Shown here: piece after piece, positions 1 to 64,000 of the stretch
Layout of the letters: each line of letters opens with the position of its first letter
Numbering within the stretch: the first letter of the stretch is position 1
Assembly: GCA_963674965.2 (NCBI GenBank)
Contig: CAXXFL010000002.1
Location: 448,001 to 512,000 of the forward strand
Reading direction: 5' to 3'
Length of the DNA: 64,000 bases
Source of the DNA: a bacterium
GTDB taxonomy: Bacteria > RBG-13-61-14 > DATKZS01
Notes under the pieces: generated by a model
Database searches by the model: none
Told to the model about the DNA's origin: nothing
What the model saw: only the letters and a program-made list of their open reading frames with translations
Made by a program: the position numbers and the translations under genes

Positions 1-1056
1 CTCGAGCATGTAACCGTAGCCCCCGTGTATCTGGATGGCGTCAAGGGCAACCTGCTCGGCCGCCTCCGCCGCGTAAAGCACCGCCGCCGCCGCGACCTTG
101 TGTATTTGCGTTCCCTTGCCCCCGCGCGCCGAGCTTTGAGCCAGCACCGCCGCCTTGTGGACCATAAGCCGGGAAGTCTCGACTTTAACGTACATGTCGG
201 CCAGCTTGGCTTGAATCATCTGGAAGTTGGCTATCTTGCGCCCGAACTGCTCGCGCTCGAGCGCGTACCTTACGGAAAGATCAAGGCCTTGTTGGGCGAG
301 GCCGACGGGGCCGGCGGCGATGACCGTCCTTTCCACGTCCAGTCCGTGCATCATTACCGAGATACCCTGGTTTTCCTCGCCGAGGATATTCTCGGCCGGC
401 ACCCGGCAATCCTCAAGCGCTATCTCGCCGGTGGGGGAGCCGCGATGGCCCATCTTCTCGAGCTTGCGGCTGATGGTGAACCCCTCCGACTTGGCGTCCA
501 CGATAAAGGTGGTTACGCCCCGGGCCCCTCGCTCGGGCCGGGTCTTGGCGTGGACCAGGGCCACGTCGGCGATGGGAGCGTTGGTGATGAAGGTCTTGGC
601 CCCGTTCAGCGCGTAATGGTCGCCGTCCCGTCTCGCCGTCGTTCTTATTCCCACGGCGTCCGATCCCGACCCGGGCTCGGTCAGGCACATGCATCCGATC
701 CATTCGCCCGAGCATAATTTGGGGAGCCATTTCCTTTTTTGTTCCTCCTTGCCGTGGGCCTGGATGGCGTTGACGCAGAGGATGGCGTGGGCCAGCCATG
801 ACAGGCTCACCGAGGGGGACTGGCGCGACAATTCCTCCATGATGATGACGGAGGATAAAACGTCCATGCCGCCGCCCCCGTATTCCTCGGGAACGTTAGC
901 GCCCATGATGCCGAGTTCGCCCATCTTGGCCCAGACGCTCTCGGGTATTTTATCCTGGCGGTCGATCTCTTCAGCCAGGGGGCCAAGCTCCTTGTCCGAG
1001 AACCTGGCCATCATTTCATGGAGCATCCGGTGCTCCTCACTAAAGGAAAAATCCAT
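1..1056 (-). CDS. Acyl-CoA dehydrogenase (isovaleryl/butyryl-CoA DH-like), runs off window start
   Basis: Manual translation from ATG 1056 (RBS GGAGG at ~1063-1067 on minus): MDFSFSEEHRMLHEMM...CLTEPGSGSDA...LNGAKTFITN...REQFGRKIANFQ...IQIHGGYGY. Not in the ORF track because it is truncated. Confidence 0.93.
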   Translation of the reverse strand, partial: MDFSFSEEHRMLHEMMARFSDKELGPLAEEIDRQDKIPESVWAKMGELGIMGANVPEEYGGGGMDVLSSVIIMEELSRQSPSVSLSWLAHAILCVNAIQAHGKEEQKRKWLPKLCSGEWIGCMCLTEPGSGSDAVGIRTTARRDGDHYALNGAKTFITNAPIADVALVHAKTRPERGARGVTTFIVDAKSEGFTISRKLEKMGHRGSPTGEIALEDCRVPAENILGEENQGISVMMHGLDVERTVIAAGPVGLAQQGLDLSVRYALEREQFGRKIANFQMIQAKLADMYVKVETSRLMVHKAAVLAQSSARGGKGTQIHKVAAAAVLYAAEAAEQVALDAIQIHGGYGYMLE

Positions 1057-1388
1057 ACAACGCCTCCTATGAACATCATCTCGGCCGGAAAACACCGCGT
1101 GGGCGGGCGTCCGAAAACGACGGGAAGAAACCGGGCCTTCCATGTACATCCCGAGGAAGGCCGCGGACGCTCGCGCTCATCATAACATTTTTCATTGGAG
1201 TGGCAAAACCGGATTTTCCACGCCGGAAGGCCCCGGTCCTTTCCCGGCTCGGCGTCCCCGTTAGGCCTTCTTGCGCGGCAAAACCGGCCGGCCGTTTATG
1301 GGCGCAATTATGTAGTCCAGAGGCTCGCGTCCGCGGACGGGCTGTCCGCGCCTCTCCTGGACGCGGCTCCAAGCAAATGCGGCGAATA

Positions 1389-1913
1389 TCATGATTTCCT
1401 GATCTCGAATATATAGCCGCTCCGTGATTCTCCTCTCAGGAGCCGGTCATTCTCGATAAACGCGGTTTGCTTCATACCGGCTTTTTCCATGACTTTTTTC
1501 GACGCGTGGTTTTCCGAGTCGCACGAGGCATTGATGCTCTCGATACCCAGTGAGTTGAAGCCAAAATCGATGAGAGCGATGGCCGCCTCGGTGGCGTAGC
1601 CTTGGTTCTGGAAGTCGGGGTTGATGGAAAAACCCATGACCGCCTCACGGCCGCCGGCCTTTTTAAGGCGGACGGCGACGCCGCCGATAAGCCGGCCGTC
1701 GCCTTGCAGGATCACCGCCAATTCGTATTGCAGACGGGGAGCGCGGCGGTTGTTTTTCATGGCCCGGGCGATGAAATCCTTCGTGTCCTCAACCGAGTTG
1801 GGTCCCCATTCCTCGAACCTGGAAAAGCCGGGTATGGACGCGTAAAGATGAACGGCCTCCCAGTCGCTCTCCACGTACTCTCGAAGAATCAGTCTTTTCG
1901 TCTCGATCCGCAT
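1389..1913 (-). CDS. GNAT N-acetyltransferase, RimJ/RimL family
   Basis: IETKRLILRE N-terminus, FQNQGYATEA acetyl-CoA motif, NHASKKVMEKAGM. Confidence 0.88.
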   Translation of the reverse strand: MRIETKRLILREYVESDWEAVHLYASIPGFSRFEEWGPNSVEDTKDFIARAMKNNRRAPRLQYELAVILQGDGRLIGGVAVRLKKAGGREAVMGFSINPDFQNQGYATEAAIALIDFGFNSLGIESINASCDSENHASKKVMEKAGMKQTAFIENDRLLRGESRSGYIFEIRKS

Positions 1914-2135
1914 GATTGTATAAGGGTTAAAGTTTCAAGATGCAAATTAGCATGAGGCGTGGCGGAAGGAAAATTCTTGGCCTCGAATTCGACTCGTCGA
2001 TCCGCATGGTGGACTGGACGGGTTTGCCGGAAACCGTCCGGAGCCGGCGTAGCCGGACGGGTGAATGGTCAAGATGGCGGAGAACAATGAGACGCGGCCG
2101 CGAGAGAGGCGTGGCCCTGTACTTTCATTTTTATC

Positions 2136-2188
2136 TTGACAAAGGCTTTTAGTTTTAATATCGTAGCCGTTGTGATCAATCGATTGAT
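2136..2188 (+). promoter_or_regulatory. Sigma70-like promoter plus palindromic operator
   Basis: TTGACA (2136-2141), 17 bp, TATCGT (2159-2164); perfect palindrome ATCAATCGATTGAT at 2175-2188. Confidence 0.6.
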
Positions 2189-2315
2189 ATAATGGGCGGA
2201 GTAGCTTTATTACTCCAAAAAATGGAAGAACGAAAAATTAACCACCCGTTTTTTGAAGTAACTGACTATTACCGGCGGTTGGCGGAGAGAAGACAAGGCG
2301 TCAAGGAGGCGTTTG

Positions 2316-2999
2316 ATGGAAGGACAAACCAAGATTACCTGGGACTTTTTGCAGGCGGCCTACCGGGCGGGGGCGCTTGACGAGTTCCTGAGCGCGGCCC
2401 GGCCCCTGACCGACAAAAAGTACGATAACCAGGCGACCGTCTTCGCCGAGCTCGAGGACGCCGTCTTCGAGATGGAGGATTTTTCCTCCGTCGATGAGGT
2501 CCTCGACACGGCCTTCAAGCTGCTCCCGGAAATGACGGACCAGGAGGCCCTCGAGGGCTTGGCCATCATTTTGTCCCTTCTGAATCCTCTCATTAAATCC
2601 TTTATGGAGGGCATGGACCGCGACACGGAAGCGGTCGTCTCCATGAAGGACGAGCTGGCGGAAAAGGGACGGAAAGTGGCCAAGGCCCTGGCCATGCTGG
2701 GAAGCGTGGGCGCAAAGCAAGTGCTCGTCTCGAGCGGCGGTAAATCGCCCGCCGACCTGGGCAGGTCCATGGGCCGTGCCATCAACAAGACGACGGCCGC
2801 CTTCAATGAGCTAAGCCGCGACAACCCCCGGGCCGTCTCGGAATTCATGTCCGGCCTTTTCCGCGAGGTGGACGGGAAAGATATGCGGGCCATGACCGAG
2901 GCCTTGACCAACGGGTTCCTCGACCAGGACCCTCCAATCTTTAAATGGATCGCCGCCGCCCTGGTGGGCCGGGTCAAGCGGCGTCTTTTCAACAAGTGA
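2316..2999 (+). CDS. Hypothetical alpha-helical protein, first gene of the oxidoreductase operon
   Basis: RBS AAGGAGG at 2303-2309; ~227 aa ORF with host-like codon usage; 17 bp before the next start. Confidence 0.75.
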   Translation: MEGQTKITWDFLQAAYRAGALDEFLSAARPLTDKKYDNQATVFAELEDAVFEMEDFSSVDEVLDTAFKLLPEMTDQEALEGLAIILSLLNPLIKSFMEGMDRDTEAVVSMKDELAEKGRKVAKALAMLGSVGAKQVLVSSGGKSPADLGRSMGRAINKTTAAFNELSRDNPRAVSEFMSGLFREVDGKDMRAMTEALTNGFLDQDPPIFKWIAAALVGRVKRRLFNK

Positions 3000-3016
3000 C
3001 GGCAAAGGGGTTAACC

Positions 3017-4468
3017 ATGTCTTTGCAAAGCGAACTTGCGAAAATAGTGGGCGACGAGCGCGTCATTGGCGACGCCGAGGTCCTGGAGGGCTTTCGCGGC
3101 GATAAGAGCGGCGCCATGGGCGAGAAGCCCGAGCTGGCGGTCAAGCCCAGGGGCCTGGATGACGTGCAAAAGATCGTGAAGCTGGCCAACGACCTGGGCT
3201 TTACCCTCGTGCCGGTCTCCTCGCGAGGCGGACGATCGAGGGGCGGGGCGATCCCCCTTGCGGCCGGGTCGGTGATAATGGACCTGTCCGACATGCGCCG
3301 TATCATCCGGGTGGACAAGAGAAACAAGGTGGCCATGATCGAGCCGGGCGTCACCTACGGAGAGCTTCAAGAGGCGGTGGAAAAGGAGGGCCTTCGCCTC
3401 GAGGCCCCGCTGGCGCCGAGGGGTGACAAGTCGGTGCTGGCCGGACTTCTGGACCGCGAGCCCACCACCGGTCCCAAGTACAACTGGGACGCCATAGATC
3501 CTTTATGCTGCCTCGAGCTGGTCTTCGGGACGGGAGACCTTTTCCGCACTGGCAACGCCGCCGGTCCGGGCACGCTCGAGGAACAGTGGGCCGCGGGCCA
3601 GGCCCAGAAGGTGTCCATGGGCCCGGCCCAGACCGACGTGGGCAGGATGATCCAGGGAGCCCAGGGCACTCTCGGGATCGCGACCTGGGCCACCGTCAAG
3701 CTCGAGATCAAGCCGAGCGCGCAAAAGGGCTTCCTGGTGGGCTCGTCCTCCCTGGAGGGACTGATCGATTTCACCTATAAAATCCTCTGGCGCAAGCTTC
3801 CTGACCTCTGCCTGATACTCGACGCCGCCGGCATATCCGCCTTATACGGGGGCAAGGTGGAGCCGCCGCCCTGGACGCTGGTCTACACCATTTCGGGCCT
3901 CAAGTATTTCCCCGAGGAGCGGCTGGCCTTAATGGAGGAGGAACTGGCAAAGATAGCCTCGGAATACGGCGTGTCCCCCGATCGGCGCCTGGGCGGGATA
4001 TCCGCGGACAAGCTGGTCGAGATCGTCACGAGTTCCGGCCATGTACCTTATTGGAAAGACGCCAAAAGGGGAGGGCGTCTGGAGTTGTTTTTCCTTACCA
4101 CCATGGACAAGGCCCCCTCCTTCGTCAACGCCGTGGGCAAGGCGGCCGCGGGCATGGACTTTCCAGCCGATTGTCTAAGTACCTATCTCCAGCCCATCAG
4201 GCACGGGACCGGGTGTCACCTCGAGTTCGACTTCATGTACGACCCGTCGGACGAAGCCGAGACGGCTCGGGCGCGAGGACTTTTCGAGGAAGCCGGCAAG
4301 ACGTGCCTGGAGATGGGGGGCTTCTTTTCCCGTCCCTATTTGCCCTGGGCGAAAATGGTTTTTGAAAAGTGTCCGGACACGGTTACGGCGCTCAGGAAAC
4401 TGAAGGATATCTTCGATCCCGGCGGGGTGCTAAGTCCCGGCCGGCTTTGCTTCGGGAAGGGAGCTTGA
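3017..4468 (+). CDS. FAD-binding oxidoreductase (GlcD/VAO-PCMH family)
   Basis: Start MSLQSEL at 3017; PELAVKP..DDVQKIVKLAN, DLSDMRRII, EPGVTYGEL, GAQGTLGI, KDIFDPGGVLSPG. Confidence 0.88.
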   Translation: MSLQSELAKIVGDERVIGDAEVLEGFRGDKSGAMGEKPELAVKPRGLDDVQKIVKLANDLGFTLVPVSSRGGRSRGGAIPLAAGSVIMDLSDMRRIIRVDKRNKVAMIEPGVTYGELQEAVEKEGLRLEAPLAPRGDKSVLAGLLDREPTTGPKYNWDAIDPLCCLELVFGTGDLFRTGNAAGPGTLEEQWAAGQAQKVSMGPAQTDVGRMIQGAQGTLGIATWATVKLEIKPSAQKGFLVGSSSLEGLIDFTYKILWRKLPDLCLILDAAGISALYGGKVEPPPWTLVYTISGLKYFPEERLALMEEELAKIASEYGVSPDRRLGGISADKLVEIVTSSGHVPYWKDAKRGGRLELFFLTTMDKAPSFVNAVGKAAAGMDFPADCLSTYLQPIRHGTGCHLEFDFMYDPSDEAETARARGLFEEAGKTCLEMGGFFSRPYLPWAKMVFEKCPDTVTALRKLKDIFDPGGVLSPGRLCFGKGA

Positions 4469-4471
4469 GCC

Positions 4472-5740
4472 ATGCAGGATTTATCGGCGCTTAAAAACGA
4501 CATGGAGGGGTGCTCCCGCTGCTCCCTTTGCAAGTGGATACCCATGTCCCAGATCAAGAGCTGGAGGTTCGCCAAGGGCTGCCCGTCCGTGGAAAGGTAC
4601 AGCTTCCACGCCTATTCGGGCGGCGGCAGGATGATAGCCTCCAATTCCCTTTTGGAGGGCAGGTGCGAGATGGACGAGACCCTGATGGAGATCGTCTACA
4701 AGTGCCAGCTCTGCGGGGCCTGCCAGGTGTCATGCCAGGCCTATCGCGACGACATCGACCTGGCGGACGTGCTTTTGGCGCTTCGGGCCAGGTGCGTGAC
4801 CGAGGGTTATTTCCCGCCCGAGCACATGATGGTGATCGAGAGCATGAAAAAGGAGGACAACACCCTGGGCATGTTGAAAAGCGACCGGGGCCTCTGGATG
4901 GAGGGCCTGGATATTCCCGACGTGAACGAGCGGCCCGCCGAGGTCATGTTTCACGCGGGCTGCCGTTTCTCTTACGACCAGGACCTCAGGAAGTCCGTTC
5001 GGGACTGGGCGCTCCTTTTCATGAACGCGGGCGTGGACCTGGGCGTGGCGGGCAAGGAGGAGTCCTGCTGCGGCGGTCGGGCCTTCGAGATGGGCTACCA
5101 CGGCGAGATGATGAACTTCGCCGAGGACATGGCGGGCCGCGTCAAGTCCTCGGGGGCTGAGACTCTGGTGACTCCCTGCTCCGACTGTTATTACGCCTTT
5201 AAATACCTGTACCCGAAAAACGGGATCGACTTGGGAGTGAAAATACTGCACGCGGTCGAGTACGCGGACCTTCTTATCAAGGAGGGCAAAATAAGGCCGC
5301 GCCGCGACTTCCGCGCCCGCGTGACCTACCACGACCCGTGCCATCTTGGCCGGAGAGGAGAGATTTACAAGACGGGATGGGAGGGAGACAACAAGCTGCT
5401 CCGTCCCGTCAAGTTCAAGCAAATGGGCAACCAGGGGATATTCGACGCGCCTCGCGACGTGATCCGGTCCATACCCGGCGTCGAGTTGGTCGAGATGGAA
5501 AGGATTCGGGAATACGCTTGGTGCTGCGGGGCCGGCGGCGGAGTGCTCGAGGCCTTCCCCGACTTTGCCGAGTGGACCGCGGCGGACCGCCTCGAGGAGG
5601 CCATGTCCGCGGGGGCGGAGGCCATCGTAACGGCTTGCCCCTGGTGCGAGCGCCTGTTTAACGACGAGATCGGCAAGCGGGGCTTGAATCTGAAGGTCTA
5701 TGACGTGGCCGACCTCTTGGCCGCTTCCGTGGGAGGATGA
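4472..5740 (+). CDS. Fe-S oxidoreductase, GlcF/HdrD-like (4Fe-4S dicluster plus two CCG domains)
   Basis: CSRCSLC, CQLCGACQVSC, ESCCGG, TYHDPCHLGR, WCCGAGGG, TACPWC. Confidence 0.92.
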   Translation: MQDLSALKNDMEGCSRCSLCKWIPMSQIKSWRFAKGCPSVERYSFHAYSGGGRMIASNSLLEGRCEMDETLMEIVYKCQLCGACQVSCQAYRDDIDLADVLLALRARCVTEGYFPPEHMMVIESMKKEDNTLGMLKSDRGLWMEGLDIPDVNERPAEVMFHAGCRFSYDQDLRKSVRDWALLFMNAGVDLGVAGKEESCCGGRAFEMGYHGEMMNFAEDMAGRVKSSGAETLVTPCSDCYYAFKYLYPKNGIDLGVKILHAVEYADLLIKEGKIRPRRDFRARVTYHDPCHLGRRGEIYKTGWEGDNKLLRPVKFKQMGNQGIFDAPRDVIRSIPGVELVEMERIREYAWCCGAGGGVLEAFPDFAEWTAADRLEEAMSAGAEAIVTACPWCERLFNDEIGKRGLNLKVYDVADLLAASVGG

Positions 5741-5744
5741 AGCC

Positions 5745-7316
5745 GTGAAACTGGTACCAAAGGAAATGTACGCGGAATTGGAGGAGGCCGTTGGCAAGGA
5801 TTACGTTTCCCAGAATCCCGCCGTTCTTGACGGCTACGCCTGGCAGCCGATCTTCAGCCTGACCAGCCAGAAATGGATTCCCCGGCCGGCGGCGGTTGTG
5901 CTTCCCTCCACCACCGAGGAGGTCCAGGCCGCGGTCAGGGTTTGTAACAAATACAAGGTCAAGTTCAAGGCCCACAGCACGGGATGGGCCGCCTGGGGCG
6001 GACCCTCCGAGGAGGGCGAGCTGCAAATCGACCTTCGGCGCATGAATAAAATCATCGAGCTTGACGAGAAGAACAAGTTCGCCCTGGTCGAGCCCTACGT
6101 GTGCTGCGGCCAGCTTCAGGCCGAGGCCATGCGCAAGGGGCTCAACTGCCATATTATCGGCGCGGGCCCGAACACCTCGATCCTGGCCAGCACCACCTCG
6201 GCCTGGGGCTATGGCGGGACGGGTCTTTCAACCGGCTACGGGGGCCGGAACCCTCTCGGGATCGAGTGGGTCCTGCCCGACGGCGAGGTCCTGAAGGTCG
6301 GATCGCCCGGCTCGGAGGCGGGATGGTTCAGCGGCGACGGTCCCGGTCCCAGCCTGCGGGGAATGATGCGCGGCTTCGCCGGTACTCAAGGGTCTCTTGG
6401 CGTGTTCACCAAATGCGCCGTGAAGCTTTATCCGTGGTACGGCCCGAGAGAACCGAAGGTGACGGGAGTGCTTCTCGACGTGGACGCCGAGGTCCCGCCC
6501 ACGGAAAAGATGTTCTGGATCGCCGCTCCAAATTTTCAAAAGTACGCCGACCTCACCTACGAGATCGGAAACGCCGAGATAGCCTACTGGTTCTGCCGCA
6601 GCCCCCTCGGGGCCGGCGTCGAGCTTTTCACGCCCCGCGCCATGGAAAAGGTGTTCGGATCGAGCAACATGCGAAAGGTGCTGGACGTGTGCCAGCATCT
6701 GGGCGTGGCGCTTCTAAGCTCGGTGTCCGAGCGGGAGATCGCGTACCAGGAGAAGGTCCTGCGCAGGATCACCCTCGATCACGACTGTATTCTCATGGAC
6801 CTGACCAAGGTCCCGGGCTACGGCTTCTGGTGGTGGACCATGGGCGTCAGGTCCATATTGACGGCCCTCACCTTCAGGGCGGGCGGCGACTTCCTTACCA
6901 GCTACGGCAGCCCCATGGAATACGACAACGCCATGCGCCAGGGCGAGGTGGCGGTCGAGTGCAAAAAGAAATACATCGACCTCGGCTTCTTCAAGGACGA
7001 CAACTCGGACATCGGGTGGGGAGGAATTTACGAGGGCACGGCCAATTGGGGGCACCTCGAGATGGCGGCCATGTTCGACCGGCGCGACGGCAAGGCGGAA
7101 GGACGCGCCCAGTACCTCGAGGAGTCGGCCCGGACCACGGAGGAACACAACCTGGGAGTGGGTCTTTCCAATTTGCCCCCGGGCGCCTGGAAAGTCTACG
7201 GGCCCAAGATTCACAACTATCATTTGTGGCAGGCGAAAATCAAAAAGGCCCTCGATCCGAACGCAACGGCGGACTACGAGTGGTACGTGCCGCCCATAGA
7301 TCAGATCGAGGAATGA
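5745..7316 (+). CDS. FAD-binding oxidoreductase (GlcD/VAO-PCMH family), second paralog
   Basis: GTG 5745 after GGAGG; PAAVVLPSTTEEVQ, IDLRRMNKII, EWVLPDGEVL, GSLGVFTK, KKALDPN. Confidence 0.88.
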   Translation: MKLVPKEMYAELEEAVGKDYVSQNPAVLDGYAWQPIFSLTSQKWIPRPAAVVLPSTTEEVQAAVRVCNKYKVKFKAHSTGWAAWGGPSEEGELQIDLRRMNKIIELDEKNKFALVEPYVCCGQLQAEAMRKGLNCHIIGAGPNTSILASTTSAWGYGGTGLSTGYGGRNPLGIEWVLPDGEVLKVGSPGSEAGWFSGDGPGPSLRGMMRGFAGTQGSLGVFTKCAVKLYPWYGPREPKVTGVLLDVDAEVPPTEKMFWIAAPNFQKYADLTYEIGNAEIAYWFCRSPLGAGVELFTPRAMEKVFGSSNMRKVLDVCQHLGVALLSSVSEREIAYQEKVLRRITLDHDCILMDLTKVPGYGFWWWTMGVRSILTALTFRAGGDFLTSYGSPMEYDNAMRQGEVAVECKKKYIDLGFFKDDNSDIGWGGIYEGTANWGHLEMAAMFDRRDGKAEGRAQYLEESARTTEEHNLGVGLSNLPPGAWKVYGPKIHNYHLWQAKIKKALDPNATADYEWYVPPIDQIEE

Positions 7317-7450
7317 ACGGCCTAGGGGCAATTTTTACGTAACATGCAGGATAGGGAGCGCGACATGCCCCTGAAATATCAGGCCGCATAAGAGCTCAAA
7401 CCTGACTCGCCAGGGCCCGAGGAAGCCGCGTAAGGACGTCCGGGCCTTCC

Positions 7451-7488
7451 CCTGACCATGTCCATTAAATCAAATGAACATGGTCAGG
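7451..7488. terminator. Stem-loop downstream of the oxidoreductase operon
   Basis: CCTGACCATGTCCATT ... AATGAACATGGTCAGG, 15/16 inverted match; no clear U-tract. Confidence 0.4.
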
Positions 7489-7511
7489 AGACCTGGCGAT
7501 ATATCTATTTA

Positions 7512-9275
7512 GTTCCAGTTGCGTAACTAGAAAAAGCCAATAAAAACAATGTGCTGTAAGCATTTTTCGCTTCCCTTTTTGGTCTTGTTATGATACAATA
7601 ACTCCTTGAAAAATCAAGGATTGACTTGCCGGGATGCTGTGAAGGGGGCGAAAAATGCGACCGAAAATTAAAATGCAAATGACCATTGAAGACCACGAAT
7701 TTTTGAAAGCGGGCCATCTTTTCAAACAAGACACTGAGCTTGAGAAGATGAGCATAGCGCTCGACGAGGCCAAGGAAATTCTGGAAGCTGTTGCCGATGA
7801 TCTCCAAAGCGGACTCAAGGAGACCGGCGCCGAGGGGATGAGCGTCGAGCAGGTCCTTAGGAGCGCGGTCATCTATCAACTCAAGTGTTATTCCTACCGG
7901 GAACTCGGCGACCGCCTCGGTTCCGATTACAATTTCCGCAAGTTCACCAGGTTCTTCGGGCGGGACATTCCCCATTTCAGCAGCCTGGAGCGGGCGATAA
8001 AACGCATCCGCCCCGAGACCTGGGAGCGGATCAACGAAATGCTCGTGGCCCTGGCCATTAAAAAAAAAGTAGAAGACGGCGAGGCGGTCCGCGCTGACAC
8101 CGCGGTGGCCGAGGCCAACATCCACTATCCGACCGACGCTTCGCTTCTTTTTGACAGCATCCGTGTATTGGACCGGTTGATGAAAGGAGCGCGGAAGGAG
8201 CTGCCGGGTCTCGGGTTCGAATATCATGACCGGACTCGGCGGGCCAAGAAGCGCGCTTACCAGATCGCCATGGGCAAAGGCAAAGGGATCGAGAAGAAAC
8301 GGGCGGTCTGGTACCGGGACCTTCTCAAGGTTTCGGCGGAAATCTTGGCCATGGCCCGCTCGGCGCGGGAGGCGCTGGACGAGGCCCTTAAAGGCGGAGA
8401 GCTTTATTTCAGCGATGCGGGCCTGGCAACCATGATCAAGAGCGAACTCGATCATTACCTGCCGCTTTCTGAGCAGTGCGTCGAGCAGTGCGAGCGGCGG
8501 GTTATAAAAGGCGAGAAGGTTCCCGCGCAAGAGAAGGTGGTTTCCGTTTTCGAGCCGCACGTTGATATCATCCGGAGAGGCAAGACCATGAGCCCGACCG
8601 AGTTCGGTCACAAGGTGATGGCGGCGACGGGAAGGTCGGGGATTGTGCTTCAATATAAAGTGTGCGAGGGCAACCCTTCCGACGCCGACCTTTTCGAGGA
8701 CATTTTGCAAAAACACGTCCGCCTGTTCGGCAAGGCTCCACGCGAGTTTACCGGCGACCGCCGCTTCTATCATGAGGACAATGAGAAGCTTGCGACCGAA
8801 GGTCCTTATTATATCGAGCGCCTGGCCATTCCCAAGCCCGGCAAAAGGAGTTCGGAGCGGATCGAGCACGAGCGTCAGCGCTGGTTCAAGAAGCTTCTTC
8901 GCTTCCGGGCCGGGATCGAGGGCGGCCTTTCCGCCCTTCTTCGCGGCTTCGGTCTGAGCCGATGCCTGTGGAGAGGTTTCGAGAGCTTCAAGTCCTGGGT
9001 GGGTCTTTCGTTCTTTGCCTGGAACCTTCGAAAACTCGCGCTGCTGACTTAGCCGCCGCCGGGCGCGCCCCTGTGGGGGCAATGAAAAACGGAAATGAAA
9101 AACAGCAAAAGGAGAGGTGTTTTTTGAAAGGATAGAAAAGGGCCGGCTCAGGCATTCAACTCGCCTGAAAGCGTTAAAATCTTTTCCGTCCTTTATGGAC
9201 GCCCTGAAAATCTGCATGTCCATATCCTCTCCGCACCGCATAATGAAAGCCATTAAGCAGTTGTGCAACAGAAAC
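7512..9275 (+). mobile_element. Insertion sequence, ISNCY (ISDol1-like)/IS5-related DDE type, 1764 bp
   Basis: Imperfect terminal IRs GTTCCAGTTGCGTAACTA (7512-) and revcomp of the right end GTTTCTGTTGCACAACTG (-9275), 13/18; flanking 6-bp direct repeat TATTTA at 7506-7511 and 9276-9281. Confidence 0.85.
7655..9052 (+). CDS. DDE transposase (ISNCY family-like)
   Basis: Motifs RADTAVAEANIHYPTDASLL, KVVSVFEPH, EFGHK, GDRRF, RAGIEGGLSALLRGFGLSRC. Confidence 0.92.
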   Translation: MRPKIKMQMTIEDHEFLKAGHLFKQDTELEKMSIALDEAKEILEAVADDLQSGLKETGAEGMSVEQVLRSAVIYQLKCYSYRELGDRLGSDYNFRKFTRFFGRDIPHFSSLERAIKRIRPETWERINEMLVALAIKKKVEDGEAVRADTAVAEANIHYPTDASLLFDSIRVLDRLMKGARKELPGLGFEYHDRTRRAKKRAYQIAMGKGKGIEKKRAVWYRDLLKVSAEILAMARSAREALDEALKGGELYFSDAGLATMIKSELDHYLPLSEQCVEQCERRVIKGEKVPAQEKVVSVFEPHVDIIRRGKTMSPTEFGHKVMAATGRSGIVLQYKVCEGNPSDADLFEDILQKHVRLFGKAPREFTGDRRFYHEDNEKLATEGPYYIERLAIPKPGKRSSERIEHERQRWFKKLLRFRAGIEGGLSALLRGFGLSRCLWRGFESFKSWVGLSFFAWNLRKLALLT

Positions 9276-9314
9276 TATTTAATGTGAATTGACTACTTCT
9301 TCCACTTTTTCCAA

Positions 9315-11645
9315 TCACTGGCTGCAGGCATACTCGGTGTCACACGCCGCCCAGTTGTATACCCCGGCCGCCGATGAAGAATTTCCCCCGCTCACGCTGG
9401 AATAAACGCCGCTTGCCGTGTTGTTGATACCGCCGCTTACGCTGGAATAATCCGCGCTCGCCGTATTGCTGCCTCCTCCGCTCACGCTGGAATAATAGCC
9501 GCTGGAAACGTTGCCACTTCCACCGCACACGCTGGAAATCCATCCGCTTGCCTCGTTGCCGTTCCCCCCGCTTACGCTTGTGCCCTGTTCGCTTGCCGTG
9601 TTTGAACTTCCCCCGCTTACGCTGGAATAGGTACCGGTGGTTTCGTTATTGGTCCCTCCGCTTATGCTGGACCGCATGCCATTCGCCTTGTTTTGATATC
9701 CGCCGCTTATGCTCGAGGAAATATTTTCAGCCAGGTTCCCCGTGCCGCCGGACACGCTGGAATAGTGTCCGGAGGCATAGTTGTTGTTGCCTCCCGAGAT
9801 AGAGGAGTTTATGCCAATGGTATGATAAGTCATGGCCGTGTCGCCGGCCAAATTGCCCATCCCACCGAGAATCGCGGAAAAATCCGCGAAAGCGTCGTTA
9901 CCCTCGGCGGTGATATCTCCTCCCCCGCCCGCGACGGAGGCCGCTATGCCGCTCGCTTCGTTATATCCGCCCCCGCTCACGCTGGAATACTGGCCGCTTG
10001 CCGCGTTATTACGTCCGCCGCTCACGCTGGAATAGTAGCCGCCGGCGTTGTTGCTGATTCCTCCACTCGAACTGGAATAATCTCCCGTTGCCGCGTTGCT
10101 TCTTCCCCCGCTCACGCCGGAATAATCTCCGGCCGCGTCGTTCTGGTATCCCCCGCTCACGCTGGAGAAGACCCCGCTCGCCACGTTGAAATATCCCCCG
10201 CTTGCGCTGGAATAATTGGCGGTGGCGGCGTTGTTGTTCCCGCCGCTCACGCTGGAAGAATAACCGCTCGCCGAGTTATAGTATCCGCCGCTCACGCTGG
10301 AATAATCGCCGATCGCCTCGTTGCCGTATCCGCCGCTCACGTGGGAATGGTCGCCTACCGCGTCATTTTGAAAACCACCCGAGATGGTTGAGTTTTCACC
10401 AATGCCGTGATTTATCATGGCCGTATCGCCGGCTAAATTCCCCATCCCTCCGAGAATCGCCGAATAATTGGCAAAAGCAACATTGCCATAGCTCGAGCTG
10501 ATCCATCCTCCTCCCGCCACCGAGGACGCCTGGCCGCTGGCTTCGTTATATCTTCCCCCGTTCACGCTGGATTGATTTCCACTCGCCACGTTATTGGCGC
10601 CTCCGTTCACGCTGGAAGAATAACCGCTGGCCGTGTTTGAATTTCCCCCATTCACGCTGGAGTAAGTGTAGCTCGCCGCGTTTGAATTCCCCCCATTCAC
10701 GCTGGAATAGCTGGCGCTCGACGCGTTTTGAAACCCTCCGCTTACGCCGGAAGCATAGCCGCTCGCCGTATTTTGGGCGCCCCCGCTCACGCTGGAATAA
10801 GAGCCGCTGATTTCATTTCGATACCCGGCCACCAGCCCGCCGAACGAGCTGTAACCATGGTCACTGCCAACGACAATATTATGCGAGCCGCCGCGAGTGA
10901 GTGAGTAGGTATTCTCGTCATAGCCGACGATCAGGTTGCCCAGGCCGTTAACCGCGCCGTCGGTCGCGCCGCTTCCGCTCAGGACGTGGACGTTCACGCC
11001 GGTGTAATAGACGTCGACAACCGTGCTTCCGTTCAATCCCACGCTCACCGGCTCGAGCTTTGGCTCCATCGCCGCGATGGAAGCGGAATTGGACAGGATA
11101 TCCGCGCTGTTGGTCACGATGTTTACGACGTTGGTCGCGATAGCGGTCGAGTGATCGGTGACCGAGACGGTTAACGCGTCGATCTGGGCCTGCAAGCCGG
11201 CGATAATCGCGTCCACCTCGGCCTTGGAATAAAAGTCCGAGCTGGGGGTGCCGCCCAGCGCGCTCGAATTGATGGAATAGGGCACGGAGGTCAAACGCCG
11301 GCGGGGACCCAACAACTCGCCCTCCACCAATACCTCCAGATACACGGTCGAGCCGGACAAGGCCGGCGGCGGGATCGGGTTCACGCTCCCCAGTATCACC
11401 GAAAAAATCCCGGTCTGGACGTTGACGGCCGCGTGGGTCTCGCCCCAAAGCACGGTCGCCGCCGAGGTGTCGCCATCCAGAAATGAGAAGTGCATTCCCA
11501 CGGTGTCGCCGCTTAACGGCATTCCCGCCGAGTCGGCCAATCTCCCCTGATAATTGATAAGCCGCGGCGAATCCGCCGCGTAGGCCGCGATACCGACAAG
11601 CAAAGTCACCAATACCGCCGTTACCGTAATTTTGCCTTTTCCCAT
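9315..11645 (-). CDS. Secreted fibre/adhesin-like protein: signal peptide, INYQGRL module, coiled coil, many 15-aa Gly/Ser/Asn repeats
   Basis: ATG 11645 after GGAGGGAGG; signal peptide ending AAYA; repeats SSVSGGxxNxAxGxY; no C-terminal beta-barrel visible. Confidence 0.8.
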   Translation of the reverse strand: MGKGKITVTAVLVTLLVGIAAYAADSPRLINYQGRLADSAGMPLSGDTVGMHFSFLDGDTSAATVLWGETHAAVNVQTGIFSVILGSVNPIPPPALSGSTVYLEVLVEGELLGPRRRLTSVPYSINSSALGGTPSSDFYSKAEVDAIIAGLQAQIDALTVSVTDHSTAIATNVVNIVTNSADILSNSASIAAMEPKLEPVSVGLNGSTVVDVYYTGVNVHVLSGSGATDGAVNGLGNLIVGYDENTYSLTRGGSHNIVVGSDHGYSSFGGLVAGYRNEISGSYSSVSGGAQNTASGYASGVSGGFQNASSASYSSVNGGNSNAASYTYSSVNGGNSNTASGYSSSVNGGANNVASGNQSSVNGGRYNEASGQASSVAGGGWISSSYGNVAFANYSAILGGMGNLAGDTAMINHGIGENSTISGGFQNDAVGDHSHVSGGYGNEAIGDYSSVSGGYYNSASGYSSSVSGGNNNAATANYSSASGGYFNVASGVFSSVSGGYQNDAAGDYSGVSGGRSNAATGDYSSSSGGISNNAGGYYSSVSGGRNNAASGQYSSVSGGGYNEASGIAASVAGGGGDITAEGNDAFADFSAILGGMGNLAGDTAMTYHTIGINSSISGGNNNYASGHYSSVSGGTGNLAENISSSISGGYQNKANGMRSSISGGTNNETTGTYSSVSGGSSNTASEQGTSVSGGNGNEASGWISSVCGGSGNVSSGYYSSVSGGGSNTASADYSSVSGGINNTASGVYSSVSGGNSSSAAGVYNWAACDTEYACSQ
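9360..10810 (-). repeat. Coding tandem repeat, 45-nt period
   Basis: CTCACGCTGGAATA-like core recurs every 45 nt (e.g. 9391, 9436, 9481); higher-order duplication with 585-nt offset (9831 vs 10416). Confidence 0.85.
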
Positions 11646-12390
11646 TTTGCCTCCCTCCTTTTCTGGTTCTGATTGTCTCGTGCTAAAAAGTTGGCGTCTA
11701 GGTTTGAAAATCAATCCATATTTATTCCGCGTTGTCTTGATCCCCCTATAATGACCTCAAATTATTCCAAGAGGACGATGGAAGTACGGCGTTGAAAAAG
11801 TACTTATCGGCCGCGCTCAAGGTCATAATGAATTTTATTCTGGATTACGCGGCGTTCCCCCTCCATGCCGATTCCACCAGCCTGGTAAATTGACGACCCA
11901 CGATTATTCTCATCATTGCGTTCTCGAACTCGTTCAAGCGCCCAATTCGGGGCCAACTTCGTCAATCATTATCTCCATTATGCTTTCCTGGATCATACCA
12001 ATCTGCAAACCCACATGTCAAACGAAGAATATGGAAAGCATGGACTGGCCAATTGCGGAATCGTGGTCTTTGCCGATGACGTCCATGCCTTCATCCACTT
12101 AGCTTGGCAGGAACGCGCCCGCTACAGAGGTTATTTATTCGCCCTGCAACACTGTCCGATCGGAGTGGTTTATAGCCGGCCTGATCGTCCCTTTTTCATT
12201 TTTACCAGCGTCTTATACGTCGTTTTCTCCTTCCCGCTTTCTCTTGTATCAACATGACGTGATCAAGCCAAGGCGTTATTCCGGCCTCGATCCACAATAT
12301 CCGGTTTTATTTCCCGTTTCATTAGCAAGGGTGGTATAAAGACCCTATTCCATGGTATATGGTAGGTATCCGATATTAGAGGAGGGAGAC

Positions 12391-13422
12391 GTGAGCGAAA
12401 ACAAACCGAAAATAGTATTTCTCGGGTCGGGCGTGGTAGGCGGGGCCGCGGGGGCCTGGGTGGCTGAAAAGTACGACGAGGTTTTCTTCCTGGACCAGGG
12501 AGAAATCCAGGCGGCCCTGAAGGAAAAGGGGATCGGCACTTACCTGCAGGGACATAAAAGCTCGATGGTCAACGTGAAGGTCAAGGTCATCGACGACCTG
12601 TCCCAGGTACCCGACGCCGACTACGTGGTGGTGGCCGTTAAAAACTTCAGCCTGCCCAAGGTGGCCCAGCTTATAAAGGACAAGCTGGGAGACAAGCCCA
12701 CCATCTTGTCCATGGCCAACGGCATCGACAACCAGCGGGTGCTGCCCAACTATTTTTCTAAGGTGATCTACTGCGTGGTGGCTTTCAACGGCATCATGGA
12801 CGAGCCGGTGGTAATCTGCTACCACCAGAAGGGGCCCCTCGTAATCGGAACGCCGGACAACTCGCTTCAACCCGAGATGAAGCGCCTGGCCGAGGCCTTC
12901 AACCTGGGCGTCGAGACGGTTATCGTCGACCATCTTCAGGACGCGGTCCACTCGAAGATCATCATCAACCTGGTAAACTCTTTGGCCACTCTCGTCGGTT
13001 TCCGGGTCAAGGAGATATCGGACCCCGACCTGTTCCAGAAAATATTGTCCAACCTCCTATGCGAGGGCGTGAAGATAGTCGAGGCCAACGGGTACAAGGA
13101 ATGCAAGATGGGAGGAATGCCGCCGTGGATCAAGTTCAAGGCTTCGGTCAAACTTCCCGTATTTTTAACGCGGGGCATGTTCAATCGGAACCTGAACAAG
13201 ATGATTATGCCAAGTATGGCTCAAGACGTTCTTTTAAAAGGCATGACCGACACCGAGCTCGATTCCATTAACGGCTATTTTATCGAGCTGGCCGACAAGG
13301 CCGGGATGAAGGCGCCTTACAACCGGGTAGTTTACGAGTTGACCAAAAGGGAGCTGGCCCGAGATAAGTTCGAGCCCCTGGATATAAAGGAGGTCTGGAA
13401 AGAAATCCAGGCCAAGATGTAA
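12391..13422 (+). CDS. Ketopantoate reductase (PanE/ApbA) family protein
   Basis: GTG 12391 after GGAGGGAG; FLGSGVVGG, VAVKNF, MANGID, SKIIINLVN, SMAQD, TELDSINGY. Confidence 0.85.
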   Translation: MSENKPKIVFLGSGVVGGAAGAWVAEKYDEVFFLDQGEIQAALKEKGIGTYLQGHKSSMVNVKVKVIDDLSQVPDADYVVVAVKNFSLPKVAQLIKDKLGDKPTILSMANGIDNQRVLPNYFSKVIYCVVAFNGIMDEPVVICYHQKGPLVIGTPDNSLQPEMKRLAEAFNLGVETVIVDHLQDAVHSKIIINLVNSLATLVGFRVKEISDPDLFQKILSNLLCEGVKIVEANGYKECKMGGMPPWIKFKASVKLPVFLTRGMFNRNLNKMIMPSMAQDVLLKGMTDTELDSINGYFIELADKAGMKAPYNRVVYELTKRELARDKFEPLDIKEVWKEIQAKM

Positions 13423-13435
13423 GTTGTCAAGCTAT

Positions 13436-13464
13436 GGGGCAAGTCGCCTTCGCGGCTTGTCCCC
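13436..13464 (+). terminator. Hairpin after the panE-like gene
   Basis: GGGGCAAGTCGC-CTTC-GCGGCTTGTCCC stem with G-U pairs; no U-tract. Confidence 0.4.
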
Positions 13465-13566
13465 AATCGGTTCGTTCCAAATTATGGTTGTTATTCTGTC
13501 ACTTAAACACAATCTTGAGCTTCGATCGCCCACGGGGACAAAATATTAATTTCCTTTAATTTTTTC

Positions 13567-13610
13567 TTGACAATTAAAGACGATCCTGCTATTTATATCA
13601 ACTGATTGAT
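13567..13610 (+). promoter_or_regulatory. Promoter and probable TetR operator
   Basis: TTGACA 13567-13572, 17 bp, TG-c-TATTTA; ATCAACTGATTGAT at 13597-13610 (12/14 identical to 2175-2188). Confidence 0.6.
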
Positions 13611-13620
13611 TGAGGGGGAG

Positions 13621-14277
13621 ATGAAAGATAATAACTCCAATAAATCGGATACCATGGAAAGAATACTCCAGGCCGCTGAGGACCTCTTCGCCGCCCAGGG
13701 ATTCGATGGGACTTCGACCAGGCAGATTGCCTCCATGGCCGGAATATCCATACAGACCCTCCATTACCACGGGGGAAGCAAAAAAGACCTCTACGATAAA
13801 ATCCTCGAGCGCTCGGTCATTCCCGTTACCAAGATGATCAACGACCACATCCAGCGCATGATCAAGCTCGATCTTGGCGACGACGAGGTATTCAGCCGGG
13901 CGACGGGCGAGCTGATCGAGGACCTGTTCGACATTCTCTCCGAGAACCCCAATTATCCTCTTTTATTTTTCCGCCAGTGGCTGGAGCAGGACCCCGACTT
14001 GAGACGGGTCGAGTGGGAACAGATCATTCCTTTTATCAAGCAATGGATAGATCAGGTCGAGACCATCGTGACCAGGGAAAGGACCGCCGGTTTGGACCTT
14101 CCCCTTACCTTTATATCTCTTAGCATGCTCTACTGGGGACTGTTTTCCAACCGGGGCTTTATTACCGCTTTCCTGGAACTGGAATACGACTCCCCCGAGT
14201 ACATGGAAAGGCTGAAGCAACACGCCAAGGAACTTACCTCCCGCCTCCTGGCCGCGAAGCCGGAAAAGAAAGAATGA
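13621..14277 (+). CDS. TetR/AcrR family transcriptional regulator
   Basis: RILQAAEDLFAAQGFDGTSTRQIASMAGISIQTLHYHGGSKKDL HTH; RBS GAGGGGGAG. Confidence 0.93.
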   Translation: MKDNNSNKSDTMERILQAAEDLFAAQGFDGTSTRQIASMAGISIQTLHYHGGSKKDLYDKILERSVIPVTKMINDHIQRMIKLDLGDDEVFSRATGELIEDLFDILSENPNYPLLFFRQWLEQDPDLRRVEWEQIIPFIKQWIDQVETIVTRERTAGLDLPLTFISLSMLYWGLFSNRGFITAFLELEYDSPEYMERLKQHAKELTSRLLAAKPEKKE

Positions 14278-14319
14278 CGCGCGGGAGAGAAAGCAAGCGG
14301 CAAAAGCAAGGTGACGGTT

Positions 14320-15105
14320 ATGCGAGTGATCGTGTGCGTTAAACAGGTAATGGACCCCGAGGCCCCGGCTTCCTCCTTTAAAGTTGACCGGGAAAACAAA
14401 AGGGTCATCCCCCCCGCGGGCACGCCGCCCGTTCTCAGCCCCTTTGACGAGAACGCCGTCGAGGCCGCGCTCCGCCTCAAGGACGAGAACGATGCCCAGG
14501 TTATAGTTCTCAGCGCCGGCGGGAAGCTGTCCCGCCCCGTGGTCAAAAAGCCTCTCAGCGCCGGGGCCGACGAGCTTTTTCTGGTCGAGGGCGGCGAGTT
14601 CGAGGGGATGGACGCCTTTTCGGCGGCCCGGGTCCTTGCCATGGCCATCGAGAAGATCGGCGGCTTCGACGTGGCGCTCACGGGCAGGCAGGCGGCCGAC
14701 TGGGACGAGGGCGTGACCGGTCCCTTCCTGGCCGAGGCCCTGGGCGTTCCCTGCGTGACCGTGGCCAGGAAGATTACCGTCCAGGGCGACAAGGTCATAG
14801 TCGAGCGCGTCACCGACGACGGCTACGAGGTGGTCGAGACGAAAACGCCGTGCCTCGTCACCGTGAGTAACGACCTGGGGGAACTGCGCCAGATAACCAT
14901 GCCCGGCATCATGCAGGCCAAGACCAAGCCCGTCACCGAGTGGAAAGCCAACGACCTGGGCATGGGCGCTCCCCCCGAGTCCCGGATCGAGCTTACGGAC
15001 CTTTTCGCGCCCGAAAGAGACACGGTCTGCGAGATGATCGAGGCCGACGGACCCGAGGAAGCGGCCCAGAAACTGGCCGAGATCATCCGAGCGGGATGCC
15101 CTTAA
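14320..15105 (+). CDS. etfB: Electron transfer flavoprotein beta subunit (FixA-like)
   Basis: MRVIVCVKQVMDP, FDENAVEAALRLK, GRQAADWD. Confidence 0.93.
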   Translation: MRVIVCVKQVMDPEAPASSFKVDRENKRVIPPAGTPPVLSPFDENAVEAALRLKDENDAQVIVLSAGGKLSRPVVKKPLSAGADELFLVEGGEFEGMDAFSAARVLAMAIEKIGGFDVALTGRQAADWDEGVTGPFLAEALGVPCVTVARKITVQGDKVIVERVTDDGYEVVETKTPCLVTVSNDLGELRQITMPGIMQAKTKPVTEWKANDLGMGAPPESRIELTDLFAPERDTVCEMIEADGPEEAAQKLAEIIRAGCP

Positions 15106-15117
15106 AAGAGTGAAAAG

Positions 15118-16119
15118 ATGAGCGACGCGAAAAACATCCTGGTCATAGGCGAATGGATAGGCGGCGAACTGACGCCCCATACGCGAGAGATTCTCGGCGG
15201 ATGCCGGGAGTCCGCGGACAAGCTGGGAGGGCGGCTCGAGCTGGCCCTTCTCGGCGCGGCGCCGGAGGCGGCGGCCGGGGAGGCAATATCGCTGGGAGCG
15301 GACGCGGTCCTCGCCCTCAAGAACGAGGCGCTTGACGGGTACGAGCCCGACCTCTGGCTCGGCGCGCTCCAGGGCGTCATCAGGGAGAGGGATCCGGAAA
15401 TGGTGGTCATGGGACAGACGGCGGCCGGCAGGGACCTGGCGCCCAGGCTGGCATATCGGCTGGGTACGGGCGTGGCCATGGACTGCGTAAGTATCGAGGC
15501 GGACGGCGGCGGCCAGATAAGAATGACCCGGCCCGTCTACGGATGCAAGGCCATGGCTGTCATGACGAGCAAGACCAGGCCGGCCGTGGCGACCGTTCGC
15601 TCGAAGGCCATGAAGGCCCCCGCTCCCGACCGGTCCAGGAGCGGAGACGTGGTAGTGGTTGAGGTGGAGGTGGAGGTGGACGAGTCGGCCCGGCGCTCGC
15701 GGGTGATCGAGCGGGTCTCGGAGAAGCCGGAGGGGGTCCCCCTCGAGGACGCGGCCGTGGTCGTCAGCGGGGGAAGGGGCATCGGCGGCAAGGAAGGGTT
15801 CGACGGCCTCGAGGAGTTGGCCTCCCTGATTGGCGGGGCCGTCGGGGCCAGCAGGCCGCCATGCGACAGCGGCTGGGTCCCCGTCTCGAAACAGGTCGGG
15901 CTCACGGGCAAGATCATCCGGCCGGGCCTTTACCTGGCCGTGGCCCTTTCCGGGTCGTCCCAGCACATGGCAGGCTGTCAGGACTCGGGCAAGATAGTGG
16001 CCATCAACAAGGACCCCGAGGCCAACATTTTCTCATACGCCCATTACGGCGTGGTGGGAGACTACAAAAAGATATTACCGCCCTTGATGGAGCGGTTAAG
16101 GGAACTTATGGGAAAATAA
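15118..16119 (+). CDS. etfA: Electron transfer flavoprotein alpha subunit (FixB-like)
   Basis: VVVSGGRG, GASRP, QVGLTGK, LSGSSQHMAG, IVAINKDPEANIF. Confidence 0.95.
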   Translation: MSDAKNILVIGEWIGGELTPHTREILGGCRESADKLGGRLELALLGAAPEAAAGEAISLGADAVLALKNEALDGYEPDLWLGALQGVIRERDPEMVVMGQTAAGRDLAPRLAYRLGTGVAMDCVSIEADGGGQIRMTRPVYGCKAMAVMTSKTRPAVATVRSKAMKAPAPDRSRSGDVVVVEVEVEVDESARRSRVIERVSEKPEGVPLEDAAVVVSGGRGIGGKEGFDGLEELASLIGGAVGASRPPCDSGWVPVSKQVGLTGKIIRPGLYLAVALSGSSQHMAGCQDSGKIVAINKDPEANIFSYAHYGVVGDYKKILPPLMERLRELMGK

Positions 16120-16214
16120 AAGCGCGGAGTCGTATACGCGCGTAAACGGCGGACAGCGGTACCAATCCAGCCGAGTCAAGGTCAATAGGAACGCCACAAC
16201 CAAAGGAGGCGGGG

Positions 16215-17648
16215 ATGGAAAAGTATGACGTCGCTATCGCGGGCGGCGGCCCGGGCGGGGCTTACGCCGCCAAGACGGCGGCCGAGTTGGGTCTGAAAAC
16301 GATATTCTTCGAGCGGGCCAGGAAGGCGGGAGAGAAAAACGCCTCCGGCTGCGGCCTGGGCCAGCGGTGGTGGAGGGACTTCCCTCTTATTATGGAAGAG
16401 ATCGTCGAGCTCGACTCGTACCGCGAAATCCATTTTTGCTATTTCAAGATCACCGACGAGGACGACGACCTCATCACCACCATCTCCACGGCCAACACCA
16501 AAAAGGACGCGGGCCGCATCATGCACCGCGGAGAGCCTCGCGCCATGAGCGGCACCAGTATCTACCGGAGCGACCTCGACCCTCTCCTGGCCAACATGGC
16601 CTGCCAGGCGGGGGCCGAGATGCGGACCTCGACGGTGGTGACCGACGTCATTAAAAAGGACAACCGCGTGTGCGGCGTGGTCACGGAAAAGGGTGATAAA
16701 ATCGAGGCCGACGTGGTAATCGGCGCCGACGGGGCCCACTCGACGGTGGCCATCGCCTCGGGCATCCGCAAGCGCTGGAGAAAGGACCAGATCACCCTGG
16801 TACCCCAGCTCGACTTCAAGTGCGACGAGCAGAGGATGGACGACGTGATCGGCGCGGCCGAGATGGTCTGGTTCGGCCCCTATTGCGGCGCCTACCAGGT
16901 GAACTTCAGGGACGGGTTCCACTTGGGCCTTGGCCAATGGCTGGACAAATGGGACACCAAGCCCGTGGACATGGTCAAGCGCATACTCCAGATACCGTCC
17001 TTCCAGGCCATGTGCCGGGCCGTGGACGCCCAGATAAGGGAATACCAGGTCCACCTTCTGCCGTGGATGCCCCATCCCGGCAAGACCTATTCCGACGGGG
17101 TACTGCTGGTGGGAGACGCGGGCGGCTTCCCCTGTCCCCTCGAGGGCGAGGGAATATGGCACGCCATCTGGACCGGATACCTGGCCGCGGGAGTGGCGGC
17201 GGACGCCATCTCGAAGGGCGACGTGTCCGAGCGTTCCCTTTCAGTCTACGAGAACAAATGGAAACAGCCGCCCCTCGGCCTCGAGTACGAGTTCGGAAGA
17301 GAATACGTCAACCTCTGGAAAAACTCGGCCTTCGATCCCGAGTTCATGAAGAAGATGGTCCTCTTCCTCGGCGAGGTGCAGTGGCTCAACTTCCCCGGGC
17401 CCATCTTCGACTGGAGCGACGACCACATGAAGACCTTTAACGACCACCTGGGCCATTTCCTCGACCTCCTTCCCGAGCTGTCGGACTTCGCCAAGGAAAA
17501 CGTCGTGCCCCTCGGCAGGGGAGTATCCGACCAGAACCGGGAAAAGATAGCCAACCTCCTGGCGGGGGCGGTCAAGGAAAAACTGCCCCGACTCATTCCC
17601 GACAAGTTCGTGAAAACCATGATAAGGAAACAGCTCGGCCTCCAATAG
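16215..17648 (+). CDS. FixC/geranylgeranyl-reductase family FAD oxidoreductase
   Basis: YDVAIAGGGPGG, VIGADGAHS, LLVGDAGG..PLEGEGI; lies between ETF genes and a ferredoxin. Confidence 0.85.
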   Translation: MEKYDVAIAGGGPGGAYAAKTAAELGLKTIFFERARKAGEKNASGCGLGQRWWRDFPLIMEEIVELDSYREIHFCYFKITDEDDDLITTISTANTKKDAGRIMHRGEPRAMSGTSIYRSDLDPLLANMACQAGAEMRTSTVVTDVIKKDNRVCGVVTEKGDKIEADVVIGADGAHSTVAIASGIRKRWRKDQITLVPQLDFKCDEQRMDDVIGAAEMVWFGPYCGAYQVNFRDGFHLGLGQWLDKWDTKPVDMVKRILQIPSFQAMCRAVDAQIREYQVHLLPWMPHPGKTYSDGVLLVGDAGGFPCPLEGEGIWHAIWTGYLAAGVAADAISKGDVSERSLSVYENKWKQPPLGLEYEFGREYVNLWKNSAFDPEFMKKMVLFLGEVQWLNFPGPIFDWSDDHMKTFNDHLGHFLDLLPELSDFAKENVVPLGRGVSDQNREKIANLLAGAVKEKLPRLIPDKFVKTMIRKQLGLQ

Positions 17649-17685
17649 GCGCCGGGCAATCCTCACGGATAAAAGGAAAACGAAA

Positions 17686-17991
17686 ATGGCGACGAAAAAC
17701 TTTAACGCGGAGGAATTCACCCGGCTGAACCTGGCCAAGCTCATTTTCAGGATCGAGGGCGAGGACCCGGGTGACTTTATCTTTCTCGACGAGACCAAGT
17801 GCGACAGTTGCGGGCAGTGCAGCATGGTATGCTCGGTCAGCCTTTGGATCATCAAGGACAAGGCCAAGCTTTCGCCCAAATATAAAGAGCTTTGCATGGA
17901 ATGCGCCGCCTGCTACGCGGTGTGCGAAAGGGACGCCATCACCTTTAGATACCCCGCGGGAGGATCGGGCATAGTTATCAAACACGGGTGA
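17686..17991 (+). CDS. FixX-like 4Fe-4S ferredoxin
   Basis: CDSCGQCSMVC and CMECAACYAVC; C-terminal FRYPAGGSGI. Confidence 0.88.
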   Translation: MATKNFNAEEFTRLNLAKLIFRIEGEDPGDFIFLDETKCDSCGQCSMVCSVSLWIIKDKAKLSPKYKELCMECAACYAVCERDAITFRYPAGGSGIVIKHG

Positions 17992-18157
17992 CCCAAAAAA
18001 ATGAGATCATTCTCGGCGGGAAGAACAACCTCGCCCGTACATAACGTCCCCGCTTTAAAGTAAGGGGTGGGATTTATTCGCCTTATGCATTGAGGCTTTT
18101 ATCTATAGTTCCTTCCCGCGTCCGATAACGTTCTGACGTTCAAAAATAGAATTGACG

Positions 18158-18342
18158 GAGCCTCTTGCAAAAGTCCCGCTTTGGAGCGCGGCGGCTCGAC
18201 GCCGCTTTTCTCCGAGCGGCTTGACGCGAGGAAAGGCTTTGTATTTTTTAGCCTTGTCAAGCCAAGCCCATCGAAAGCGGTCTCAAGCGACAGCGCTCCA
18301 AAGCGGCTATGGCGCCAAGAAAAGGACTTTTGCAAGAAGCTC
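18158..18342. mobile_element. MITE/REP-like non-autonomous element with nested inverted repeats
   Basis: Terminal IR GAGCCTCTTGCAAAAGTCC / GGACTTTTGCAAGAAGCTC (18/19); inner perfect IR CGCTTTGGAGCGC 18177-18189 / 18293-18305; GGCTTGAC / GTCAAGCC. Confidence 0.7.
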
Positions 18343-18577
18343 GACAATAAAGGAAAAAACATTGATTGAATATTGACCCATACTTGTGATATCTTGCTTA
18401 TCAAGCCGCTCCCGTGGATTGGGTTTTGCTTTTTGTAAAACGTTTTGCCAAGAATCGAGCGGCTTATTTTTTTCAAATCACGTGAGAGGATCGAGTCGAT
18501 TGAGCGTTCACTCAATGGGGCTGTTTCTTCTTTTTTCCATTTCTTCAATTTTCGAAAAAGCATGGAGGGCGTTATTG

Positions 18578-21121
18578 ATGAGAATGAGGAAGGCAAGATG
18601 GATCGTAATGGGATTGATATTGTCAGCTTCCCTGGTTGTCATGGCTCAGGGAGTTCCGAACATGATCAACTACCAGGGACGGCTGTTCGACGGAACGGGC
18701 CGTCCGGTTGACGACCCGGCCCTGGCCATGGATTTCTCGCTTTGGGACCAGGACGTAACGCCCGAGCAGGTAACCGACGAGACGGTCTATTTGTGGGGCG
18801 AGTCGGTCGTTCCCCTGGCCCATGGCGAGGTGACGGACGCGAGCGAGGTGGTCTCGGGATGGGGCAGCACCGTTTACGAGACCCCCCGCGACTACCTGAT
18901 CGACTACGCGAACGGGACCATCTCCCGGGTGGCCTCGGGCACGATCCCCAACGGCCAGATGGTATACGTGGATTATGAATGGACCGACTACGGGACCGAG
19001 ATATGGAGCGAGACTCAACTGGTGGAGGTGGTCAACGGCCTGTACGAAGTGAAACTGGGCGATTTCGTTCCCCTCGGCTACTCGACCTTTACCGGCTCGA
19101 CCGTATACCTCGAGGTGACGGCCAACCTGGAGATACTCTCGCCGCGCCGGCGTCTGACGTCGGTGGTATTCGCCATGCGGGCCGACGACGCCATGTCGCT
19201 GGGGGGGCATTCCTATTCGGCCTTCTCTCTTGTCGGCCACGGCCACGACTTCGCGGACATCTCCGGCCAGGCCGCGGACGCGCAGGTCCCGGATGACATT
19301 ACCATCGTCTACGCGCAGGACTCTGGACAGCTCGGCGGCCAGGCCCCCGCGGCGTACGTGTCGGCCTCGGGCGACACCGTCACCGGCGCGCTCGAGGTTG
19401 GCCAGGACCTGACGGTGCAGGGCGACGCCGCCGTACTGGGCGGAAACATTGGACTCGGGAGGTCATGGGACTCGGATTACGGGATAGTCAACGGCTTCTC
19501 CGCGGCCCCTCCCCATGGAGCGCGTCTGTACGGGACTAACCATGGAATCATGGGCGCATGGGCCGGAGCTCCTTACAACAACTACGCCTTCCTCGGCTCC
19601 GAGGCGTACGGCGTTTACGGAATGTGCGGGACCTCATCGGACACGGGCAGCAGATACGGAGGGTTATTTCAAGCCACCAGCCCGATCTACGCCATTGGCT
19701 CCATGGCCTACTCCAACGGATACGGCTCCTATCCGTCCATCGGCGTCTATGGCAGCGGTTATAACGCCAGCTCGGGAGAGGCTTACGGAGGATACTTCGA
19801 GACTTCAAACTCGGGCACGGGAACGCATTACGGGGTCTTCGCCGGAGTTCAGGACGATTACGCCGGTTGGTTCCAGGGCGGGCGCGTGCATATAGGAAAC
19901 GCCGGGACCGAGAATTACGTTAACGGCGACGGTGACCTTTACGTGGAGGACGATCTCGAGGTTGACAACAACGCTCGAGTTGCAAACGACGTGTTCGCGG
20001 GAGGCGATATATCCGTTGGAGGAGCGGGCGATATCGGCGGCAACCTGTCGGTAACGGGAGGGGCCACGATCGGAGACAATCTATACGTCGTGGGAGGGGC
20101 CACGGTTGGACAAAACCTATCCGCGGGCGGCGACGTGTACATAGAGGGGACCATCGGCATGGGAATCGCCCCGAGTTCAAGCTATGGGATCAGAAACAAC
20201 GCGGGTTCCGCGCCCTCGACGGGAGCTTATCTTTACGGCACGGGCTCGGGAGTGCAAGGAAGATGGGCAAGCGACCCTAACGACCATCTTGGATACATGG
20301 GCGCCTCAAACCTCGGGGTTTATGGCCGGGCCGGAAATTCCGACGAGACGGGAGAAAGATATGGAGGGCGTTTCGAGGCGCATAGCCAGGGCTATGCTTA
20401 TGGAGTTTCTGGTACCGGCTACGCTTTCGACGCCGGTTACTCATATGGATTGGTAGGAATCGCGTACGCCACGGCCAGCGGCGCCACGGGACCGGCTTAT
20501 GGCGCATATTTAAGGGCTTACGCCAACGGCTCCGCCTATGGTCTTTACGTCGCCAGCGGCACCAAGAACTGGGTCAACCCCGACCCCGAGGACCCGACCA
20601 AGTCCATCGTTTACGCGACCCTCGAGGGCGGCGAGAACGGGACTTACTGGCGCGGCACGGCCAGGCTCGAGAACGGAATGGCCGAGGTCATTTTGCCCGA
20701 CCACTTCCGCAAGACCACCAGCCCCGACTACCCGGTGACGGTCACCCTGGGACTTCTCGGGGACTGCAACGGCATCATGGTGGCCGAAAAAAGCAACGAG
20801 AAGATCGTGGTCAAGGAACTTCGCGGAGGCACGAGCGACGCGGAGTTCGATTTCGTTGTCATGGGAAAAAGACTTGGCTACGAGGAATACGAGCCCATAA
20901 TCGACAACGTGGATTACGTCCCCTTCCAGGGAAACAACTCGGGCATGGACGAAAGCGATATGACCACCCAGGAATACTACGATAATTACTCCGAGGGCCT
21001 AAAGAAAATCTTCAAAAAGAACGGTATCCTGGACGAGGAAGGAAAAGTCAACGAAAAGCTCTTCGAGGAAAAGGGATGGAAAAACAACAAGGTGAAAATG
21101 CCAAAGGAACAAGAAAGATAA
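18578..21121 (+). CDS. Secreted Gly/Tyr-rich fibre-like protein (INYQGRL module; putative C-terminal chaperone-like domain)
   Basis: ATG 18578 after GGAGGG; signal peptide ending VVMA; YGVYG repeats; C-terminal TKNWVNPDP..LEGGENGTYWRGTARL..AEVILPDHF. Confidence 0.8.
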   Translation: MRMRKARWIVMGLILSASLVVMAQGVPNMINYQGRLFDGTGRPVDDPALAMDFSLWDQDVTPEQVTDETVYLWGESVVPLAHGEVTDASEVVSGWGSTVYETPRDYLIDYANGTISRVASGTIPNGQMVYVDYEWTDYGTEIWSETQLVEVVNGLYEVKLGDFVPLGYSTFTGSTVYLEVTANLEILSPRRRLTSVVFAMRADDAMSLGGHSYSAFSLVGHGHDFADISGQAADAQVPDDITIVYAQDSGQLGGQAPAAYVSASGDTVTGALEVGQDLTVQGDAAVLGGNIGLGRSWDSDYGIVNGFSAAPPHGARLYGTNHGIMGAWAGAPYNNYAFLGSEAYGVYGMCGTSSDTGSRYGGLFQATSPIYAIGSMAYSNGYGSYPSIGVYGSGYNASSGEAYGGYFETSNSGTGTHYGVFAGVQDDYAGWFQGGRVHIGNAGTENYVNGDGDLYVEDDLEVDNNARVANDVFAGGDISVGGAGDIGGNLSVTGGATIGDNLYVVGGATVGQNLSAGGDVYIEGTIGMGIAPSSSYGIRNNAGSAPSTGAYLYGTGSGVQGRWASDPNDHLGYMGASNLGVYGRAGNSDETGERYGGRFEAHSQGYAYGVSGTGYAFDAGYSYGLVGIAYATASGATGPAYGAYLRAYANGSAYGLYVASGTKNWVNPDPEDPTKSIVYATLEGGENGTYWRGTARLENGMAEVILPDHFRKTTSPDYPVTVTLGLLGDCNGIMVAEKSNEKIVVKELRGGTSDAEFDFVVMGKRLGYEEYEPIIDNVDYVPFQGNNSGMDESDMTTQEYYDNYSEGLKKIFKKNGILDEEGKVNEKLFEEKGWKNNKVKMPKEQER

Positions 21122-21133
21122 AGAGCATATTAT

Positions 21134-21155
21134 GGCGCTCTCCGGGGCGCCTTTT
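21134..21155 (+). terminator. Rho-independent terminator
   Basis: GGCGCTC-TCCG-GGGCGCC-TTTT, 13 nt after the stop. Confidence 0.7.
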
Positions 21156-21478
21156 CATTTGCATTGTGATATCGAGAGGATTGCCGCGGGCGTAATCTTC
21201 CCGAGAGGCGCGAATAATGATCGGACTTCATTTTCTTGTTAAATCGATCGCCTTATGGTAATCTTTAATCTGGTAAACGGGGATTCTTACCGACAGGGCC
21301 GGAAATAAATCTTAGCATCTCTTCATCTCAGGGTTCCACGGGTATTCTTGATTTTCATCTTTTGTTTGTATTCCCGCTTATTGCTTTTCAATTCGGGCGG
21401 ATAAAGCGAAGGATTTCATTCAAGGCTTTGATGGATGAAAGATTGTTTGCACGCTTTTTTTAGAAAGGGGAAGAAAAG

Positions 21479-24424
21479 ATGAAAGGGACAAGATGGATAA
21501 TTTTGGCGTTATTCCTGACCGCCTCGGCGGCCGTCATGGCCCAGACCGTTCCGGGCATGATCAACTACCAGGGGCGTCTTTTCGATGGGACCGGCCAGCC
21601 GGTGAACGAAGCGGCCCTGGCCATGGACTTTTCTTTATGGGACAAGGGGGTGACCCTGGAGGACGTGACGGATGAGATAGCCGTCATGAACGGAGCCTCG
21701 GCCATATCCCTGGCTCACCGGGACATTACCGACGGGAGCGAGGTCGTGACCGCGGTTGGCGGCTCTCCCACTTATGAGTCGCCTCGCGACTACTTGATGG
21801 ATTACGCTAATGGGACCATTACGAGAGTGGCGAGCGGCTTTATCCTTGACGGCCAGTCGGTGGAAGTCGATTACGAATGGACGGACTTTGGAAGCGAGAT
21901 ATGGAGCGAGACCCAGGCGGTCGAGGTTGTAAACGGGCTTTACCAGGTCCGGCTTGGGGAGTACTCCGCCCTTGAGGCCTCCCTCCTTTCCAGTTCGACC
22001 ATATACCTCGAGGTCGAGGCTAACATGGAAGTCCTCTCGCCCAGGCAGCGGCTTACGTCGGTCCCCTTCGCCATGAAGGCCGACGAGGCCCTCACCCTTG
22101 ACGGCCATTCCCTTTCGGCCTTTTCCCTGGTCGGGCATACCCACAATTTCACGGAGATTTTCGGACAGGCCACGGACGCGCAAATACCTGATAATATTAC
22201 TGTCGTCTACGCCCAGGACTCGGGCCAACTCGGCGGCCAGGCGCCGGCGGCTTACGTTTCATCCTCGGGCGACACCATCACCGGGCCCCTTGACGTGGGC
22301 GGCGAGGTAAACCTTGGCCATGACCTTATCGTGCAGGGCGACGCGTCCATCCTGGGCGGGAACATCGGCCTTGGACGGGAATGGCACTCGAACGTCGGTA
22401 TTATAAACGAGCAGACCACCGCTCCCACCCACGGCGCGCTCTTGTACGGGACAAGCTACGGAGTTTACGGAAACCTGGCGAGCGACCCGAGCAATCATTA
22501 CGGGTTCCTGGGTTCCTCTTCATACGGCGCCTTCGGCAGGAGCGGCGCCTCGACCGAGACTTCCTCTCAATATGGAGGGTTTTTCCAGGGGAGCGGGCAG
22601 TCCAACGTTTACGGCGCGTACGGCGGTTCCTACGGTTACGGCCCCGGCAATTCTTATGGCGTCTATGGCTATGGTTACAACGATGGCTCCGGCAACGCCT
22701 ATGGCGGATACTTCTCCATGTCGGACGCGGGCACGGGCACGCATTACGGCGTGTTCGCCAGCGTTAACCACGATTACGCCGCCTGGTTCCAGGGCGGCCG
22801 CGTTCACGTTGGCACCTACGGTACCGAGGATTACGTTGACGGCGACGGGGACCTTTACGTGGAGGACGACCTCGAGGTCGACAACAACCTTCTCTTGGCC
22901 AACGACGCGTATATAGGGAATTATTTGTCCGTCGGAGACGACGCCTACATAATAGGCGGCAACCTGGGCCTGGGAACGACCCCGGACTCCGCGGTGGGCA
23001 TATATAACAGCGTGTCAACGGCCCCTTATTATGGAGCGTTGATATATGGAAGCGCCTATGGAGTATGGGGGGCCCTGGCCTCCGATCCCTACGACCATTA
23101 CGGACAAATGGGCTCCGTGACCTACGGAGTTTACGGCCGGTGCGGCGCCTCGGACGAGACGGGGTTCAGGTCCGGCGGCCGGTTTTACGCCTATAGCCAG
23201 GATACCCCTTATGGAGTGTACAGCGCGGCCTACGGATACGGAAGCGCCGACGCCTACGCCGTCAGGGGAAGCGTGACCAACTATGACGAGGGAGACGCTT
23301 ACGGAGGATATTTCTCCTCCTCCAACTACGGCGGCGGAGACAAATACGGCGCCTACGGCTACGCCGCCGGGGACTCTGCCAACGTGACCGCCTACGGCTT
23401 GTATGGCCGCGGCTCCAATTCCACTGGCCCAGCTTATGGAGTGTATGGCTTGGGGTACTCGGCGGGCGACTATGCTTATGGGGGATACTTCACCACGGGA
23501 ACGAACACCAATGGTAACAATTGCGGCCTATACGCGGAATCGGCCGAAACCCCACTTTACGCCGCCTTGAGCACGGACAAGTACGACCATTACGCTCTTT
23601 TAGGGACCGTTTCGTATGGAGTATACTCGACGTGCGGCAATTCCGACGAGACCTCGACCAGGTATGGCGTTCGCGCGTCCAGCTTCAGTCAGGAGGCAAG
23701 CTATGGCGTGTACTCGACGAGTTATGGCTATGGAAGCGGCTCGGCTTATGGAATCAGGGCGGTGGGAGACGCCGACGACTCGGGCGCCGCGGGCAACGGT
23801 TATGGGGCCTATCTAGCGGCCTATAGCAACGCCTCGGCCTATGGCCTTTACGTTACCGCCGGCACCAAGAGTTGGGTCAACCCCGACCCCGAGGACCCGA
23901 CCAAGTCCATCGTTTACGCCACCCTCGAGGGCGGCGAGAACGGGACTTACTGGCGCGGAACGGCCAGGCTCGAGAACGGAATGGCCGAGGTGATAATGCC
24001 CGACCACTTCCGCAAGACTACCAGTCCCGATTATCCGGTCACGGTCGCCTTGGGGGCCTTGGGGGAATGCAACGGCCTTATGGTGGCCGAGAAAAGCAAC
24101 GAGAAGATTATTGTCAAGGAATTTCACGGCGGCACGAGCAACGCGGAGTTCGATTTCATAATCATGGGTAAAAGGCGCGGATACGAGAATTACGATCCCA
24201 TGATCGAAAACGTGGATTACGTCCCCTTCGAGGGCAACAACGCGGACATGGACGAAAGCGACATGACCACTCAGGAGTTCTACGACAAGCACCCAGAGGG
24301 AGTAAAGGAACTGTTCAAGCAAAGCGGTATCCTGGATAAGGAAGGCAAGGTAAACGACAAGCTCTTCGAGAAAAACGGATGGAAAATCAACAAGGAGAAA
24401 AAGCCCAAGGAAGAGAGGCCTTAA
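21479..24424 (+). CDS. Paralogous secreted Gly/Tyr-rich fibre-like protein, 981 aa
   Basis: Same architecture as 18578..21121; shared GDGDLYVEDDLEVDNN and C-terminal domain. Confidence 0.82.
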   Translation: MKGTRWIILALFLTASAAVMAQTVPGMINYQGRLFDGTGQPVNEAALAMDFSLWDKGVTLEDVTDEIAVMNGASAISLAHRDITDGSEVVTAVGGSPTYESPRDYLMDYANGTITRVASGFILDGQSVEVDYEWTDFGSEIWSETQAVEVVNGLYQVRLGEYSALEASLLSSSTIYLEVEANMEVLSPRQRLTSVPFAMKADEALTLDGHSLSAFSLVGHTHNFTEIFGQATDAQIPDNITVVYAQDSGQLGGQAPAAYVSSSGDTITGPLDVGGEVNLGHDLIVQGDASILGGNIGLGREWHSNVGIINEQTTAPTHGALLYGTSYGVYGNLASDPSNHYGFLGSSSYGAFGRSGASTETSSQYGGFFQGSGQSNVYGAYGGSYGYGPGNSYGVYGYGYNDGSGNAYGGYFSMSDAGTGTHYGVFASVNHDYAAWFQGGRVHVGTYGTEDYVDGDGDLYVEDDLEVDNNLLLANDAYIGNYLSVGDDAYIIGGNLGLGTTPDSAVGIYNSVSTAPYYGALIYGSAYGVWGALASDPYDHYGQMGSVTYGVYGRCGASDETGFRSGGRFYAYSQDTPYGVYSAAYGYGSADAYAVRGSVTNYDEGDAYGGYFSSSNYGGGDKYGAYGYAAGDSANVTAYGLYGRGSNSTGPAYGVYGLGYSAGDYAYGGYFTTGTNTNGNNCGLYAESAETPLYAALSTDKYDHYALLGTVSYGVYSTCGNSDETSTRYGVRASSFSQEASYGVYSTSYGYGSGSAYGIRAVGDADDSGAAGNGYGAYLAAYSNASAYGLYVTAGTKSWVNPDPEDPTKSIVYATLEGGENGTYWRGTARLENGMAEVIMPDHFRKTTSPDYPVTVALGALGECNGLMVAEKSNEKIIVKEFHGGTSNAEFDFIIMGKRRGYENYDPMIENVDYVPFEGNNADMDESDMTTQEFYDKHPEGVKELFKQSGILDKEGKVNDKLFEKNGWKINKEKKPKEERP

Positions 24425-24445
24425 GCGGGAAACAAACGAACTGTT

Positions 24446-24485
24446 CCGGCGGCTCGGGCTTATAGTCTCGGGCCGCCGGTTTTTT
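24446..24485 (+). terminator. Rho-independent terminator
   Basis: CCGGCGGCTCG...CGGGCCGCCGG followed by TTTTTT. Confidence 0.75.
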
Positions 24486-24524
24486 GTCCAGGCGGGGACA
24501 AAAAGACGACGTATGCCCCGGCGA

Positions 24525-24947
24525 TCAGAGCGCGCACCTTCCCTTGCAGCCGCAGTTGTACCTGTCCTCATAGCAGGAATAAGCCTGCGTCAGGTTGTCG
24601 AACTCGCCCAGGTACTCGGCCAGGGCGTCCTGAAGGCGGTCAAACCTCTTGAACTCTTCCCTCGCCGCGCTCTGCAGGACCAGAAGCTGAGCCGGCACCG
24701 GCGGGCCCTTGATCACCCGGATATAGAAATCCGCCGCCATTTCGGGCTCGCCCAGAGCGCGGATGGCCCGAAGAAGACCCCCAAGCGCCGCGCCCGCAAG
24801 ACCCGGATCGTAAGCGCCTATCAATGCCTCGGTCAGATCGGACCGGCTCTTTTTCTTAAGCTCCGCAATCTCGCCCCCGCTCATGCCCAGCGCCTTAAGG
24901 CCATTCCAGGCCTCTTTCCGGGCCACGTCTTTCTTTTCGCTCATCAT
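24525..24947 (-). CDS. Hypothetical protein with C-terminal Cys cluster
   Basis: 140 aa, GAGG upstream, ends SCYEDRYNCGCKGRCAL. Confidence 0.6.
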   Translation of the reverse strand: MMSEKKDVARKEAWNGLKALGMSGGEIAELKKKSRSDLTEALIGAYDPGLAGAALGGLLRAIRALGEPEMAADFYIRVIKGPPVPAQLLVLQSAAREEFKRFDRLQDALAEYLGEFDNLTQAYSCYEDRYNCGCKGRCAL

Positions 24948-25366
24948 TTCCTCACTCGATTCCTTTTACTTACAATATAAGCAGGCAACCGGCGGGGCGC
25001 AAGCGTGAAAAATCACGCGATAAAATTATAGGCTCCTCACGCAAATATGTGGGTGAATTCCGGCATGGGGGCAGTTGGACTGGGCAATGTAATTGCATCA
25101 GAGTGAACCATTTTTCGCTCCTGTACAGCCCTTTGGAAACTCTCCTGGAAAAAAGAGTTGGCATCTGGAAAAACAAACTGTTAAATTGGTTCATGTCTCC
25201 CTGCGGCTGTGTTTGATATTTTATCGCAACATTTATCATAACCTAAGCCGAGGGACATAAAATCTCTTCAACCTAACATTCGTTTTTGACAAGATTGAGA
25301 GGAGTTCATGGAATTAAAAAGCATATTCGTCTCGCGCCATCATCGGGGAAGGTGGAGGGCGTTGCT

Positions 25367-26527
25367 TTGAAAATGACTCGTGTCGCGATTCCATTGACGG
25401 TCACTTTCATCCTTGCGGGGCTTTTTATCCCCGCGGCCGGGGTCGGCGAGGATAGGGGCGATATAGATGAATTCACGGCCTGGCTAGACTCGCGCTTGCC
25501 GATGAAGCTCAAAGTATACGGCGTGCCCGGAGCGGCCGTGGCGCTAACGCGAAACGGAGAAGTCGCGTGGTCCAATGGCTACGGGCTGGCGGACAAGAAG
25601 AGCGGGGAAAGGGTTACGGCCGACACGCTCTTTCAGATGGCGTCCATTTCAAAGCCCGTGTCCGCGTGGGGGGTCATGCGTCTGGTGGAGAGCGGCAAAA
25701 TATCCTTGGACGACCCCATTGAAAAATACCTGACCCGGTGGCGTCTTCCATCTTCCAGGTATGATCACTCGGGAGTGACCGTCAAAAGAGTCCTGAGCCA
25801 TACGGCCGGGCTTTCACTGCACGGGTATCCCGGGTATTCTCCTTCCCGGCCCTTGCCCTCGATCACGGACTCCCTGTCGGGAATAGGAACTCCCACCGGT
25901 CCCGTTCGAGTTAAAAAGGAGCCAGGCTCCGGCTTCAGCTATTCAGGAGGCGGCTTTACCGCGTTGCAACTGGTCATGGAAGAAGTCAGCGGCGATGATT
26001 TCGCGGCGTACATGAAGCGCGAGATACTGGACCCCCTTGGCATGTCGTCAAGCGGTTTTGGCGTTCCGGAGAACGAAGCCGCTATGGCCGCGCCCTACAA
26101 CTTGCTTGGCGCCAGGATCCCTAAATACCGCTTCACCGAACTGGCGGCGGCCGGGTTATACTCGAGCGCCAACGACATGGCCAGGTTCGTGGCCGCGATG
26201 ACGCCGGGTCCTAATGGCGAGCAAGCCGGCAGGGCGGTGATTACGCCCGATTCGATCAGGTTGATGACGACTCCTTCTCCCGAGTCCGACGATTTGTACG
26301 GGCTTGGCTATTTCATTCGGGACCAAAAGGGCGTCGAACGCATCGCGCTCCATGGCGGCTCGAACCGCGGATACCAGTCGTTAATCGCCGTGATCCTGGA
26401 GGACGGTCTGGGACTGGTCGTGTTAACCAATGGCGACTCGGGCTCCATCCTGGCCCTGCATATCATGGACAAGTGGATCAAGTGGTCGCTAGGATCACGA
26501 GGTTTTAAAACGCCTGGCTCACCATAA
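25367..26527 (+). CDS. Serine hydrolase, beta-lactamase class C/AmpC-like family, exported
   Basis: FQMASISK (SxxK), VLSHTAGL, FSYSGGG, HGGSNRG; start TTG 25367 or ATG 25373. Confidence 0.9.
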   Translation: MKMTRVAIPLTVTFILAGLFIPAAGVGEDRGDIDEFTAWLDSRLPMKLKVYGVPGAAVALTRNGEVAWSNGYGLADKKSGERVTADTLFQMASISKPVSAWGVMRLVESGKISLDDPIEKYLTRWRLPSSRYDHSGVTVKRVLSHTAGLSLHGYPGYSPSRPLPSITDSLSGIGTPTGPVRVKKEPGSGFSYSGGGFTALQLVMEEVSGDDFAAYMKREILDPLGMSSSGFGVPENEAAMAAPYNLLGARIPKYRFTELAAAGLYSSANDMARFVAAMTPGPNGEQAGRAVITPDSIRLMTTPSPESDDLYGLGYFIRDQKGVERIALHGGSNRGYQSLIAVILEDGLGLVVLTNGDSGSILALHIMDKWIKWSLGSRGFKTPGSP

Positions 26528-26751
26528 AAAGCGAAAGATGAAATCGCGGATACATCCAGTCACGACTCCAGTCATTTGGGCCGCTCGCGTCAATATGCTA
26601 ATCAAAATTTCAAAGGAAGATCCAACGGGTAACACGGACAGGTTTCCTTATATCAACTGGCATAGGACCTCGTCGCGTGGTATGGTTTCATTCACGGTGA
26701 AGATGGATCAAAGAAAGACGCCGGCCAATAGCGTATTGAAAGGGTAATCAT

Positions 26752-27741
26752 ATGAAAACTTTGGAGACTTCGGTTACAAGACGGAGGTTTGTCGCCGCGT
26801 CGGCCGCCGCCGGGGTGGTGGCGAGCGCCGGGCTTGGCCGGGCCGGGGCGGGCGAAGGCGGGAGGCATGGGAGGATGAAGCCGAGGGATTTTCTTTATGC
26901 GCCGGATTTCGAGCCGGGGTCGGCCCTGGCGGCAAATGAAATCTCCGTCAGATGGTTCGGGTGCGCCAATTACAGGATCGAGCACGCGGGCAAGGTCCTC
27001 TGGATCGACCCTTACCTTAGCCGTCATACTCCCCGGGAGATGGCCTTCGGCCACGTCGAGCCCAAGCCCGGGGAGGTGGACGCTTACCTGGACCGGGCCG
27101 ACTATATCGCCCTCGGCCACAGCCATTACGACCACGCGGCGGACCTTCCCTACATCGTGCCCAAGACCGGCGCCATGGTTTATGGGGACAAGTCGGTGGG
27201 TAACCTCTTCACCGCCCGCGACCTGCCCCGGGACCGGTTCCACGAGATTTCCGGCGGCTCGGCGGTACAAGCCGGTCCTTTCAGGATCGCCTTTATAAAG
27301 AGCGTGCACGGGAAGGTATTGGGACGGGTCCCCGGCGACCGCGACATTTCTCCCGAGGCCAGGCCCCCCTTCAAGGTGAGCGATTACGGATGCGGCGGGG
27401 TGTACGGCATTATCGTGGAGGCGGCCGGCTATAAAATATACCATCAGGGCAGCGGCGGCCTGGTGGAGGAGAACCTGAAAGGCGCTCGGGCCGACCTTGC
27501 CATCATCGGCATCTCGAGCCGGAGCGGCACGCCGAGGATGGTCTACAAGGTGGTGAAGGAGCTACAGCCCCGGGTCGTCATGCCCACCCATTACGACATG
27601 TTCTTCTCCTCGCTTAAGAAGGGCTTCACGGCCGTGCCCCTTTTGAAATTCGGGCAAGTGGTGGAGGAGGCCCGGGAGGCCGCGCCGGAGGCCGACCTCA
27701 TCACGCTCCCGCTCCAGGGAGAGTATCGGATACGCGCGTGA
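26752..27741 (+). CDS. Tat-exported MBL-fold metallo-hydrolase
   Basis: TRRRFV twin-arginine signal; IDPYLSR, GHSHYDHAAD, MPTHYD. Confidence 0.88.
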   Translation: MKTLETSVTRRRFVAASAAAGVVASAGLGRAGAGEGGRHGRMKPRDFLYAPDFEPGSALAANEISVRWFGCANYRIEHAGKVLWIDPYLSRHTPREMAFGHVEPKPGEVDAYLDRADYIALGHSHYDHAADLPYIVPKTGAMVYGDKSVGNLFTARDLPRDRFHEISGGSAVQAGPFRIAFIKSVHGKVLGRVPGDRDISPEARPPFKVSDYGCGGVYGIIVEAAGYKIYHQGSGGLVEENLKGARADLAIIGISSRSGTPRMVYKVVKELQPRVVMPTHYDMFFSSLKKGFTAVPLLKFGQVVEEAREAAPEADLITLPLQGEYRIRA

Positions 27742-27899
27742 TTTGAGAATAATTTTGGGCGGACGCGGTACCGGCGCGGCCTTCTCGAAACCTCGCTGGC
27801 CGCGTGCATCTAGCGGGTAGTATCCGCTCCCGAACGATGCTAAACTCCCGATAAAAGCGGGCGACAAGATTTTCTTTTGCGAGAGAGGTTACGGATAAA

Positions 27900-28169
27900 T
27901 TGACCAAAGACCGAGACGAGGCCAGGCCGCCGGCGGGCGTGTGCCTGGCCAACGAGCAGACCATCCTGGCCAACGAGCGCACCCTGCTGGCCTATCTGAG
28001 GACCATGATGACCTTCTTTATCGCCGGGGTTACCTTCATCAAGTTCTTCGGCCATCCCGCCCTCACCATCGTGGGATGGGCTTTTATTCCCGTCTCCCTC
28101 ATCATCCTCGGGGTCGGGATCGTAAGCTACCTGGTCCGAAAGAGGGCCATCGAAAAAGCCGGCAATTAG
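27900..28169 (+). CDS. DUF202 (YidH-like) membrane protein
   Basis: LANERTLLAYLRT signature plus 2 TM helices. Confidence 0.85.
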   Translation: MTKDRDEARPPAGVCLANEQTILANERTLLAYLRTMMTFFIAGVTFIKFFGHPALTIVGWAFIPVSLIILGVGIVSYLVRKRAIEKAGN

Positions 28170-28256
28170 TCTTATAAAGTTGCATGGCCGGGAAGCTAAT
28201 CCGGTAGGCGGGCCCCAAGAGGTTTCCTCAACTATATAGGCCGCCCACTGGAGGAC

Positions 28257-29951
28257 TTACTTCCTCAATACCTTTTTATCCACCTTGCCCACCGTGGTGA
28301 GGGGGATCGAATCGATAAACTCGATGAGGCGAGGCGCCTTGTAGGCGGCCATGTTTTTCTTGCAAAAGGCGATGATATCTTTCTCCATCTCCGCCTTGTC
28401 CTTACTTTTATGACTCTCTTTTAGCTGGATCACGGCTTTGACCATTTCACTGCCCGGCCTGTCCGGGTCCTTGACGCCGATAAGGGCGCAGAACTCGATG
28501 GCCGGATGGGAGGAGAGCTTCTCCTCCACTTCATTGGAAAATACCTTATACCCGCTCACGTTTATCATATCCTTCGAGCGGTCCACGATGGTAAGGAAGC
28601 CGTCCGAGTCCATTGTGGCTATGTCTCCGGTATAAAACCATTTTTCGCCCTGAAACTCGCGGATCGAGTTGGCCGTTTCCTCCGGTTTTCCCCGGTATCC
28701 TCTCATTACCTGTGGGCCTTTGACAATGATCTCCCCCGGCTCCCCAAGGGGGACCTCCTCGGTCCCGGCCTCGAGGTCCACCAGTTTGACCCGCGTGTTC
28801 TGCATGGGAAGGCCCACGCTGCCCGGCTTCTTCTTGCCCTTGAAGGGGATCATCGAGATGGTGGCGCAGGTCTCGGTCATGCCGTATATGTCGGAGACCT
28901 TGCCTTTTCCGATGAGAGCCTCCAGGGCCGTCAAGGTCTCGGGAGAGAAAGGGGCCGCGCCCGACACGAAGCCTTTAACCTGAGCGAACGGTAATGCACT
29001 GAAGCCGGGCTCGGAAAGGAGCATCTGGTATAGGGATGGCACGTTGCCCACGCCGGTGGGCTTGTACTTGGCCATCTCGGCCACGATATGTCTCGTGTTT
29101 CTGGGGTCGGGGATCAAAACCTGCGGGCAGGCGGTCATGAGAAAGCACATGCCCGAGAAAAGCCCCCCGATATGGAAGAGCGGAAAGCCGGTCAGGAACG
29201 CGTCTTTCCCTCTTTCCAGGTCGCACCACTGCCGGAAGTGAGTGGTGGCCGCCACCACGCTTCGATGGGTCAGTTCGGCTCCCTTTGGCTTCCCCGTGGT
29301 TCCTCCCGTGTACTGGATGAGGCACAGGTCGTCGGGTGAAATCTCGGGTCTTGAAAATCCATTTCCCCCCGCTAGCGTCTCCTGGAATGAGACCACCTTT
29401 TTCCCCTCGATCGGGAGCAGACGGCCAGAGGGAATTTTCTTGAGAAGCTTCCCGGCCGTCCTTTTTATCAGGGGCATATACTCGCCCAGGTTGGTGGCCA
29501 CCACGTGGGTCACGGTCGGCATGTCATTGGCCGCCTCCATCAGGCGGTGCTCGAGGATGGCGTCGAGAGTGACCAGGACCCTGGCCCCCGAGTCGCTAAG
29601 CTGAGACGCGATTTCCTTGCCCGTTAAAAGAGGCGAAACCCCGCTCTTGACGCAGCCGGCCCGCAGGGTCCCAAGCAAGGCGATGATGTATTGGGGCAGG
29701 TTGGGAAGGTTGATTCCCACGACGTCGCCCTTCTCGAGTCCCGCCCCCAATAAAAAGGAAGCGAACCTCCTCGATAAACGGTCAAGGTCGCCGTAGGTCA
29801 TGGTCCTGCCCATGAAATGACAGGCCGCCCGGTCCGGGAACTCGGCGAAAACCTCATCCATAAGGTCCACGAAGCTTGACTCCGGCAGGGCCATGTCCGG
29901 CTCCACGTGTGGATCATAGGACCTAACCCAGATTCTATCGTCCTCGCTCAT
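28257..29951 (-). CDS. Long-chain fatty-acid--CoA ligase (AMP-binding)
   Basis: YTGGTTGKPKG, YGMTE, FYTGDI, DRSKDMINVSG, GKVDKK. Confidence 0.93.
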   Translation of the reverse strand: MSEDDRIWVRSYDPHVEPDMALPESSFVDLMDEVFAEFPDRAACHFMGRTMTYGDLDRLSRRFASFLLGAGLEKGDVVGINLPNLPQYIIALLGTLRAGCVKSGVSPLLTGKEIASQLSDSGARVLVTLDAILEHRLMEAANDMPTVTHVVATNLGEYMPLIKRTAGKLLKKIPSGRLLPIEGKKVVSFQETLAGGNGFSRPEISPDDLCLIQYTGGTTGKPKGAELTHRSVVAATTHFRQWCDLERGKDAFLTGFPLFHIGGLFSGMCFLMTACPQVLIPDPRNTRHIVAEMAKYKPTGVGNVPSLYQMLLSEPGFSALPFAQVKGFVSGAAPFSPETLTALEALIGKGKVSDIYGMTETCATISMIPFKGKKKPGSVGLPMQNTRVKLVDLEAGTEEVPLGEPGEIIVKGPQVMRGYRGKPEETANSIREFQGEKWFYTGDIATMDSDGFLTIVDRSKDMINVSGYKVFSNEVEEKLSSHPAIEFCALIGVKDPDRPGSEMVKAVIQLKESHKSKDKAEMEKDIIAFCKKNMAAYKAPRLIEFIDSIPLTTVGKVDKKVLRK

Positions 29952-30223
29952 TCAATCCTCCCAAGGCATGGTATCGGTCCTTACCTTATAGCATACTTAG
30001 GCATTCCCAGTCACGCGGCGCCAAATGGACTCACGCGTGAGCCGCCCTCCCCTGAGTTGATCAATCACGTATGACTCGCTTTCAGGCCGCGTCCGCATGG
30101 AGAAAAATGATTTCGATCCGCATTGATCGCTTGCTTTCCCCGTTGCCTTGGGCTATTAGACGATAGACGACTCCGTCCGAAGGGACGTTGAAAAACACCA
30201 GAGCAAGAAAGAAGTCAATCGCC

Positions 30224-31804
30224 ATGAAAGTATTACTTATCAATCCTTATTATCCCATCTCGGAGGGGCCGTCCCCTCCCTTGGGGCTGGCCTTTATCGG
30301 GGCCGCCCTCGAGGCGGCGGGCGTGGAAGTGAAGCTCTTGGATTACGTGGTCTTCCCTTACGACAAGGAGGAACTCAGGTCGGTCCTCCTCCGATTCCGG
30401 CCGCGCTTCGTGGGACTGACGTGCGTGACCATGAACTTCCATGAGGCCATGCGCGTGGTGAGGGACGTGAAGGACATTGCCCCGGATATCGCGACGATTA
30501 TGGGCGGCCCCCACGTGACCTTTTGCGCGGAGGAAACGCTGAAAGAGCACCCGGAGCTCGATATCATAGTCCTGGGCGAGGGCGAGAGGACGATAGTCGA
30601 TCTGGCCAAGGCCGCCGAGGCGGATGCGCCCCTGGATGAGGTCCGAGGAATAGCGCTAAGGAGCGGCGCGCGAATAATACTGACGCCCCCCTCGGTGGGA
30701 CCGCTCGACCTGAACTCACTGCCCCTTCCCGCCCGCCACCTGCTGCCGCTCGGACGCTACAAGGCCCTCAACCTGGCCATCAGCATGACCACCAGCCGGG
30801 GTTGCCCCCACAAGTGCATCTTCTGCGTGGGACGACGCATGGTGGGGTCCAGGGTCCGCTACCGAAGGCCCGACCTTGTGGTGGACGAGATGGAATATCT
30901 GGCGGGCCTGGGCTTCTCCCAAATCAACGTGGCCGACGACCTGTTCACGGCCAATAAAAAGCATTGCCTGGAAATCTGCCGCGAGATCGAGCGCCGGGAC
31001 CTCAAGATCAAATGGTCGTCCTTCGCCCGGGTGGACACCGTCACGGCGGAGCTTCTGGCCATTATGAAAAAGGCCGGCTGCCGATCGGTCAGCTTCGGAG
31101 TGGAAACCGGAAGCGCCAAGATCATGAAGACCATCCAAAAGGGCATCACCATCGATCAGGTGGTCGAGGCCGTGAAAGCCTCCAATGAGGCGGGGGTCGT
31201 TCCCTGCGCCTCCTTTATCCTGGGCCTGCCCGGCGAAACCGAGGATACCCTGCAAGAGACCGTCGCCTTCGCCAGGAAGCTGAACAAGATGGGCGTGAAG
31301 TACGGCTATCATCTGCTCGCGCCCTTCCCCGGCACGGCCGTGAGGGAAAAAAGCCAGGAATACGGACTTCGCGTGCTGACCGACGACTGGTCGGAGTACA
31401 ACGCCGATCGCGCCATCGTGGAGACGGACGGCGCGGACAAAGCAACTCTTGACAAGGTCGTCGTCGATTGGGAGGAGAAGGCCCTGACCTATCTGGCCAT
31501 CATCACCGAGCTTGTGGCAAAAGGAGAGGCGGGCCAGGAGGAGGCCGCCTTGCTGGCCAGCCTCGATCGGAACATGCAAACCTACGGGCTGATGATGGAC
31601 AAGGCCCTCGAGACCCATGGCCGCTTTCAAGACGACTCTCAATCCCCGGACGGCCGGCTCGAGCGGCTCCTCGAGCGCCTCGCCGCCAACGGCTACGCCC
31701 CGGCGCCGCTGAAAGCCTCACTCACCCACGCGCTGGAAAAAGGAGTCCTTTCCCGCCGGGAGCAAGACGGCCAGGTTGAGTGGAGTTGGAGGGATTTTCT
31801 ATAG
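30224..31804 (+). CDS. Cobalamin-binding radical SAM protein
   Basis: PPLGLAFIGA, GGPHVT, GEGE, TSRGCPHKCIFC, FGVETG, FILGLPGET. Confidence 0.92.
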   Translation: MKVLLINPYYPISEGPSPPLGLAFIGAALEAAGVEVKLLDYVVFPYDKEELRSVLLRFRPRFVGLTCVTMNFHEAMRVVRDVKDIAPDIATIMGGPHVTFCAEETLKEHPELDIIVLGEGERTIVDLAKAAEADAPLDEVRGIALRSGARIILTPPSVGPLDLNSLPLPARHLLPLGRYKALNLAISMTTSRGCPHKCIFCVGRRMVGSRVRYRRPDLVVDEMEYLAGLGFSQINVADDLFTANKKHCLEICREIERRDLKIKWSSFARVDTVTAELLAIMKKAGCRSVSFGVETGSAKIMKTIQKGITIDQVVEAVKASNEAGVVPCASFILGLPGETEDTLQETVAFARKLNKMGVKYGYHLLAPFPGTAVREKSQEYGLRVLTDDWSEYNADRAIVETDGADKATLDKVVVDWEEKALTYLAIITELVAKGEAGQEEAALLASLDRNMQTYGLMMDKALETHGRFQDDSQSPDGRLERLLERLAANGYAPAPLKASLTHALEKGVLSRREQDGQVEWSWRDFL

Positions 31805-31837
31805 CGCGCTCCACTGGGTGGGCTGGGTCAACCGCCA

Positions 31838-32812
31838 GCCTTTAAATCGAGAGGAGATTACTATGGCTAAGAAAATATCTTTATCAGACATATGTGGCTT
31901 TCTATTTATCGCCGCCTTTTTTCATGTTGGATGTAATAATATCCCAAGTGAACCGGGCGAAAGCGTCACTCAGCAGAAATGCTTGCAAGGCAGTTTTAAA
32001 TATTATGAATCACATATTGATGATTGCCTCGATATTGCAAAGGAGATGGATGATCAGACCAAAAAAGGGAAAGTGTATTATATCGCGGCGTCATCTAAGC
32101 ATGCAAAATTGCATAAATTGTTCAAAAAAGCAGAGTCAAATAATGGCGATTACCGAGATTTAAGCAAAGCGGCGGATGAAGTGATTGCCCTTTACAATAA
32201 GGCCTTGGAATGCGATTTAGATGCGGGCGCCAAGCTGGAAATTTGGGAAAGTAAATCATCTGCATACGCCTATAGATCGGAAGGCGACATGAAATATCTA
32301 CCGGAGGTAGAACGAGAAAGTCTTAATTGCCGGCTTCATATATTACTATTGTCAATTACAAACCAAAAGGAAAATGAAATCATACAATATGAAAAATACC
32401 CGATATGCTCTAAACCATATGGCCAAGTAGATTATTCTAAATGCTTTGAAACTTATGAAGAAAGGTCAAATTATGTAGAAGAACAAAATCGTATTATTGG
32501 CGATCGATATTCTTACACTTTTGAATTTATTTCTTGTTGTCTTGACAATCGCCATGGCCAAAAGGAGAAGAGCAAAAATGATTGTCTAGAGTTGATCGAC
32601 ACGTACGTTGTCGATCAAGAATTGAAGAATGAGTTAATTTACTACGTACGCGAGGAAACCGTTCCAAAAAAACTTGGCCACTTTGATATTCCTGAACTAA
32701 AATAACCAACCGTCCTTGCATTAGGAGGCTATCATGTTTCCGCAAAACAAAGTCAGATTACTCTCCACAGTAATTTTCATCCTTCTTTCATGCCGCGCTT
32801 CCCTTGCCGAGG
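31838..32812 (+). repeat. ~975-bp direct repeat, copy 1 (lipoprotein gene plus first 26 codons of the next gene)
   Basis: Near-identical to 37703..38677 (offset 5865), from GCCTTTAAAT to GCCGAGG. Confidence 0.92.
31863..32705 (+). CDS. Cys-rich predicted lipoprotein (A1), immunity-like
   Basis: RBS GAGGAG; MAKKISL...FHVGC lipobox-like; low GC; near-identical to 37728..38570. Confidence 0.8.
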   Translation: MAKKISLSDICGFLFIAAFFHVGCNNIPSEPGESVTQQKCLQGSFKYYESHIDDCLDIAKEMDDQTKKGKVYYIAASSKHAKLHKLFKKAESNNGDYRDLSKAADEVIALYNKALECDLDAGAKLEIWESKSSAYAYRSEGDMKYLPEVERESLNCRLHILLLSITNQKENEIIQYEKYPICSKPYGQVDYSKCFETYEERSNYVEEQNRIIGDRYSYTFEFISCCLDNRHGQKEKSKNDCLELIDTYVVDQELKNELIYYVREETVPKKLGHFDIPELK

Positions 32813-33723
32813 AAGGATTTAAGGCCCCTTCCGCCGGCGGCATTTTCAAAGTACCGATCGAAAACAAGGGCGAGGTCACCATTCACGGGAACGCTATCGA
32901 CGTTTTCCGCCTCGAGGAAAACCCCTCGGATATCGTCACGGGCATAAGCTTCCAGCCTTTGCCCGGCGGCGATTTATTATCTGGCGAAACGGTTATTTTA
33001 ACCATCACTCCTTTGAACCTCGGAGAGATCGAGGACCGCGAGGCATGCGAGGCGTTTAAAAATCCCAAGGTTTACATCAAAACGGCCGCCGCCGAGCCTC
33101 TGGCCAATTACGAGGACATTATCGAAATACCGGTCGAGCCGGCGGGTTTCCACAATTTAAGCGTCGATTACGAAAACTGCGTTATTTACTGGAACTGGGA
33201 ATCCTGCAGCTGCTCGGTCGGCGGTTGCGGCTTCAGTTCGGGAAGCGACAGCCGCGAGATTCCCGGTTGCGAGTGGGCCAAACCGGACGACAACGAGATA
33301 CTCTCGACGGACATACCCGGCCGCCTTTCCGGCGACGACCCGCGAGCTCGAGTCGGAGTATTGGGCGCCCCTCTTTTCGAGGAGTACGCCGCGTCCTTTC
33401 TCGACTCGATCAACGTCGCCTCCCGGAGCGTCGATCCCTTCACGGACCTGGGACCCGATCTGTACGTTTCCGAGGGCGTCAGTGTCCTCGTCATCCCCTC
33501 GGCGTCGCTTTCGCCTTACGTAAATTCCGCGTCTTTCATCTCCAATCTGGACGAGTACGTCTCGGCTGGCGGCGTCGCCGTTGTTTTCTCACAGGCCACC
33601 GGGGATGACTGGTCCATCGTCCCCGGTTCTCCCGAGGCATTCGGTTATACTCAGGACGTTCTTTGCTATCGCGGCGGCGCCCGTCCCTCCGCCTATCATC
33701 TTTTGATATCCAGCGAGGCAAGC
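32733..33723 (+). repeat. ~990-bp direct repeat (module B), copy 1
   Basis: Near-identical to 36481..37471 (offset 3748); identity ends after GCGAGGCAAGC. Confidence 0.92.
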
Positions 33724-33834
33724 GCGAAGTCCGACGTTCATACCGACGGGTCCTTCGTTAACCGATCAAGGGGGCCGGTTTTCTGGGGGCCTCGAATTTG
33801 CCGGCAATTTTGCCGCATGGGAATAATTTCTTGA
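32734..33834 (+). CDS. Secreted protein module B1, probably 3'-truncated
   Basis: RBS AGGAGG; signal peptide ending ASLA; CSCSVGGC; VLVIPS..LDEYVSAGGVAVVFSQ (GATase1-like by eye); tail runs into the next promoter. Confidence 0.7.
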   Translation: MFPQNKVRLLSTVIFILLSCRASLAEEGFKAPSAGGIFKVPIENKGEVTIHGNAIDVFRLEENPSDIVTGISFQPLPGGDLLSGETVILTITPLNLGEIEDREACEAFKNPKVYIKTAAAEPLANYEDIIEIPVEPAGFHNLSVDYENCVIYWNWESCSCSVGGCGFSSGSDSREIPGCEWAKPDDNEILSTDIPGRLSGDDPRARVGVLGAPLFEEYAASFLDSINVASRSVDPFTDLGPDLYVSEGVSVLVIPSASLSPYVNSASFISNLDEYVSAGGVAVVFSQATGDDWSIVPGSPEAFGYTQDVLCYRGGARPSAYHLLISSEASAKSDVHTDGSFVNRSRGPVFWGPRICRQFCRMGIIS

Positions 33835-33859
33835 CACATTGATACGCAAATGTTATGTA
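33831..33859 (+). promoter_or_regulatory. Sigma70-like promoter for the 33931 gene
   Basis: TTGACA 33831-33836, 17 bp, TG-t-TATGTA. Confidence 0.5.
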
Positions 33860-33930
33860 CTGATGGATCAGGGGAAAATCGGATAATATCCAATCAGCCG
33901 AATCTATGGAGATCAAGGGGGTATTGATAG

Positions 33931-35580
33931 ATGGCCGGCAGAGCAAAGCCACTTATAATCGCGGTTGTGATATTGTTTACTTTTATGATTACAATAGCTT
34001 ACGGAATCGAGATAACAAGGGAGGAGCCGCTGGAGCGCGAGGCCATTTGGCTTGAACTGATCGAGCCGAAATTTACTCCGTATTACATTAATGTTTGGGA
34101 CTCTGACGGAGGAGTGACGGTTGCCGCTCGAACAAGTGAACCCATTTCATTCAGCGCACGAGACTCAGAAGACACGCAGCTTGATGAGCCAGAATTAGTC
34201 AGGAATTATGGCATTGTAAAAGCTCAGATTCATCCACTAAATACATCAGGGCATTATTCATTTAAAATAATCCCAGACTATCCGGAAAATCAATTCTCAA
34301 CCGACATTTCCAATCCTGGGACGGCAACGTTTAGGGCATCCGTACCCGGAAGCTATCGCATCGTACCTGAGTTTTACACTAGTGACGGCAAATTAATCGT
34401 GGTATCAAAAGGCCCTGAAGAACCAAATCAAGATGAGATGTTTGAGGCAAATTTAACGACATTTTCTATTAAAGTTAAAGATACCTGCAGAAGAAAAGTA
34501 TATCAAGTTGATTGTGAAAGCGAGGAAACAAATCAAAACTGTAAAAATATTTTTGGAGTGAATGAAATCGTAGAATTCAATATAATTATGGGAGATTCCT
34601 TATTACAGACATTTAGAGGCGATTGGACGCATAGCAATATAGACGCAGGTGACTTTGGATATAATGATGTCTATGCCGTTGATCCTGGTAGCACTAGTAT
34701 GGCTTACCCACGCGTTTTGGCTGAGGCCCATGAATACATCAATGATGCTATACCGATGTTTCAAGCCTCTACTACAGCAAATATTGCTGATACAATTACC
34801 GTAAAATTCAATAAGCGAGCAGGACATGATGGAGAGCCATTAATCGTAGCCAGACAAAAAGAGACATACAATTTCAAAATCTCTGAACCAAAATATTTTA
34901 TCCCAGTAGACTATGACCCGGCTATTCATCCCGATTATGTTCAACCTTGTAATAGCGGAGAGAGAGGAACGAAGTACTGCTCTGACTTGAATGCATATGG
35001 CCCGGAAGGAGACATTTCAACTGGGCAATCAATGGGAATTAATGCGGGATATTATCTCAAATTAGAGCCTTCTCAAGCTTGTTTCAGGAATATTCTTATT
35101 AGAGATAATTTCACAAACTGCGGAAATACATTAGGGCCAAACAACTGTATTAAATGGGTATGGCCAAATGGTGAAACTTACTGCCCTGCACTTGGAACAA
35201 CTGAAGGAGATACAAGCGGAACAATACCGATAGGTATTTGGGAGATGAATTTTGACAATATTTATAGGGATAAAGCAAAAACGGGCCTTTTCCCATTGCA
35301 ACTAATGAATGAGGTAGCGGAGATTTATAAATATCCTGTAAGAATCAAGATTGAATGGAAATCAACGTTATCTTCAGCGGGCTCTTGGAAAAATATTGGT
35401 CGATCAGGTTTTTGCGCGTATTTTCATCCAAATGGCCAAGCAAATGCGAGAAGAGTTGTCGACAGAATTGGTGATGGTGATACTCTCGGTTATCCGGAAA
35501 ATCCATGTAACAATAATATTGATGCCTTATATTACACTGAGTCTTCGCTCAAAGGTCCTTGGCTGAGACCATCGCACTAG
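33931..35580 (+). CDS. Secreted AT-rich Cys-containing protein (C), candidate effector
   Basis: Signal peptide ending IAYG; C-terminus SGFCAYFHPNGQANARRVVD...LYYTESSLKGPW. Confidence 0.78.
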   Translation: MAGRAKPLIIAVVILFTFMITIAYGIEITREEPLEREAIWLELIEPKFTPYYINVWDSDGGVTVAARTSEPISFSARDSEDTQLDEPELVRNYGIVKAQIHPLNTSGHYSFKIIPDYPENQFSTDISNPGTATFRASVPGSYRIVPEFYTSDGKLIVVSKGPEEPNQDEMFEANLTTFSIKVKDTCRRKVYQVDCESEETNQNCKNIFGVNEIVEFNIIMGDSLLQTFRGDWTHSNIDAGDFGYNDVYAVDPGSTSMAYPRVLAEAHEYINDAIPMFQASTTANIADTITVKFNKRAGHDGEPLIVARQKETYNFKISEPKYFIPVDYDPAIHPDYVQPCNSGERGTKYCSDLNAYGPEGDISTGQSMGINAGYYLKLEPSQACFRNILIRDNFTNCGNTLGPNNCIKWVWPNGETYCPALGTTEGDTSGTIPIGIWEMNFDNIYRDKAKTGLFPLQLMNEVAEIYKYPVRIKIEWKSTLSSAGSWKNIGRSGFCAYFHPNGQANARRVVDRIGDGDTLGYPENPCNNNIDALYYTESSLKGPWLRPSH

Positions 35581-35618
35581 GCACAAATACCATGAATAAT
35601 TGAACAATTAGTAAGGAG

Positions 35619-36440
35619 ATGGTTATGAGTCGCGAGGTATCAATCATTATTATTGTTATATTAGGTTTGATCTACTCCATTACCGGATGTAAAAATAAGA
35701 ATATCCCAGAGGAAAAGTCCGATAGTCCAAATATTACAGATAACCAATGCTTATCCAATGATTTTGAAATTAGCGCAAACTCTTTCCAGCAATGCCTTAA
35801 TATTGCCAAGACAACTGATAATCCAGATAAAAAATGCCGTATCTATTTCAGAGCCGTATTATATAAAAGGCAGGAAATACTCAAATTGCCTCAAAGCACA
35901 GAAGATAAGGATTATAATTTCGAAAAGATAAGTGAATTGGTTAATGAGCTTATTAATTTCGCGGATAAATCTTTAAAATGTGATTTAGACTGGCGTACTG
36001 AACTAACAATTTATCAACAAAAGTCATGGGCTTATGGCATGAAAACTAATTACGGCCTTAACCAAGAGCCGGGTTTGGATGAAAATATAATTTACTGCGA
36101 TCTTCATATATTAAGGTTAACGGATGAAAAATTGATAGAAAAGGACGCCGTCAGATATACTGACTCTTTCCCGTTATGTTCTGAAGAATTCAGAAATAAA
36201 TCTCTTAAATGCTTTAATACAACCGGAGAGAGAAAAAATTATATTAATAACCAAAATAACCTCTACTTTAACAAGCGAAAGTTATTCTCCTTTTTACAAA
36301 GTCGATGTAGAAATACTACTAATAAAACGGATACATTTGGAGAATGTATGGAAATGATTGATACAATCATCGATGACAATGAACTTAGAGATGAGTTGCT
36401 TAGTTATATTGGACCTCCGCCTAATCCTTCACCACAATAG
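35619..36440 (+). CDS. Cys-rich predicted lipoprotein (D), distant paralog of A1/A2
   Basis: RBS AAGGAG; ITGC lipobox; shares CLxIAK, CDLD, CxLHIL, PxCS, KCF and CxExIDT with A. Confidence 0.8.
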   Translation: MVMSREVSIIIIVILGLIYSITGCKNKNIPEEKSDSPNITDNQCLSNDFEISANSFQQCLNIAKTTDNPDKKCRIYFRAVLYKRQEILKLPQSTEDKDYNFEKISELVNELINFADKSLKCDLDWRTELTIYQQKSWAYGMKTNYGLNQEPGLDENIIYCDLHILRLTDEKLIEKDAVRYTDSFPLCSEEFRNKSLKCFNTTGERKNYINNQNNLYFNKRKLFSFLQSRCRNTTNKTDTFGECMEMIDTIIDDNELRDELLSYIGPPPNPSPQ

Positions 36441-36481
36441 AAACAATATAATTGCACTCTCTAAAATATCAGGAGTAGATC

Positions 36482-37696
36482 ATGTTTACGCAAAACAAAG
36501 TCAGAGTACTCTCCACAGTAATTTTCATTCTTCTTTCGTGCCGCGCTACCCTTGCCGAGGAAGGATTCAAGGCCCCTTCCGCCGGCGGTATTTTCAAAGT
36601 ACCGATCGAAAACAAGGGCGAGGTCACCATACACGGGAACGCCATCGACGTTTTCCGCCTCGAGGAAAACCCCTCGGATATCGTCACGGGCATAAGCTTC
36701 CAGCCTTTGCCCGGCGGCGATTTTTTATCGGGCGAAACGGTTATTTTAACCATCACTCCTTTGAACCTCGGAGAGATCGAGGACCGCGAGTCATGCGAGT
36801 CGTTTAAAAATCCCAAGGTTTACATCAAAACGGCCGCCGCCGAGCCTCTGGCCAATTACGAGGACATTATCGAAATACCGGTCGAGCCGGCGGGTTTCCA
36901 CAATTTAAGCGTCGATTACGAAAACTGCGTTATTTACTGGAACTGGGAATCCTGCAGCTGCTCGGTCGGCGGTTGCGGCTTCAGTTCGGGAAGCGACAGC
37001 CGCGAGATTCCCGGTTGCGAGTGGGCCAAACCGGACGACAACGAGATACTCTCGACGGACATACCCGGCCGCCTTTCCGGCGACGACCCGCGAGCTCGAG
37101 TCGGAGTATTGGGCGCCCCTCTTTTCGAGGAGTACGCCGCGTCCTTTCTCGACTCGATCAACGTCGCCTCCCGGAGCGTCGATCCCTTCACGGACCTGGG
37201 ACCCGATCTGTACGTTTCCGAGGGCGTCAGTGTCCTCGTCATCCCCTCGGCGTCGCTTTCGCCTTACGTAAATTCCGCGTCTTTCATCTCCAATCTGGAC
37301 GAGTACGTCTCGGCTGGCGGCGTCGCCGTTGTTTTCTCACAGGCCACCGGGGAGGACTGGTCCATCGTCCCCGGTTCTCCCGAGGCATTCGGTTATACTC
37401 AGGACGTTCTTTGCTATCGCGGCGGCGCCCGTCCCTCCGCCTATCATCTTTTGATATCCAGCGAGGCAAGCCCCGTCTGGAATGAACTAGGCAACTCTGG
37501 TTTTTGTGCCTATTTCTATCCAAATGGAAGCGCCAACGCAAGGAGAGTGATCGATAAGCTAAGTGAAAACGATTCTCCTGGCAATCCCGATGGTCCAACT
37601 TATCCATGCGCGGAGAATGGAAACTCATTGTATTACACTACAACTTCACCTAGAGGGCCTTGGGTGACTCAATCTAGTATTCCATTGCCAAATTAA
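36482..37696 (+). CDS. Chimeric secreted protein: module B2 fused in-frame to a variant C-type C-terminus
   Basis: Near-identical to B1 up to LLISSEAS (37471), then PVWNELGNSGFCAYFYPNGSANARRVID...LYYTTTSPRGPW. Confidence 0.8.
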   Translation: MFTQNKVRVLSTVIFILLSCRATLAEEGFKAPSAGGIFKVPIENKGEVTIHGNAIDVFRLEENPSDIVTGISFQPLPGGDFLSGETVILTITPLNLGEIEDRESCESFKNPKVYIKTAAAEPLANYEDIIEIPVEPAGFHNLSVDYENCVIYWNWESCSCSVGGCGFSSGSDSREIPGCEWAKPDDNEILSTDIPGRLSGDDPRARVGVLGAPLFEEYAASFLDSINVASRSVDPFTDLGPDLYVSEGVSVLVIPSASLSPYVNSASFISNLDEYVSAGGVAVVFSQATGEDWSIVPGSPEAFGYTQDVLCYRGGARPSAYHLLISSEASPVWNELGNSGFCAYFYPNGSANARRVIDKLSENDSPGNPDGPTYPCAENGNSLYYTTTSPRGPWVTQSSIPLPN

Positions 37697-37702
37697 TGAT
37701 TT

Positions 37703-38677
37703 GCCTTTAAATTGAGAGGAGATTACTATGGCTAAGAAAATATCTTTATCAGACATATGTGGCTTTCTATTTATTGCCGTTTTTTTACATGTTGGATGTA
37801 ATAATATCCCAAGTGAACCAGGCGAAAGCGTCACTCAGCAGAAATGCTTGCAAGGCAGTTTTAAATATTATGAATCACATATTAATGATTGCCTCGATAT
37901 TGCAAAGGAGATGGATGATCAAACCAAAAAAGGGAAAGTGTATTATATCGCGGCGTCGTCTAAACATGCAAAATTGGATGAATTGTTCAAAAAAGCATTG
38001 GGGAATGAGGGCGATTTCCGAGATTTAAGCAAAGCGGCGGATGAAGTGATTGCCCTTTACAATAAGGCCTTGGAATGTGATTTAGATGCGGGCGCCAAGC
38101 TGGAAATTTGGGAAAGTAAATCATCTGCATACGCCTATAGATCGGAAGGCGACATGAAATATCTACCGGAGGTAGAACGAGAAAGTCTTAATTGCCGGCT
38201 TCATATATTACTATTGTCAATTACAAACCAAAAGGAAAATGAAATCATACAATATGAAAAATACCCGATATGCTCTAAACCATATGGCCAAGTAGATTAT
38301 TCTAAATGCTTTGAAACTTATGAAGAAAGGTCAAATTATGTAGAAGAACAAAATCGTATTATTGGCGATCGATATTCTTACACTTTTGAATTTATTTCCC
38401 GTTGTATTGACAATCGCCATGGCCAAAAGGAGAAGAGTAAAAATGATTGTCTGGAGTTGATCGATACGTACGTTTTCGATCAAGAATTGAAGAATGAGTT
38501 AATTTACTACGTACGCGAGGAAACCGTTCCAAAAAAACTTGGCCACTTTGATATTCCTGAACTAAAATAACCAACCGTCCTTGCATTAGGAGGCTATCAT
38601 GTTTCCACAAAACAAAGTCAGAGTACTCTCCACTTTAATTTTCATTCTTCTTTCGTGCCGCGCTACCCTTGCCGAGG
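37703..38677 (+). repeat. ~975-bp direct repeat, copy 2
   Basis: Near-identical to 31838..32812. Confidence 0.92.
37728..38570 (+). CDS. Cys-rich predicted lipoprotein (A2), immunity-like
   Basis: LHVGC lipobox-like; 280 aa; copy of A1 with clustered substitutions. Confidence 0.8.
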   Translation: MAKKISLSDICGFLFIAVFLHVGCNNIPSEPGESVTQQKCLQGSFKYYESHINDCLDIAKEMDDQTKKGKVYYIAASSKHAKLDELFKKALGNEGDFRDLSKAADEVIALYNKALECDLDAGAKLEIWESKSSAYAYRSEGDMKYLPEVERESLNCRLHILLLSITNQKENEIIQYEKYPICSKPYGQVDYSKCFETYEERSNYVEEQNRIIGDRYSYTFEFISRCIDNRHGQKEKSKNDCLELIDTYVFDQELKNELIYYVREETVPKKLGHFDIPELK

Positions 38678-38724
38678 CATGTCCACCCCGAGTCACCACC
38701 CTGGGAATATTAAATCCGGCGTAG
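38599..38724 (+). pseudogene. Truncated third copy of module B (signal peptide only)
   Basis: MFPQNKVRVLSTLIFILLSCRATLAE, then unrelated sequence to TAG; homology ends at 38677. Confidence 0.75.
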
Positions 38725-38886
38725 TGTTGCCATTAACCCAAGCCAAGCCTGTAACTCTTCAATAATGAAAAGGTTTGAAAAATAAAGCGTTGAAAAAAAG
38801 TTAAAACGGCGGAAAGATTTAAACCGCGTTGACCGATTGCTTGCCCCGCGGTGTTTTGCTAAATTCAGCGGGCTCGCTTCCCCTTC

Positions 38887-40266
38887 TCAGTCTTCGGCCT
38901 CTTTCTCGCGCTTTTTGAATTCCCACCATACCCAGGCGACGGCGAAGACGCCGCCCACCACGTGGGAGGAGGCGATGGCGACCCAGGCCCCGGCGGGACC
39001 GATCGAGTGGTGGAGGACGGTGACTAAAGGTATGGCCACGAAGATGAAGCGGGCGAGGGTAATGATGAGGGGAGGAAGGCCCTTGCCCAGTCCCTGGAAG
39101 GCCCCGCCCAGCACGAAGACCTGGGACACGAAGACGTAGGTGAAGCCCACTATGCCGATGTACTCGAGCCCGTAGCCCGAGATGACCTGGTATAGTACCG
39201 GGTCTTCGGTACGGTTGAAAAGGCCGATGAAGAACTCGGGGAAACATATAAAGACCATGCCCATGGCGCCCGAGAAGACGGCGGCGAAGAACCCGCCGGT
39301 CCAGGCCGAGCGCTTGGCCCGGGACAGGTTTCCGGCCCCGTAGTTCTGGCCCACCATGGACACGACCCCCAGCATGAGGCCTATCATGGGCAGCACCGCC
39401 AGCATGTCGAGCTGGGCGCCCATGCCGTAGGCGGCGGTGGCGCCCTCGTACTGGTTTAGCACCCTGAGGAAAATCATGGTCGCGAACCAGGCCGACATGT
39501 TGCGGCCCATCATGGGCACTCCGACCCGCAGTATCTCGATAACGTGGCGCGGATGCCAGTGGTAATTGCAAAAGGACAAGGTCCAGTTGGTCTTGCCCCG
39601 CTTCAAGTAAAATATCAGCAGGACGCAACCCACTCCCCGGCCGATGACCGTGGCCAGGGCCCCGCCCATTACGCCCATGCCCAGCCAGCCGAGGTGAAGA
39701 CCGAATATCCGGTCCTCCGGCCCGAAAATCAGGAGGGGGGCCAGGACGAGGTTGATCGAGAGACTGATGACGGCCAATACAAAGGGCGCCACCGAGTTGC
39801 CTTCCCCCCGCAGGATGTTGGCCCCGATCAGGCTGAACATGATGGTCACGTTGCCCACCAGGATGATCTTAATAAAGTCGTGGGCCGTTTCGATCATGGA
39901 CTCGTCCATTTTCAGGACCCTGAAATAATGGCGGTTCAAGGGAAGTAAAATCACGGTGGCGGAAATGGATAGTATGGCCATCAGAATAATGGCGTGCATG
40001 GCGGCGTTGTCGGCCTCGTTATATTCGCCCTTGCCGATCAGGCGGGCCACGTAGGAGGTCACGCCCGTGGCCAGTCCGGTCGCCATCATGATGATGAACA
40101 TCTGGAGATTGGCGGCGTTGACCACCGCTGAAAAGGCCTCGGGCCCGAGCTGGGCGATGAATACGCGGTCTAAAATTCCGAACAGGGGCTGGATGGCCAT
40201 CTGCCCGATAATCGGGGCGCTGAAGAGGAGCAGGACAACGGGGATGCTTCCCCTGGTAAGGTCCAT
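38887..40266 (-). CDS. MATE family efflux transporter
   Basis: MDLTRGSI..FSAPII, ILRGEGNS, VGQNYGAGN, multiple TM helices; start could be upstream (TTG 40362; ORF open to 40473). Confidence 0.9.
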   Translation of the reverse strand: MDLTRGSIPVVLLLFSAPIIGQMAIQPLFGILDRVFIAQLGPEAFSAVVNAANLQMFIIMMATGLATGVTSYVARLIGKGEYNEADNAAMHAIILMAILSISATVILLPLNRHYFRVLKMDESMIETAHDFIKIILVGNVTIMFSLIGANILRGEGNSVAPFVLAVISLSINLVLAPLLIFGPEDRIFGLHLGWLGMGVMGGALATVIGRGVGCVLLIFYLKRGKTNWTLSFCNYHWHPRHVIEILRVGVPMMGRNMSAWFATMIFLRVLNQYEGATAAYGMGAQLDMLAVLPMIGLMLGVVSMVGQNYGAGNLSRAKRSAWTGGFFAAVFSGAMGMVFICFPEFFIGLFNRTEDPVLYQVISGYGLEYIGIVGFTYVFVSQVFVLGGAFQGLGKGLPPLIITLARFIFVAIPLVTVLHHSIGPAGAWVAIASSHVVGGVFAVAWVWWEFKKREKEAED

Positions 40267-40758
40267 GCCCCGACCGCGGGGGGGAACGGCCTCGGCCGCC
40301 GGCGGCTCGGGACAGGCGACGCCATGGTCTATTCCGATATTTTTTTTCCCGTCTTCAAACAAAGGCTTTCCCAGGTCGGCCCAAGGGCGCGCACGCGAAG
40401 GCAACCCGCCGCCGGGCGTGAATCGGATATCGAGTATCAAGAGTACACGTAGTCTCATGAAAATGCACGCCAATCAAGAGAAGGAACATTTTTTACGCCT
40501 CATGAAAAAATCTTATATCGGCGGCAAAGCCGACTTGGAGCGGGAAATCTTTCGCTTCTGATCTGGAAACTCGATTCCGCAAGGAAAAGACGCGCGGAGG
40601 GTCCCTGGCTAATAAAAGTAGCTTTAAGCCAGCACGCTCCTGATCCTGATTTTTACAACAGCCTATTAAAAAAAGGTTTTTTCTATCTCGATATCAATCC
40701 GGGCTTTTCCGTTTTATTAGATCGCTCTAATTTTTTTATGGAGGAGGAAAATTTTTTC

Positions 40759-40807
40759 TTGACAAAGGATTTAAAAGAAACTAAAATGATTTTAAAGGAT
40801 TTAAAAG
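40759..40807 (+). promoter_or_regulatory. Promoter overlapped by 14-bp direct repeats
   Basis: TTGACA 40759-40764, 17 bp, TAAAAT 40782-40787; AAAGGATTTAAAAG at 40764-40777 and 40794-40807. Confidence 0.7.
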
Positions 40808-40848
40808 TAGCTATGAGTAACATAAAGGACGATAAAGGAGCGAAGAAC

Positions 40849-41082
40849 ATGCCCTCGGAAATTCTTCTGACTCTTGAACAAGTGGCGGAAAGACTGGCCG
40901 TAAGCCGAAAGATGGTATTCGACTGGGTAAGAGCGGGCAAGATTCCCGGAGTTAAGCTCGGGCGCTTATGGAGGGTCAAGCAGAGCGCGCTTGACGAATT
41001 CATCAATTCCCTGGAGACGGTAGGACCCAACGACGACCAGCGCGGCCCCGACCGTGAGGAGGACGCGGATGAGGGCCGATAA
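40849..41082 (+). CDS. Excisionase-like (HTH_17/BldC-type) DNA-binding protein
   Basis: RBS AAGGAG 40835-40840; LLTLEQVAERLAVSRKMVFDWVRAGKIPGVKLGRLWRV. Confidence 0.88.
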   Translation: MPSEILLTLEQVAERLAVSRKMVFDWVRAGKIPGVKLGRLWRVKQSALDEFINSLETVGPNDDQRGPDREEDADEGR

Positions 41083-41186
41083 TTTAATCTCGGCCCTTAA
41101 GTTCGCCTTGGAGGTGTCAGGTCGCGTTTAACATATAAGACGCAGTGAGAGATAGCATCCATTCCAGGCGGAGGGAGGTCAGCGAA

Positions 41187-44100
41187 ATGGGACATCCTTA
41201 TCGGACGATGCCGGCCGAATCGGGTTCGGATAAAAAACTCAAGCGCAAAGCATATCTTGGTTACGCCCTCATCATTTTCAGCATATTCCTGTTAATTCTG
41301 ATGTATATATATCCTCCCTGGGTAGGGTACTATGAGCACGATAAGAAAGAAATCGGATACTATCTCTTAATGGATGATCAAAAAGCAAAGGAAGAAAATC
41401 AAGCCCTCGAGGTCGCGGTTGACATTGATCGCTTCTTGGGCCAGCTATTATTTATACTGGGACCGATCATCTGGAAGGCCCGCTCCTTGATAAGGGATTC
41501 CAGGGAGGAGACGGATTCGGAATATATATCGCGGGGACGAGAAGGAATCTTTGATAAATCCGCGATTGAAGAGTTTATTGAAGACGAACATGCCATCAGT
41601 GATCGGGATACCCTCTCCGGATTAAACCATAACCACAATCAATCCGGGTCATCGGGAATGGGTTCCTGCTTTGATAATAATGGAATCCAAGGTCCCTCGT
41701 CCAGTTCCGCGACTCAAAATCCTCGCTTGCCAATGGAATACGGAGTAAGAAGGTACTGGGACTCTGATGAAGATGGGCGCTTCATTGTGGAGCTATATGA
41801 AAATCTCGAGGAGATCGACCAGGATTTTATCAATAGTATCCGTAATGATCGAAGCCATGATGACGATTTATGGAAACTTGCCCGGGGCCTGGAGAACGGC
41901 GAGATTCAATATGAGAACGCGCTGAGCCATTACGTTTATTACCTTGGTCGGTGGAATTTATCGCGGGTCGCATGGGTCGTCTGCGGGGCCATGCTTCACG
42001 CCGCGACGGGAAATCCTAAAACGGCTGAAAAGCTGTTTGCCGAGGCCGAGGAAGCCGACCCGGAAAACGGGTTAATCTATTGCTTTCGCTTCCTTTGTCG
42101 CTGTGAGATGGGTGAGTTCACCGAAGCTTTAGAAGACCTTAATTCCCTTGTATCCACAGCTTCTGACTCACATTATTGGCCGAAATGGCAAAGTCTCTCG
42201 ACCAGGGGACGTTTTAAGCTCGAATATGTAAGCGCCGAGGAAGCCATTGAAGATTTTACCATACTGATAGATAACGGCTGGGAAGTGGGCGAGCATCTTT
42301 TCAATCGAGGCAAAGCCTATGCATCGCTGAAGAATTTTGAAAACGCCGTTTCCGATTTTACGGATGCCTTGCAGTCGGACCTCGTCGATCCCGGTCCCAT
42401 TCTCAGCGCAAGGGGCCAGGCCTTTTACGAAATGGGCCTGACCAACCTGGCGCTCGAGGATTTGGACGAAGCCATATCGATGGGCCTGCCCGAACACTCT
42501 TCGGAGGTATATTATTGCCGCGGCAAGATTGCCTTCGAGCGAGAGGATTTTCCCAAGGTGATCGAGTGCTTTCCCCAAACGAGTGCTTTCTGGGGTTATA
42601 ACTCGCGCACACATATCATGCGGGGCCTGTCCTATTGCCGCGTGGGTCAATTCGAACTCGCGCTAAAAGATATCAACTCCGCGTGCTCTGAAGAGGGGGC
42701 CATGCTCTCTTGGCGAAGCTACTGTCTTTGCAGGCTTAAAAGATATAAAGACGCCTTGAGCGACGTCGAACTGGTCAAGAAAAGGAATCTCGATGACGAG
42801 ACTATTTGCGAATGGGAGACAATAAGTCTTGCGGACTCGGAAGTACGTCTCGAATGGGGAAAGGCATATCTTCACGAGGGGGATTATTTTTCCGCCATCA
42901 AGGAATTCGGCATTGCCCTCGATGAAGACCACTGGATGGCCGAGTCCTACCTGGAGCGCGGCCGGGCCTATCTTTGTCTGGCCCAAGACGTGGGAAAGAA
43001 ACGAAAGAAAAAATCCGAGATTTTTATTGGAAGCTCGAGGGAATGCGATATTGTCATAAAGGGAGAAAAAGTCGCCCCCAGGCACGCCCGCGTTTTTCGC
43101 CAGGGCGCGGTCATAATGGTGGAGGACATGGGAAGCCCCCACGGGACCTACGCAGGCTATAATTTTAGACGACTGCCGGCGCACGTTCCCACCCCAATGG
43201 AGTTTTCCGGGGAGCTATTCCTGGGCGACCGCGCCTTCAACGTGCATCGTCTCAATGAGTTCGGTTTCTTCGATAGCGAGAACGGGAACGGAAGAAACTG
43301 CTATGACCGGGCGATCCAGGACCTTTCATGGGCGCTGGAATGCGACGCCGAGGACCTCGTGGCGCTCAGGCTTCGATCCGAGGCCTACTCGGGCAATCGA
43401 ATGCACGACGAGGCCATCGCCGACCTCACCGCCATCTTGCGGCTTCAGCCCCGCGACTTTGACGCCTTGGGGGCAAGGGCCGAAGCTTATCTGAATACCC
43501 AGCGTTACGAATTGGCCCTGAATGACTGCGACAAGGCCATTCATCTTCAACCCCACCAAGCGGACTTCCATCATCTTCGAGGTCGGGTCTACGCGAAAAG
43601 GGGCCAGATGGGCGCGGCCAGGAAAGACTATCAAAGGGCCCGGGAACTGGACCCGAAAAAATACACGATCAAGACCCGGCCCAAGAAAAGCACGGAGGCA
43701 AAGAGCGAGTTCAGACTGCCCGGCCGCTTCGAGCTGGAGAAATTCTTCAAGGACCATGTAATCGATATAGTCGAATCGCCCGAGCGATATGGTGAGATGG
43801 GTATAGACTTTCCCTATCCCATCGCGCTTCACGGACCGCCGGGATGCGGCAAGACCCACGCCGCCAACGTCCTGTTAAATTACCTTGGCTGGCCCAGCTT
43901 CACCATCAACTCCGGCTCGGTGGGCAACATGTACATCCACGAGACCCCCCGGCTGATCGCCGCGACCTTCGAGGAGGCCAAAGCCAAGGCGCCCGCGGTG
44001 GTCGTGATCGACGAGATGGACGCCTTCATGTGCAACCGCGATTATGAGAGGCGGGCTTTTCGCAACGAGGAGGTGGCGGAGTATCTGCGCAATCTTCAGG

Positions 44101-44447
44101 ACGCCTCGGAAAATCGCATCCTGATAATAGGCATGACCAACCAGATCGACATGATCGATCCGGCGCTGTTGCGGCGGGGCCGCTTCGATCACGTCATAAA
44201 AGTCGATTTTCCGTCAAGGGAAGAATTGAAGGAATGCCTGAGCGCTCTTCTTTCCGGTTACCCTTGCGTAAGGGGCCTTAACGTTAATTACGTGGCCGAC
44301 GCTTTGCGTTCGAGGCCATTGTCGGACGCGGGCTATATCGTGCGGGAGGCCGCCCGCCTCGCCTGCAAGTCGAAGAAGAAAAAAATAGACGACCTATGCC
44401 TGGTGAGCGCCCTCCAGGCGGCTATAAAGCAAAAGTCGTTCAACTGA
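41187..44447 (+). CDS. Membrane-anchored TPR-FHA-TPR-AAA+ ATPase protein
   Basis: Two N-terminal hydrophobic segments; TPR-like repeats; FHA-like IGSSRECDIVI..VAPRHA..EDMGSPHGTY; Walker A GPPGCGKT, Walker B VVVIDEMD, SRH DPALLRRGRFD. Confidence 0.85.
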   Translation: MGHPYRTMPAESGSDKKLKRKAYLGYALIIFSIFLLILMYIYPPWVGYYEHDKKEIGYYLLMDDQKAKEENQALEVAVDIDRFLGQLLFILGPIIWKARSLIRDSREETDSEYISRGREGIFDKSAIEEFIEDEHAISDRDTLSGLNHNHNQSGSSGMGSCFDNNGIQGPSSSSATQNPRLPMEYGVRRYWDSDEDGRFIVELYENLEEIDQDFINSIRNDRSHDDDLWKLARGLENGEIQYENALSHYVYYLGRWNLSRVAWVVCGAMLHAATGNPKTAEKLFAEAEEADPENGLIYCFRFLCRCEMGEFTEALEDLNSLVSTASDSHYWPKWQSLSTRGRFKLEYVSAEEAIEDFTILIDNGWEVGEHLFNRGKAYASLKNFENAVSDFTDALQSDLVDPGPILSARGQAFYEMGLTNLALEDLDEAISMGLPEHSSEVYYCRGKIAFEREDFPKVIECFPQTSAFWGYNSRTHIMRGLSYCRVGQFELALKDINSACSEEGAMLSWRSYCLCRLKRYKDALSDVELVKKRNLDDETICEWETISLADSEVRLEWGKAYLHEGDYFSAIKEFGIALDEDHWMAESYLERGRAYLCLAQDVGKKRKKKSEIFIGSSRECDIVIKGEKVAPRHARVFRQGAVIMVEDMGSPHGTYAGYNFRRLPAHVPTPMEFSGELFLGDRAFNVHRLNEFGFFDSENGNGRNCYDRAIQDLSWALECDAEDLVALRLRSEAYSGNRMHDEAIADLTAILRLQPRDFDALGARAEAYLNTQRYELALNDCDKAIHLQPHQADFHHLRGRVYAKRGQMGAARKDYQRARELDPKKYTIKTRPKKSTEAKSEFRLPGRFELEKFFKDHVIDIVESPERYGEMGIDFPYPIALHGPPGCGKTHAANVLLNYLGWPSFTINSGSVGNMYIHETPRLIAATFEEAKAKAPAVVVIDEMDAFMCNRDYERRAFRNEEVAEYLRNLQDASENRILIIGMTNQIDMIDPALLRRGRFDHVIKVDFPSREELKECLSALLSGYPCVRGLNVNYVADALRSRPLSDAGYIVREAARLACKSKKKKIDDLCLVSALQAAIKQKSFN

Positions 44448-44568
44448 TCCGGCCATCGGTCAAACGCCCCTTCTTGGGCCGCGTAATAAATGGCGGCGTT
44501 GCGATCATGGGACTTTGCAGGCGCGCTGAGGAAAACTTGATATCAGGGTACGCCGCGGTCTCCAGGGT

Positions 44569-45258
44569 CTATTCCTCCTCCTTTTTTCCTCCCTTTTCCA
44601 GTTCGGGCATTTCCCTGAACCCGAGGAGCATGAAGGGGTTGACGGCGGTGGTGGATATGGTTTTCAAATGGGATGACACGCGCTTTAGGCTCCGCATGAC
44701 GATGGCCAGGGCCACGGCCTGGCTGGTGTCGATCTCCTTGTCCCGCATGATCTCTTCCAGGAACTTGTCGTAGGCCTTGGTGACTTTTAGATGTCCGTCC
44801 ATGGCCTCGCGCGCCATGGCCTCGTCGTCGTTAAAGAGGGCCTTGGCCGCCTTGGGAAAGTAGCTTTCCACCTGGTCGCGGATTGATTTGACCTCGGCCA
44901 GATATTTGGTCTCGGCCACCTGGCCGCCAAGTTTCCTGTACACGTCGTACATGTTCTTGGAGTGGTCGCCTATCCTCTCGATATTGTTGATCAAGGTGAT
45001 GAATATTAGCTCGGCGATGGGGTTTTTGGTCTGACTCACGCTGAGGTGCTCGACTATCCTTTTCCTGGTTTTGATCACGAGGTAGTTTATTTCCCGGTCC
45101 CGGGCGTAAAGGTCGAAGTCCACGGGCTTTCCGTCGATCACCGCCATGGAAGAAGCGTTGAATATCTCGTGGGCCGTCTCCATCATTTTCTTTACGTCCG
45201 ACTCGACCACGTTCATAAGCTTGTTTCTGCGCATGAGCTCTAAAATATAGGTTATCAT
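44569..45258 (-). CDS. PhoU-domain protein
   Basis: DREIN, NIERIGDHSKN, SLKRVSSHLKTI; directly downstream of the Na/Pi cotransporter. Confidence 0.8.
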   Translation of the reverse strand: MITYILELMRRNKLMNVVESDVKKMMETAHEIFNASSMAVIDGKPVDFDLYARDREINYLVIKTRKRIVEHLSVSQTKNPIAELIFITLINNIERIGDHSKNMYDVYRKLGGQVAETKYLAEVKSIRDQVESYFPKAAKALFNDDEAMAREAMDGHLKVTKAYDKFLEEIMRDKEIDTSQAVALAIVMRSLKRVSSHLKTISTTAVNPFMLLGFREMPELEKGGKKEEE

Positions 45259-45267
45259 CCGGGCCTC

Positions 45268-46398
45268 CTAAATCTCGAACAATAATAAAATTATACCAGG
45301 AATGGCGAAAAAGACTATCAGAATAAACAAAAGGGCCACCCATTTTCTCTTGGCCGTGGCTTTGCCCAGTTTTTTGGCGAGAGTGATGGGAACGACTTTC
45401 AGGGGAATCCATACAATAGTCCCGAAAACGTTGAAAAGAAAGTGGCAAAGAGCTATAACCACCGCCTCGTGGCTTCCCGTTACCAAAGACGCCATGATGG
45501 CCGTTATGGTAGTTCCGATGTTGGCTCCCACCATGTAGGGGAAGACCGCCTCGAGCCTGACTATTCCCGCGCCCAGAAGAGGTATTACGATGCTGGTGGT
45601 AACCGAACTCGACTGGACTATGGCCGTGACCACCGCGCCGATAACGATGGCCCTTATGGTTCCGGAAAAAAGGAAACGGTCCACTACCACCTCGAGCCGG
45701 TCGGCCATGGCTCCCCGCATGATCTTCACCATGCGAGAAAGGGAGAAAACCAAAATGGCAAGAGCCAGAACTAAAAGGATAACCGCCAGGGCCACGTTGT
45801 TGCTTATCAGGCCTTTGCCCATTTCGATAACCAGGTGGACCAGGGGTTTGACGATCATTTTAAGAGGACTGTCGAACTCGGCTCCCTGCATTCCACCCAA
45901 GGCGTGCTCGAGGAGACCGGCAGCTCTCCCAATGGGATGGAACAATATCTCGATGGGCAGGAAAAGGGCCACCGAGCAGAGATTGAAAAAGTCATGGACC
46001 GTGGCCCCGGAGTAAGCCCGTTCGAACTCGGAGGGCCTCGATATATGGCCCAATGACACGATGGTGGCGGTGATGGTCGTTCCGATATTCGCCCCCATAA
46101 CCATGGGGATGGCATTGTCGATGGTCAGAGTGCCCGTGGCCACCATGGTCACGATAATCGAGGTGGTGGACGAGGAACTCTGCATGAGGGACGTAGCTAA
46201 GAGGCCGATCAGCAGACCGGCGATGGGATTGTCCGTGACCCTCATGAGCCCCTCTGCGGCGGACTTCCCAAAGAGCTTGAAAGACGAGCCCATAAGCTCG
46301 ATGCAAAAGAAGAACAAATACAGAATCAATAGAAAATAAAGCACTTTAAGCAGCTTGATCGGCCAGGTGCTCTCGTTTTCCGAAATATTATCACCCAT
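45268..46398 (-). CDS. Na+/phosphate cotransporter (NptA/NaPi-II family)
   Basis: Twice-repeated QSSS and GANIGTT motifs; GATVHDFFN. Confidence 0.92.
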   Translation of the reverse strand: MGDNISENESTWPIKLLKVLYFLLILYLFFFCIELMGSSFKLFGKSAAEGLMRVTDNPIAGLLIGLLATSLMQSSSSTTSIIVTMVATGTLTIDNAIPMVMGANIGTTITATIVSLGHISRPSEFERAYSGATVHDFFNLCSVALFLPIEILFHPIGRAAGLLEHALGGMQGAEFDSPLKMIVKPLVHLVIEMGKGLISNNVALAVILLVLALAILVFSLSRMVKIMRGAMADRLEVVVDRFLFSGTIRAIVIGAVVTAIVQSSSVTTSIVIPLLGAGIVRLEAVFPYMVGANIGTTITAIMASLVTGSHEAVVIALCHFLFNVFGTIVWIPLKVVPITLAKKLGKATAKRKWVALLFILIVFFAIPGIILLLFEI

Positions 46399-46698
46399 CT
46401 GGTTTCTTTCCCGTTTTCCCTTCCGATTGACGACTATACTTCCCGAAGTCCGGAGGTTATGGCGGCAAAGAAAAACCCAACCGCCATAAGTTGGGACAAA
46501 GGGTAACACAACTGACAATGTAAGTAAAATATCAGAATTATGTTAGGATTGCGTTAGGCCGGCTAATATTTTTCCATGCCAATAAGCGGTTTGAATCTCC
46601 AACTACCCCATGGGCGTATTATGGTTTTTTCCACTTTATACCTGGGCCTATCCATGTTAATGTAGAAACTCGAATACTAAATCGAGGATTGTCATTAA

Positions 46699-47454
46699 AT
46701 GGAAAAACAGGAAAAAAGAATCAAAGTGGAAACCGTTCCGGCCAAGAAGAAAAAAACCTGGAAAAAGAAACTCAACCGCTGGCTGTCCATGAACGTCGTC
46801 CCGCCCTTCGCTCAATACTGGATGATCGTCTACGACTTCGCCACCCTGGCCCAGAAAGAAAAAAGGCTGACCAAGATAAATATCGATCCGTTCTACGAGG
46901 CCGTCTCCACCCACAAGGGAGTGATCATCGCCTTCTGGCATAACCGGCTCATGTTCGGACCCACCGCTTACCAGTACTGCAAGGGACGGACTATCTACGT
47001 CATGGTCTCGAGAAGCAGGGACGGCGACATGATCGCGGAGATTTTAAACCGCATGAAAAACTTCGAGGCCGTTCGCGGAGGCTCGGGCAAGGAAAAGGGA
47101 GGCCAGGAGGCCCTCCAGGATATGATAGAGTTGGGCAAGGCCAGGCAGGACATCGCCATCACTCCGGACGGTCCCCTCGGCCCCAGGTATAAAGTCAAGC
47201 GGGGCGTCATCGACCTGGCCAAGGCCACGGGCATGCCCATCTACCCGGCGGGTTGCTCCTCCTCGAAGTATTTCCAGATGAAAAGCTGGGACCGGACCCT
47301 GCTTCCGGTACCCGGCTCAAGGGTGATATACAAGGCGGGCGAGACCATGTATGTTCCCGCCGACGCCGACGAGGAGATGATCGAGCAGAAAAGAGCCGAG
47401 TTGGAAAAGCAACTTGTCGAGTTGACAGAGTTCTGCGACCATTATTTCGACTGA
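46699..47454 (+). CDS. DUF374/lysophospholipid acyltransferase family protein
   Basis: AFWHNRL, SRSRDG, VRGG, ITPDGPLGP, KSWDR. Confidence 0.88.
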   Translation: MEKQEKRIKVETVPAKKKKTWKKKLNRWLSMNVVPPFAQYWMIVYDFATLAQKEKRLTKINIDPFYEAVSTHKGVIIAFWHNRLMFGPTAYQYCKGRTIYVMVSRSRDGDMIAEILNRMKNFEAVRGGSGKEKGGQEALQDMIELGKARQDIAITPDGPLGPRYKVKRGVIDLAKATGMPIYPAGCSSSKYFQMKSWDRTLLPVPGSRVIYKAGETMYVPADADEEMIEQKRAELEKQLVELTEFCDHYFD

Positions 47455-47465
47455 GGCGTTCGCGC

Positions 47466-48548
47466 TCAGGTCTTCAGCAACTTATAAAAGCACCGGACCG
47501 TCTCTTCCTTCTCGTCGTCCCAAAGGTGCATCGAGTTGCCCTGGCAGCGTCTCCACTGGCCGCAGTCCAGGCACGGTCCTTTCCGCATCCAGTCCCGCTC
47601 ACGGAAGGGACCGAAGCGCTCCTCCCAGACCGTCCGCAGGTCGTCGGTCTTCACGTTGCCCTGGATAAGAGAACGGGAAACGTTGGGACAGGCCGAGATG
47701 GCGCCATCGGACAGGACCGAGCCGATGGCTATCCCGGCGCGGCAGAAATAGGGCTCGTCTCGGATGGCCCGGTCCACGTCGGCCGGGAAGTAGCCCTCGC
47801 AGCAGAAGTCCACGTGGAACCCGCTTCCCTTTAAGCGCCTCCTCGTCCGGGATATCCAGACGATGAGGTCACGAGTTTCACTAACCGATAAAATCAACTC
47901 CTCGTTTTTCGCCGCCCGGCCCTTGGGAAAAATAAGGAAAAGACGCCAGTAGGAAACCCCCTTGTCCATGAGAAAGGCCATTACCTGGTCAAGCTCGGGC
48001 AGGTTCCTCGGGTTGACGCAGGTCACCACGTCGAAAAGGGGAAAGCCCGCCTCGACGGCGCGCCCGATACCGGCGACCGCCCTCTTGAAGCTGCCCCTCC
48101 TCCCTCGCAGCCAGTCGTGGTTATCCTCCAGCCCGTCAAGGCTGATCGTCATGCTCGAGAGGCGGTCCTCCTTGAGCAGGCGAATGGCCGAGTCGTCAAG
48201 AAGGTAACCGTTCGTGACCATGCCCCATTTGAGGCCCTCATCCCTCAGCCCGGCCGCCACTTTCGCGAAGTCCGGACGGCAAAGAGGCTCTCCGCCCGTG
48301 ACCACCGCCATGAGTTTCTCGACGTCGAAGTTTTGTTTGACGTAATGGAAAAGGCCCAGCCAGTCTTTGAGAGTCAGTTCCTCGGAGCGGGGCGCGCTTC
48401 CGCAGTCGCTTCCGCAGTGGAGACAGTTGAGGTTGCACCGCTGGGTTATCTCGAGGAAGAGGTACCGTAAAGGATGAACGTCCGTTTCCAGGCGCCTGTA
48501 AATCGGATGAACGAGGCGCCGGAGCACGGGCCGGTCGAGAAAGGACAT
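47466..48548 (-). CDS. Radical SAM/SPASM enzyme (rSAM/lipoprotein system, TIGR04133-like)
   Basis: HPLRYLFLEITQRCNLNCLHCGSDC, TGGEP, CEGY, FCRAG..DGAISAC, CLDC...CQGNSMH. Confidence 0.88.
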   Translation of the reverse strand: MSFLDRPVLRRLVHPIYRRLETDVHPLRYLFLEITQRCNLNCLHCGSDCGSAPRSEELTLKDWLGLFHYVKQNFDVEKLMAVVTGGEPLCRPDFAKVAAGLRDEGLKWGMVTNGYLLDDSAIRLLKEDRLSSMTISLDGLEDNHDWLRGRRGSFKRAVAGIGRAVEAGFPLFDVVTCVNPRNLPELDQVMAFLMDKGVSYWRLFLIFPKGRAAKNEELILSVSETRDLIVWISRTRRRLKGSGFHVDFCCEGYFPADVDRAIRDEPYFCRAGIAIGSVLSDGAISACPNVSRSLIQGNVKTDDLRTVWEERFGPFRERDWMRKGPCLDCGQWRRCQGNSMHLWDDEKEETVRCFYKLLKT

Positions 48549-48552
48549 CCGG

Positions 48553-48945
48553 TCACTCGGCTTTATTCAGCTCCACCAGGCATTCCGCGGCAAGTTCCTC
48601 GCTCGGGACCGAGCGGGCGCCGTAGCGGCCGCCGTTGTCGCCCTCGTCCACGTCCGTGAAGGATAATGACTGGCAGGCCGGCATGTTCATGGTGCTGAAG
48701 GCCCCGTCCGCGCCGCTCACGGTCGAGCCGTACTCGGTCCCCTCCACCAGGCAGGACACGCGGATGCCGGGAATGCCCGACTTGGTCCCCGCGTCGATGA
48801 CCTTGCCCGACTTTAAATTAGGCGGGACCTGGTCGAGTTCCTGGTTCTCGTCGTAAACCTTCGAGGGCGGACCGTAACAGGCGGCCAGCACCACCGGAAA
48901 ACAAAAGGTTACGGCGCCCAATAAGGCCTTCTTGACTTTCTTCAT
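48553..48945 (-). CDS. rSAM-associated lipoprotein (TIGR04134-like)
   Basis: LAAC lipobox followed by YGPP; DVDEGDNGG motif; 4 bp gap to the rSAM gene. Confidence 0.75.
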   Translation of the reverse strand: MKKVKKALLGAVTFCFPVVLAACYGPPSKVYDENQELDQVPPNLKSGKVIDAGTKSGIPGIRVSCLVEGTEYGSTVSGADGAFSTMNMPACQSLSFTDVDEGDNGGRYGARSVPSEELAAECLVELNKAE

Positions 48946-49301
48946 TACCGGTCCTCCTTACTCGATTATTGTAGCACGGACAACAAGGATTGCTCCAATA
49001 AATACCTTCGTGTTTGTTCCTAAGGTAATTGGAACGTTCCCTATGCCCTTTTGTTCTGGATAGATGACGTTTTTTGGTGAATTTTCCACCGCCTACTCGC
49101 GAGCCCGGGATGCCTTTTTGGTTAAAAAGCCGTAAGAATAAGGGTTTTCGTTTAATAATCAATATATATGCCGGGCCACGTCATGGATGCACAAAGTGTT
49201 TGCATCCCGATCTTTCCTGCATCCACTCTTTTTTTTCCCGGGACGGCGTGCTATCATTGATTGAAATGGGAGACGGCTCCCACGAAATATAGTAATTTAA
49301 T

Positions 49302-49327
49302 GCCGCTCGCCTTGGGCGGCTTTTCTT
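49302..49327 (+). terminator. Intrinsic terminator-like hairpin in the leader of the DMT gene
   Basis: GCCGCTC-GCCTT-GGGCGGC-TTTTCTT. Confidence 0.55.
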
Positions 49328-49404
49328 AACCTGAAACCCCGCGGGCGTCGGCCCTCGGGGTTTTCCAGATCGGGACGCCGAGTCCTTTTTATGGAGTGAC
49401 CGCG

Positions 49405-49752
49405 ATGAGAATCGCGCCCATCGTGCTCCTTGTGTTCTCGAACCTTTTCATGACCTACGCCTGGTACGGGCATTTGAAGGACCTGCGCGCCAAGCCGCTT
49501 TTAATCGTCATACTGGTCAGTTGGGGCGTGGCCTTTTTCGAGTATTGCCTGCAGGTCCCCGCCAACCGCATCGGAGCGGGCTACTTCAGTCTGGCCCAGC
49601 TCAAGATCATCCAGGAGATTGTCACCATGTCCGTGTTCGCGGGCTTTTGCGTTTTCTATATGAAGGAGCAATTGACCTGGGACTTTCTTTGGGCCGGACT
49701 ATGCCTGGTGGGCGCTGCCTTCTTTATGTTCCGCCATCTCCAGATCGGCTAA
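49405..49752 (+). CDS. DMT family small membrane protein (DUF486-like)
   Basis: SNLFMTYAWYGHLK, SWGVAFFEYCLQVPANRIG, QLKIIQE; alternative start GTG 49396. Confidence 0.9.
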   Translation: MRIAPIVLLVFSNLFMTYAWYGHLKDLRAKPLLIVILVSWGVAFFEYCLQVPANRIGAGYFSLAQLKIIQEIVTMSVFAGFCVFYMKEQLTWDFLWAGLCLVGAAFFMFRHLQIG

Positions 49753-50028
49753 AAGTGGATTCATAAGATTTCGGGGGGGCCAAGTGATTTTGTCTTTTAC
49801 CCCGGCGGGACTAAGGTCAGCCAAATCGCGGCGCCCGAGACTGAAGTATCCAAGTTAGTGTAACCGCCCGATTCGACTGCCGTTTTACCACTCAGTAAAA
49901 ATGTACTAAAAAATTGACCACTTGCGCAATTTTTCGAGAAATCTTGCCGATGATAAAATACATCATTTGGCCGCCATTGCCATGAAATTGGAATTCTCGA
50001 GGCGGTCGGCGTAAAAAGGGAGATTGAC

Positions 50029-51138
50029 ATGAGCGGAACATACTTTATTACCGGCGTTACGGGGTTCGTGGGCCAGGAGGTAATGAGCCTTCTTTGCGCC
50101 GACGGGGCGGAAAAGATATATTGCTTTGCCCGCGCCTCCAAGGACCTTCCGGCCGAGACGCGTCTCAAGCTGATCCTTTCCGATCTGGACATACCCGACG
50201 ACGGCCGCGTGGCGCTGGTCGAGGGTGACATCCGCAAAGAGCGCATGGGCATCGAAGACAAGCTCTACGAGGAGATTTGCGCGAGCGTGACGCACATCAT
50301 CCATTCGGCGGCGGACGTGAGGTTCAACCGGCCTCTTGAAAAGATGCGCCGCATCAACGTTGACGGCACGCGGCACGTTCTGCGCCTGGCCAAGGACTGC
50401 CTGAAGCGCAACCCGGATTTCTCGCACGTGTCCTACGTGAGCACCACCTTTGTGGCAGGCCGCCGCTCGGGAGTGGTCAAGGAGGACGAACTTAACGGTG
50501 AAGCCGGATTTAAGAACACCTACGAGTTGACCAAGTACGAGGCCGAGGTCATAGTCAGGAGCTGGATGGGCGAGATTCCCATTATCATCTATCGTCCCTC
50601 CATCGTGATGGGGGCCTCGGAGACGGGCCGGGCCAAGAAGAACAACGTGGTCTATCCCTTGCTGAGGCTCCTGACCAACTGGAACTGGCCGGTAATCTCG
50701 GTGAACAACCGCACCACCATGGACGTGGTCCCCGTCGATTTCGTGGCCAAGGCCATGCTCCACATATCCAAGGACCCGGAGAACTACGGCAAATGCTTCC
50801 ACCTCGCCGCCGGCACGCCTGGGGACATGCCCTTCCGGGAATTCTTCTCCATCGTGAAGGAAGTCTTCGGAAAGAGGGTGATAAATATTCCGCCCATTTT
50901 ATGGAGACTGGTGGTAAGGCCTCTTCTAATGACGTTCAAGCGCTCCTATTACGAGAAGAGCACGGGCATATTCCGGGCCTTCACTTCGTATATATGGGAG
51001 TACAACCCCCGCTTCAGCGTGGACGAGGCCAAGGAGGCACTGGCCGATTCGGGCGTCAAGCTCCCCGACACCACGGCCTTTCTTCGGGTTTGCTTCAAGC
51101 GCGCCATCGAGACGGACTTCGGACGCAAGGAGGAGTAG
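50029..51138 (+). CDS. Extended SDR, fatty acyl-CoA/thioester reductase-like (NAD_binding_4)
   Basis: ITGVTGFVG, IHSAADVRF, NTYELTKYEAE, YRPSIV, VPVDFVA. Confidence 0.87.
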   Translation: MSGTYFITGVTGFVGQEVMSLLCADGAEKIYCFARASKDLPAETRLKLILSDLDIPDDGRVALVEGDIRKERMGIEDKLYEEICASVTHIIHSAADVRFNRPLEKMRRINVDGTRHVLRLAKDCLKRNPDFSHVSYVSTTFVAGRRSGVVKEDELNGEAGFKNTYELTKYEAEVIVRSWMGEIPIIIYRPSIVMGASETGRAKKNNVVYPLLRLLTNWNWPVISVNNRTTMDVVPVDFVAKAMLHISKDPENYGKCFHLAAGTPGDMPFREFFSIVKEVFGKRVINIPPILWRLVVRPLLMTFKRSYYEKSTGIFRAFTSYIWEYNPRFSVDEAKEALADSGVKLPDTTAFLRVCFKRAIETDFGRKEE

Positions 51139-51281
51139 CGCTAAGTTTGGTCTTTTATTTTTCGACCTCGGCCGACGCGGGACATGCGTTTCTTCGCGAG
51201 CTCATGAATAATTATCGCCATCAAATATTCAGTTCTCGTCGCGTAAGCGATAGAAATAAAAACGGCGATCCAACGGTTTCG

Positions 51282-51378
51282 CCGGCCTTAAAATAAAATC
51301 TCGAAGACGGCGAGGCGGCGCGGTCCGGCGCGGCGGCGATTGAGTCGGACCTCCACTATCCCACCGACGCTTCGCTTC
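51282..51378 (+). pseudogene. Decayed fragment of an ISNCY-like transposase
   Basis: Translates PALK*NLEDGEAARSGAAAIESDLHYPTDASL, colinear with LAIKKKVEDGEAVRADTAVAEANIHYPTDASL (8051-8147). Confidence 0.75.
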
Positions 51379-51423
51379 CGTTAGTCCTTCTTGATCTTGC
51401 AAGCAGTATCGGATAATCTTTTC

Positions 51424-52605
51424 ATGATGGGCGAGGATAACAAGAACGCCAAAGACGGACGACTGGGAGACCTGTTAGTCGAGCGAAAGCTTATTACCGG
51501 CGAGCAGCTCGATCAGGCCGTCCAGTGCCAGGTTCTTTTCGGCGGCCGGCTGGGGGTCAACCTCCTCGAGTTGGGCTTCATCGAGGAGGATACCCTGCTC
51601 GACCTCCTCAAGACCAAGTACGGAGTGAAGTCCGCCACCCGGCGGGACCTTGACGACGTAAAAAAGGAAACCATCGCGCTGGTCCCGAGAAGGATCGCCG
51701 AGAAACATCTTGTCATCCCCGTAAAGCTGGAGGAGGAAGAACTCGAGATAGCCCTGCTCGATCCCTGGCGGGAAAGCTCGATCCGGGTCCTTACCGAGGT
51801 GTCCGGCCTCAAGATCAACCCGGTCATCGCCCTCGAGTTGGACGTGTACTGGGCGCTCGAGAAATACTACGGAGTTAAAAGGGACACCCGTTACGTGAAC
51901 CTCGACCGCTGGCTCGAGCACCGCAAGGCCTTGAAGCTCGAGCGGGAGGAGGCCAAAAGAACCATCGAGGAGAGGGCGGAAATTTACGACTCCGAGCCGC
52001 TTTTGCCCGATCCCAACAGCATCACCGCCCTGGAGGGCCAGCCCCGGGACTTGAACGACTTCTGGGACCGGGTGGGCAGGACGGGACATCCCGAGTTTCT
52101 TCTCGCCCGGGTGAAACAGGACCTGGAGAGGGCTATATCGAGGGACGAGGTGGCCATGGTGGTGCTCGACTTCGCTGCCATGAGCTTCAACCGCGCCGTC
52201 CTTTTCGTGGCCAACGACGACATGCTTTTCGGGTGGGACGCCAGGGGGGAAGGTCTGAACACCAGGGCCGCCCTCGCCCTCATGATCCCACTCTCGAGGC
52301 GGAGCATGTTCAAGACCGTCGTCGAGACCGGCGCCTATTTCCTGGGTCCGGTGCCCGACTCGCCCATCAACAAGAGGTTCCTCGCGGCCCTGGGACCGAC
52401 CGAGCCCAAGACGGTCCTCCTCCTTCCCGTGTTCGTGGCGGGCAAGGTGGTGGCCATATTATACGGGGACATGGGACACGACCAGAAAATCTCCGGCAAG
52501 CTGGCGCCCATCCAGAGCGCCGTGTCTCAAGCCGGCCTGGCCTTCGAGAGGATGATACTGTCCAAAAAACAGGCCCCGGCCACCCCGCCGAAGAAGGAAG
52601 AATAA
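51424..52605 (+). CDS. MshEN/T2SSE_N-domain protein with GAF-like C-terminus, no ATPase
   Basis: RLGDLLVERKLITGEQLDQAVQCQ..GRLGVNLLELGFI; C-terminal LLLPVFVAGKVVAILYGD. Confidence 0.78.
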   Translation: MMGEDNKNAKDGRLGDLLVERKLITGEQLDQAVQCQVLFGGRLGVNLLELGFIEEDTLLDLLKTKYGVKSATRRDLDDVKKETIALVPRRIAEKHLVIPVKLEEEELEIALLDPWRESSIRVLTEVSGLKINPVIALELDVYWALEKYYGVKRDTRYVNLDRWLEHRKALKLEREEAKRTIEERAEIYDSEPLLPDPNSITALEGQPRDLNDFWDRVGRTGHPEFLLARVKQDLERAISRDEVAMVVLDFAAMSFNRAVLFVANDDMLFGWDARGEGLNTRAALALMIPLSRRSMFKTVVETGAYFLGPVPDSPINKRFLAALGPTEPKTVLLLPVFVAGKVVAILYGDMGHDQKISGKLAPIQSAVSQAGLAFERMILSKKQAPATPPKKEE

Positions 52606-52618
52606 TTCGCCTCCTTCC

Positions 52619-54343
52619 TTACTTTACTTTGAGAGTACGCATCCTGTTGATGGCCGCGGCGACCTCGAAGGCTCGAGGCTCGGCCAGGTTGCCCATGCCT
52701 CGCGGGTTGGCCGCCTCGAGTCCCTTCTCGGCAACGTCTCGCGCCATGGCCTCGACGCCGTCCTTCAAATCGACCCGCTCCTTTAAATATTTCGTCGAGT
52801 AGAGCCGGATCAACTCGCCTATCGCCCTGGTTTGGCTTTCGTCAACCAACTGGCCGAGGGCGGAAACGTCGATGGTCGTCTCGCCGTATTGAATGTGGCC
52901 AAGACCCCTGGCGACAATTTTGACTTCCCTTTTACCCTTCCTGGCGTCAAAGGACTCGGCCGCTGGGAAACGGGAAGAGTTATTCCGACTGAAGCCGCCG
53001 GACTCGGGGGCTCTTCCGGTGGGATATTGCCCGGCGACCCGGGCCGCCTTGTCCGTCACGTCCATGGGAGCGTACTCGTCCATCTGGATCACCGCGTCGG
53101 CCACGTCCAGGTAATCCCCCGATCCGCCCACCACGATAACGGTGGAGCAGCCCTTTTCCCGATAGATATCCCGGACCCTGTCGATGAACGGCGTGATCGG
53201 CTCTTTGCCCTTCTCGACCAGGACCTGCATCCTCCGGTCGCGGATCATGAAGTTGGTGGCCGAGGTGTCTTCATCGACCAGCAAAGCCTTGGCCCCCATC
53301 TCGAGGGCCTCCATGATGTTGGCGGCCTGGGAGGTCGAGCCCGAGGCGTTGTCCGTGCTGAACCTCTTCGTGTCCTTGCCAAAGGGGAGGTTGTCGATAA
53401 AGGGCGAGATGTCCACGGCCTCGACGCGTCTTCCGTCCTCCGCCCGAATCTTCACCGCGCCTCCGATGGTCGCCACCAACTCCCTGCCATCGCCCGGCAC
53501 GTGGGGGTAGACGCCAAGGGAAACGGCCTCGAGAAGGGTGCTCTTCCCGTGAAAGCCTCCTCCCACGATCAGCGTCACCCCCTCCGGAACGCCCATGCCC
53601 GCCACCTTCCTTCCCCCCGGCAGGGACATCTCGACGCGCAGTTGGGGCGGACTTTGAAACCTCACCGCGGAGGGTGAATTTAATGGACGCGGGTCCACGC
53701 CCGATCGTCTCGGGAGAAGCGAGCCGTCGGCGATAAAGGAGACGAGGTTTTTTCCGGCCAGCCCTTTTTGCAGCTCGGTCCAGTCCTCGACCGTCCGGGA
53801 GTGCTCGCCAAGGGCCGCCATGTCCAGGGCCCTCGCCGAGAGGGAGTCGGCCACGATCCTCGGGACCTCCTCGATCAGCATGGCCTCGGCTTGCCGGCCG
53901 AGAACGGTCCGTCCCCGGGCCGGGAGTCCCGCGGTGAACCTGACCTCGATACGATCGTCCGAAACGAAGACGGCCGTCCGCCTCAGTATCTCCTGGCCGC
54001 CGGAGTCGATCTCGATCAGGCCGCTCTTGCCCATGCCCCGCGGCCCGCTCCGGCTGGACTTGGTCTTTTTAATGGCGCGGGAGAAGGCGCGGGCGAGGAA
54101 GTCGGCCAGGGCCAGGCGGGTGGGGGCTTCGGCGTCAAGGCCGGGAGTGAAGCCGTTTCGTCTCCTGTCCACCTCGACGCGCAGCCTGGACGGAGACGCG
54201 AAGGGGTCTCCCTGCACGTGGTCCACGCGAAGGATGAAGCCGCCCATGTCGTAGGGACCGGCCAGGTCCTTGTAAGACCCGTAGCCTTTGCCGTCGATCC
54301 TACGGAGCTCGGCCGCCAATTGAGTTTTGTCTTTCATGGCCAT
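52619..54343 (-). CDS. Predicted ABC-class ATPase (ABC_ATPase family)
   Basis: DHVQGDPFA, GGGFHGKST, RAEDGR, ASGSTSQAA, DEDTSATNFMIRD. Confidence 0.9.
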   Translation of the reverse strand: MAMKDKTQLAAELRRIDGKGYGSYKDLAGPYDMGGFILRVDHVQGDPFASPSRLRVEVDRRRNGFTPGLDAEAPTRLALADFLARAFSRAIKKTKSSRSGPRGMGKSGLIEIDSGGQEILRRTAVFVSDDRIEVRFTAGLPARGRTVLGRQAEAMLIEEVPRIVADSLSARALDMAALGEHSRTVEDWTELQKGLAGKNLVSFIADGSLLPRRSGVDPRPLNSPSAVRFQSPPQLRVEMSLPGGRKVAGMGVPEGVTLIVGGGFHGKSTLLEAVSLGVYPHVPGDGRELVATIGGAVKIRAEDGRRVEAVDISPFIDNLPFGKDTKRFSTDNASGSTSQAANIMEALEMGAKALLVDEDTSATNFMIRDRRMQVLVEKGKEPITPFIDRVRDIYREKGCSTVIVVGGSGDYLDVADAVIQMDEYAPMDVTDKAARVAGQYPTGRAPESGGFSRNNSSRFPAAESFDARKGKREVKIVARGLGHIQYGETTIDVSALGQLVDESQTRAIGELIRLYSTKYLKERVDLKDGVEAMARDVAEKGLEAANPRGMGNLAEPRAFEVAAAINRMRTLKVK

Positions 54344-54404
54344 CCTTGCCCTGAGACGGCGGGGCCGCCTCTATCGCGCCTCGCCCGGGCAGGGGACGGG
54401 GACT

Positions 54405-55430
54405 TCAGTCGTCCCGGGTTTGAAAAGAGCTTTTCAAAAGGGGCGAGAGCATGGCGTTAATTATGCGCTTGATCGTGGCCTCGTCCAGGGCCGCGTCGTC
54501 GATAACGGTGTAAGGGAGCTTGTTGTCCCTGACGTAGCCGGGAAGGGCCGAGATCACCTCGCCGATCTGATCGGCCGTGAGGCCCAGGTCCTCCGGTTTC
54601 CAGGGCACGCGCAGCCAATGGAGGAACTGCTTGGCGGGCCTGCTCGATTTTCTTTGCAGTTCCATCATCAGGATTACGCCCATGCAGATAAGGGCCCCCC
54701 GCCTTGGCGAGACGCCCAGTTTCAGCTCCGCCAGGTCGGCGAAGAAGTGGGCCGATCCCTCGATGGGCCTTCTCGATCCCACTTTCCGGGCCAGTTCCTC
54801 GCGGGCGATCAAAAGCTCGACCAGGCGCCGTATGCCGCTTTCCGTCAGCTCGCCGATTTCGTCGGCCCAGTCGAACAACTCGCCCACCAGGTCCACCGCC
54901 CGCTCGGCCACGTTTTCGGTCAGCCCCTTCAGGCCCGCCAGATTGGCTATGCGGCAGTCCTCCACGGTGGGGGAGATGGCCAACAGCTCTCCAACTCCAG
55001 TCCTGGTCAGGGCCTCATGCTCGCCCCAAATGAGACCCGAGTCGACGATCAAAAGATCGGTTTCCTTCTCGCCGATTATCTTGGGCGCGCCCTTGTCCCT
55101 CTCGATAACGTCGCGCCTGACCGCGGACTCCCCGTCGATGGCGGTGGGTACCACCACCAGGTCGGCCCCCGAGGCGAGGGCGGCCCTCCGGGCTATCTCG
55201 ATAATCCTGCCATGTCCCGCGGCCAGCACCGTGCCCGCCTTTTCCGACTTCACTTTCTCGACGGTCGCCGACGACCCGACGCCGGCGGCGTCCACCACCA
55301 GGTCGACCCTGGCCGCCAGGCGGCCCTCCATCATTTTCCACCACTCGGGACCGGTCACGGCCAGAAGAGGGCCGGCGAAATTTTCCTCGCCCAGCGCCTC
55401 CAACAACTTTTGTCCAAACCTTGTTTCCAT
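54405..55430 (-). CDS. Glycerol-1-phosphate dehydrogenase/Fe-ADH-like fold protein, divergent
   Basis: VVVPTAIDG, LLIVD, GVGELL, SRRPIEGSAHFF; canonical GGG-D motif appears altered. Confidence 0.6.
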   Translation of the reverse strand: METRFGQKLLEALGEENFAGPLLAVTGPEWWKMMEGRLAARVDLVVDAAGVGSSATVEKVKSEKAGTVLAAGHGRIIEIARRAALASGADLVVVPTAIDGESAVRRDVIERDKGAPKIIGEKETDLLIVDSGLIWGEHEALTRTGVGELLAISPTVEDCRIANLAGLKGLTENVAERAVDLVGELFDWADEIGELTESGIRRLVELLIAREELARKVGSRRPIEGSAHFFADLAELKLGVSPRRGALICMGVILMMELQRKSSRPAKQFLHWLRVPWKPEDLGLTADQIGEVISALPGYVRDNKLPYTVIDDAALDEATIKRIINAMLSPLLKSSFQTRDD

Positions 55431-55476
55431 ATTTTATTTACACCGCCAAAAAATATTTACATGGACGAGAAAAGGA

Positions 55477-55923
55477 TCACTCGTCCAGCATGTCAATCCT
55501 TTCCTTGTGCCGCCCGCCCTTGAAACGGGAGGACAGCCAGGACTCGAGGGCGTCGACCGCCACCGCGTCCCCAATTACGCGGGCGCCGAAAACGAGGACG
55601 TTGGCGTCGTTGTGCTCCCTGGCCATGCGGGCCGTAAAGGAGTCGTGGACCAAGGCGGCCCGGACCCCGCGAAAACGGTTGGCCGTCATGCTCATGCCGA
55701 TGCCGGTCCCGCAAATGAGGACGCCCAGATCGTACTCGCCCCCCGCCACGGCCTTGGCCACCTTCTTGCCGAAGTCCGGGTAGTTGACGCTCTTCCTGAC
55801 CTTGGGTCCCATGTCCTTGACCTCGTGTCCCCTTTGCCGGAGATAGTCGGCCAGGGTCTTTTTCAAATCGATCGCCGCGTGATCGCCCGCGATGGCGATG
55901 GTGGGAAGCCTGGATTTTTTCAT
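55477..55923 (-). CDS. rpiB: Ribose-5-phosphate isomerase B
   Basis: IAGDHA, YPDF, ICGTGIGMSMTANR, REHNDANVL, GGRH. Confidence 0.95.
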   Translation of the reverse strand: MKKSRLPTIAIAGDHAAIDLKKTLADYLRQRGHEVKDMGPKVRKSVNYPDFGKKVAKAVAGGEYDLGVLICGTGIGMSMTANRFRGVRAALVHDSFTARMAREHNDANVLVFGARVIGDAVAVDALESWLSSRFKGGRHKERIDMLDE

Positions 55924-55982
55924 GGAGTCTCTCCTCACGGGTTTTTTCGTTGAATCGGCCCCGACAAAGGGGGACTAATCCA

Positions 55983-56687
55983 TTATTGGGCCTTTTTGCT
56001 CATGGACTCGGCCATGACCTTGAAGTACTTGTAAGTGTCGGGCAGGGTCTTGTCCATGGCGAAGGCGGTAAAGGGCCCGGTGGCCGGTATATCGAGGTCG
56101 ATGTGTATTTCATTGATGGCCAGCGTTTTGCCGCCCTCGGCGGGGCCCAGTTTCCAGCTTCCGTAATCCTCCTTGATGTTTCCCGCCAGTCTTTTCCAGG
56201 TCTGGAGCATTTCCTTGTCGTCGTGCGATATCTCGAGCAGGACCCACCGGTCGCTGACGGGCCAGGGGAAATCGTTTCTCTGATAGGAGTAGACCGTCCA
56301 CTTGCCGGGGGCCGGCTCTTTTTTGTATCCGGCCTTATTGTCCTTGAGAAGCTTCTCGACCTCGTCGGCGTCCACGTCCCCGGCCTCGACCACCTTGTCT
56401 TTAGTCTCCTCGTCGAGCAGGAGGCTGACCGTGGTCCTGTCCATATAGTCGTCGTAAAGCTCGAGCGACCCTATTACCTTCCACATGGTCTCGGGAGGAT
56501 AATCGAACAGCCCGGCGCTCCAGGCCCCGCTCTGGGTCCCTCCCTCCTTCTCGACGGCCTTCACTATCTCGCCCTTGTTAAGGGCCTTCCAGTCCTCGGC
56601 CGTCAGGTCCCGGCCCAGTCCGGCCGCGACGAAAGAGGCGGCCAGGAGGACCAGGATAAAAGCGGCGCCAATCACTCGGGTCTTCAT
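55983..56687 (-). CDS. Exported SRPBCC/START-fold protein
   Basis: Signal peptide; PPETMWKVI, FPWPVSDRW, GNIKEDYGSWKL. Confidence 0.7.
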   Translation of the reverse strand: MKTRVIGAAFILVLLAASFVAAGLGRDLTAEDWKALNKGEIVKAVEKEGGTQSGAWSAGLFDYPPETMWKVIGSLELYDDYMDRTTVSLLLDEETKDKVVEAGDVDADEVEKLLKDNKAGYKKEPAPGKWTVYSYQRNDFPWPVSDRWVLLEISHDDKEMLQTWKRLAGNIKEDYGSWKLGPAEGGKTLAINEIHIDLDIPATGPFTAFAMDKTLPDTYKYFKVMAESMSKKAQ

Positions 56688-57598
56688 TCCACCAGTTCTC
56701 CCTTGTTCTCCATTTCCTTTACGATCGTCTCGTACCTTTCCATGTCCAGCTCGTACTTGTTGCCCAGGAAGGCCCTGTCCCGGGCCTCGGCGTAAAGGCG
56801 GTGGCCGAAGTAACCCGAAAGCTCGTCGCAAAGGGACATGATCTGTTCGCCCGGCACCCATTTCTCGAGCTTGCCCTCAGTCGCGTTAAAGAGGCAGTCG
56901 TTGAAGATGGCGTGGGTCACGACGTAAAGGGGGTAATCGGAAAGGTCCCGCTGCATGGCCAGGAACTTGCCCTCGATCTCGGGGTTATAGAACCTGAACC
57001 AGCGCGAGTAAAAAAGCGCGCCGTGGTAGTGCTCGGGCACGTCCAGGACGCCGGTCCTTCCCGTTTCTTTAACCACCTCGCTGACGAGGGGGATAAAGTT
57101 CTGAAGGACGCCGAGACCCGGATACCGCTGATGGGGCAGGGCGGGCCTTTTGTCCTTGAATTCCTCCCTCGGGTTCTGCAGCATCATCCAGTCCACCAGG
57201 ATCATCGAGTGCGAGCCGATATACACGCCCTCCAGGAACTGCTCGCGCGGGGTAAAGGTCCCCTCCCGAAGCCGGAGCTCGATAAGGATGTGGTCGTAGT
57301 CCCTTACCCCCTCGTAAACGTAAAGCCGGTGGTTGAACACCTGGTTCATCCGCAACTCTACCTTTATGTCCTTAAACCCGAGTTCCTCGATCTGGCGCAT
57401 GATGCCGTACTTGTGAAGAAGCTCGGTGATGGCGTCGACGTCGTACTTGCCGAGAAAAAGATCGTTGGCCGGGGCCTTGGTGATCTCAGATAGAAGCTCG
57501 GCCTCGGAAAGGTTCATGGTTATGCCCTCGATGCGGTCGTGACCATCGAAGTCCATGTACGTCAGCTTTTGCAGTTTTCCTCGAAACTCCTCGAACAT
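56684..57598 (-). CDS. Conserved hypothetical protein
   Basis: RBS GGAGG 57605-57609; WMMLQNPR..RPALPHQRYPGLG, PEHYHGA; overlaps the next start (ATGA). Confidence 0.75.
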   Translation of the reverse strand: MFEEFRGKLQKLTYMDFDGHDRIEGITMNLSEAELLSEITKAPANDLFLGKYDVDAITELLHKYGIMRQIEELGFKDIKVELRMNQVFNHRLYVYEGVRDYDHILIELRLREGTFTPREQFLEGVYIGSHSMILVDWMMLQNPREEFKDKRPALPHQRYPGLGVLQNFIPLVSEVVKETGRTGVLDVPEHYHGALFYSRWFRFYNPEIEGKFLAMQRDLSDYPLYVVTHAIFNDCLFNATEGKLEKWVPGEQIMSLCDELSGYFGHRLYAEARDRAFLGNKYELDMERYETIVKEMENKGELVE

Positions 57599-57750
57599 GG
57601 GAAACCTCCAGTACCTCCATTTTGCCATGTACCGGCCAGGCGGGCAACTGTCATGAAAACCGTCAGGGAAAAAATCCAGCCGATCGGAAACCGGATGTTG
57701 ACTAACTCGCGGCCTCGTACTATTTTTAACCAACTCCAAGGAGGAAGGCT

Positions 57751-58806
57751 ATGGATAAAGTGCGACTGGGGGTCATCGGATGCGGACGCATCTCCGACCT
57801 TAATATACTGGGATACCTGGACCATCCCCAATGCGAGATCGCCGCGGTCTGCGACCTGGACGAGAAGCTGGGAAGACGCCGTCAGAAGGAATGGAGCGCT
57901 GGCTACTACGCTCGGGACTATCGGGAGATATTCAAAGACCCCGAGGTTGACGCGGTCGAGATTCTGGCGCCCCACCGCTTTCATCATCCCATGGTCATCG
58001 AGGCGGCCAGGGCGGGCAAGCACGTGTCGGTCCAAAAGCCCATGTGCATAAGCCTTCGGGAGGCCGACGAGATGATCGCCGCCTGCCGCGAGGCGGGCGT
58101 GAAGCTGAAGGTTTTCGAAAATTTCGTTTTTTATCCTCCCTACCGCAAGGCCAAGGAACTGATCGAGGCGGGCGAGATAGGGGATCCTCTTTCAATCAAC
58201 ATTAAGCTGGGAGGCGGCGTGGGCGGATGGTGGGTCCCTCTCAAGACCTGGCTCTGGCGCCTGGACTACGAGGAGTGCGGCGGGGGCCCCAGCGTTTACG
58301 ACGACGGCTTCCACAAGCTCTCGATCGCGAGGTGGTTCCTCGGCGAGATAGACTCGGTCAAGGCCTGGATAGACTTCACCTTCGGCGTGATCGACATGCC
58401 GGCCATGATTACATGGCGCTACGCCGACGAGTCGAGGCTCGGTACGTGGGAGGTCAACAACTCGCCGGGCATGATGGTCCAGGGCAAATATTACACGGCG
58501 GACGAGCGCGTCGAGATCGTGGGCACAAAGGGGTATCTTTGGGTCACCCGATGCACGGCCAGGCTGAGCGAGATTCCTTCCCTTTACCTTTATCGAGACG
58601 GAGAGAGCCGGGCCTTTGACGGCATCCGGGACGACTGGGGCGACTCTTTCCATGACTCGGGCCGGGACTTTATCGACTGCCTCCTCGAGGACCGGCCGCC
58701 CTTTTTATCCGGCGAGGACGGAAAGGCCCTGATGAAGTTCTGGCTCGCCATCGAGCGGAGCGCGAACGAGGGACGCGAGGTGTCCCTCTCGGAGATGGAA
58801 CCATGA
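57751..58806 (+). CDS. Gfo/Idh/MocA family oxidoreductase
   Basis: GVIGCGRIS, AGKHVSVQKPM, YDDGFH. Confidence 0.92.
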   Translation: MDKVRLGVIGCGRISDLNILGYLDHPQCEIAAVCDLDEKLGRRRQKEWSAGYYARDYREIFKDPEVDAVEILAPHRFHHPMVIEAARAGKHVSVQKPMCISLREADEMIAACREAGVKLKVFENFVFYPPYRKAKELIEAGEIGDPLSINIKLGGGVGGWWVPLKTWLWRLDYEECGGGPSVYDDGFHKLSIARWFLGEIDSVKAWIDFTFGVIDMPAMITWRYADESRLGTWEVNNSPGMMVQGKYYTADERVEIVGTKGYLWVTRCTARLSEIPSLYLYRDGESRAFDGIRDDWGDSFHDSGRDFIDCLLEDRPPFLSGEDGKALMKFWLAIERSANEGREVSLSEMEP

Positions 58807-59099
58807 AAAGCATCGCGGTAAAAATCGGCGCGGCGATTGGAGTGTGGCTTCTAAAGCTCCTTATTGGCCGTCTTCCCGACCTGGTTCTGGCTCGGCTTTT
58901 TCGGGGGGTCGAGCGGCTCGTATACGCGGCGACGGGAGACGAGGCGGCCGCGGGAGCGGCGGCGGAAGTGGCGGACATCTTCGAAAGCGGCCCTCCTTTC
59001 ACCGTCACCGTGAGAAAAATGGCGGCGGCGGCCGACCCCGAGCTGATCGCGGGGATTATGTCGTGTCTCTTCGCCAAGTCTCCCTACGGCGCGGCTTAG
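58803..59099 (+). CDS. Hypothetical protein
   Basis: 98 aa, ATGA-coupled to the upstream gene. Confidence 0.6.
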   Translation: MKSIAVKIGAAIGVWLLKLLIGRLPDLVLARLFRGVERLVYAATGDEAAAGAAAEVADIFESGPPFTVTVRKMAAAADPELIAGIMSCLFAKSPYGAA

Positions 59100-59119
59100 A
59101 AGACGTCAAGGATAAAGAC

Positions 59120-60163
59120 ATGGGTTTCTGGAAAAGATTGAAGGGTGAGAAGGAAGCCGCAAAGCCGGCGGTCAAGGTCGCGGCGATCGGAGATGGAACC
59201 GAGGCGAAAAGGATGGCCGCTGCCCTCGAACTGGCCAGGGACGTCGATCTCGTGGGGTCCGAGATAGTCGAGCACGCCGACGGGCTAGTTCGCCGTCCGG
59301 TCCTTTCTCCTCCCTCGCTGGCGCGCTTCGAGGAAATAATCCGCGTTCCCGGACTCGCGGCCATCGAGATCGAGGCCCCGCCCGAGAAGCGCCTCGAGCT
59401 GGCCCAGGCCTCCATCAAGGCCGGGCTTTTCACCTCCATCGACCCGCCCGCAAGGGCCGGCGAGATCGAGGAGCTAAAGAAACTGGCCCGAGCCTACGGC
59501 GTTGGTTTTCGGGTCAGGCTGCTTCCCTTTTATTATCCTCCCTACCTGGAATTGATTCGGCTGGCCGATGAGGAGGCCCTGGGGCCGCCCACTTGCGTCA
59601 AGCTGGGCGTCAAAAGGGGGGGAGGACCCGCGCCGGCGGACCTCGACCCGGTCCGGTGGATTATCGAGAATGAAATCGGCTTTCTGGCCCTGGCCTCGAG
59701 GCTGTTGGGAAAGGTCTGCCTGGTCCATGCCCGGCTGGAGCGGGCCTCGACGAATAACAACCCCGCCAGCTCGGTCATATCGATGAAGTTCAAGGAACCG
59801 CGACGGTTCGGGTATTTCCAACTGGACTTCTGTCCCGACATGTTCATCAAGACCGAAACCGACCCGGTCCATAGGTTCATCGAGCTTACCTCGGCGGGCG
59901 GCGTGATCATGTCCACGCGGGGGGAAGGACAGACCTTAAAAATGCCGGCCCTTATAGTCAGAGGAAAATCGACCACCACGGCCTTCGAGATGATAAGGGA
60001 CGACTGGGTGGCCGTTTACGACAACCTGGCCCAGGAGACGGCCCCCTGGGTGAGAGGCAAGCGCGATCCCTCGCCCGTCACGGATTGCCTTATGGACGCC
60101 CTCTCCCTGATGGCCCTGGCCAAGGAGAGCGCGGAAAAAGGAGACGAGGTCAAAGCCGGATAG
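59120..60163 (+). CDS. Divergent Gfo/Idh/MocA-like protein
   Basis: KVAAIGDG, FYYPPY (cf. FYPPY in 57751 ORF), similar C-terminal layout; start ATG 59120. Confidence 0.65.
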   Translation: MGFWKRLKGEKEAAKPAVKVAAIGDGTEAKRMAAALELARDVDLVGSEIVEHADGLVRRPVLSPPSLARFEEIIRVPGLAAIEIEAPPEKRLELAQASIKAGLFTSIDPPARAGEIEELKKLARAYGVGFRVRLLPFYYPPYLELIRLADEEALGPPTCVKLGVKRGGGPAPADLDPVRWIIENEIGFLALASRLLGKVCLVHARLERASTNNNPASSVISMKFKEPRRFGYFQLDFCPDMFIKTETDPVHRFIELTSAGGVIMSTRGEGQTLKMPALIVRGKSTTTAFEMIRDDWVAVYDNLAQETAPWVRGKRDPSPVTDCLMDALSLMALAKESAEKGDEVKAG

Positions 60164-60183
60164 CAGGGCGGGTGGCTGATTAT

Positions 60184-61221
60184 TCACCCCCCCCCTCGCG
60201 AGGACTCGGTCGAGAGTGGGGGATCGCAGTCCGGCCTGAACGACTCGGTTTCCATGTCCGATGCCGTCCAGGTAGCGGAGTTTCCGGGCTTCATGAATAT
60301 AACCAACTCGACCGGATCGAATACCAGCGACAGCCCCTCGTTTCCCGCCAAGGATATTTCCAGCGTCTCCGGCTTGTCATGCTTTTCGCAAAGCCCCGTC
60401 CTCGAGACTTCCCGGATGGCCAGGAGCGAGTCGGACTTGGACTTGCCCGGATAGCCGACGCAGCCCCTGGCGTTCATGGAGGCGACCGATCCCACTCGGC
60501 CGGGCAAGGTGATGGCCGCGACCTTGTGGGAGTCGCTCTGGTGATAAAAGATCAGCACCCAATTCGGCGCCTTGAACTTCGAGTCCTCCTCGCCGGACTC
60601 GATACTGGAGGCCCAGGCGGCGTCTTCGTTTTCCGGACCGCCATCAGTGGGCGGCTTTGACGCGCCGACTTCAAAGTCATCATAGATCGCGTTCAGCCAG
60701 GCCAACTCGTCGATCCCCACGCCCGAGCCCTCGGACATGCCCTTTAACTCCTCGCGGGCCCAGCCCGGCCAGATGGATTGATACTGAGCGACGGCCCGGG
60801 TCATCTCCATCATGTAGGCGGTTTTTCCCAGGCCCCTTCTCGTTCTTTCCCGGATCAGCCTTTGCCGGATTTCCTCTTTGAGCATGGCCCCGTGCTGGTG
60901 TCCCATCTCGAAGGGTGAGCCGTACAGATGAAGGATTGCAAGTTCATTAAAGGCCTCGAGGGTCCCTTCCCCAAAGTGCCCGTCCTTCATCACGATGCTC
61001 TTTCGAGTCACGGCCGGTTTTCGATCCAAGGGAGGGCACCGGTCGTAAATGGGCCGGACGGCCACATGGCCGGTCTCGGATGGAGAGGAAACTTCGCTTT
61101 CCGTCACCTGTCCGTTGGCGGGGGACGGGCAAAAAAAGAAAGCCGCGATCGCGGTCGCCAGTATGGCGGGCTTAAACAGATTAGAAAAACCGGCGCGGCC
61201 ACTCTTCAACGTTTTCTCCAA
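60184..61221 (-). CDS. Exported C45/Ntn-hydrolase-like protein, divergent
   Basis: LHLYGSPFEMGHQHG..EELKGMSEGSG, GSVASMNARG; start uncertain. Confidence 0.55.
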   Translation of the reverse strand: MEKTLKSGRAGFSNLFKPAILATAIAAFFFCPSPANGQVTESEVSSPSETGHVAVRPIYDRCPPLDRKPAVTRKSIVMKDGHFGEGTLEAFNELAILHLYGSPFEMGHQHGAMLKEEIRQRLIRERTRRGLGKTAYMMEMTRAVAQYQSIWPGWAREELKGMSEGSGVGIDELAWLNAIYDDFEVGASKPPTDGGPENEDAAWASSIESGEEDSKFKAPNWVLIFYHQSDSHKVAAITLPGRVGSVASMNARGCVGYPGKSKSDSLLAIREVSRTGLCEKHDKPETLEISLAGNEGLSLVFDPVELVIFMKPGNSATWTASDMETESFRPDCDPPLSTESSRGGG

Positions 61222-63308
61222 AAGTGATCATGGCTGGCTTTGGCTTGATCGAGGTCAGTCGCCGCTTTTTTCAGGATTTCCTCATTTTGTCCAAGTGCGG
61301 ACAAAAGCTCGAGTTCCTGTCTTGCTTTCTCGATCGAGCGTCCATCAAGGGAACCGTAAATGGCATAAACCTGGAAGAGCCCGTAGATGGCTCTGGCGTT
61401 TCTTATGTTTTGCCGCTTCATCATTTCGTACAACTGCCTCGCGTGCTCGAGGTATCCCGCGTTGTAATACTCGTCGGCCTTTTGAAGCATGGCCATGACG
61501 TTGGTGGGGTCCGATCCCAAGTCGGCCCTGATCGGTTTTCCTCCGACCTGGTAGAGGCTGAATAGCTTGTGGTACTTGGGATAGTAGCGGCGGTAAACCA
61601 GTGGAGCCCCGGGTAGAGGGTCGGGATCGGTCACCAGTTCCTTCAAGTCGGGCCGGTACCTTTGCACGGAAGTGCTGCCGATGAACACGTAGTCGCACTC
61701 TCCCCTTTGAACCTGCTCTCTTACTCCATCCACTGTGGGGGCTATATCCACATGGAGTCCGTCCAGGTAATAGGCGGCGTAGGGCTTTCGAGCGGCCACG
61801 CGTTTGCCAGCCGGTATGTCCAGTATCTTTCGGGCGTCCTCCATCGACTCGCGGTGGCCCGAGACGGTCTTGCCCGCGAAGTTCCTCATCGAGTAAAAAT
61901 AACGGGTAAAGGCCGCGTCCTTTGCGCCCTCGACGATGAAATATCCCGTCGCCGCCAAAACGGCCACAAGCGCCGCGCCCAGCGCGTAAGGTCCAATTTT
62001 TCCGGCCCGCCGGCCGGCCCAGGCGGGGGCCATGGCCGCTCCCCTTCCCGCCCAGAGCGTGGCCAGGGCCATGGCCTGGAGGTAATACCTGGCGTCGACC
62101 ACGTAGGGGGTGACGAGGGCGTAGGCGACCATCACGGACAGAACGAAGACGATAAGAGAAATCTCCTGAGGCATGCGGGGTTTTTCCCGGATGGGAATAA
62201 ATAACAACCCTAAAAGCGCGAGCGGATAAAACGTGAAGGGAACGAACTTGGACGCTTCCCGGTTGTAGTCGATTACTAAAGATATCGTCTTGGAAACGGT
62301 CTTGAACAAGCTGAAGCTCTCGCGCTCCCACTTGTCCTTGTCCGCTTGAGACGCGGCCTCCACGTCCCTTGGACCCGTGCCTTTTGCGTATCCCATGAGG
62401 TCCGCCTGGAAATACTCGACCATCCTGAGCGTGGGCCGAAGCTTTCCCGTGTGGACCTTGACGAAGACCCAGAAAGGGGCCGAGACCAGGACGAAGGCCA
62501 GTGCCGCCGCGCCCCCCGCGAGGCCGATCTTTTTCCATGACTCCTTTTCGGCGCCGTTATTGACGGCCCAATAAGCGGCGGCGGCCAGGGCGAGGAAGAT
62601 ATATCCGAATCCGACGTCCCGGGTCAAATAGGACAGGGCGCAAAGGGCGCCCACCGCCGCGCCCCTTGGCCAGGATGGCTTTTCCAGGAAATGAAAGAGC
62701 GAGAGCACGGTCAGGACGGTAAGGAAAGTATAAGCGTCCTCCGTAAGTATCTGTCCGGTGTAGCGCGTCGAGAGGGGAAGTATTCCGAAGAACAGGCAGG
62801 CGAACAGGGCGCACCATTTATTGCCCATTTTCAAGCCAAGGAGAAAAAGCGGGACCGCCGTCAGGCCGCCGAGCAATATGGAGACCCAGGTCCCGAAGTT
62901 CTCGGGGTCCGCCCCCATCTTGATACCGGCCGCGATCAGGGCCGGATATAAAGGGACCACGCGGCGGGAATTGATAAGGCCCTTGTCAAGGTCGAAGCCG
63001 CTCCTGAAATAGTCGCCCGAGGCGACGTCCTTGGCCAGCGCGAGGTATTGAAAGTTGTCCGGACCCTTGGCGTAAAAATGGGCGGAGTAATACCGAAGTC
63101 CCAGACAAAACAGAAGGCAAAGCAAGATAAGCGCCGCGGGATGGGCAAGGCGGTCGATTTTCGCCGCCAGTTTGGCAAGGGCCGGGTCCTGGCCGTCCGC
63201 CTTCGCGCCGGCGGCGGGAGCGTCCCGCTTCTTGCCCGCCTCCTTTACCTTGGACTTGGTCGGCGTTTTTTCGGGGCCTCCCTTTTTGCTCGCGGTTTTT
63301 CGCGTCAT
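61206..63308 (-). CDS. GT-C (PMT/ArnT-like) membrane glycosyltransferase with C-terminal TPR-like region
   Basis: [29 protein letters not shown]; many TM helices; [15 protein letters not shown]. Confidence 0.8.
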
Positions 63309-63482
63309 AAGAAGACATATTATGGGGGCGGGAGGCCCAAGTCAAAGAATGGCGCCCCTGGCTCGCTGGATGGATTCCCGCGAAAAGAGGGGGAGGGGAC
63401 CTCGTCGAGGAATAGTCCCGGTTTGTCGCTAGGGTCCCAAGGGGATAAAATTTCCCCTAAGGAAACGAGGGAGGAGGAAAAA

Positions 63483-64000
63483 ATGGCAACGAGGAAAAAG
63501 GCGAAAAAAGGCGCGGGAAAAAAGGACGAGGTACTGATCGCCCCGTCCATTCTTTCCGCTGATTTCGGCCGCCTGGCCGAGGAGGTCAAGGCCGTGACCA
63601 AGGCCGGCGCCGACTGGATTCACGTCGACGTCATGGACGGGAGGTTCGTGCCCAACATCACCATCGGTCCCATGTTCGTCGAGGTGGTCCGCCGGGCCAC
63701 GGACCTTCCCATCGACGTGCATCTCATGATAGTCGAGCCCGAGAAGTACATCGACGACTTCGTGAGGGCCGGCGCGGACGTGATTACGGTCCACGTCGAG
63801 ACCTGTCCTCACCTCCACCGCGCCGTGCAGCAGATCAGGGAGGCCGGAGAGAAGCTTAAACCGCGGCGCAAGGTCAAGGCGGCCGTCACTCTCAATCCGC
63901 ACACCTCGCTTTCTGCCCTGGATTACATCCTGCCCGACGTGGACATGGTCCTGTTAATGAGCGTCAACCCCGGCTTCGGGGGGCAGAAGTTCATTCCCCA
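63483..64000 (+). CDS. rpe: Ribulose-phosphate 3-epimerase, runs off window end
   Basis: [45 protein letters not shown]. Confidence 0.96.

Follow-up and report, generated by a model that had tools for sequence, protein, structure and literature searches.

A rearranged segmental-duplication array with truncated giant-gene heads and co-diverging genes for an exported orphan protein and a Cys-rich lipoprotein

The comparisons presented here show, as far as sequence can, that the block at 31838–38677 of the window (the whole 64 000-nt stretch of DNA analysed) is a rearranged and relocated piece of a tandem segmental-duplication array, and that every 'B' ORF is by sequence the head (~343 codons) of a giant gene cut at one shared breakpoint. 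We lean, with some reserve, towards an overall reading, guesses at role included, in which the pair formed by the exported protein C and the lipoprotein A is the cargo of this array and the giant-gene heads are its spacers; being AT-rich and foreign-looking, the C–A pair would be what the array really carries.

Results

Layout, composition and assembly of the block

The order A1, B1, C, D, B2::C', A2 and B3 given in the preliminary description was confirmed on the + strand, B3 proving to be a stub (B3'), and both of its repeats, the bounding one of ~975 bp and a second one of ~990 bp, were recovered by blastn (R1 and R2, Table 1); their length and identity make a chance origin impossible. R1 copy 1 holds A1 and the first 79 nt of B1, and the whole insert begins at its left end, 34 nt past the stop of a B12-radical-SAM gene; R1 copy 2 holds A2 and the first 79 nt of B3', and its right end is the insert's right edge. 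The first 93 bp of B are present a third time at 38585–38677. Within the region upstream of C lies a promoter-like site (TTGACA-17-TATGTA, 33831–33859), a candidate by consensus match.

Table 1. Features of the block, in window coordinates
Feature	Position	Strand	Remarks
Direct repeat R1, copy 1	31838–32812	+	blastn, 975 bp, 96.4 % identity to 37703–38677
A1	31863–32705	+	280 aa; helical, Cys-rich lipoprotein of the a-type; not preceded by a C gene in the window
Direct repeat R2, copy 1 (B1 head)	32720–33723	+	blastn, 1004 bp, 98.2 % identity to 36468–37471
B1	32734–33834	+	366 aa; truncated duplicate of the GIANT2 head
Region upstream of C	33761–33930	+	170 nt; carried by every duplication unit
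C (type w)	33931–35580	+	549 aa; exported orphan protein
D	35619–36440	+	w-type A-family lipoprotein; ITGC lipobox; 31 % identity to A1 over 253 aa, E 7e-39
Direct repeat R2, copy 2 (B2 head)	36468–37471	+	blastn match to 32720–33723
B2::C'	36482–37696	+	404 aa; in-frame fusion
Direct repeat R1, copy 2	37703–38677	+	blastn match to 31838–32812
A2	37728–38570	+	a-type lipoprotein, 280 aa; 96 % aa identity to A1
B3'	38599–38727	+	42 codons; stub of the giant-gene head

The A, C and D genes are, as had been stated, AT-rich against their host: A1, A2, C and D have a GC content of 0.33–0.41 and a GC3 of 0.32–0.35, compared with 0.56 and 0.67 for B, a GC content of 0.583 for the whole genome and a GC3 of 0.76–0.81 for the genes flanking the block; nowhere else is the window strongly AT-rich.

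That the repeats were collapsed (the danger named in the preliminary description) or chimerically joined during assembly is scarcely credible. Among short-read contigs (X1 and X2 from one sample, which may be the genome's own source, and X3 from a second sample), one bridges the left edge (31000–31878) and one spans C–D into B2 (34042–36548), each with 0 differences; the right edge is bridged in X1 and X2, though there by no more than 30 nt inwards, and by an X3 contig (38608–38781). Depth over B is ~97 in X1 and ~64 in X2, against 16–18 over unique sequence, which fits the five B-type copies assembled, and depth over A fits the four copies in the assembly. Moreover, the repeat copies differ by 1.8–3.6 % and thus are not a single copy laid twice, and the paralogues on contigs C6 and C4 account exactly for the loose ends at 37467 and 37718. 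In favour of an artefact, the B2::C' junction at 37471 has no bridging contig among the short-read contigs listed, and one 284-nt bin is without short-read cover.

Origin of the B reading frames and of the array

B had been taken for a family of secreted proteins; it is instead the truncated head of GIANT2, a giant surface protein of 2840 aa encoded on contig C6 (ORF L027:988–9510, as which the partial ORF L001:3–5510, opening with B sequence and reading on, is completed) and carrying FG-GAP_3, FG-GAP, InhA-like_MAM and MG2 domains. Residues 1–348/349 of GIANT2 are matched at five B-type places (93–96 %), and B1, B_a and B_b all break off at the identical position. In the paralogue GIANT1, too, the B-like domain extends ~70 residues beyond the point at which B ends. 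B1, which is 97.5 % identical in nucleotides to the GIANT2 5' end over 1029 nt, matches it to 33760 (~codon 343) and then has a 24-codon novel tail before its stop; B3' retains 26 homologous codons (the signal peptide), runs into flanking sequence and stops. B2, 98 % identical to B1 over 330 aa, contributes codons 1–330 of the giant-gene head to B2::C', the rest being the 3'-terminal 74 codons of a C gene of the a-type (97–100 % aa identity to the C_a C-terminus); the join, at 37467–37471, falls at a few bases of microhomology, and the fusion is a deletion product. Pairs of B have a dS of 0.023–0.048, but since this low value possibly results from conversion by the working giant gene, it says nothing of any function of B.

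Searches of the genome against itself (tblastn and blastn) mapped a sister array on contig C6, larger than the block and riddled with IS3, in which the unit of ~3.7 kb consists of the first ~1027 nt of the giant gene, the 170-nt upstream region, C and A. The last unit runs into an intact GIANT2, so the ancestral order was C–A–GIANT2. IS3 copies occur inside and beside the arrays, a lone A adjoins IS3 on contig C4, and three of the five C copies have been broken by an IS3-family element and microhomology deletion. The C6 array lies 1.2 kb upstream of a gene for an RHS-repeat protein, and near it are TSP3-repeat ORFs with Imm11 and DUF4304 genes after them.

The ancestral order, with its gaps of 28–60 nt and its Shine–Dalgarno sites, together with the single conserved tract made up of the A 3' end and the giant-gene head, would suit a reading of C and A as accessory factors of GIANT2, for example a periplasmic partner anchored in the inner membrane and a lipoprotein of the outer membrane, which might escort, anchor or process it; the array would then have arisen incidentally when the head of that operon was duplicated. 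Helical-repeat lipoproteins often act as adaptors, which counts in the same direction. We nevertheless regard this reading as unlikely, given that GC3 is 0.26–0.38 in the C and A genes and 0.65 in GIANT2, a gap that points to separate origins; that GIANT1 has no C–A upstream but an unrelated ankyrin-repeat gene; that a single, nearly invariant giant-gene head accompanies three divergent C–A types; that the window copy has C–A units without a giant gene; and that hhalign found no relation between C and GIANT2.

Divergence of C and A

C opens with a hydrophobic segment, a signal or an anchor, followed by a beta-rich N-domain and a variable centre; its conserved C-terminal motif lies at 35368–35577. 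Pfam and NCBIfam searches and an AF2 model (pLDDT 31) gave no family, motif or usable fold, and no homologue was found outside the source genome. The A family likewise has no match in Pfam or NCBIfam, its AF2 model is all-helical (pLDDT 80, pTM 0.78), eight Cys residues are invariant across seven aligned members, and the sole relative outside the source genome is a metagenomic protein related to A only. A1 begins with a hydrophobic stretch followed by VGC and shares 93 % identity with the A_a of contig C6. D starts at 35619 (273 aa) or, likelier from Shine–Dalgarno spacing, at the ATG at 35625 (271 aa), the second ATG, at which the database protein P0006 also begins.

The preliminary description was right that a lipoprotein gene follows the SGFCAYFxPNGxANARRV C-terminus: in all five places bearing the motif an A-family gene lies 31–38 bp past the C-type 3' end. 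C and A co-diverge into at least three types, although co-divergence is equally expected from simple linkage. The A types are separated from one another by a dS of 1.4–2.4 or more, and the centre of C and most of A are saturated between types (dS above 1), whereas the B heads and the C 5' end are near-identical (dS 0.02–0.08), marking them as tracts of conversion or recombination. The C of the window is ~97 % identical to the C6 copies only over its first 171 nt (to 34101). Between C_b and C_a, dS is 0.04–0.055 over residues 91–170, aa identity is 42–72 % in the centre, and the C-terminus is the most constrained segment (93 % aa identity, dN 0.061, dS 1.17, dN/dS 0.05).

These values bear on the strict first reading, in which C is a Sec-exported polymorphic toxin with a variable toxin in its C-terminal ~75 aa, the lipoprotein is the cognate immunity protein, and A1 and C'–A2 are orphans. 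It could appeal to the constant position of the small lipoprotein gene, to the likeness of C'–A2 to an orphan C-terminus/immunity module, to the lone A next to IS3 and to the RHS-repeat, TSP3-repeat, Imm11 and DUF4304 neighbours of the C6 array, yet we hold it to be very improbable. The part of C that varies is its centre: the C-termini are homologous in all five copies, with 31 of 78 alignment columns invariant, and residues 486–548 of C match 333–398 of B2::C' at 52 % (E 4e-20), motif included. The strongly constrained a and b C-termini are 93 % identical in their core, compared with only 47 % for their A partners, so A does not track the C-terminus, and with ~250 mature residues A is far larger than that 70-aa segment. 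Domain searches found no toxin or trafficking domain in the block and, in line with the preliminary description, no Rhs, CdiA, VgrG or PAAR signature. Its notion of orphan modules survives in part: there are A copies without a working C, but the microhomology deletion that fused C' to a giant-gene head rules out B2::C' as a designed module.

Alternatively, the block might be decaying foreign DNA, an acquired AT-rich segment amplified by unequal crossing-over and IS activity and now eroding without function. The three broken C copies, the gene fragments B1, B2, B3', B_a and B_b, the IS3 copies, the foreign-looking composition and the want of homologues beyond the one metagenomic protein all agree with this, but we judge it improbable. 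In all comparisons of A and of C, as in those of B, dN/dS is 0.2–0.5, falling to 0.05 in the C C-terminus; the four a-type A copies carry significantly fewer nonsynonymous changes than expected (43, with 27 synonymous ones, where 81 % of changes should be nonsynonymous; binomial p 1.6e-4); and all seven A genes are open and two of the five C genes intact, with two full C–A pairs. C is broken more often than A, but in view of the gene lengths the difference is not significant (all three hits in C, ~0.19 by estimate). The genome has no intact a-type C, and purifying selection on a-type A in its absence fits, on these codon comparisons, a protective lipoprotein; such selection may also date in part from before a-type C was lost, or be due to a role that has nothing to do with C.

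Discussion

Among known systems, the Neisseria Maf islands are reported (PMC4287609, PMC7738311) to comprise a mafA lipoprotein, a mafB toxin, mafI immunity and orphan mafB-CT/mafI cassettes. The islands resemble the array in having a larger protein with a Sec-type signal peptide, a lipoprotein gene in the module, several island-clustered variants per genome and truncated cassettes; they differ in that Maf varies in its C-terminal toxin, where C is conserved and varies in its centre, and in that the MafA lipoprotein is encoded upstream and is a secretion partner, while here the lipoprotein gene is downstream and co-diverges with that for the larger protein. In C and A, Pfam and NCBIfam searches found no family, and hence no MafB-type domain. 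The T7SS esaG and tsaI loci are reported (PMC9484751) to be rows of paralogous immunity genes in tandem, moulded by homologous recombination. They too hold a small gene of protective type in several tandem copies that are not identical, in an array on which recombination among the paralogues has acted, but they belong to another type of organism (ours is without a T7SS), and the units here also carry a large partner gene and a giant-gene fragment.

With Rhs and CDI polymorphic toxin loci, which have arrays of orphan C-terminus/immunity modules, the block shares tandem arrays, conserved stretches that permit recombination between units, truncated copies kept with the small downstream gene, and IS association. 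In contrast, RHS, TPS, PAAR and VgrG domains were not found in the block, the C copies are homologous from end to end where Rhs and CDI proteins carry unrelated tips, and a piece of an unrelated giant gene forms the conserved spacer. Colicin and pyocin operons encode a protein that varies in its middle and is conserved at both ends, with a small cognate gene for protection after it, and colicin or pyocin cousins differ in specificity within a common fold. C, with its conserved ends and variable centre followed by an A gene, may be likened to them by analogy. Colicin immunity proteins, however, are small, bind the C-terminal killing domain and are not lipoproteins, whereas A tracks the centre of C, has ~250 residues and is a lipoprotein; no colicin domain was found in the block.

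Finally, considering how the pair might work, we suggest that C is exported by Sec and that its long hydrophobic N-terminus may hold it in the membrane; its many Cys residues suggest disulfide formation, either in the periplasm or outside. A would be a lipoprotein built, according to its model, of helical hairpins with four likely disulfides, and is predicted to form a cognate pair with its own C by binding the variable centre of that protein, while the invariant 70-aa C-terminus of C would carry an activity or contact common to all types. Our leading guess at the role of this pair, tentatively put, is an effector with its protective lipoprotein; the next, a more doubtful one, is that C and A may assist the giant protein as accessories in the envelope or in adhesion.

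Organization of the block and its surroundings

The ORFs of the block, their order and their mutual similarities all match the preliminary description, which had also claimed two direct repeats, of about 975 and 990 bp, and an AT-rich character of the exported protein C and of the Cys-rich lipoprotein family A (A1, A2 and D). By blastn, one repeat (31838-32812 versus 37703-38677) spans 975 bp at 96.4% identity and the other (32720-33723 versus 36468-37471) 1004 bp at 98.2%, and the GC content of A, C and D is 0.33-0.41 against 0.583 for the genome. That of B is 0.56, and the window holds no other stretch equally AT-rich. Promoter and terminator scans gave counts not above those of shuffles. 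Coordinates are collected in the table.

Features of the window block, its relatives and their neighbourhoods (window positions unless a contig or locus of the same genome is named)
Feature	Position	Strand	Remarks
A1	31863-32705	+	ORF, family A
B1	32734-33834	+	ORF
C	33931-35580	+	ORF, exported protein
D	35619 or 35625 to 36440	+	ORF, family A
B2::C'	36482-37696	+	ORF, in-frame fusion
A2	37728-38570	+	ORF, family A
B3' stub	38599-38727	+	ORF, 42 codons
Radical-SAM gene	30188-31804	+	B12-binding
HTH_17 ORF	40738-41082	+	excisionase-type
TPR-FHA-AAA ATPase gene	41145-44447	+	1100 aa
ORF	18386-21121	+	911 aa
ORF	21479-24424	+	981 aa
Sister array	C6 772463-784862	-	order C_a, A_a, B_a, C_b, A_b, B_b, C_c, A_c, B_c
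IS3 first ORF	L003:3422-3961		HTH_Tnp_1, E 2e-5
IS3 second ORF	L003:3958-4974		rve, E 2.9e-19, and rve_3
Lone a-type A	L003:5146-5955	-	contig C4; beside IS3 copy L003:3422-4974
GIANT2	L027:988-9510		2840 aa
GIANT1	L002:1175-11122	-	3315 aa
Candidate transposase	L002:24-1178	-	384 aa
P0001	L001:18010-19650	-	546-aa Ig-like fragment
RHS-repeat gene	L026:9259-13776	-	1505 aa, signal peptide
HEAT-repeat ORF	L026:8408-9349	-	
TSP3_bac-repeat gene	L026:3-8384	-	>2794 aa

Two short-read runs of a single sample, which may be the one behind the assembly, yielded contigs that bridge the left edge of the block and the join of C-D to B2, and the right edge is crossed by a contig of a second sample; in the short-read contigs, read depth fits about five copies of B and about four of A. 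Among the short-read contigs listed, none bridges the fusion junction at 37471, and the bin 36964-37247 has zero contig cover. In X3, the second sample of the same study, short contigs of low depth (151-197 nt, depth 1.6-7) lie over window 34432-38962, where they agree to at least 97% with stretches of C, D, A2 and the right flank; two of them have loose ends, inside C (35084) and inside D (36251). Such contigs hint that a related strain carries a mosaic cassette.

The radical-SAM gene on the left flank of the block is a member of a greatly expanded family. At an E cut-off of 1e-40 it has 26 matches here, and the 12 other genomes of its phylum have 13-23 apiece. In the empty-site comparison its sole clear orthologue was G003 (74% identity), without the other neighbours tested. 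Elsewhere in the window, the HTH_17 ORF lies in a small AT-richer patch and is followed by the TPR-FHA-AAA ATPase gene, and neither of the two ORFs of 911 and 981 aa matched Pfam at E 1e-4 or better.

A sister array on another contig

By tblastn against the whole genome, a larger array was located on contig C6 and a single A gene on contig C4. The C6 array carries three C genes, each with its A: C_b is intact, the 5' end of C_a is missing, cut off at an IS3-family element, and C_c is split by the same IS3. In the disrupting elements on C6 and C4 an HTH_Tnp_1 ORF precedes one with an rve integrase core, as expected of that family, and locus L001 holds ORFs equal in size to both IS3 ORFs of L003. 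Window 31838-34101 corresponds at 96.7% identity to A_a-B_a with the initial 171 nt of C_b, and window 37467-38677 at 95.5% to the tail of C_a, A_a and the beginning of B_a; from this close match we conclude that the window block is a rearranged second copy. The type formed by window C with D (type w) is absent from the C6 array.

The lone A gene on C4 is 91-92% identical to A1/A2 and lies without C or B; the homology is limited to the A gene (879 bp), and its upstream junction is a loose end in the short-read contigs.

B is the head of a giant gene

B, which had been supposed to be a protein family, is instead the repeated, truncated head of a giant gene. The ORF of the last B on C6 continues past 366 codons and off the locus, and when completed is GIANT2, with FG-GAP_3 (E 1.5e-20), FG-GAP, InhA-like_MAM and MG2 domains; B is thus continuous with a full-length gene bearing the domains of a giant FG-GAP/MG2 surface protein. 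The other B copies are 93-96% identical to GIANT2 residues 1-348/349, and the first ~343 codons of GIANT2 share 97.5-98% nucleotide identity with them. B1, B_a and B_b diverge from the giant gene after one identical base (window 33760), beyond which they enter the same 170 nt leading to the start of C. The paralogue GIANT1, upstream of the array, holds the B domain at 35% identity, and there the B-like domain extends about 70 residues past the point where B stops. It is the combination of GIANT2 continuity, the shared breakpoint and the longer GIANT1 domain that identifies B as a truncated head.

It was copied within a duplication unit of ~3.7 kb comprising giant-gene head, 170 nt, C and A, and the ancestral order was C-A-GIANT2. 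B2::C' is a further deletion, in which head codon 330 was joined to the 74 final codons of a C gene of type a; the join has a few bases of microhomology and is in frame by chance. We hold the structure and origin of the block to be settled with good confidence. It is also conceivable that C and A are accessory factors of GIANT2, which we consider unlikely: their composition is foreign (GC3 0.26-0.38, compared with 0.65 in GIANT2), three C-A types stand beside one invariant giant-gene head, and the giant gene is missing from the window copy.

GIANT1, which has FG-GAP and MG2 domains, is followed by the candidate transposase, so named from its sequence, and then by P0001, which has sub-threshold, weak matches only, to Big_13, Big_3_3 and MG2. 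An insertion may have split what was once a longer GIANT1 gene.

The lipoprotein co-varies with the centre of C, not with its tip

Synonymous divergence (dS) is 0.023-0.048 among B copies, 0.08-0.13 among the four a-type A copies and 1.4 to above 2.4 between A types, with dN/dS of 0.2-0.5 throughout. The preliminary description had likened C to polymorphic toxins with a variable C-terminus. All five C-termini align, with 31 of 78 columns invariant, and between C_b and C_a the C-terminal core has 93% amino acid identity, with dN 0.061 and dS 1.17; judged from these rates, the core is under strong purifying selection and is not a product of conversion. Residues 91-170 are near-identical between the same two proteins (dS 0.04-0.055) and are read as a probable conversion tract, and the centre is 42-72% identical at the amino acid level (dS 0.55-1.7). 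The A types diverge in step with this centre. The a and b C-termini are almost alike, and yet the A proteins paired with them share only 47% identity. It is thus the centre of C that A tracks and not the tip, which contradicts the premise of a variable C-terminus on which the polymorphic-toxin reading was built; in its strict form we regard that reading as very improbable.

All seven A genes are open, two of them stopping 11-13 codons early, and C is intact in two of five cases, a contrast that by our estimate falls short of significance once gene length is allowed for. More telling are the four a-type A copies, which differ by 43 nonsynonymous and 27 synonymous changes, where 81% nonsynonymous would be expected (p 1.6e-4), and the genome holds no intact a-type C. 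That a-type A is selected even so argues that A is useful without its own C. Such selection would fit a protective (immunity-like) gene, and other roles would fit too. That the C-A pairs are now without function is, with these substitution counts and the broken C genes both in view, decidedly unlikely.

Properties and relatives of C and A

The N-terminus of C is a long hydrophobic stretch, and the protein contains 11-12 Cys. In A/D, judged by eye, a hydrophobic N-terminus is followed by [G/S]-C (VGC, TGC, WGC or PSC) in all seven genomic copies and in the database protein P0005, as in a lipobox, with atypical -3 positions in the a type; eight Cys are invariant across seven aligned sequences. 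The A1 model consists of helical hairpins with fair confidence (pLDDT 80, pTM 0.78) and resembles TPR-like, 14-3-3 and designed repeat proteins only generically: the best Foldseek match, among designed, TPR and 14-3-3 repeats, has E 0.014, and the best VIA match (Z 10.7 over 80 residues) is below the tool's meaningful level for helical proteins. Co-folding of C 190-549 with D 25-273 scored 0.00, which weighs neither for nor against pairing.

No family was matched above threshold by A1, B1, C or D in Pfam, NCBIfam, PHROGs and PADLOC, or by B2::C' and A2 in Pfam and NCBIfam; weak rows for Glyco_hydro_42M (E 0.19), IcmJ_DotN (E 0.02), a PHROG protease (E 0.061) and a PADLOC Cas9 model (E 0.012) were taken as noise. 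Six C-family sequences had no shared match in a lenient Pfam scan, and neither the C profile nor B had a PDB sequence match at E up to 1. In the ESM Atlas, C scored at best 0.82, with fimbrillin and PKD-like clusters, and B 0.84, both under the tool's lead level, and the AF2 model of C from six paralogue rows was unusable (pLDDT 31). By hhalign, the C profile is unrelated to GIANT2, and the A profile to the ankyrin-repeat gene upstream of GIANT1.

Against 5.8 billion proteins, C alone, the C profile and B retrieved their own genome's proteins only. A1, against 1.84 billion representatives, had four matches, three from its own genome and one foreign: P0005, a singleton 35% identical, on a 3514-bp metagenome contig, the sole relative outside the genome, and of A only. 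Locus scans gave no match for the A profile in genome, metagenome and viral contigs, for P0005 in metagenome contigs, or for the C-terminal profile in genome and viral contigs. The only genome matched was this one, by C among 61 genomes and by the A profile and the GIANT2 head each among 13 genomes of the phylum, the whole of the phylum sampling in these searches. Within this genome, an HMM built from the five C-termini finds those five places only, so the C-terminus is not a shared sorting or secretion tag. Nor does C or B2::C' have an NCBIfam match of any kind, and hence none to a secretion-tail family such as a T9SS tag; searches of the genome for the T9SS markers SprA_N and PorP_SprF gave no match, the control genomes being equally silent.

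Comparison with polymorphic toxin systems

The block was compared with published systems (PMC3482391, PMC4287609, PMC7738311, PMC9484751). In polymorphic toxin systems of the Rhs/CDI/Maf type, a conserved N-terminal part is combined with diverse, often unrelated C-terminal toxins; the C family differs in that its variation is central. The likeness lies in a small gene directly downstream that varies with its larger partner, and the lipoprotein gene reported to follow C-type ends is borne out, an A-family gene lying within 31-38 bp in all five places with the C-terminal motif. C'-A2 looks like the orphan C-terminus/immunity cassettes of those systems, yet is a microhomology deletion fused to a giant-gene head. 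The stated lack of Rhs, CdiA, VgrG and PAAR motifs is borne out: in Pfam and NCBIfam, with the threshold relaxed to E 10, neither C nor C' nor any paralogue of C matched RHS, TPS/CdiA, PAAR, VgrG, LXG, MafB N-domain or TSP3.

Several large genes lie downstream of GIANT2 (contig C6, about 735000-764000; L026, L028). The RHS-repeat gene is followed by the HEAT-repeat ORF, the TSP3_bac-repeat gene and then three ORFs of 553-582 aa that start with a TSP3 repeat, two of the three being followed by small ORFs, which match DUF4304 (E 1.3e-18) and Imm11 (E 7.4e-5). This stretch has the look of a true polymorphic-toxin array, orphan modules included. The sister array adjoins it, which we count as context and not as evidence.

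Possible function of the C-A pairs

Of the roles considered we rank first, though only as a tentative proposal, that C and A form a cognate exported pair of effector and lipoprotein protector; after it come an accessory role for the giant protein, the lack of any present function and, last, the strict toxin reading with a variable C-terminus. A fuller version of the first, which we hold rather doubtful, would make C a new bacteriocin-like effector that depends on Sec, and A its periplasmic lipoprotein protector. Here the variable centre of C would set target or partner specificity, and the invariant, Cys-bridged C-terminus of 70 aa (SGFCAYFxPNGxANARRV) would be a new warhead or docking module. 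Orphan protectors would be hoarded, as the four a-type A genes without a working a-type C, and cassettes would be swapped by recombination in conserved flanks, namely the C 5' end on one side and the A 3' end with the giant-gene head on the other.

The earlier reading is thus corrected in two respects: what was taken for a variable toxin tip proves to be conserved in C, and B, one of three supposed protein families, is a repeated giant-gene head. What is left standing is a co-diverging C-A protein pair of several types, in a thinly sampled phylum and with one metagenome relative (of A), whose lipoprotein partner is selected even where the large partner has been lost. If the effector/protector reading is true, this would be a Sec-dependent antagonism module of unusual layout, with a variable centre, an invariant tip and a lipoprotein guard; if not, the block is a clear example of how segmental duplication at a giant-gene head makes arrays that mimic the grammar of toxin loci.
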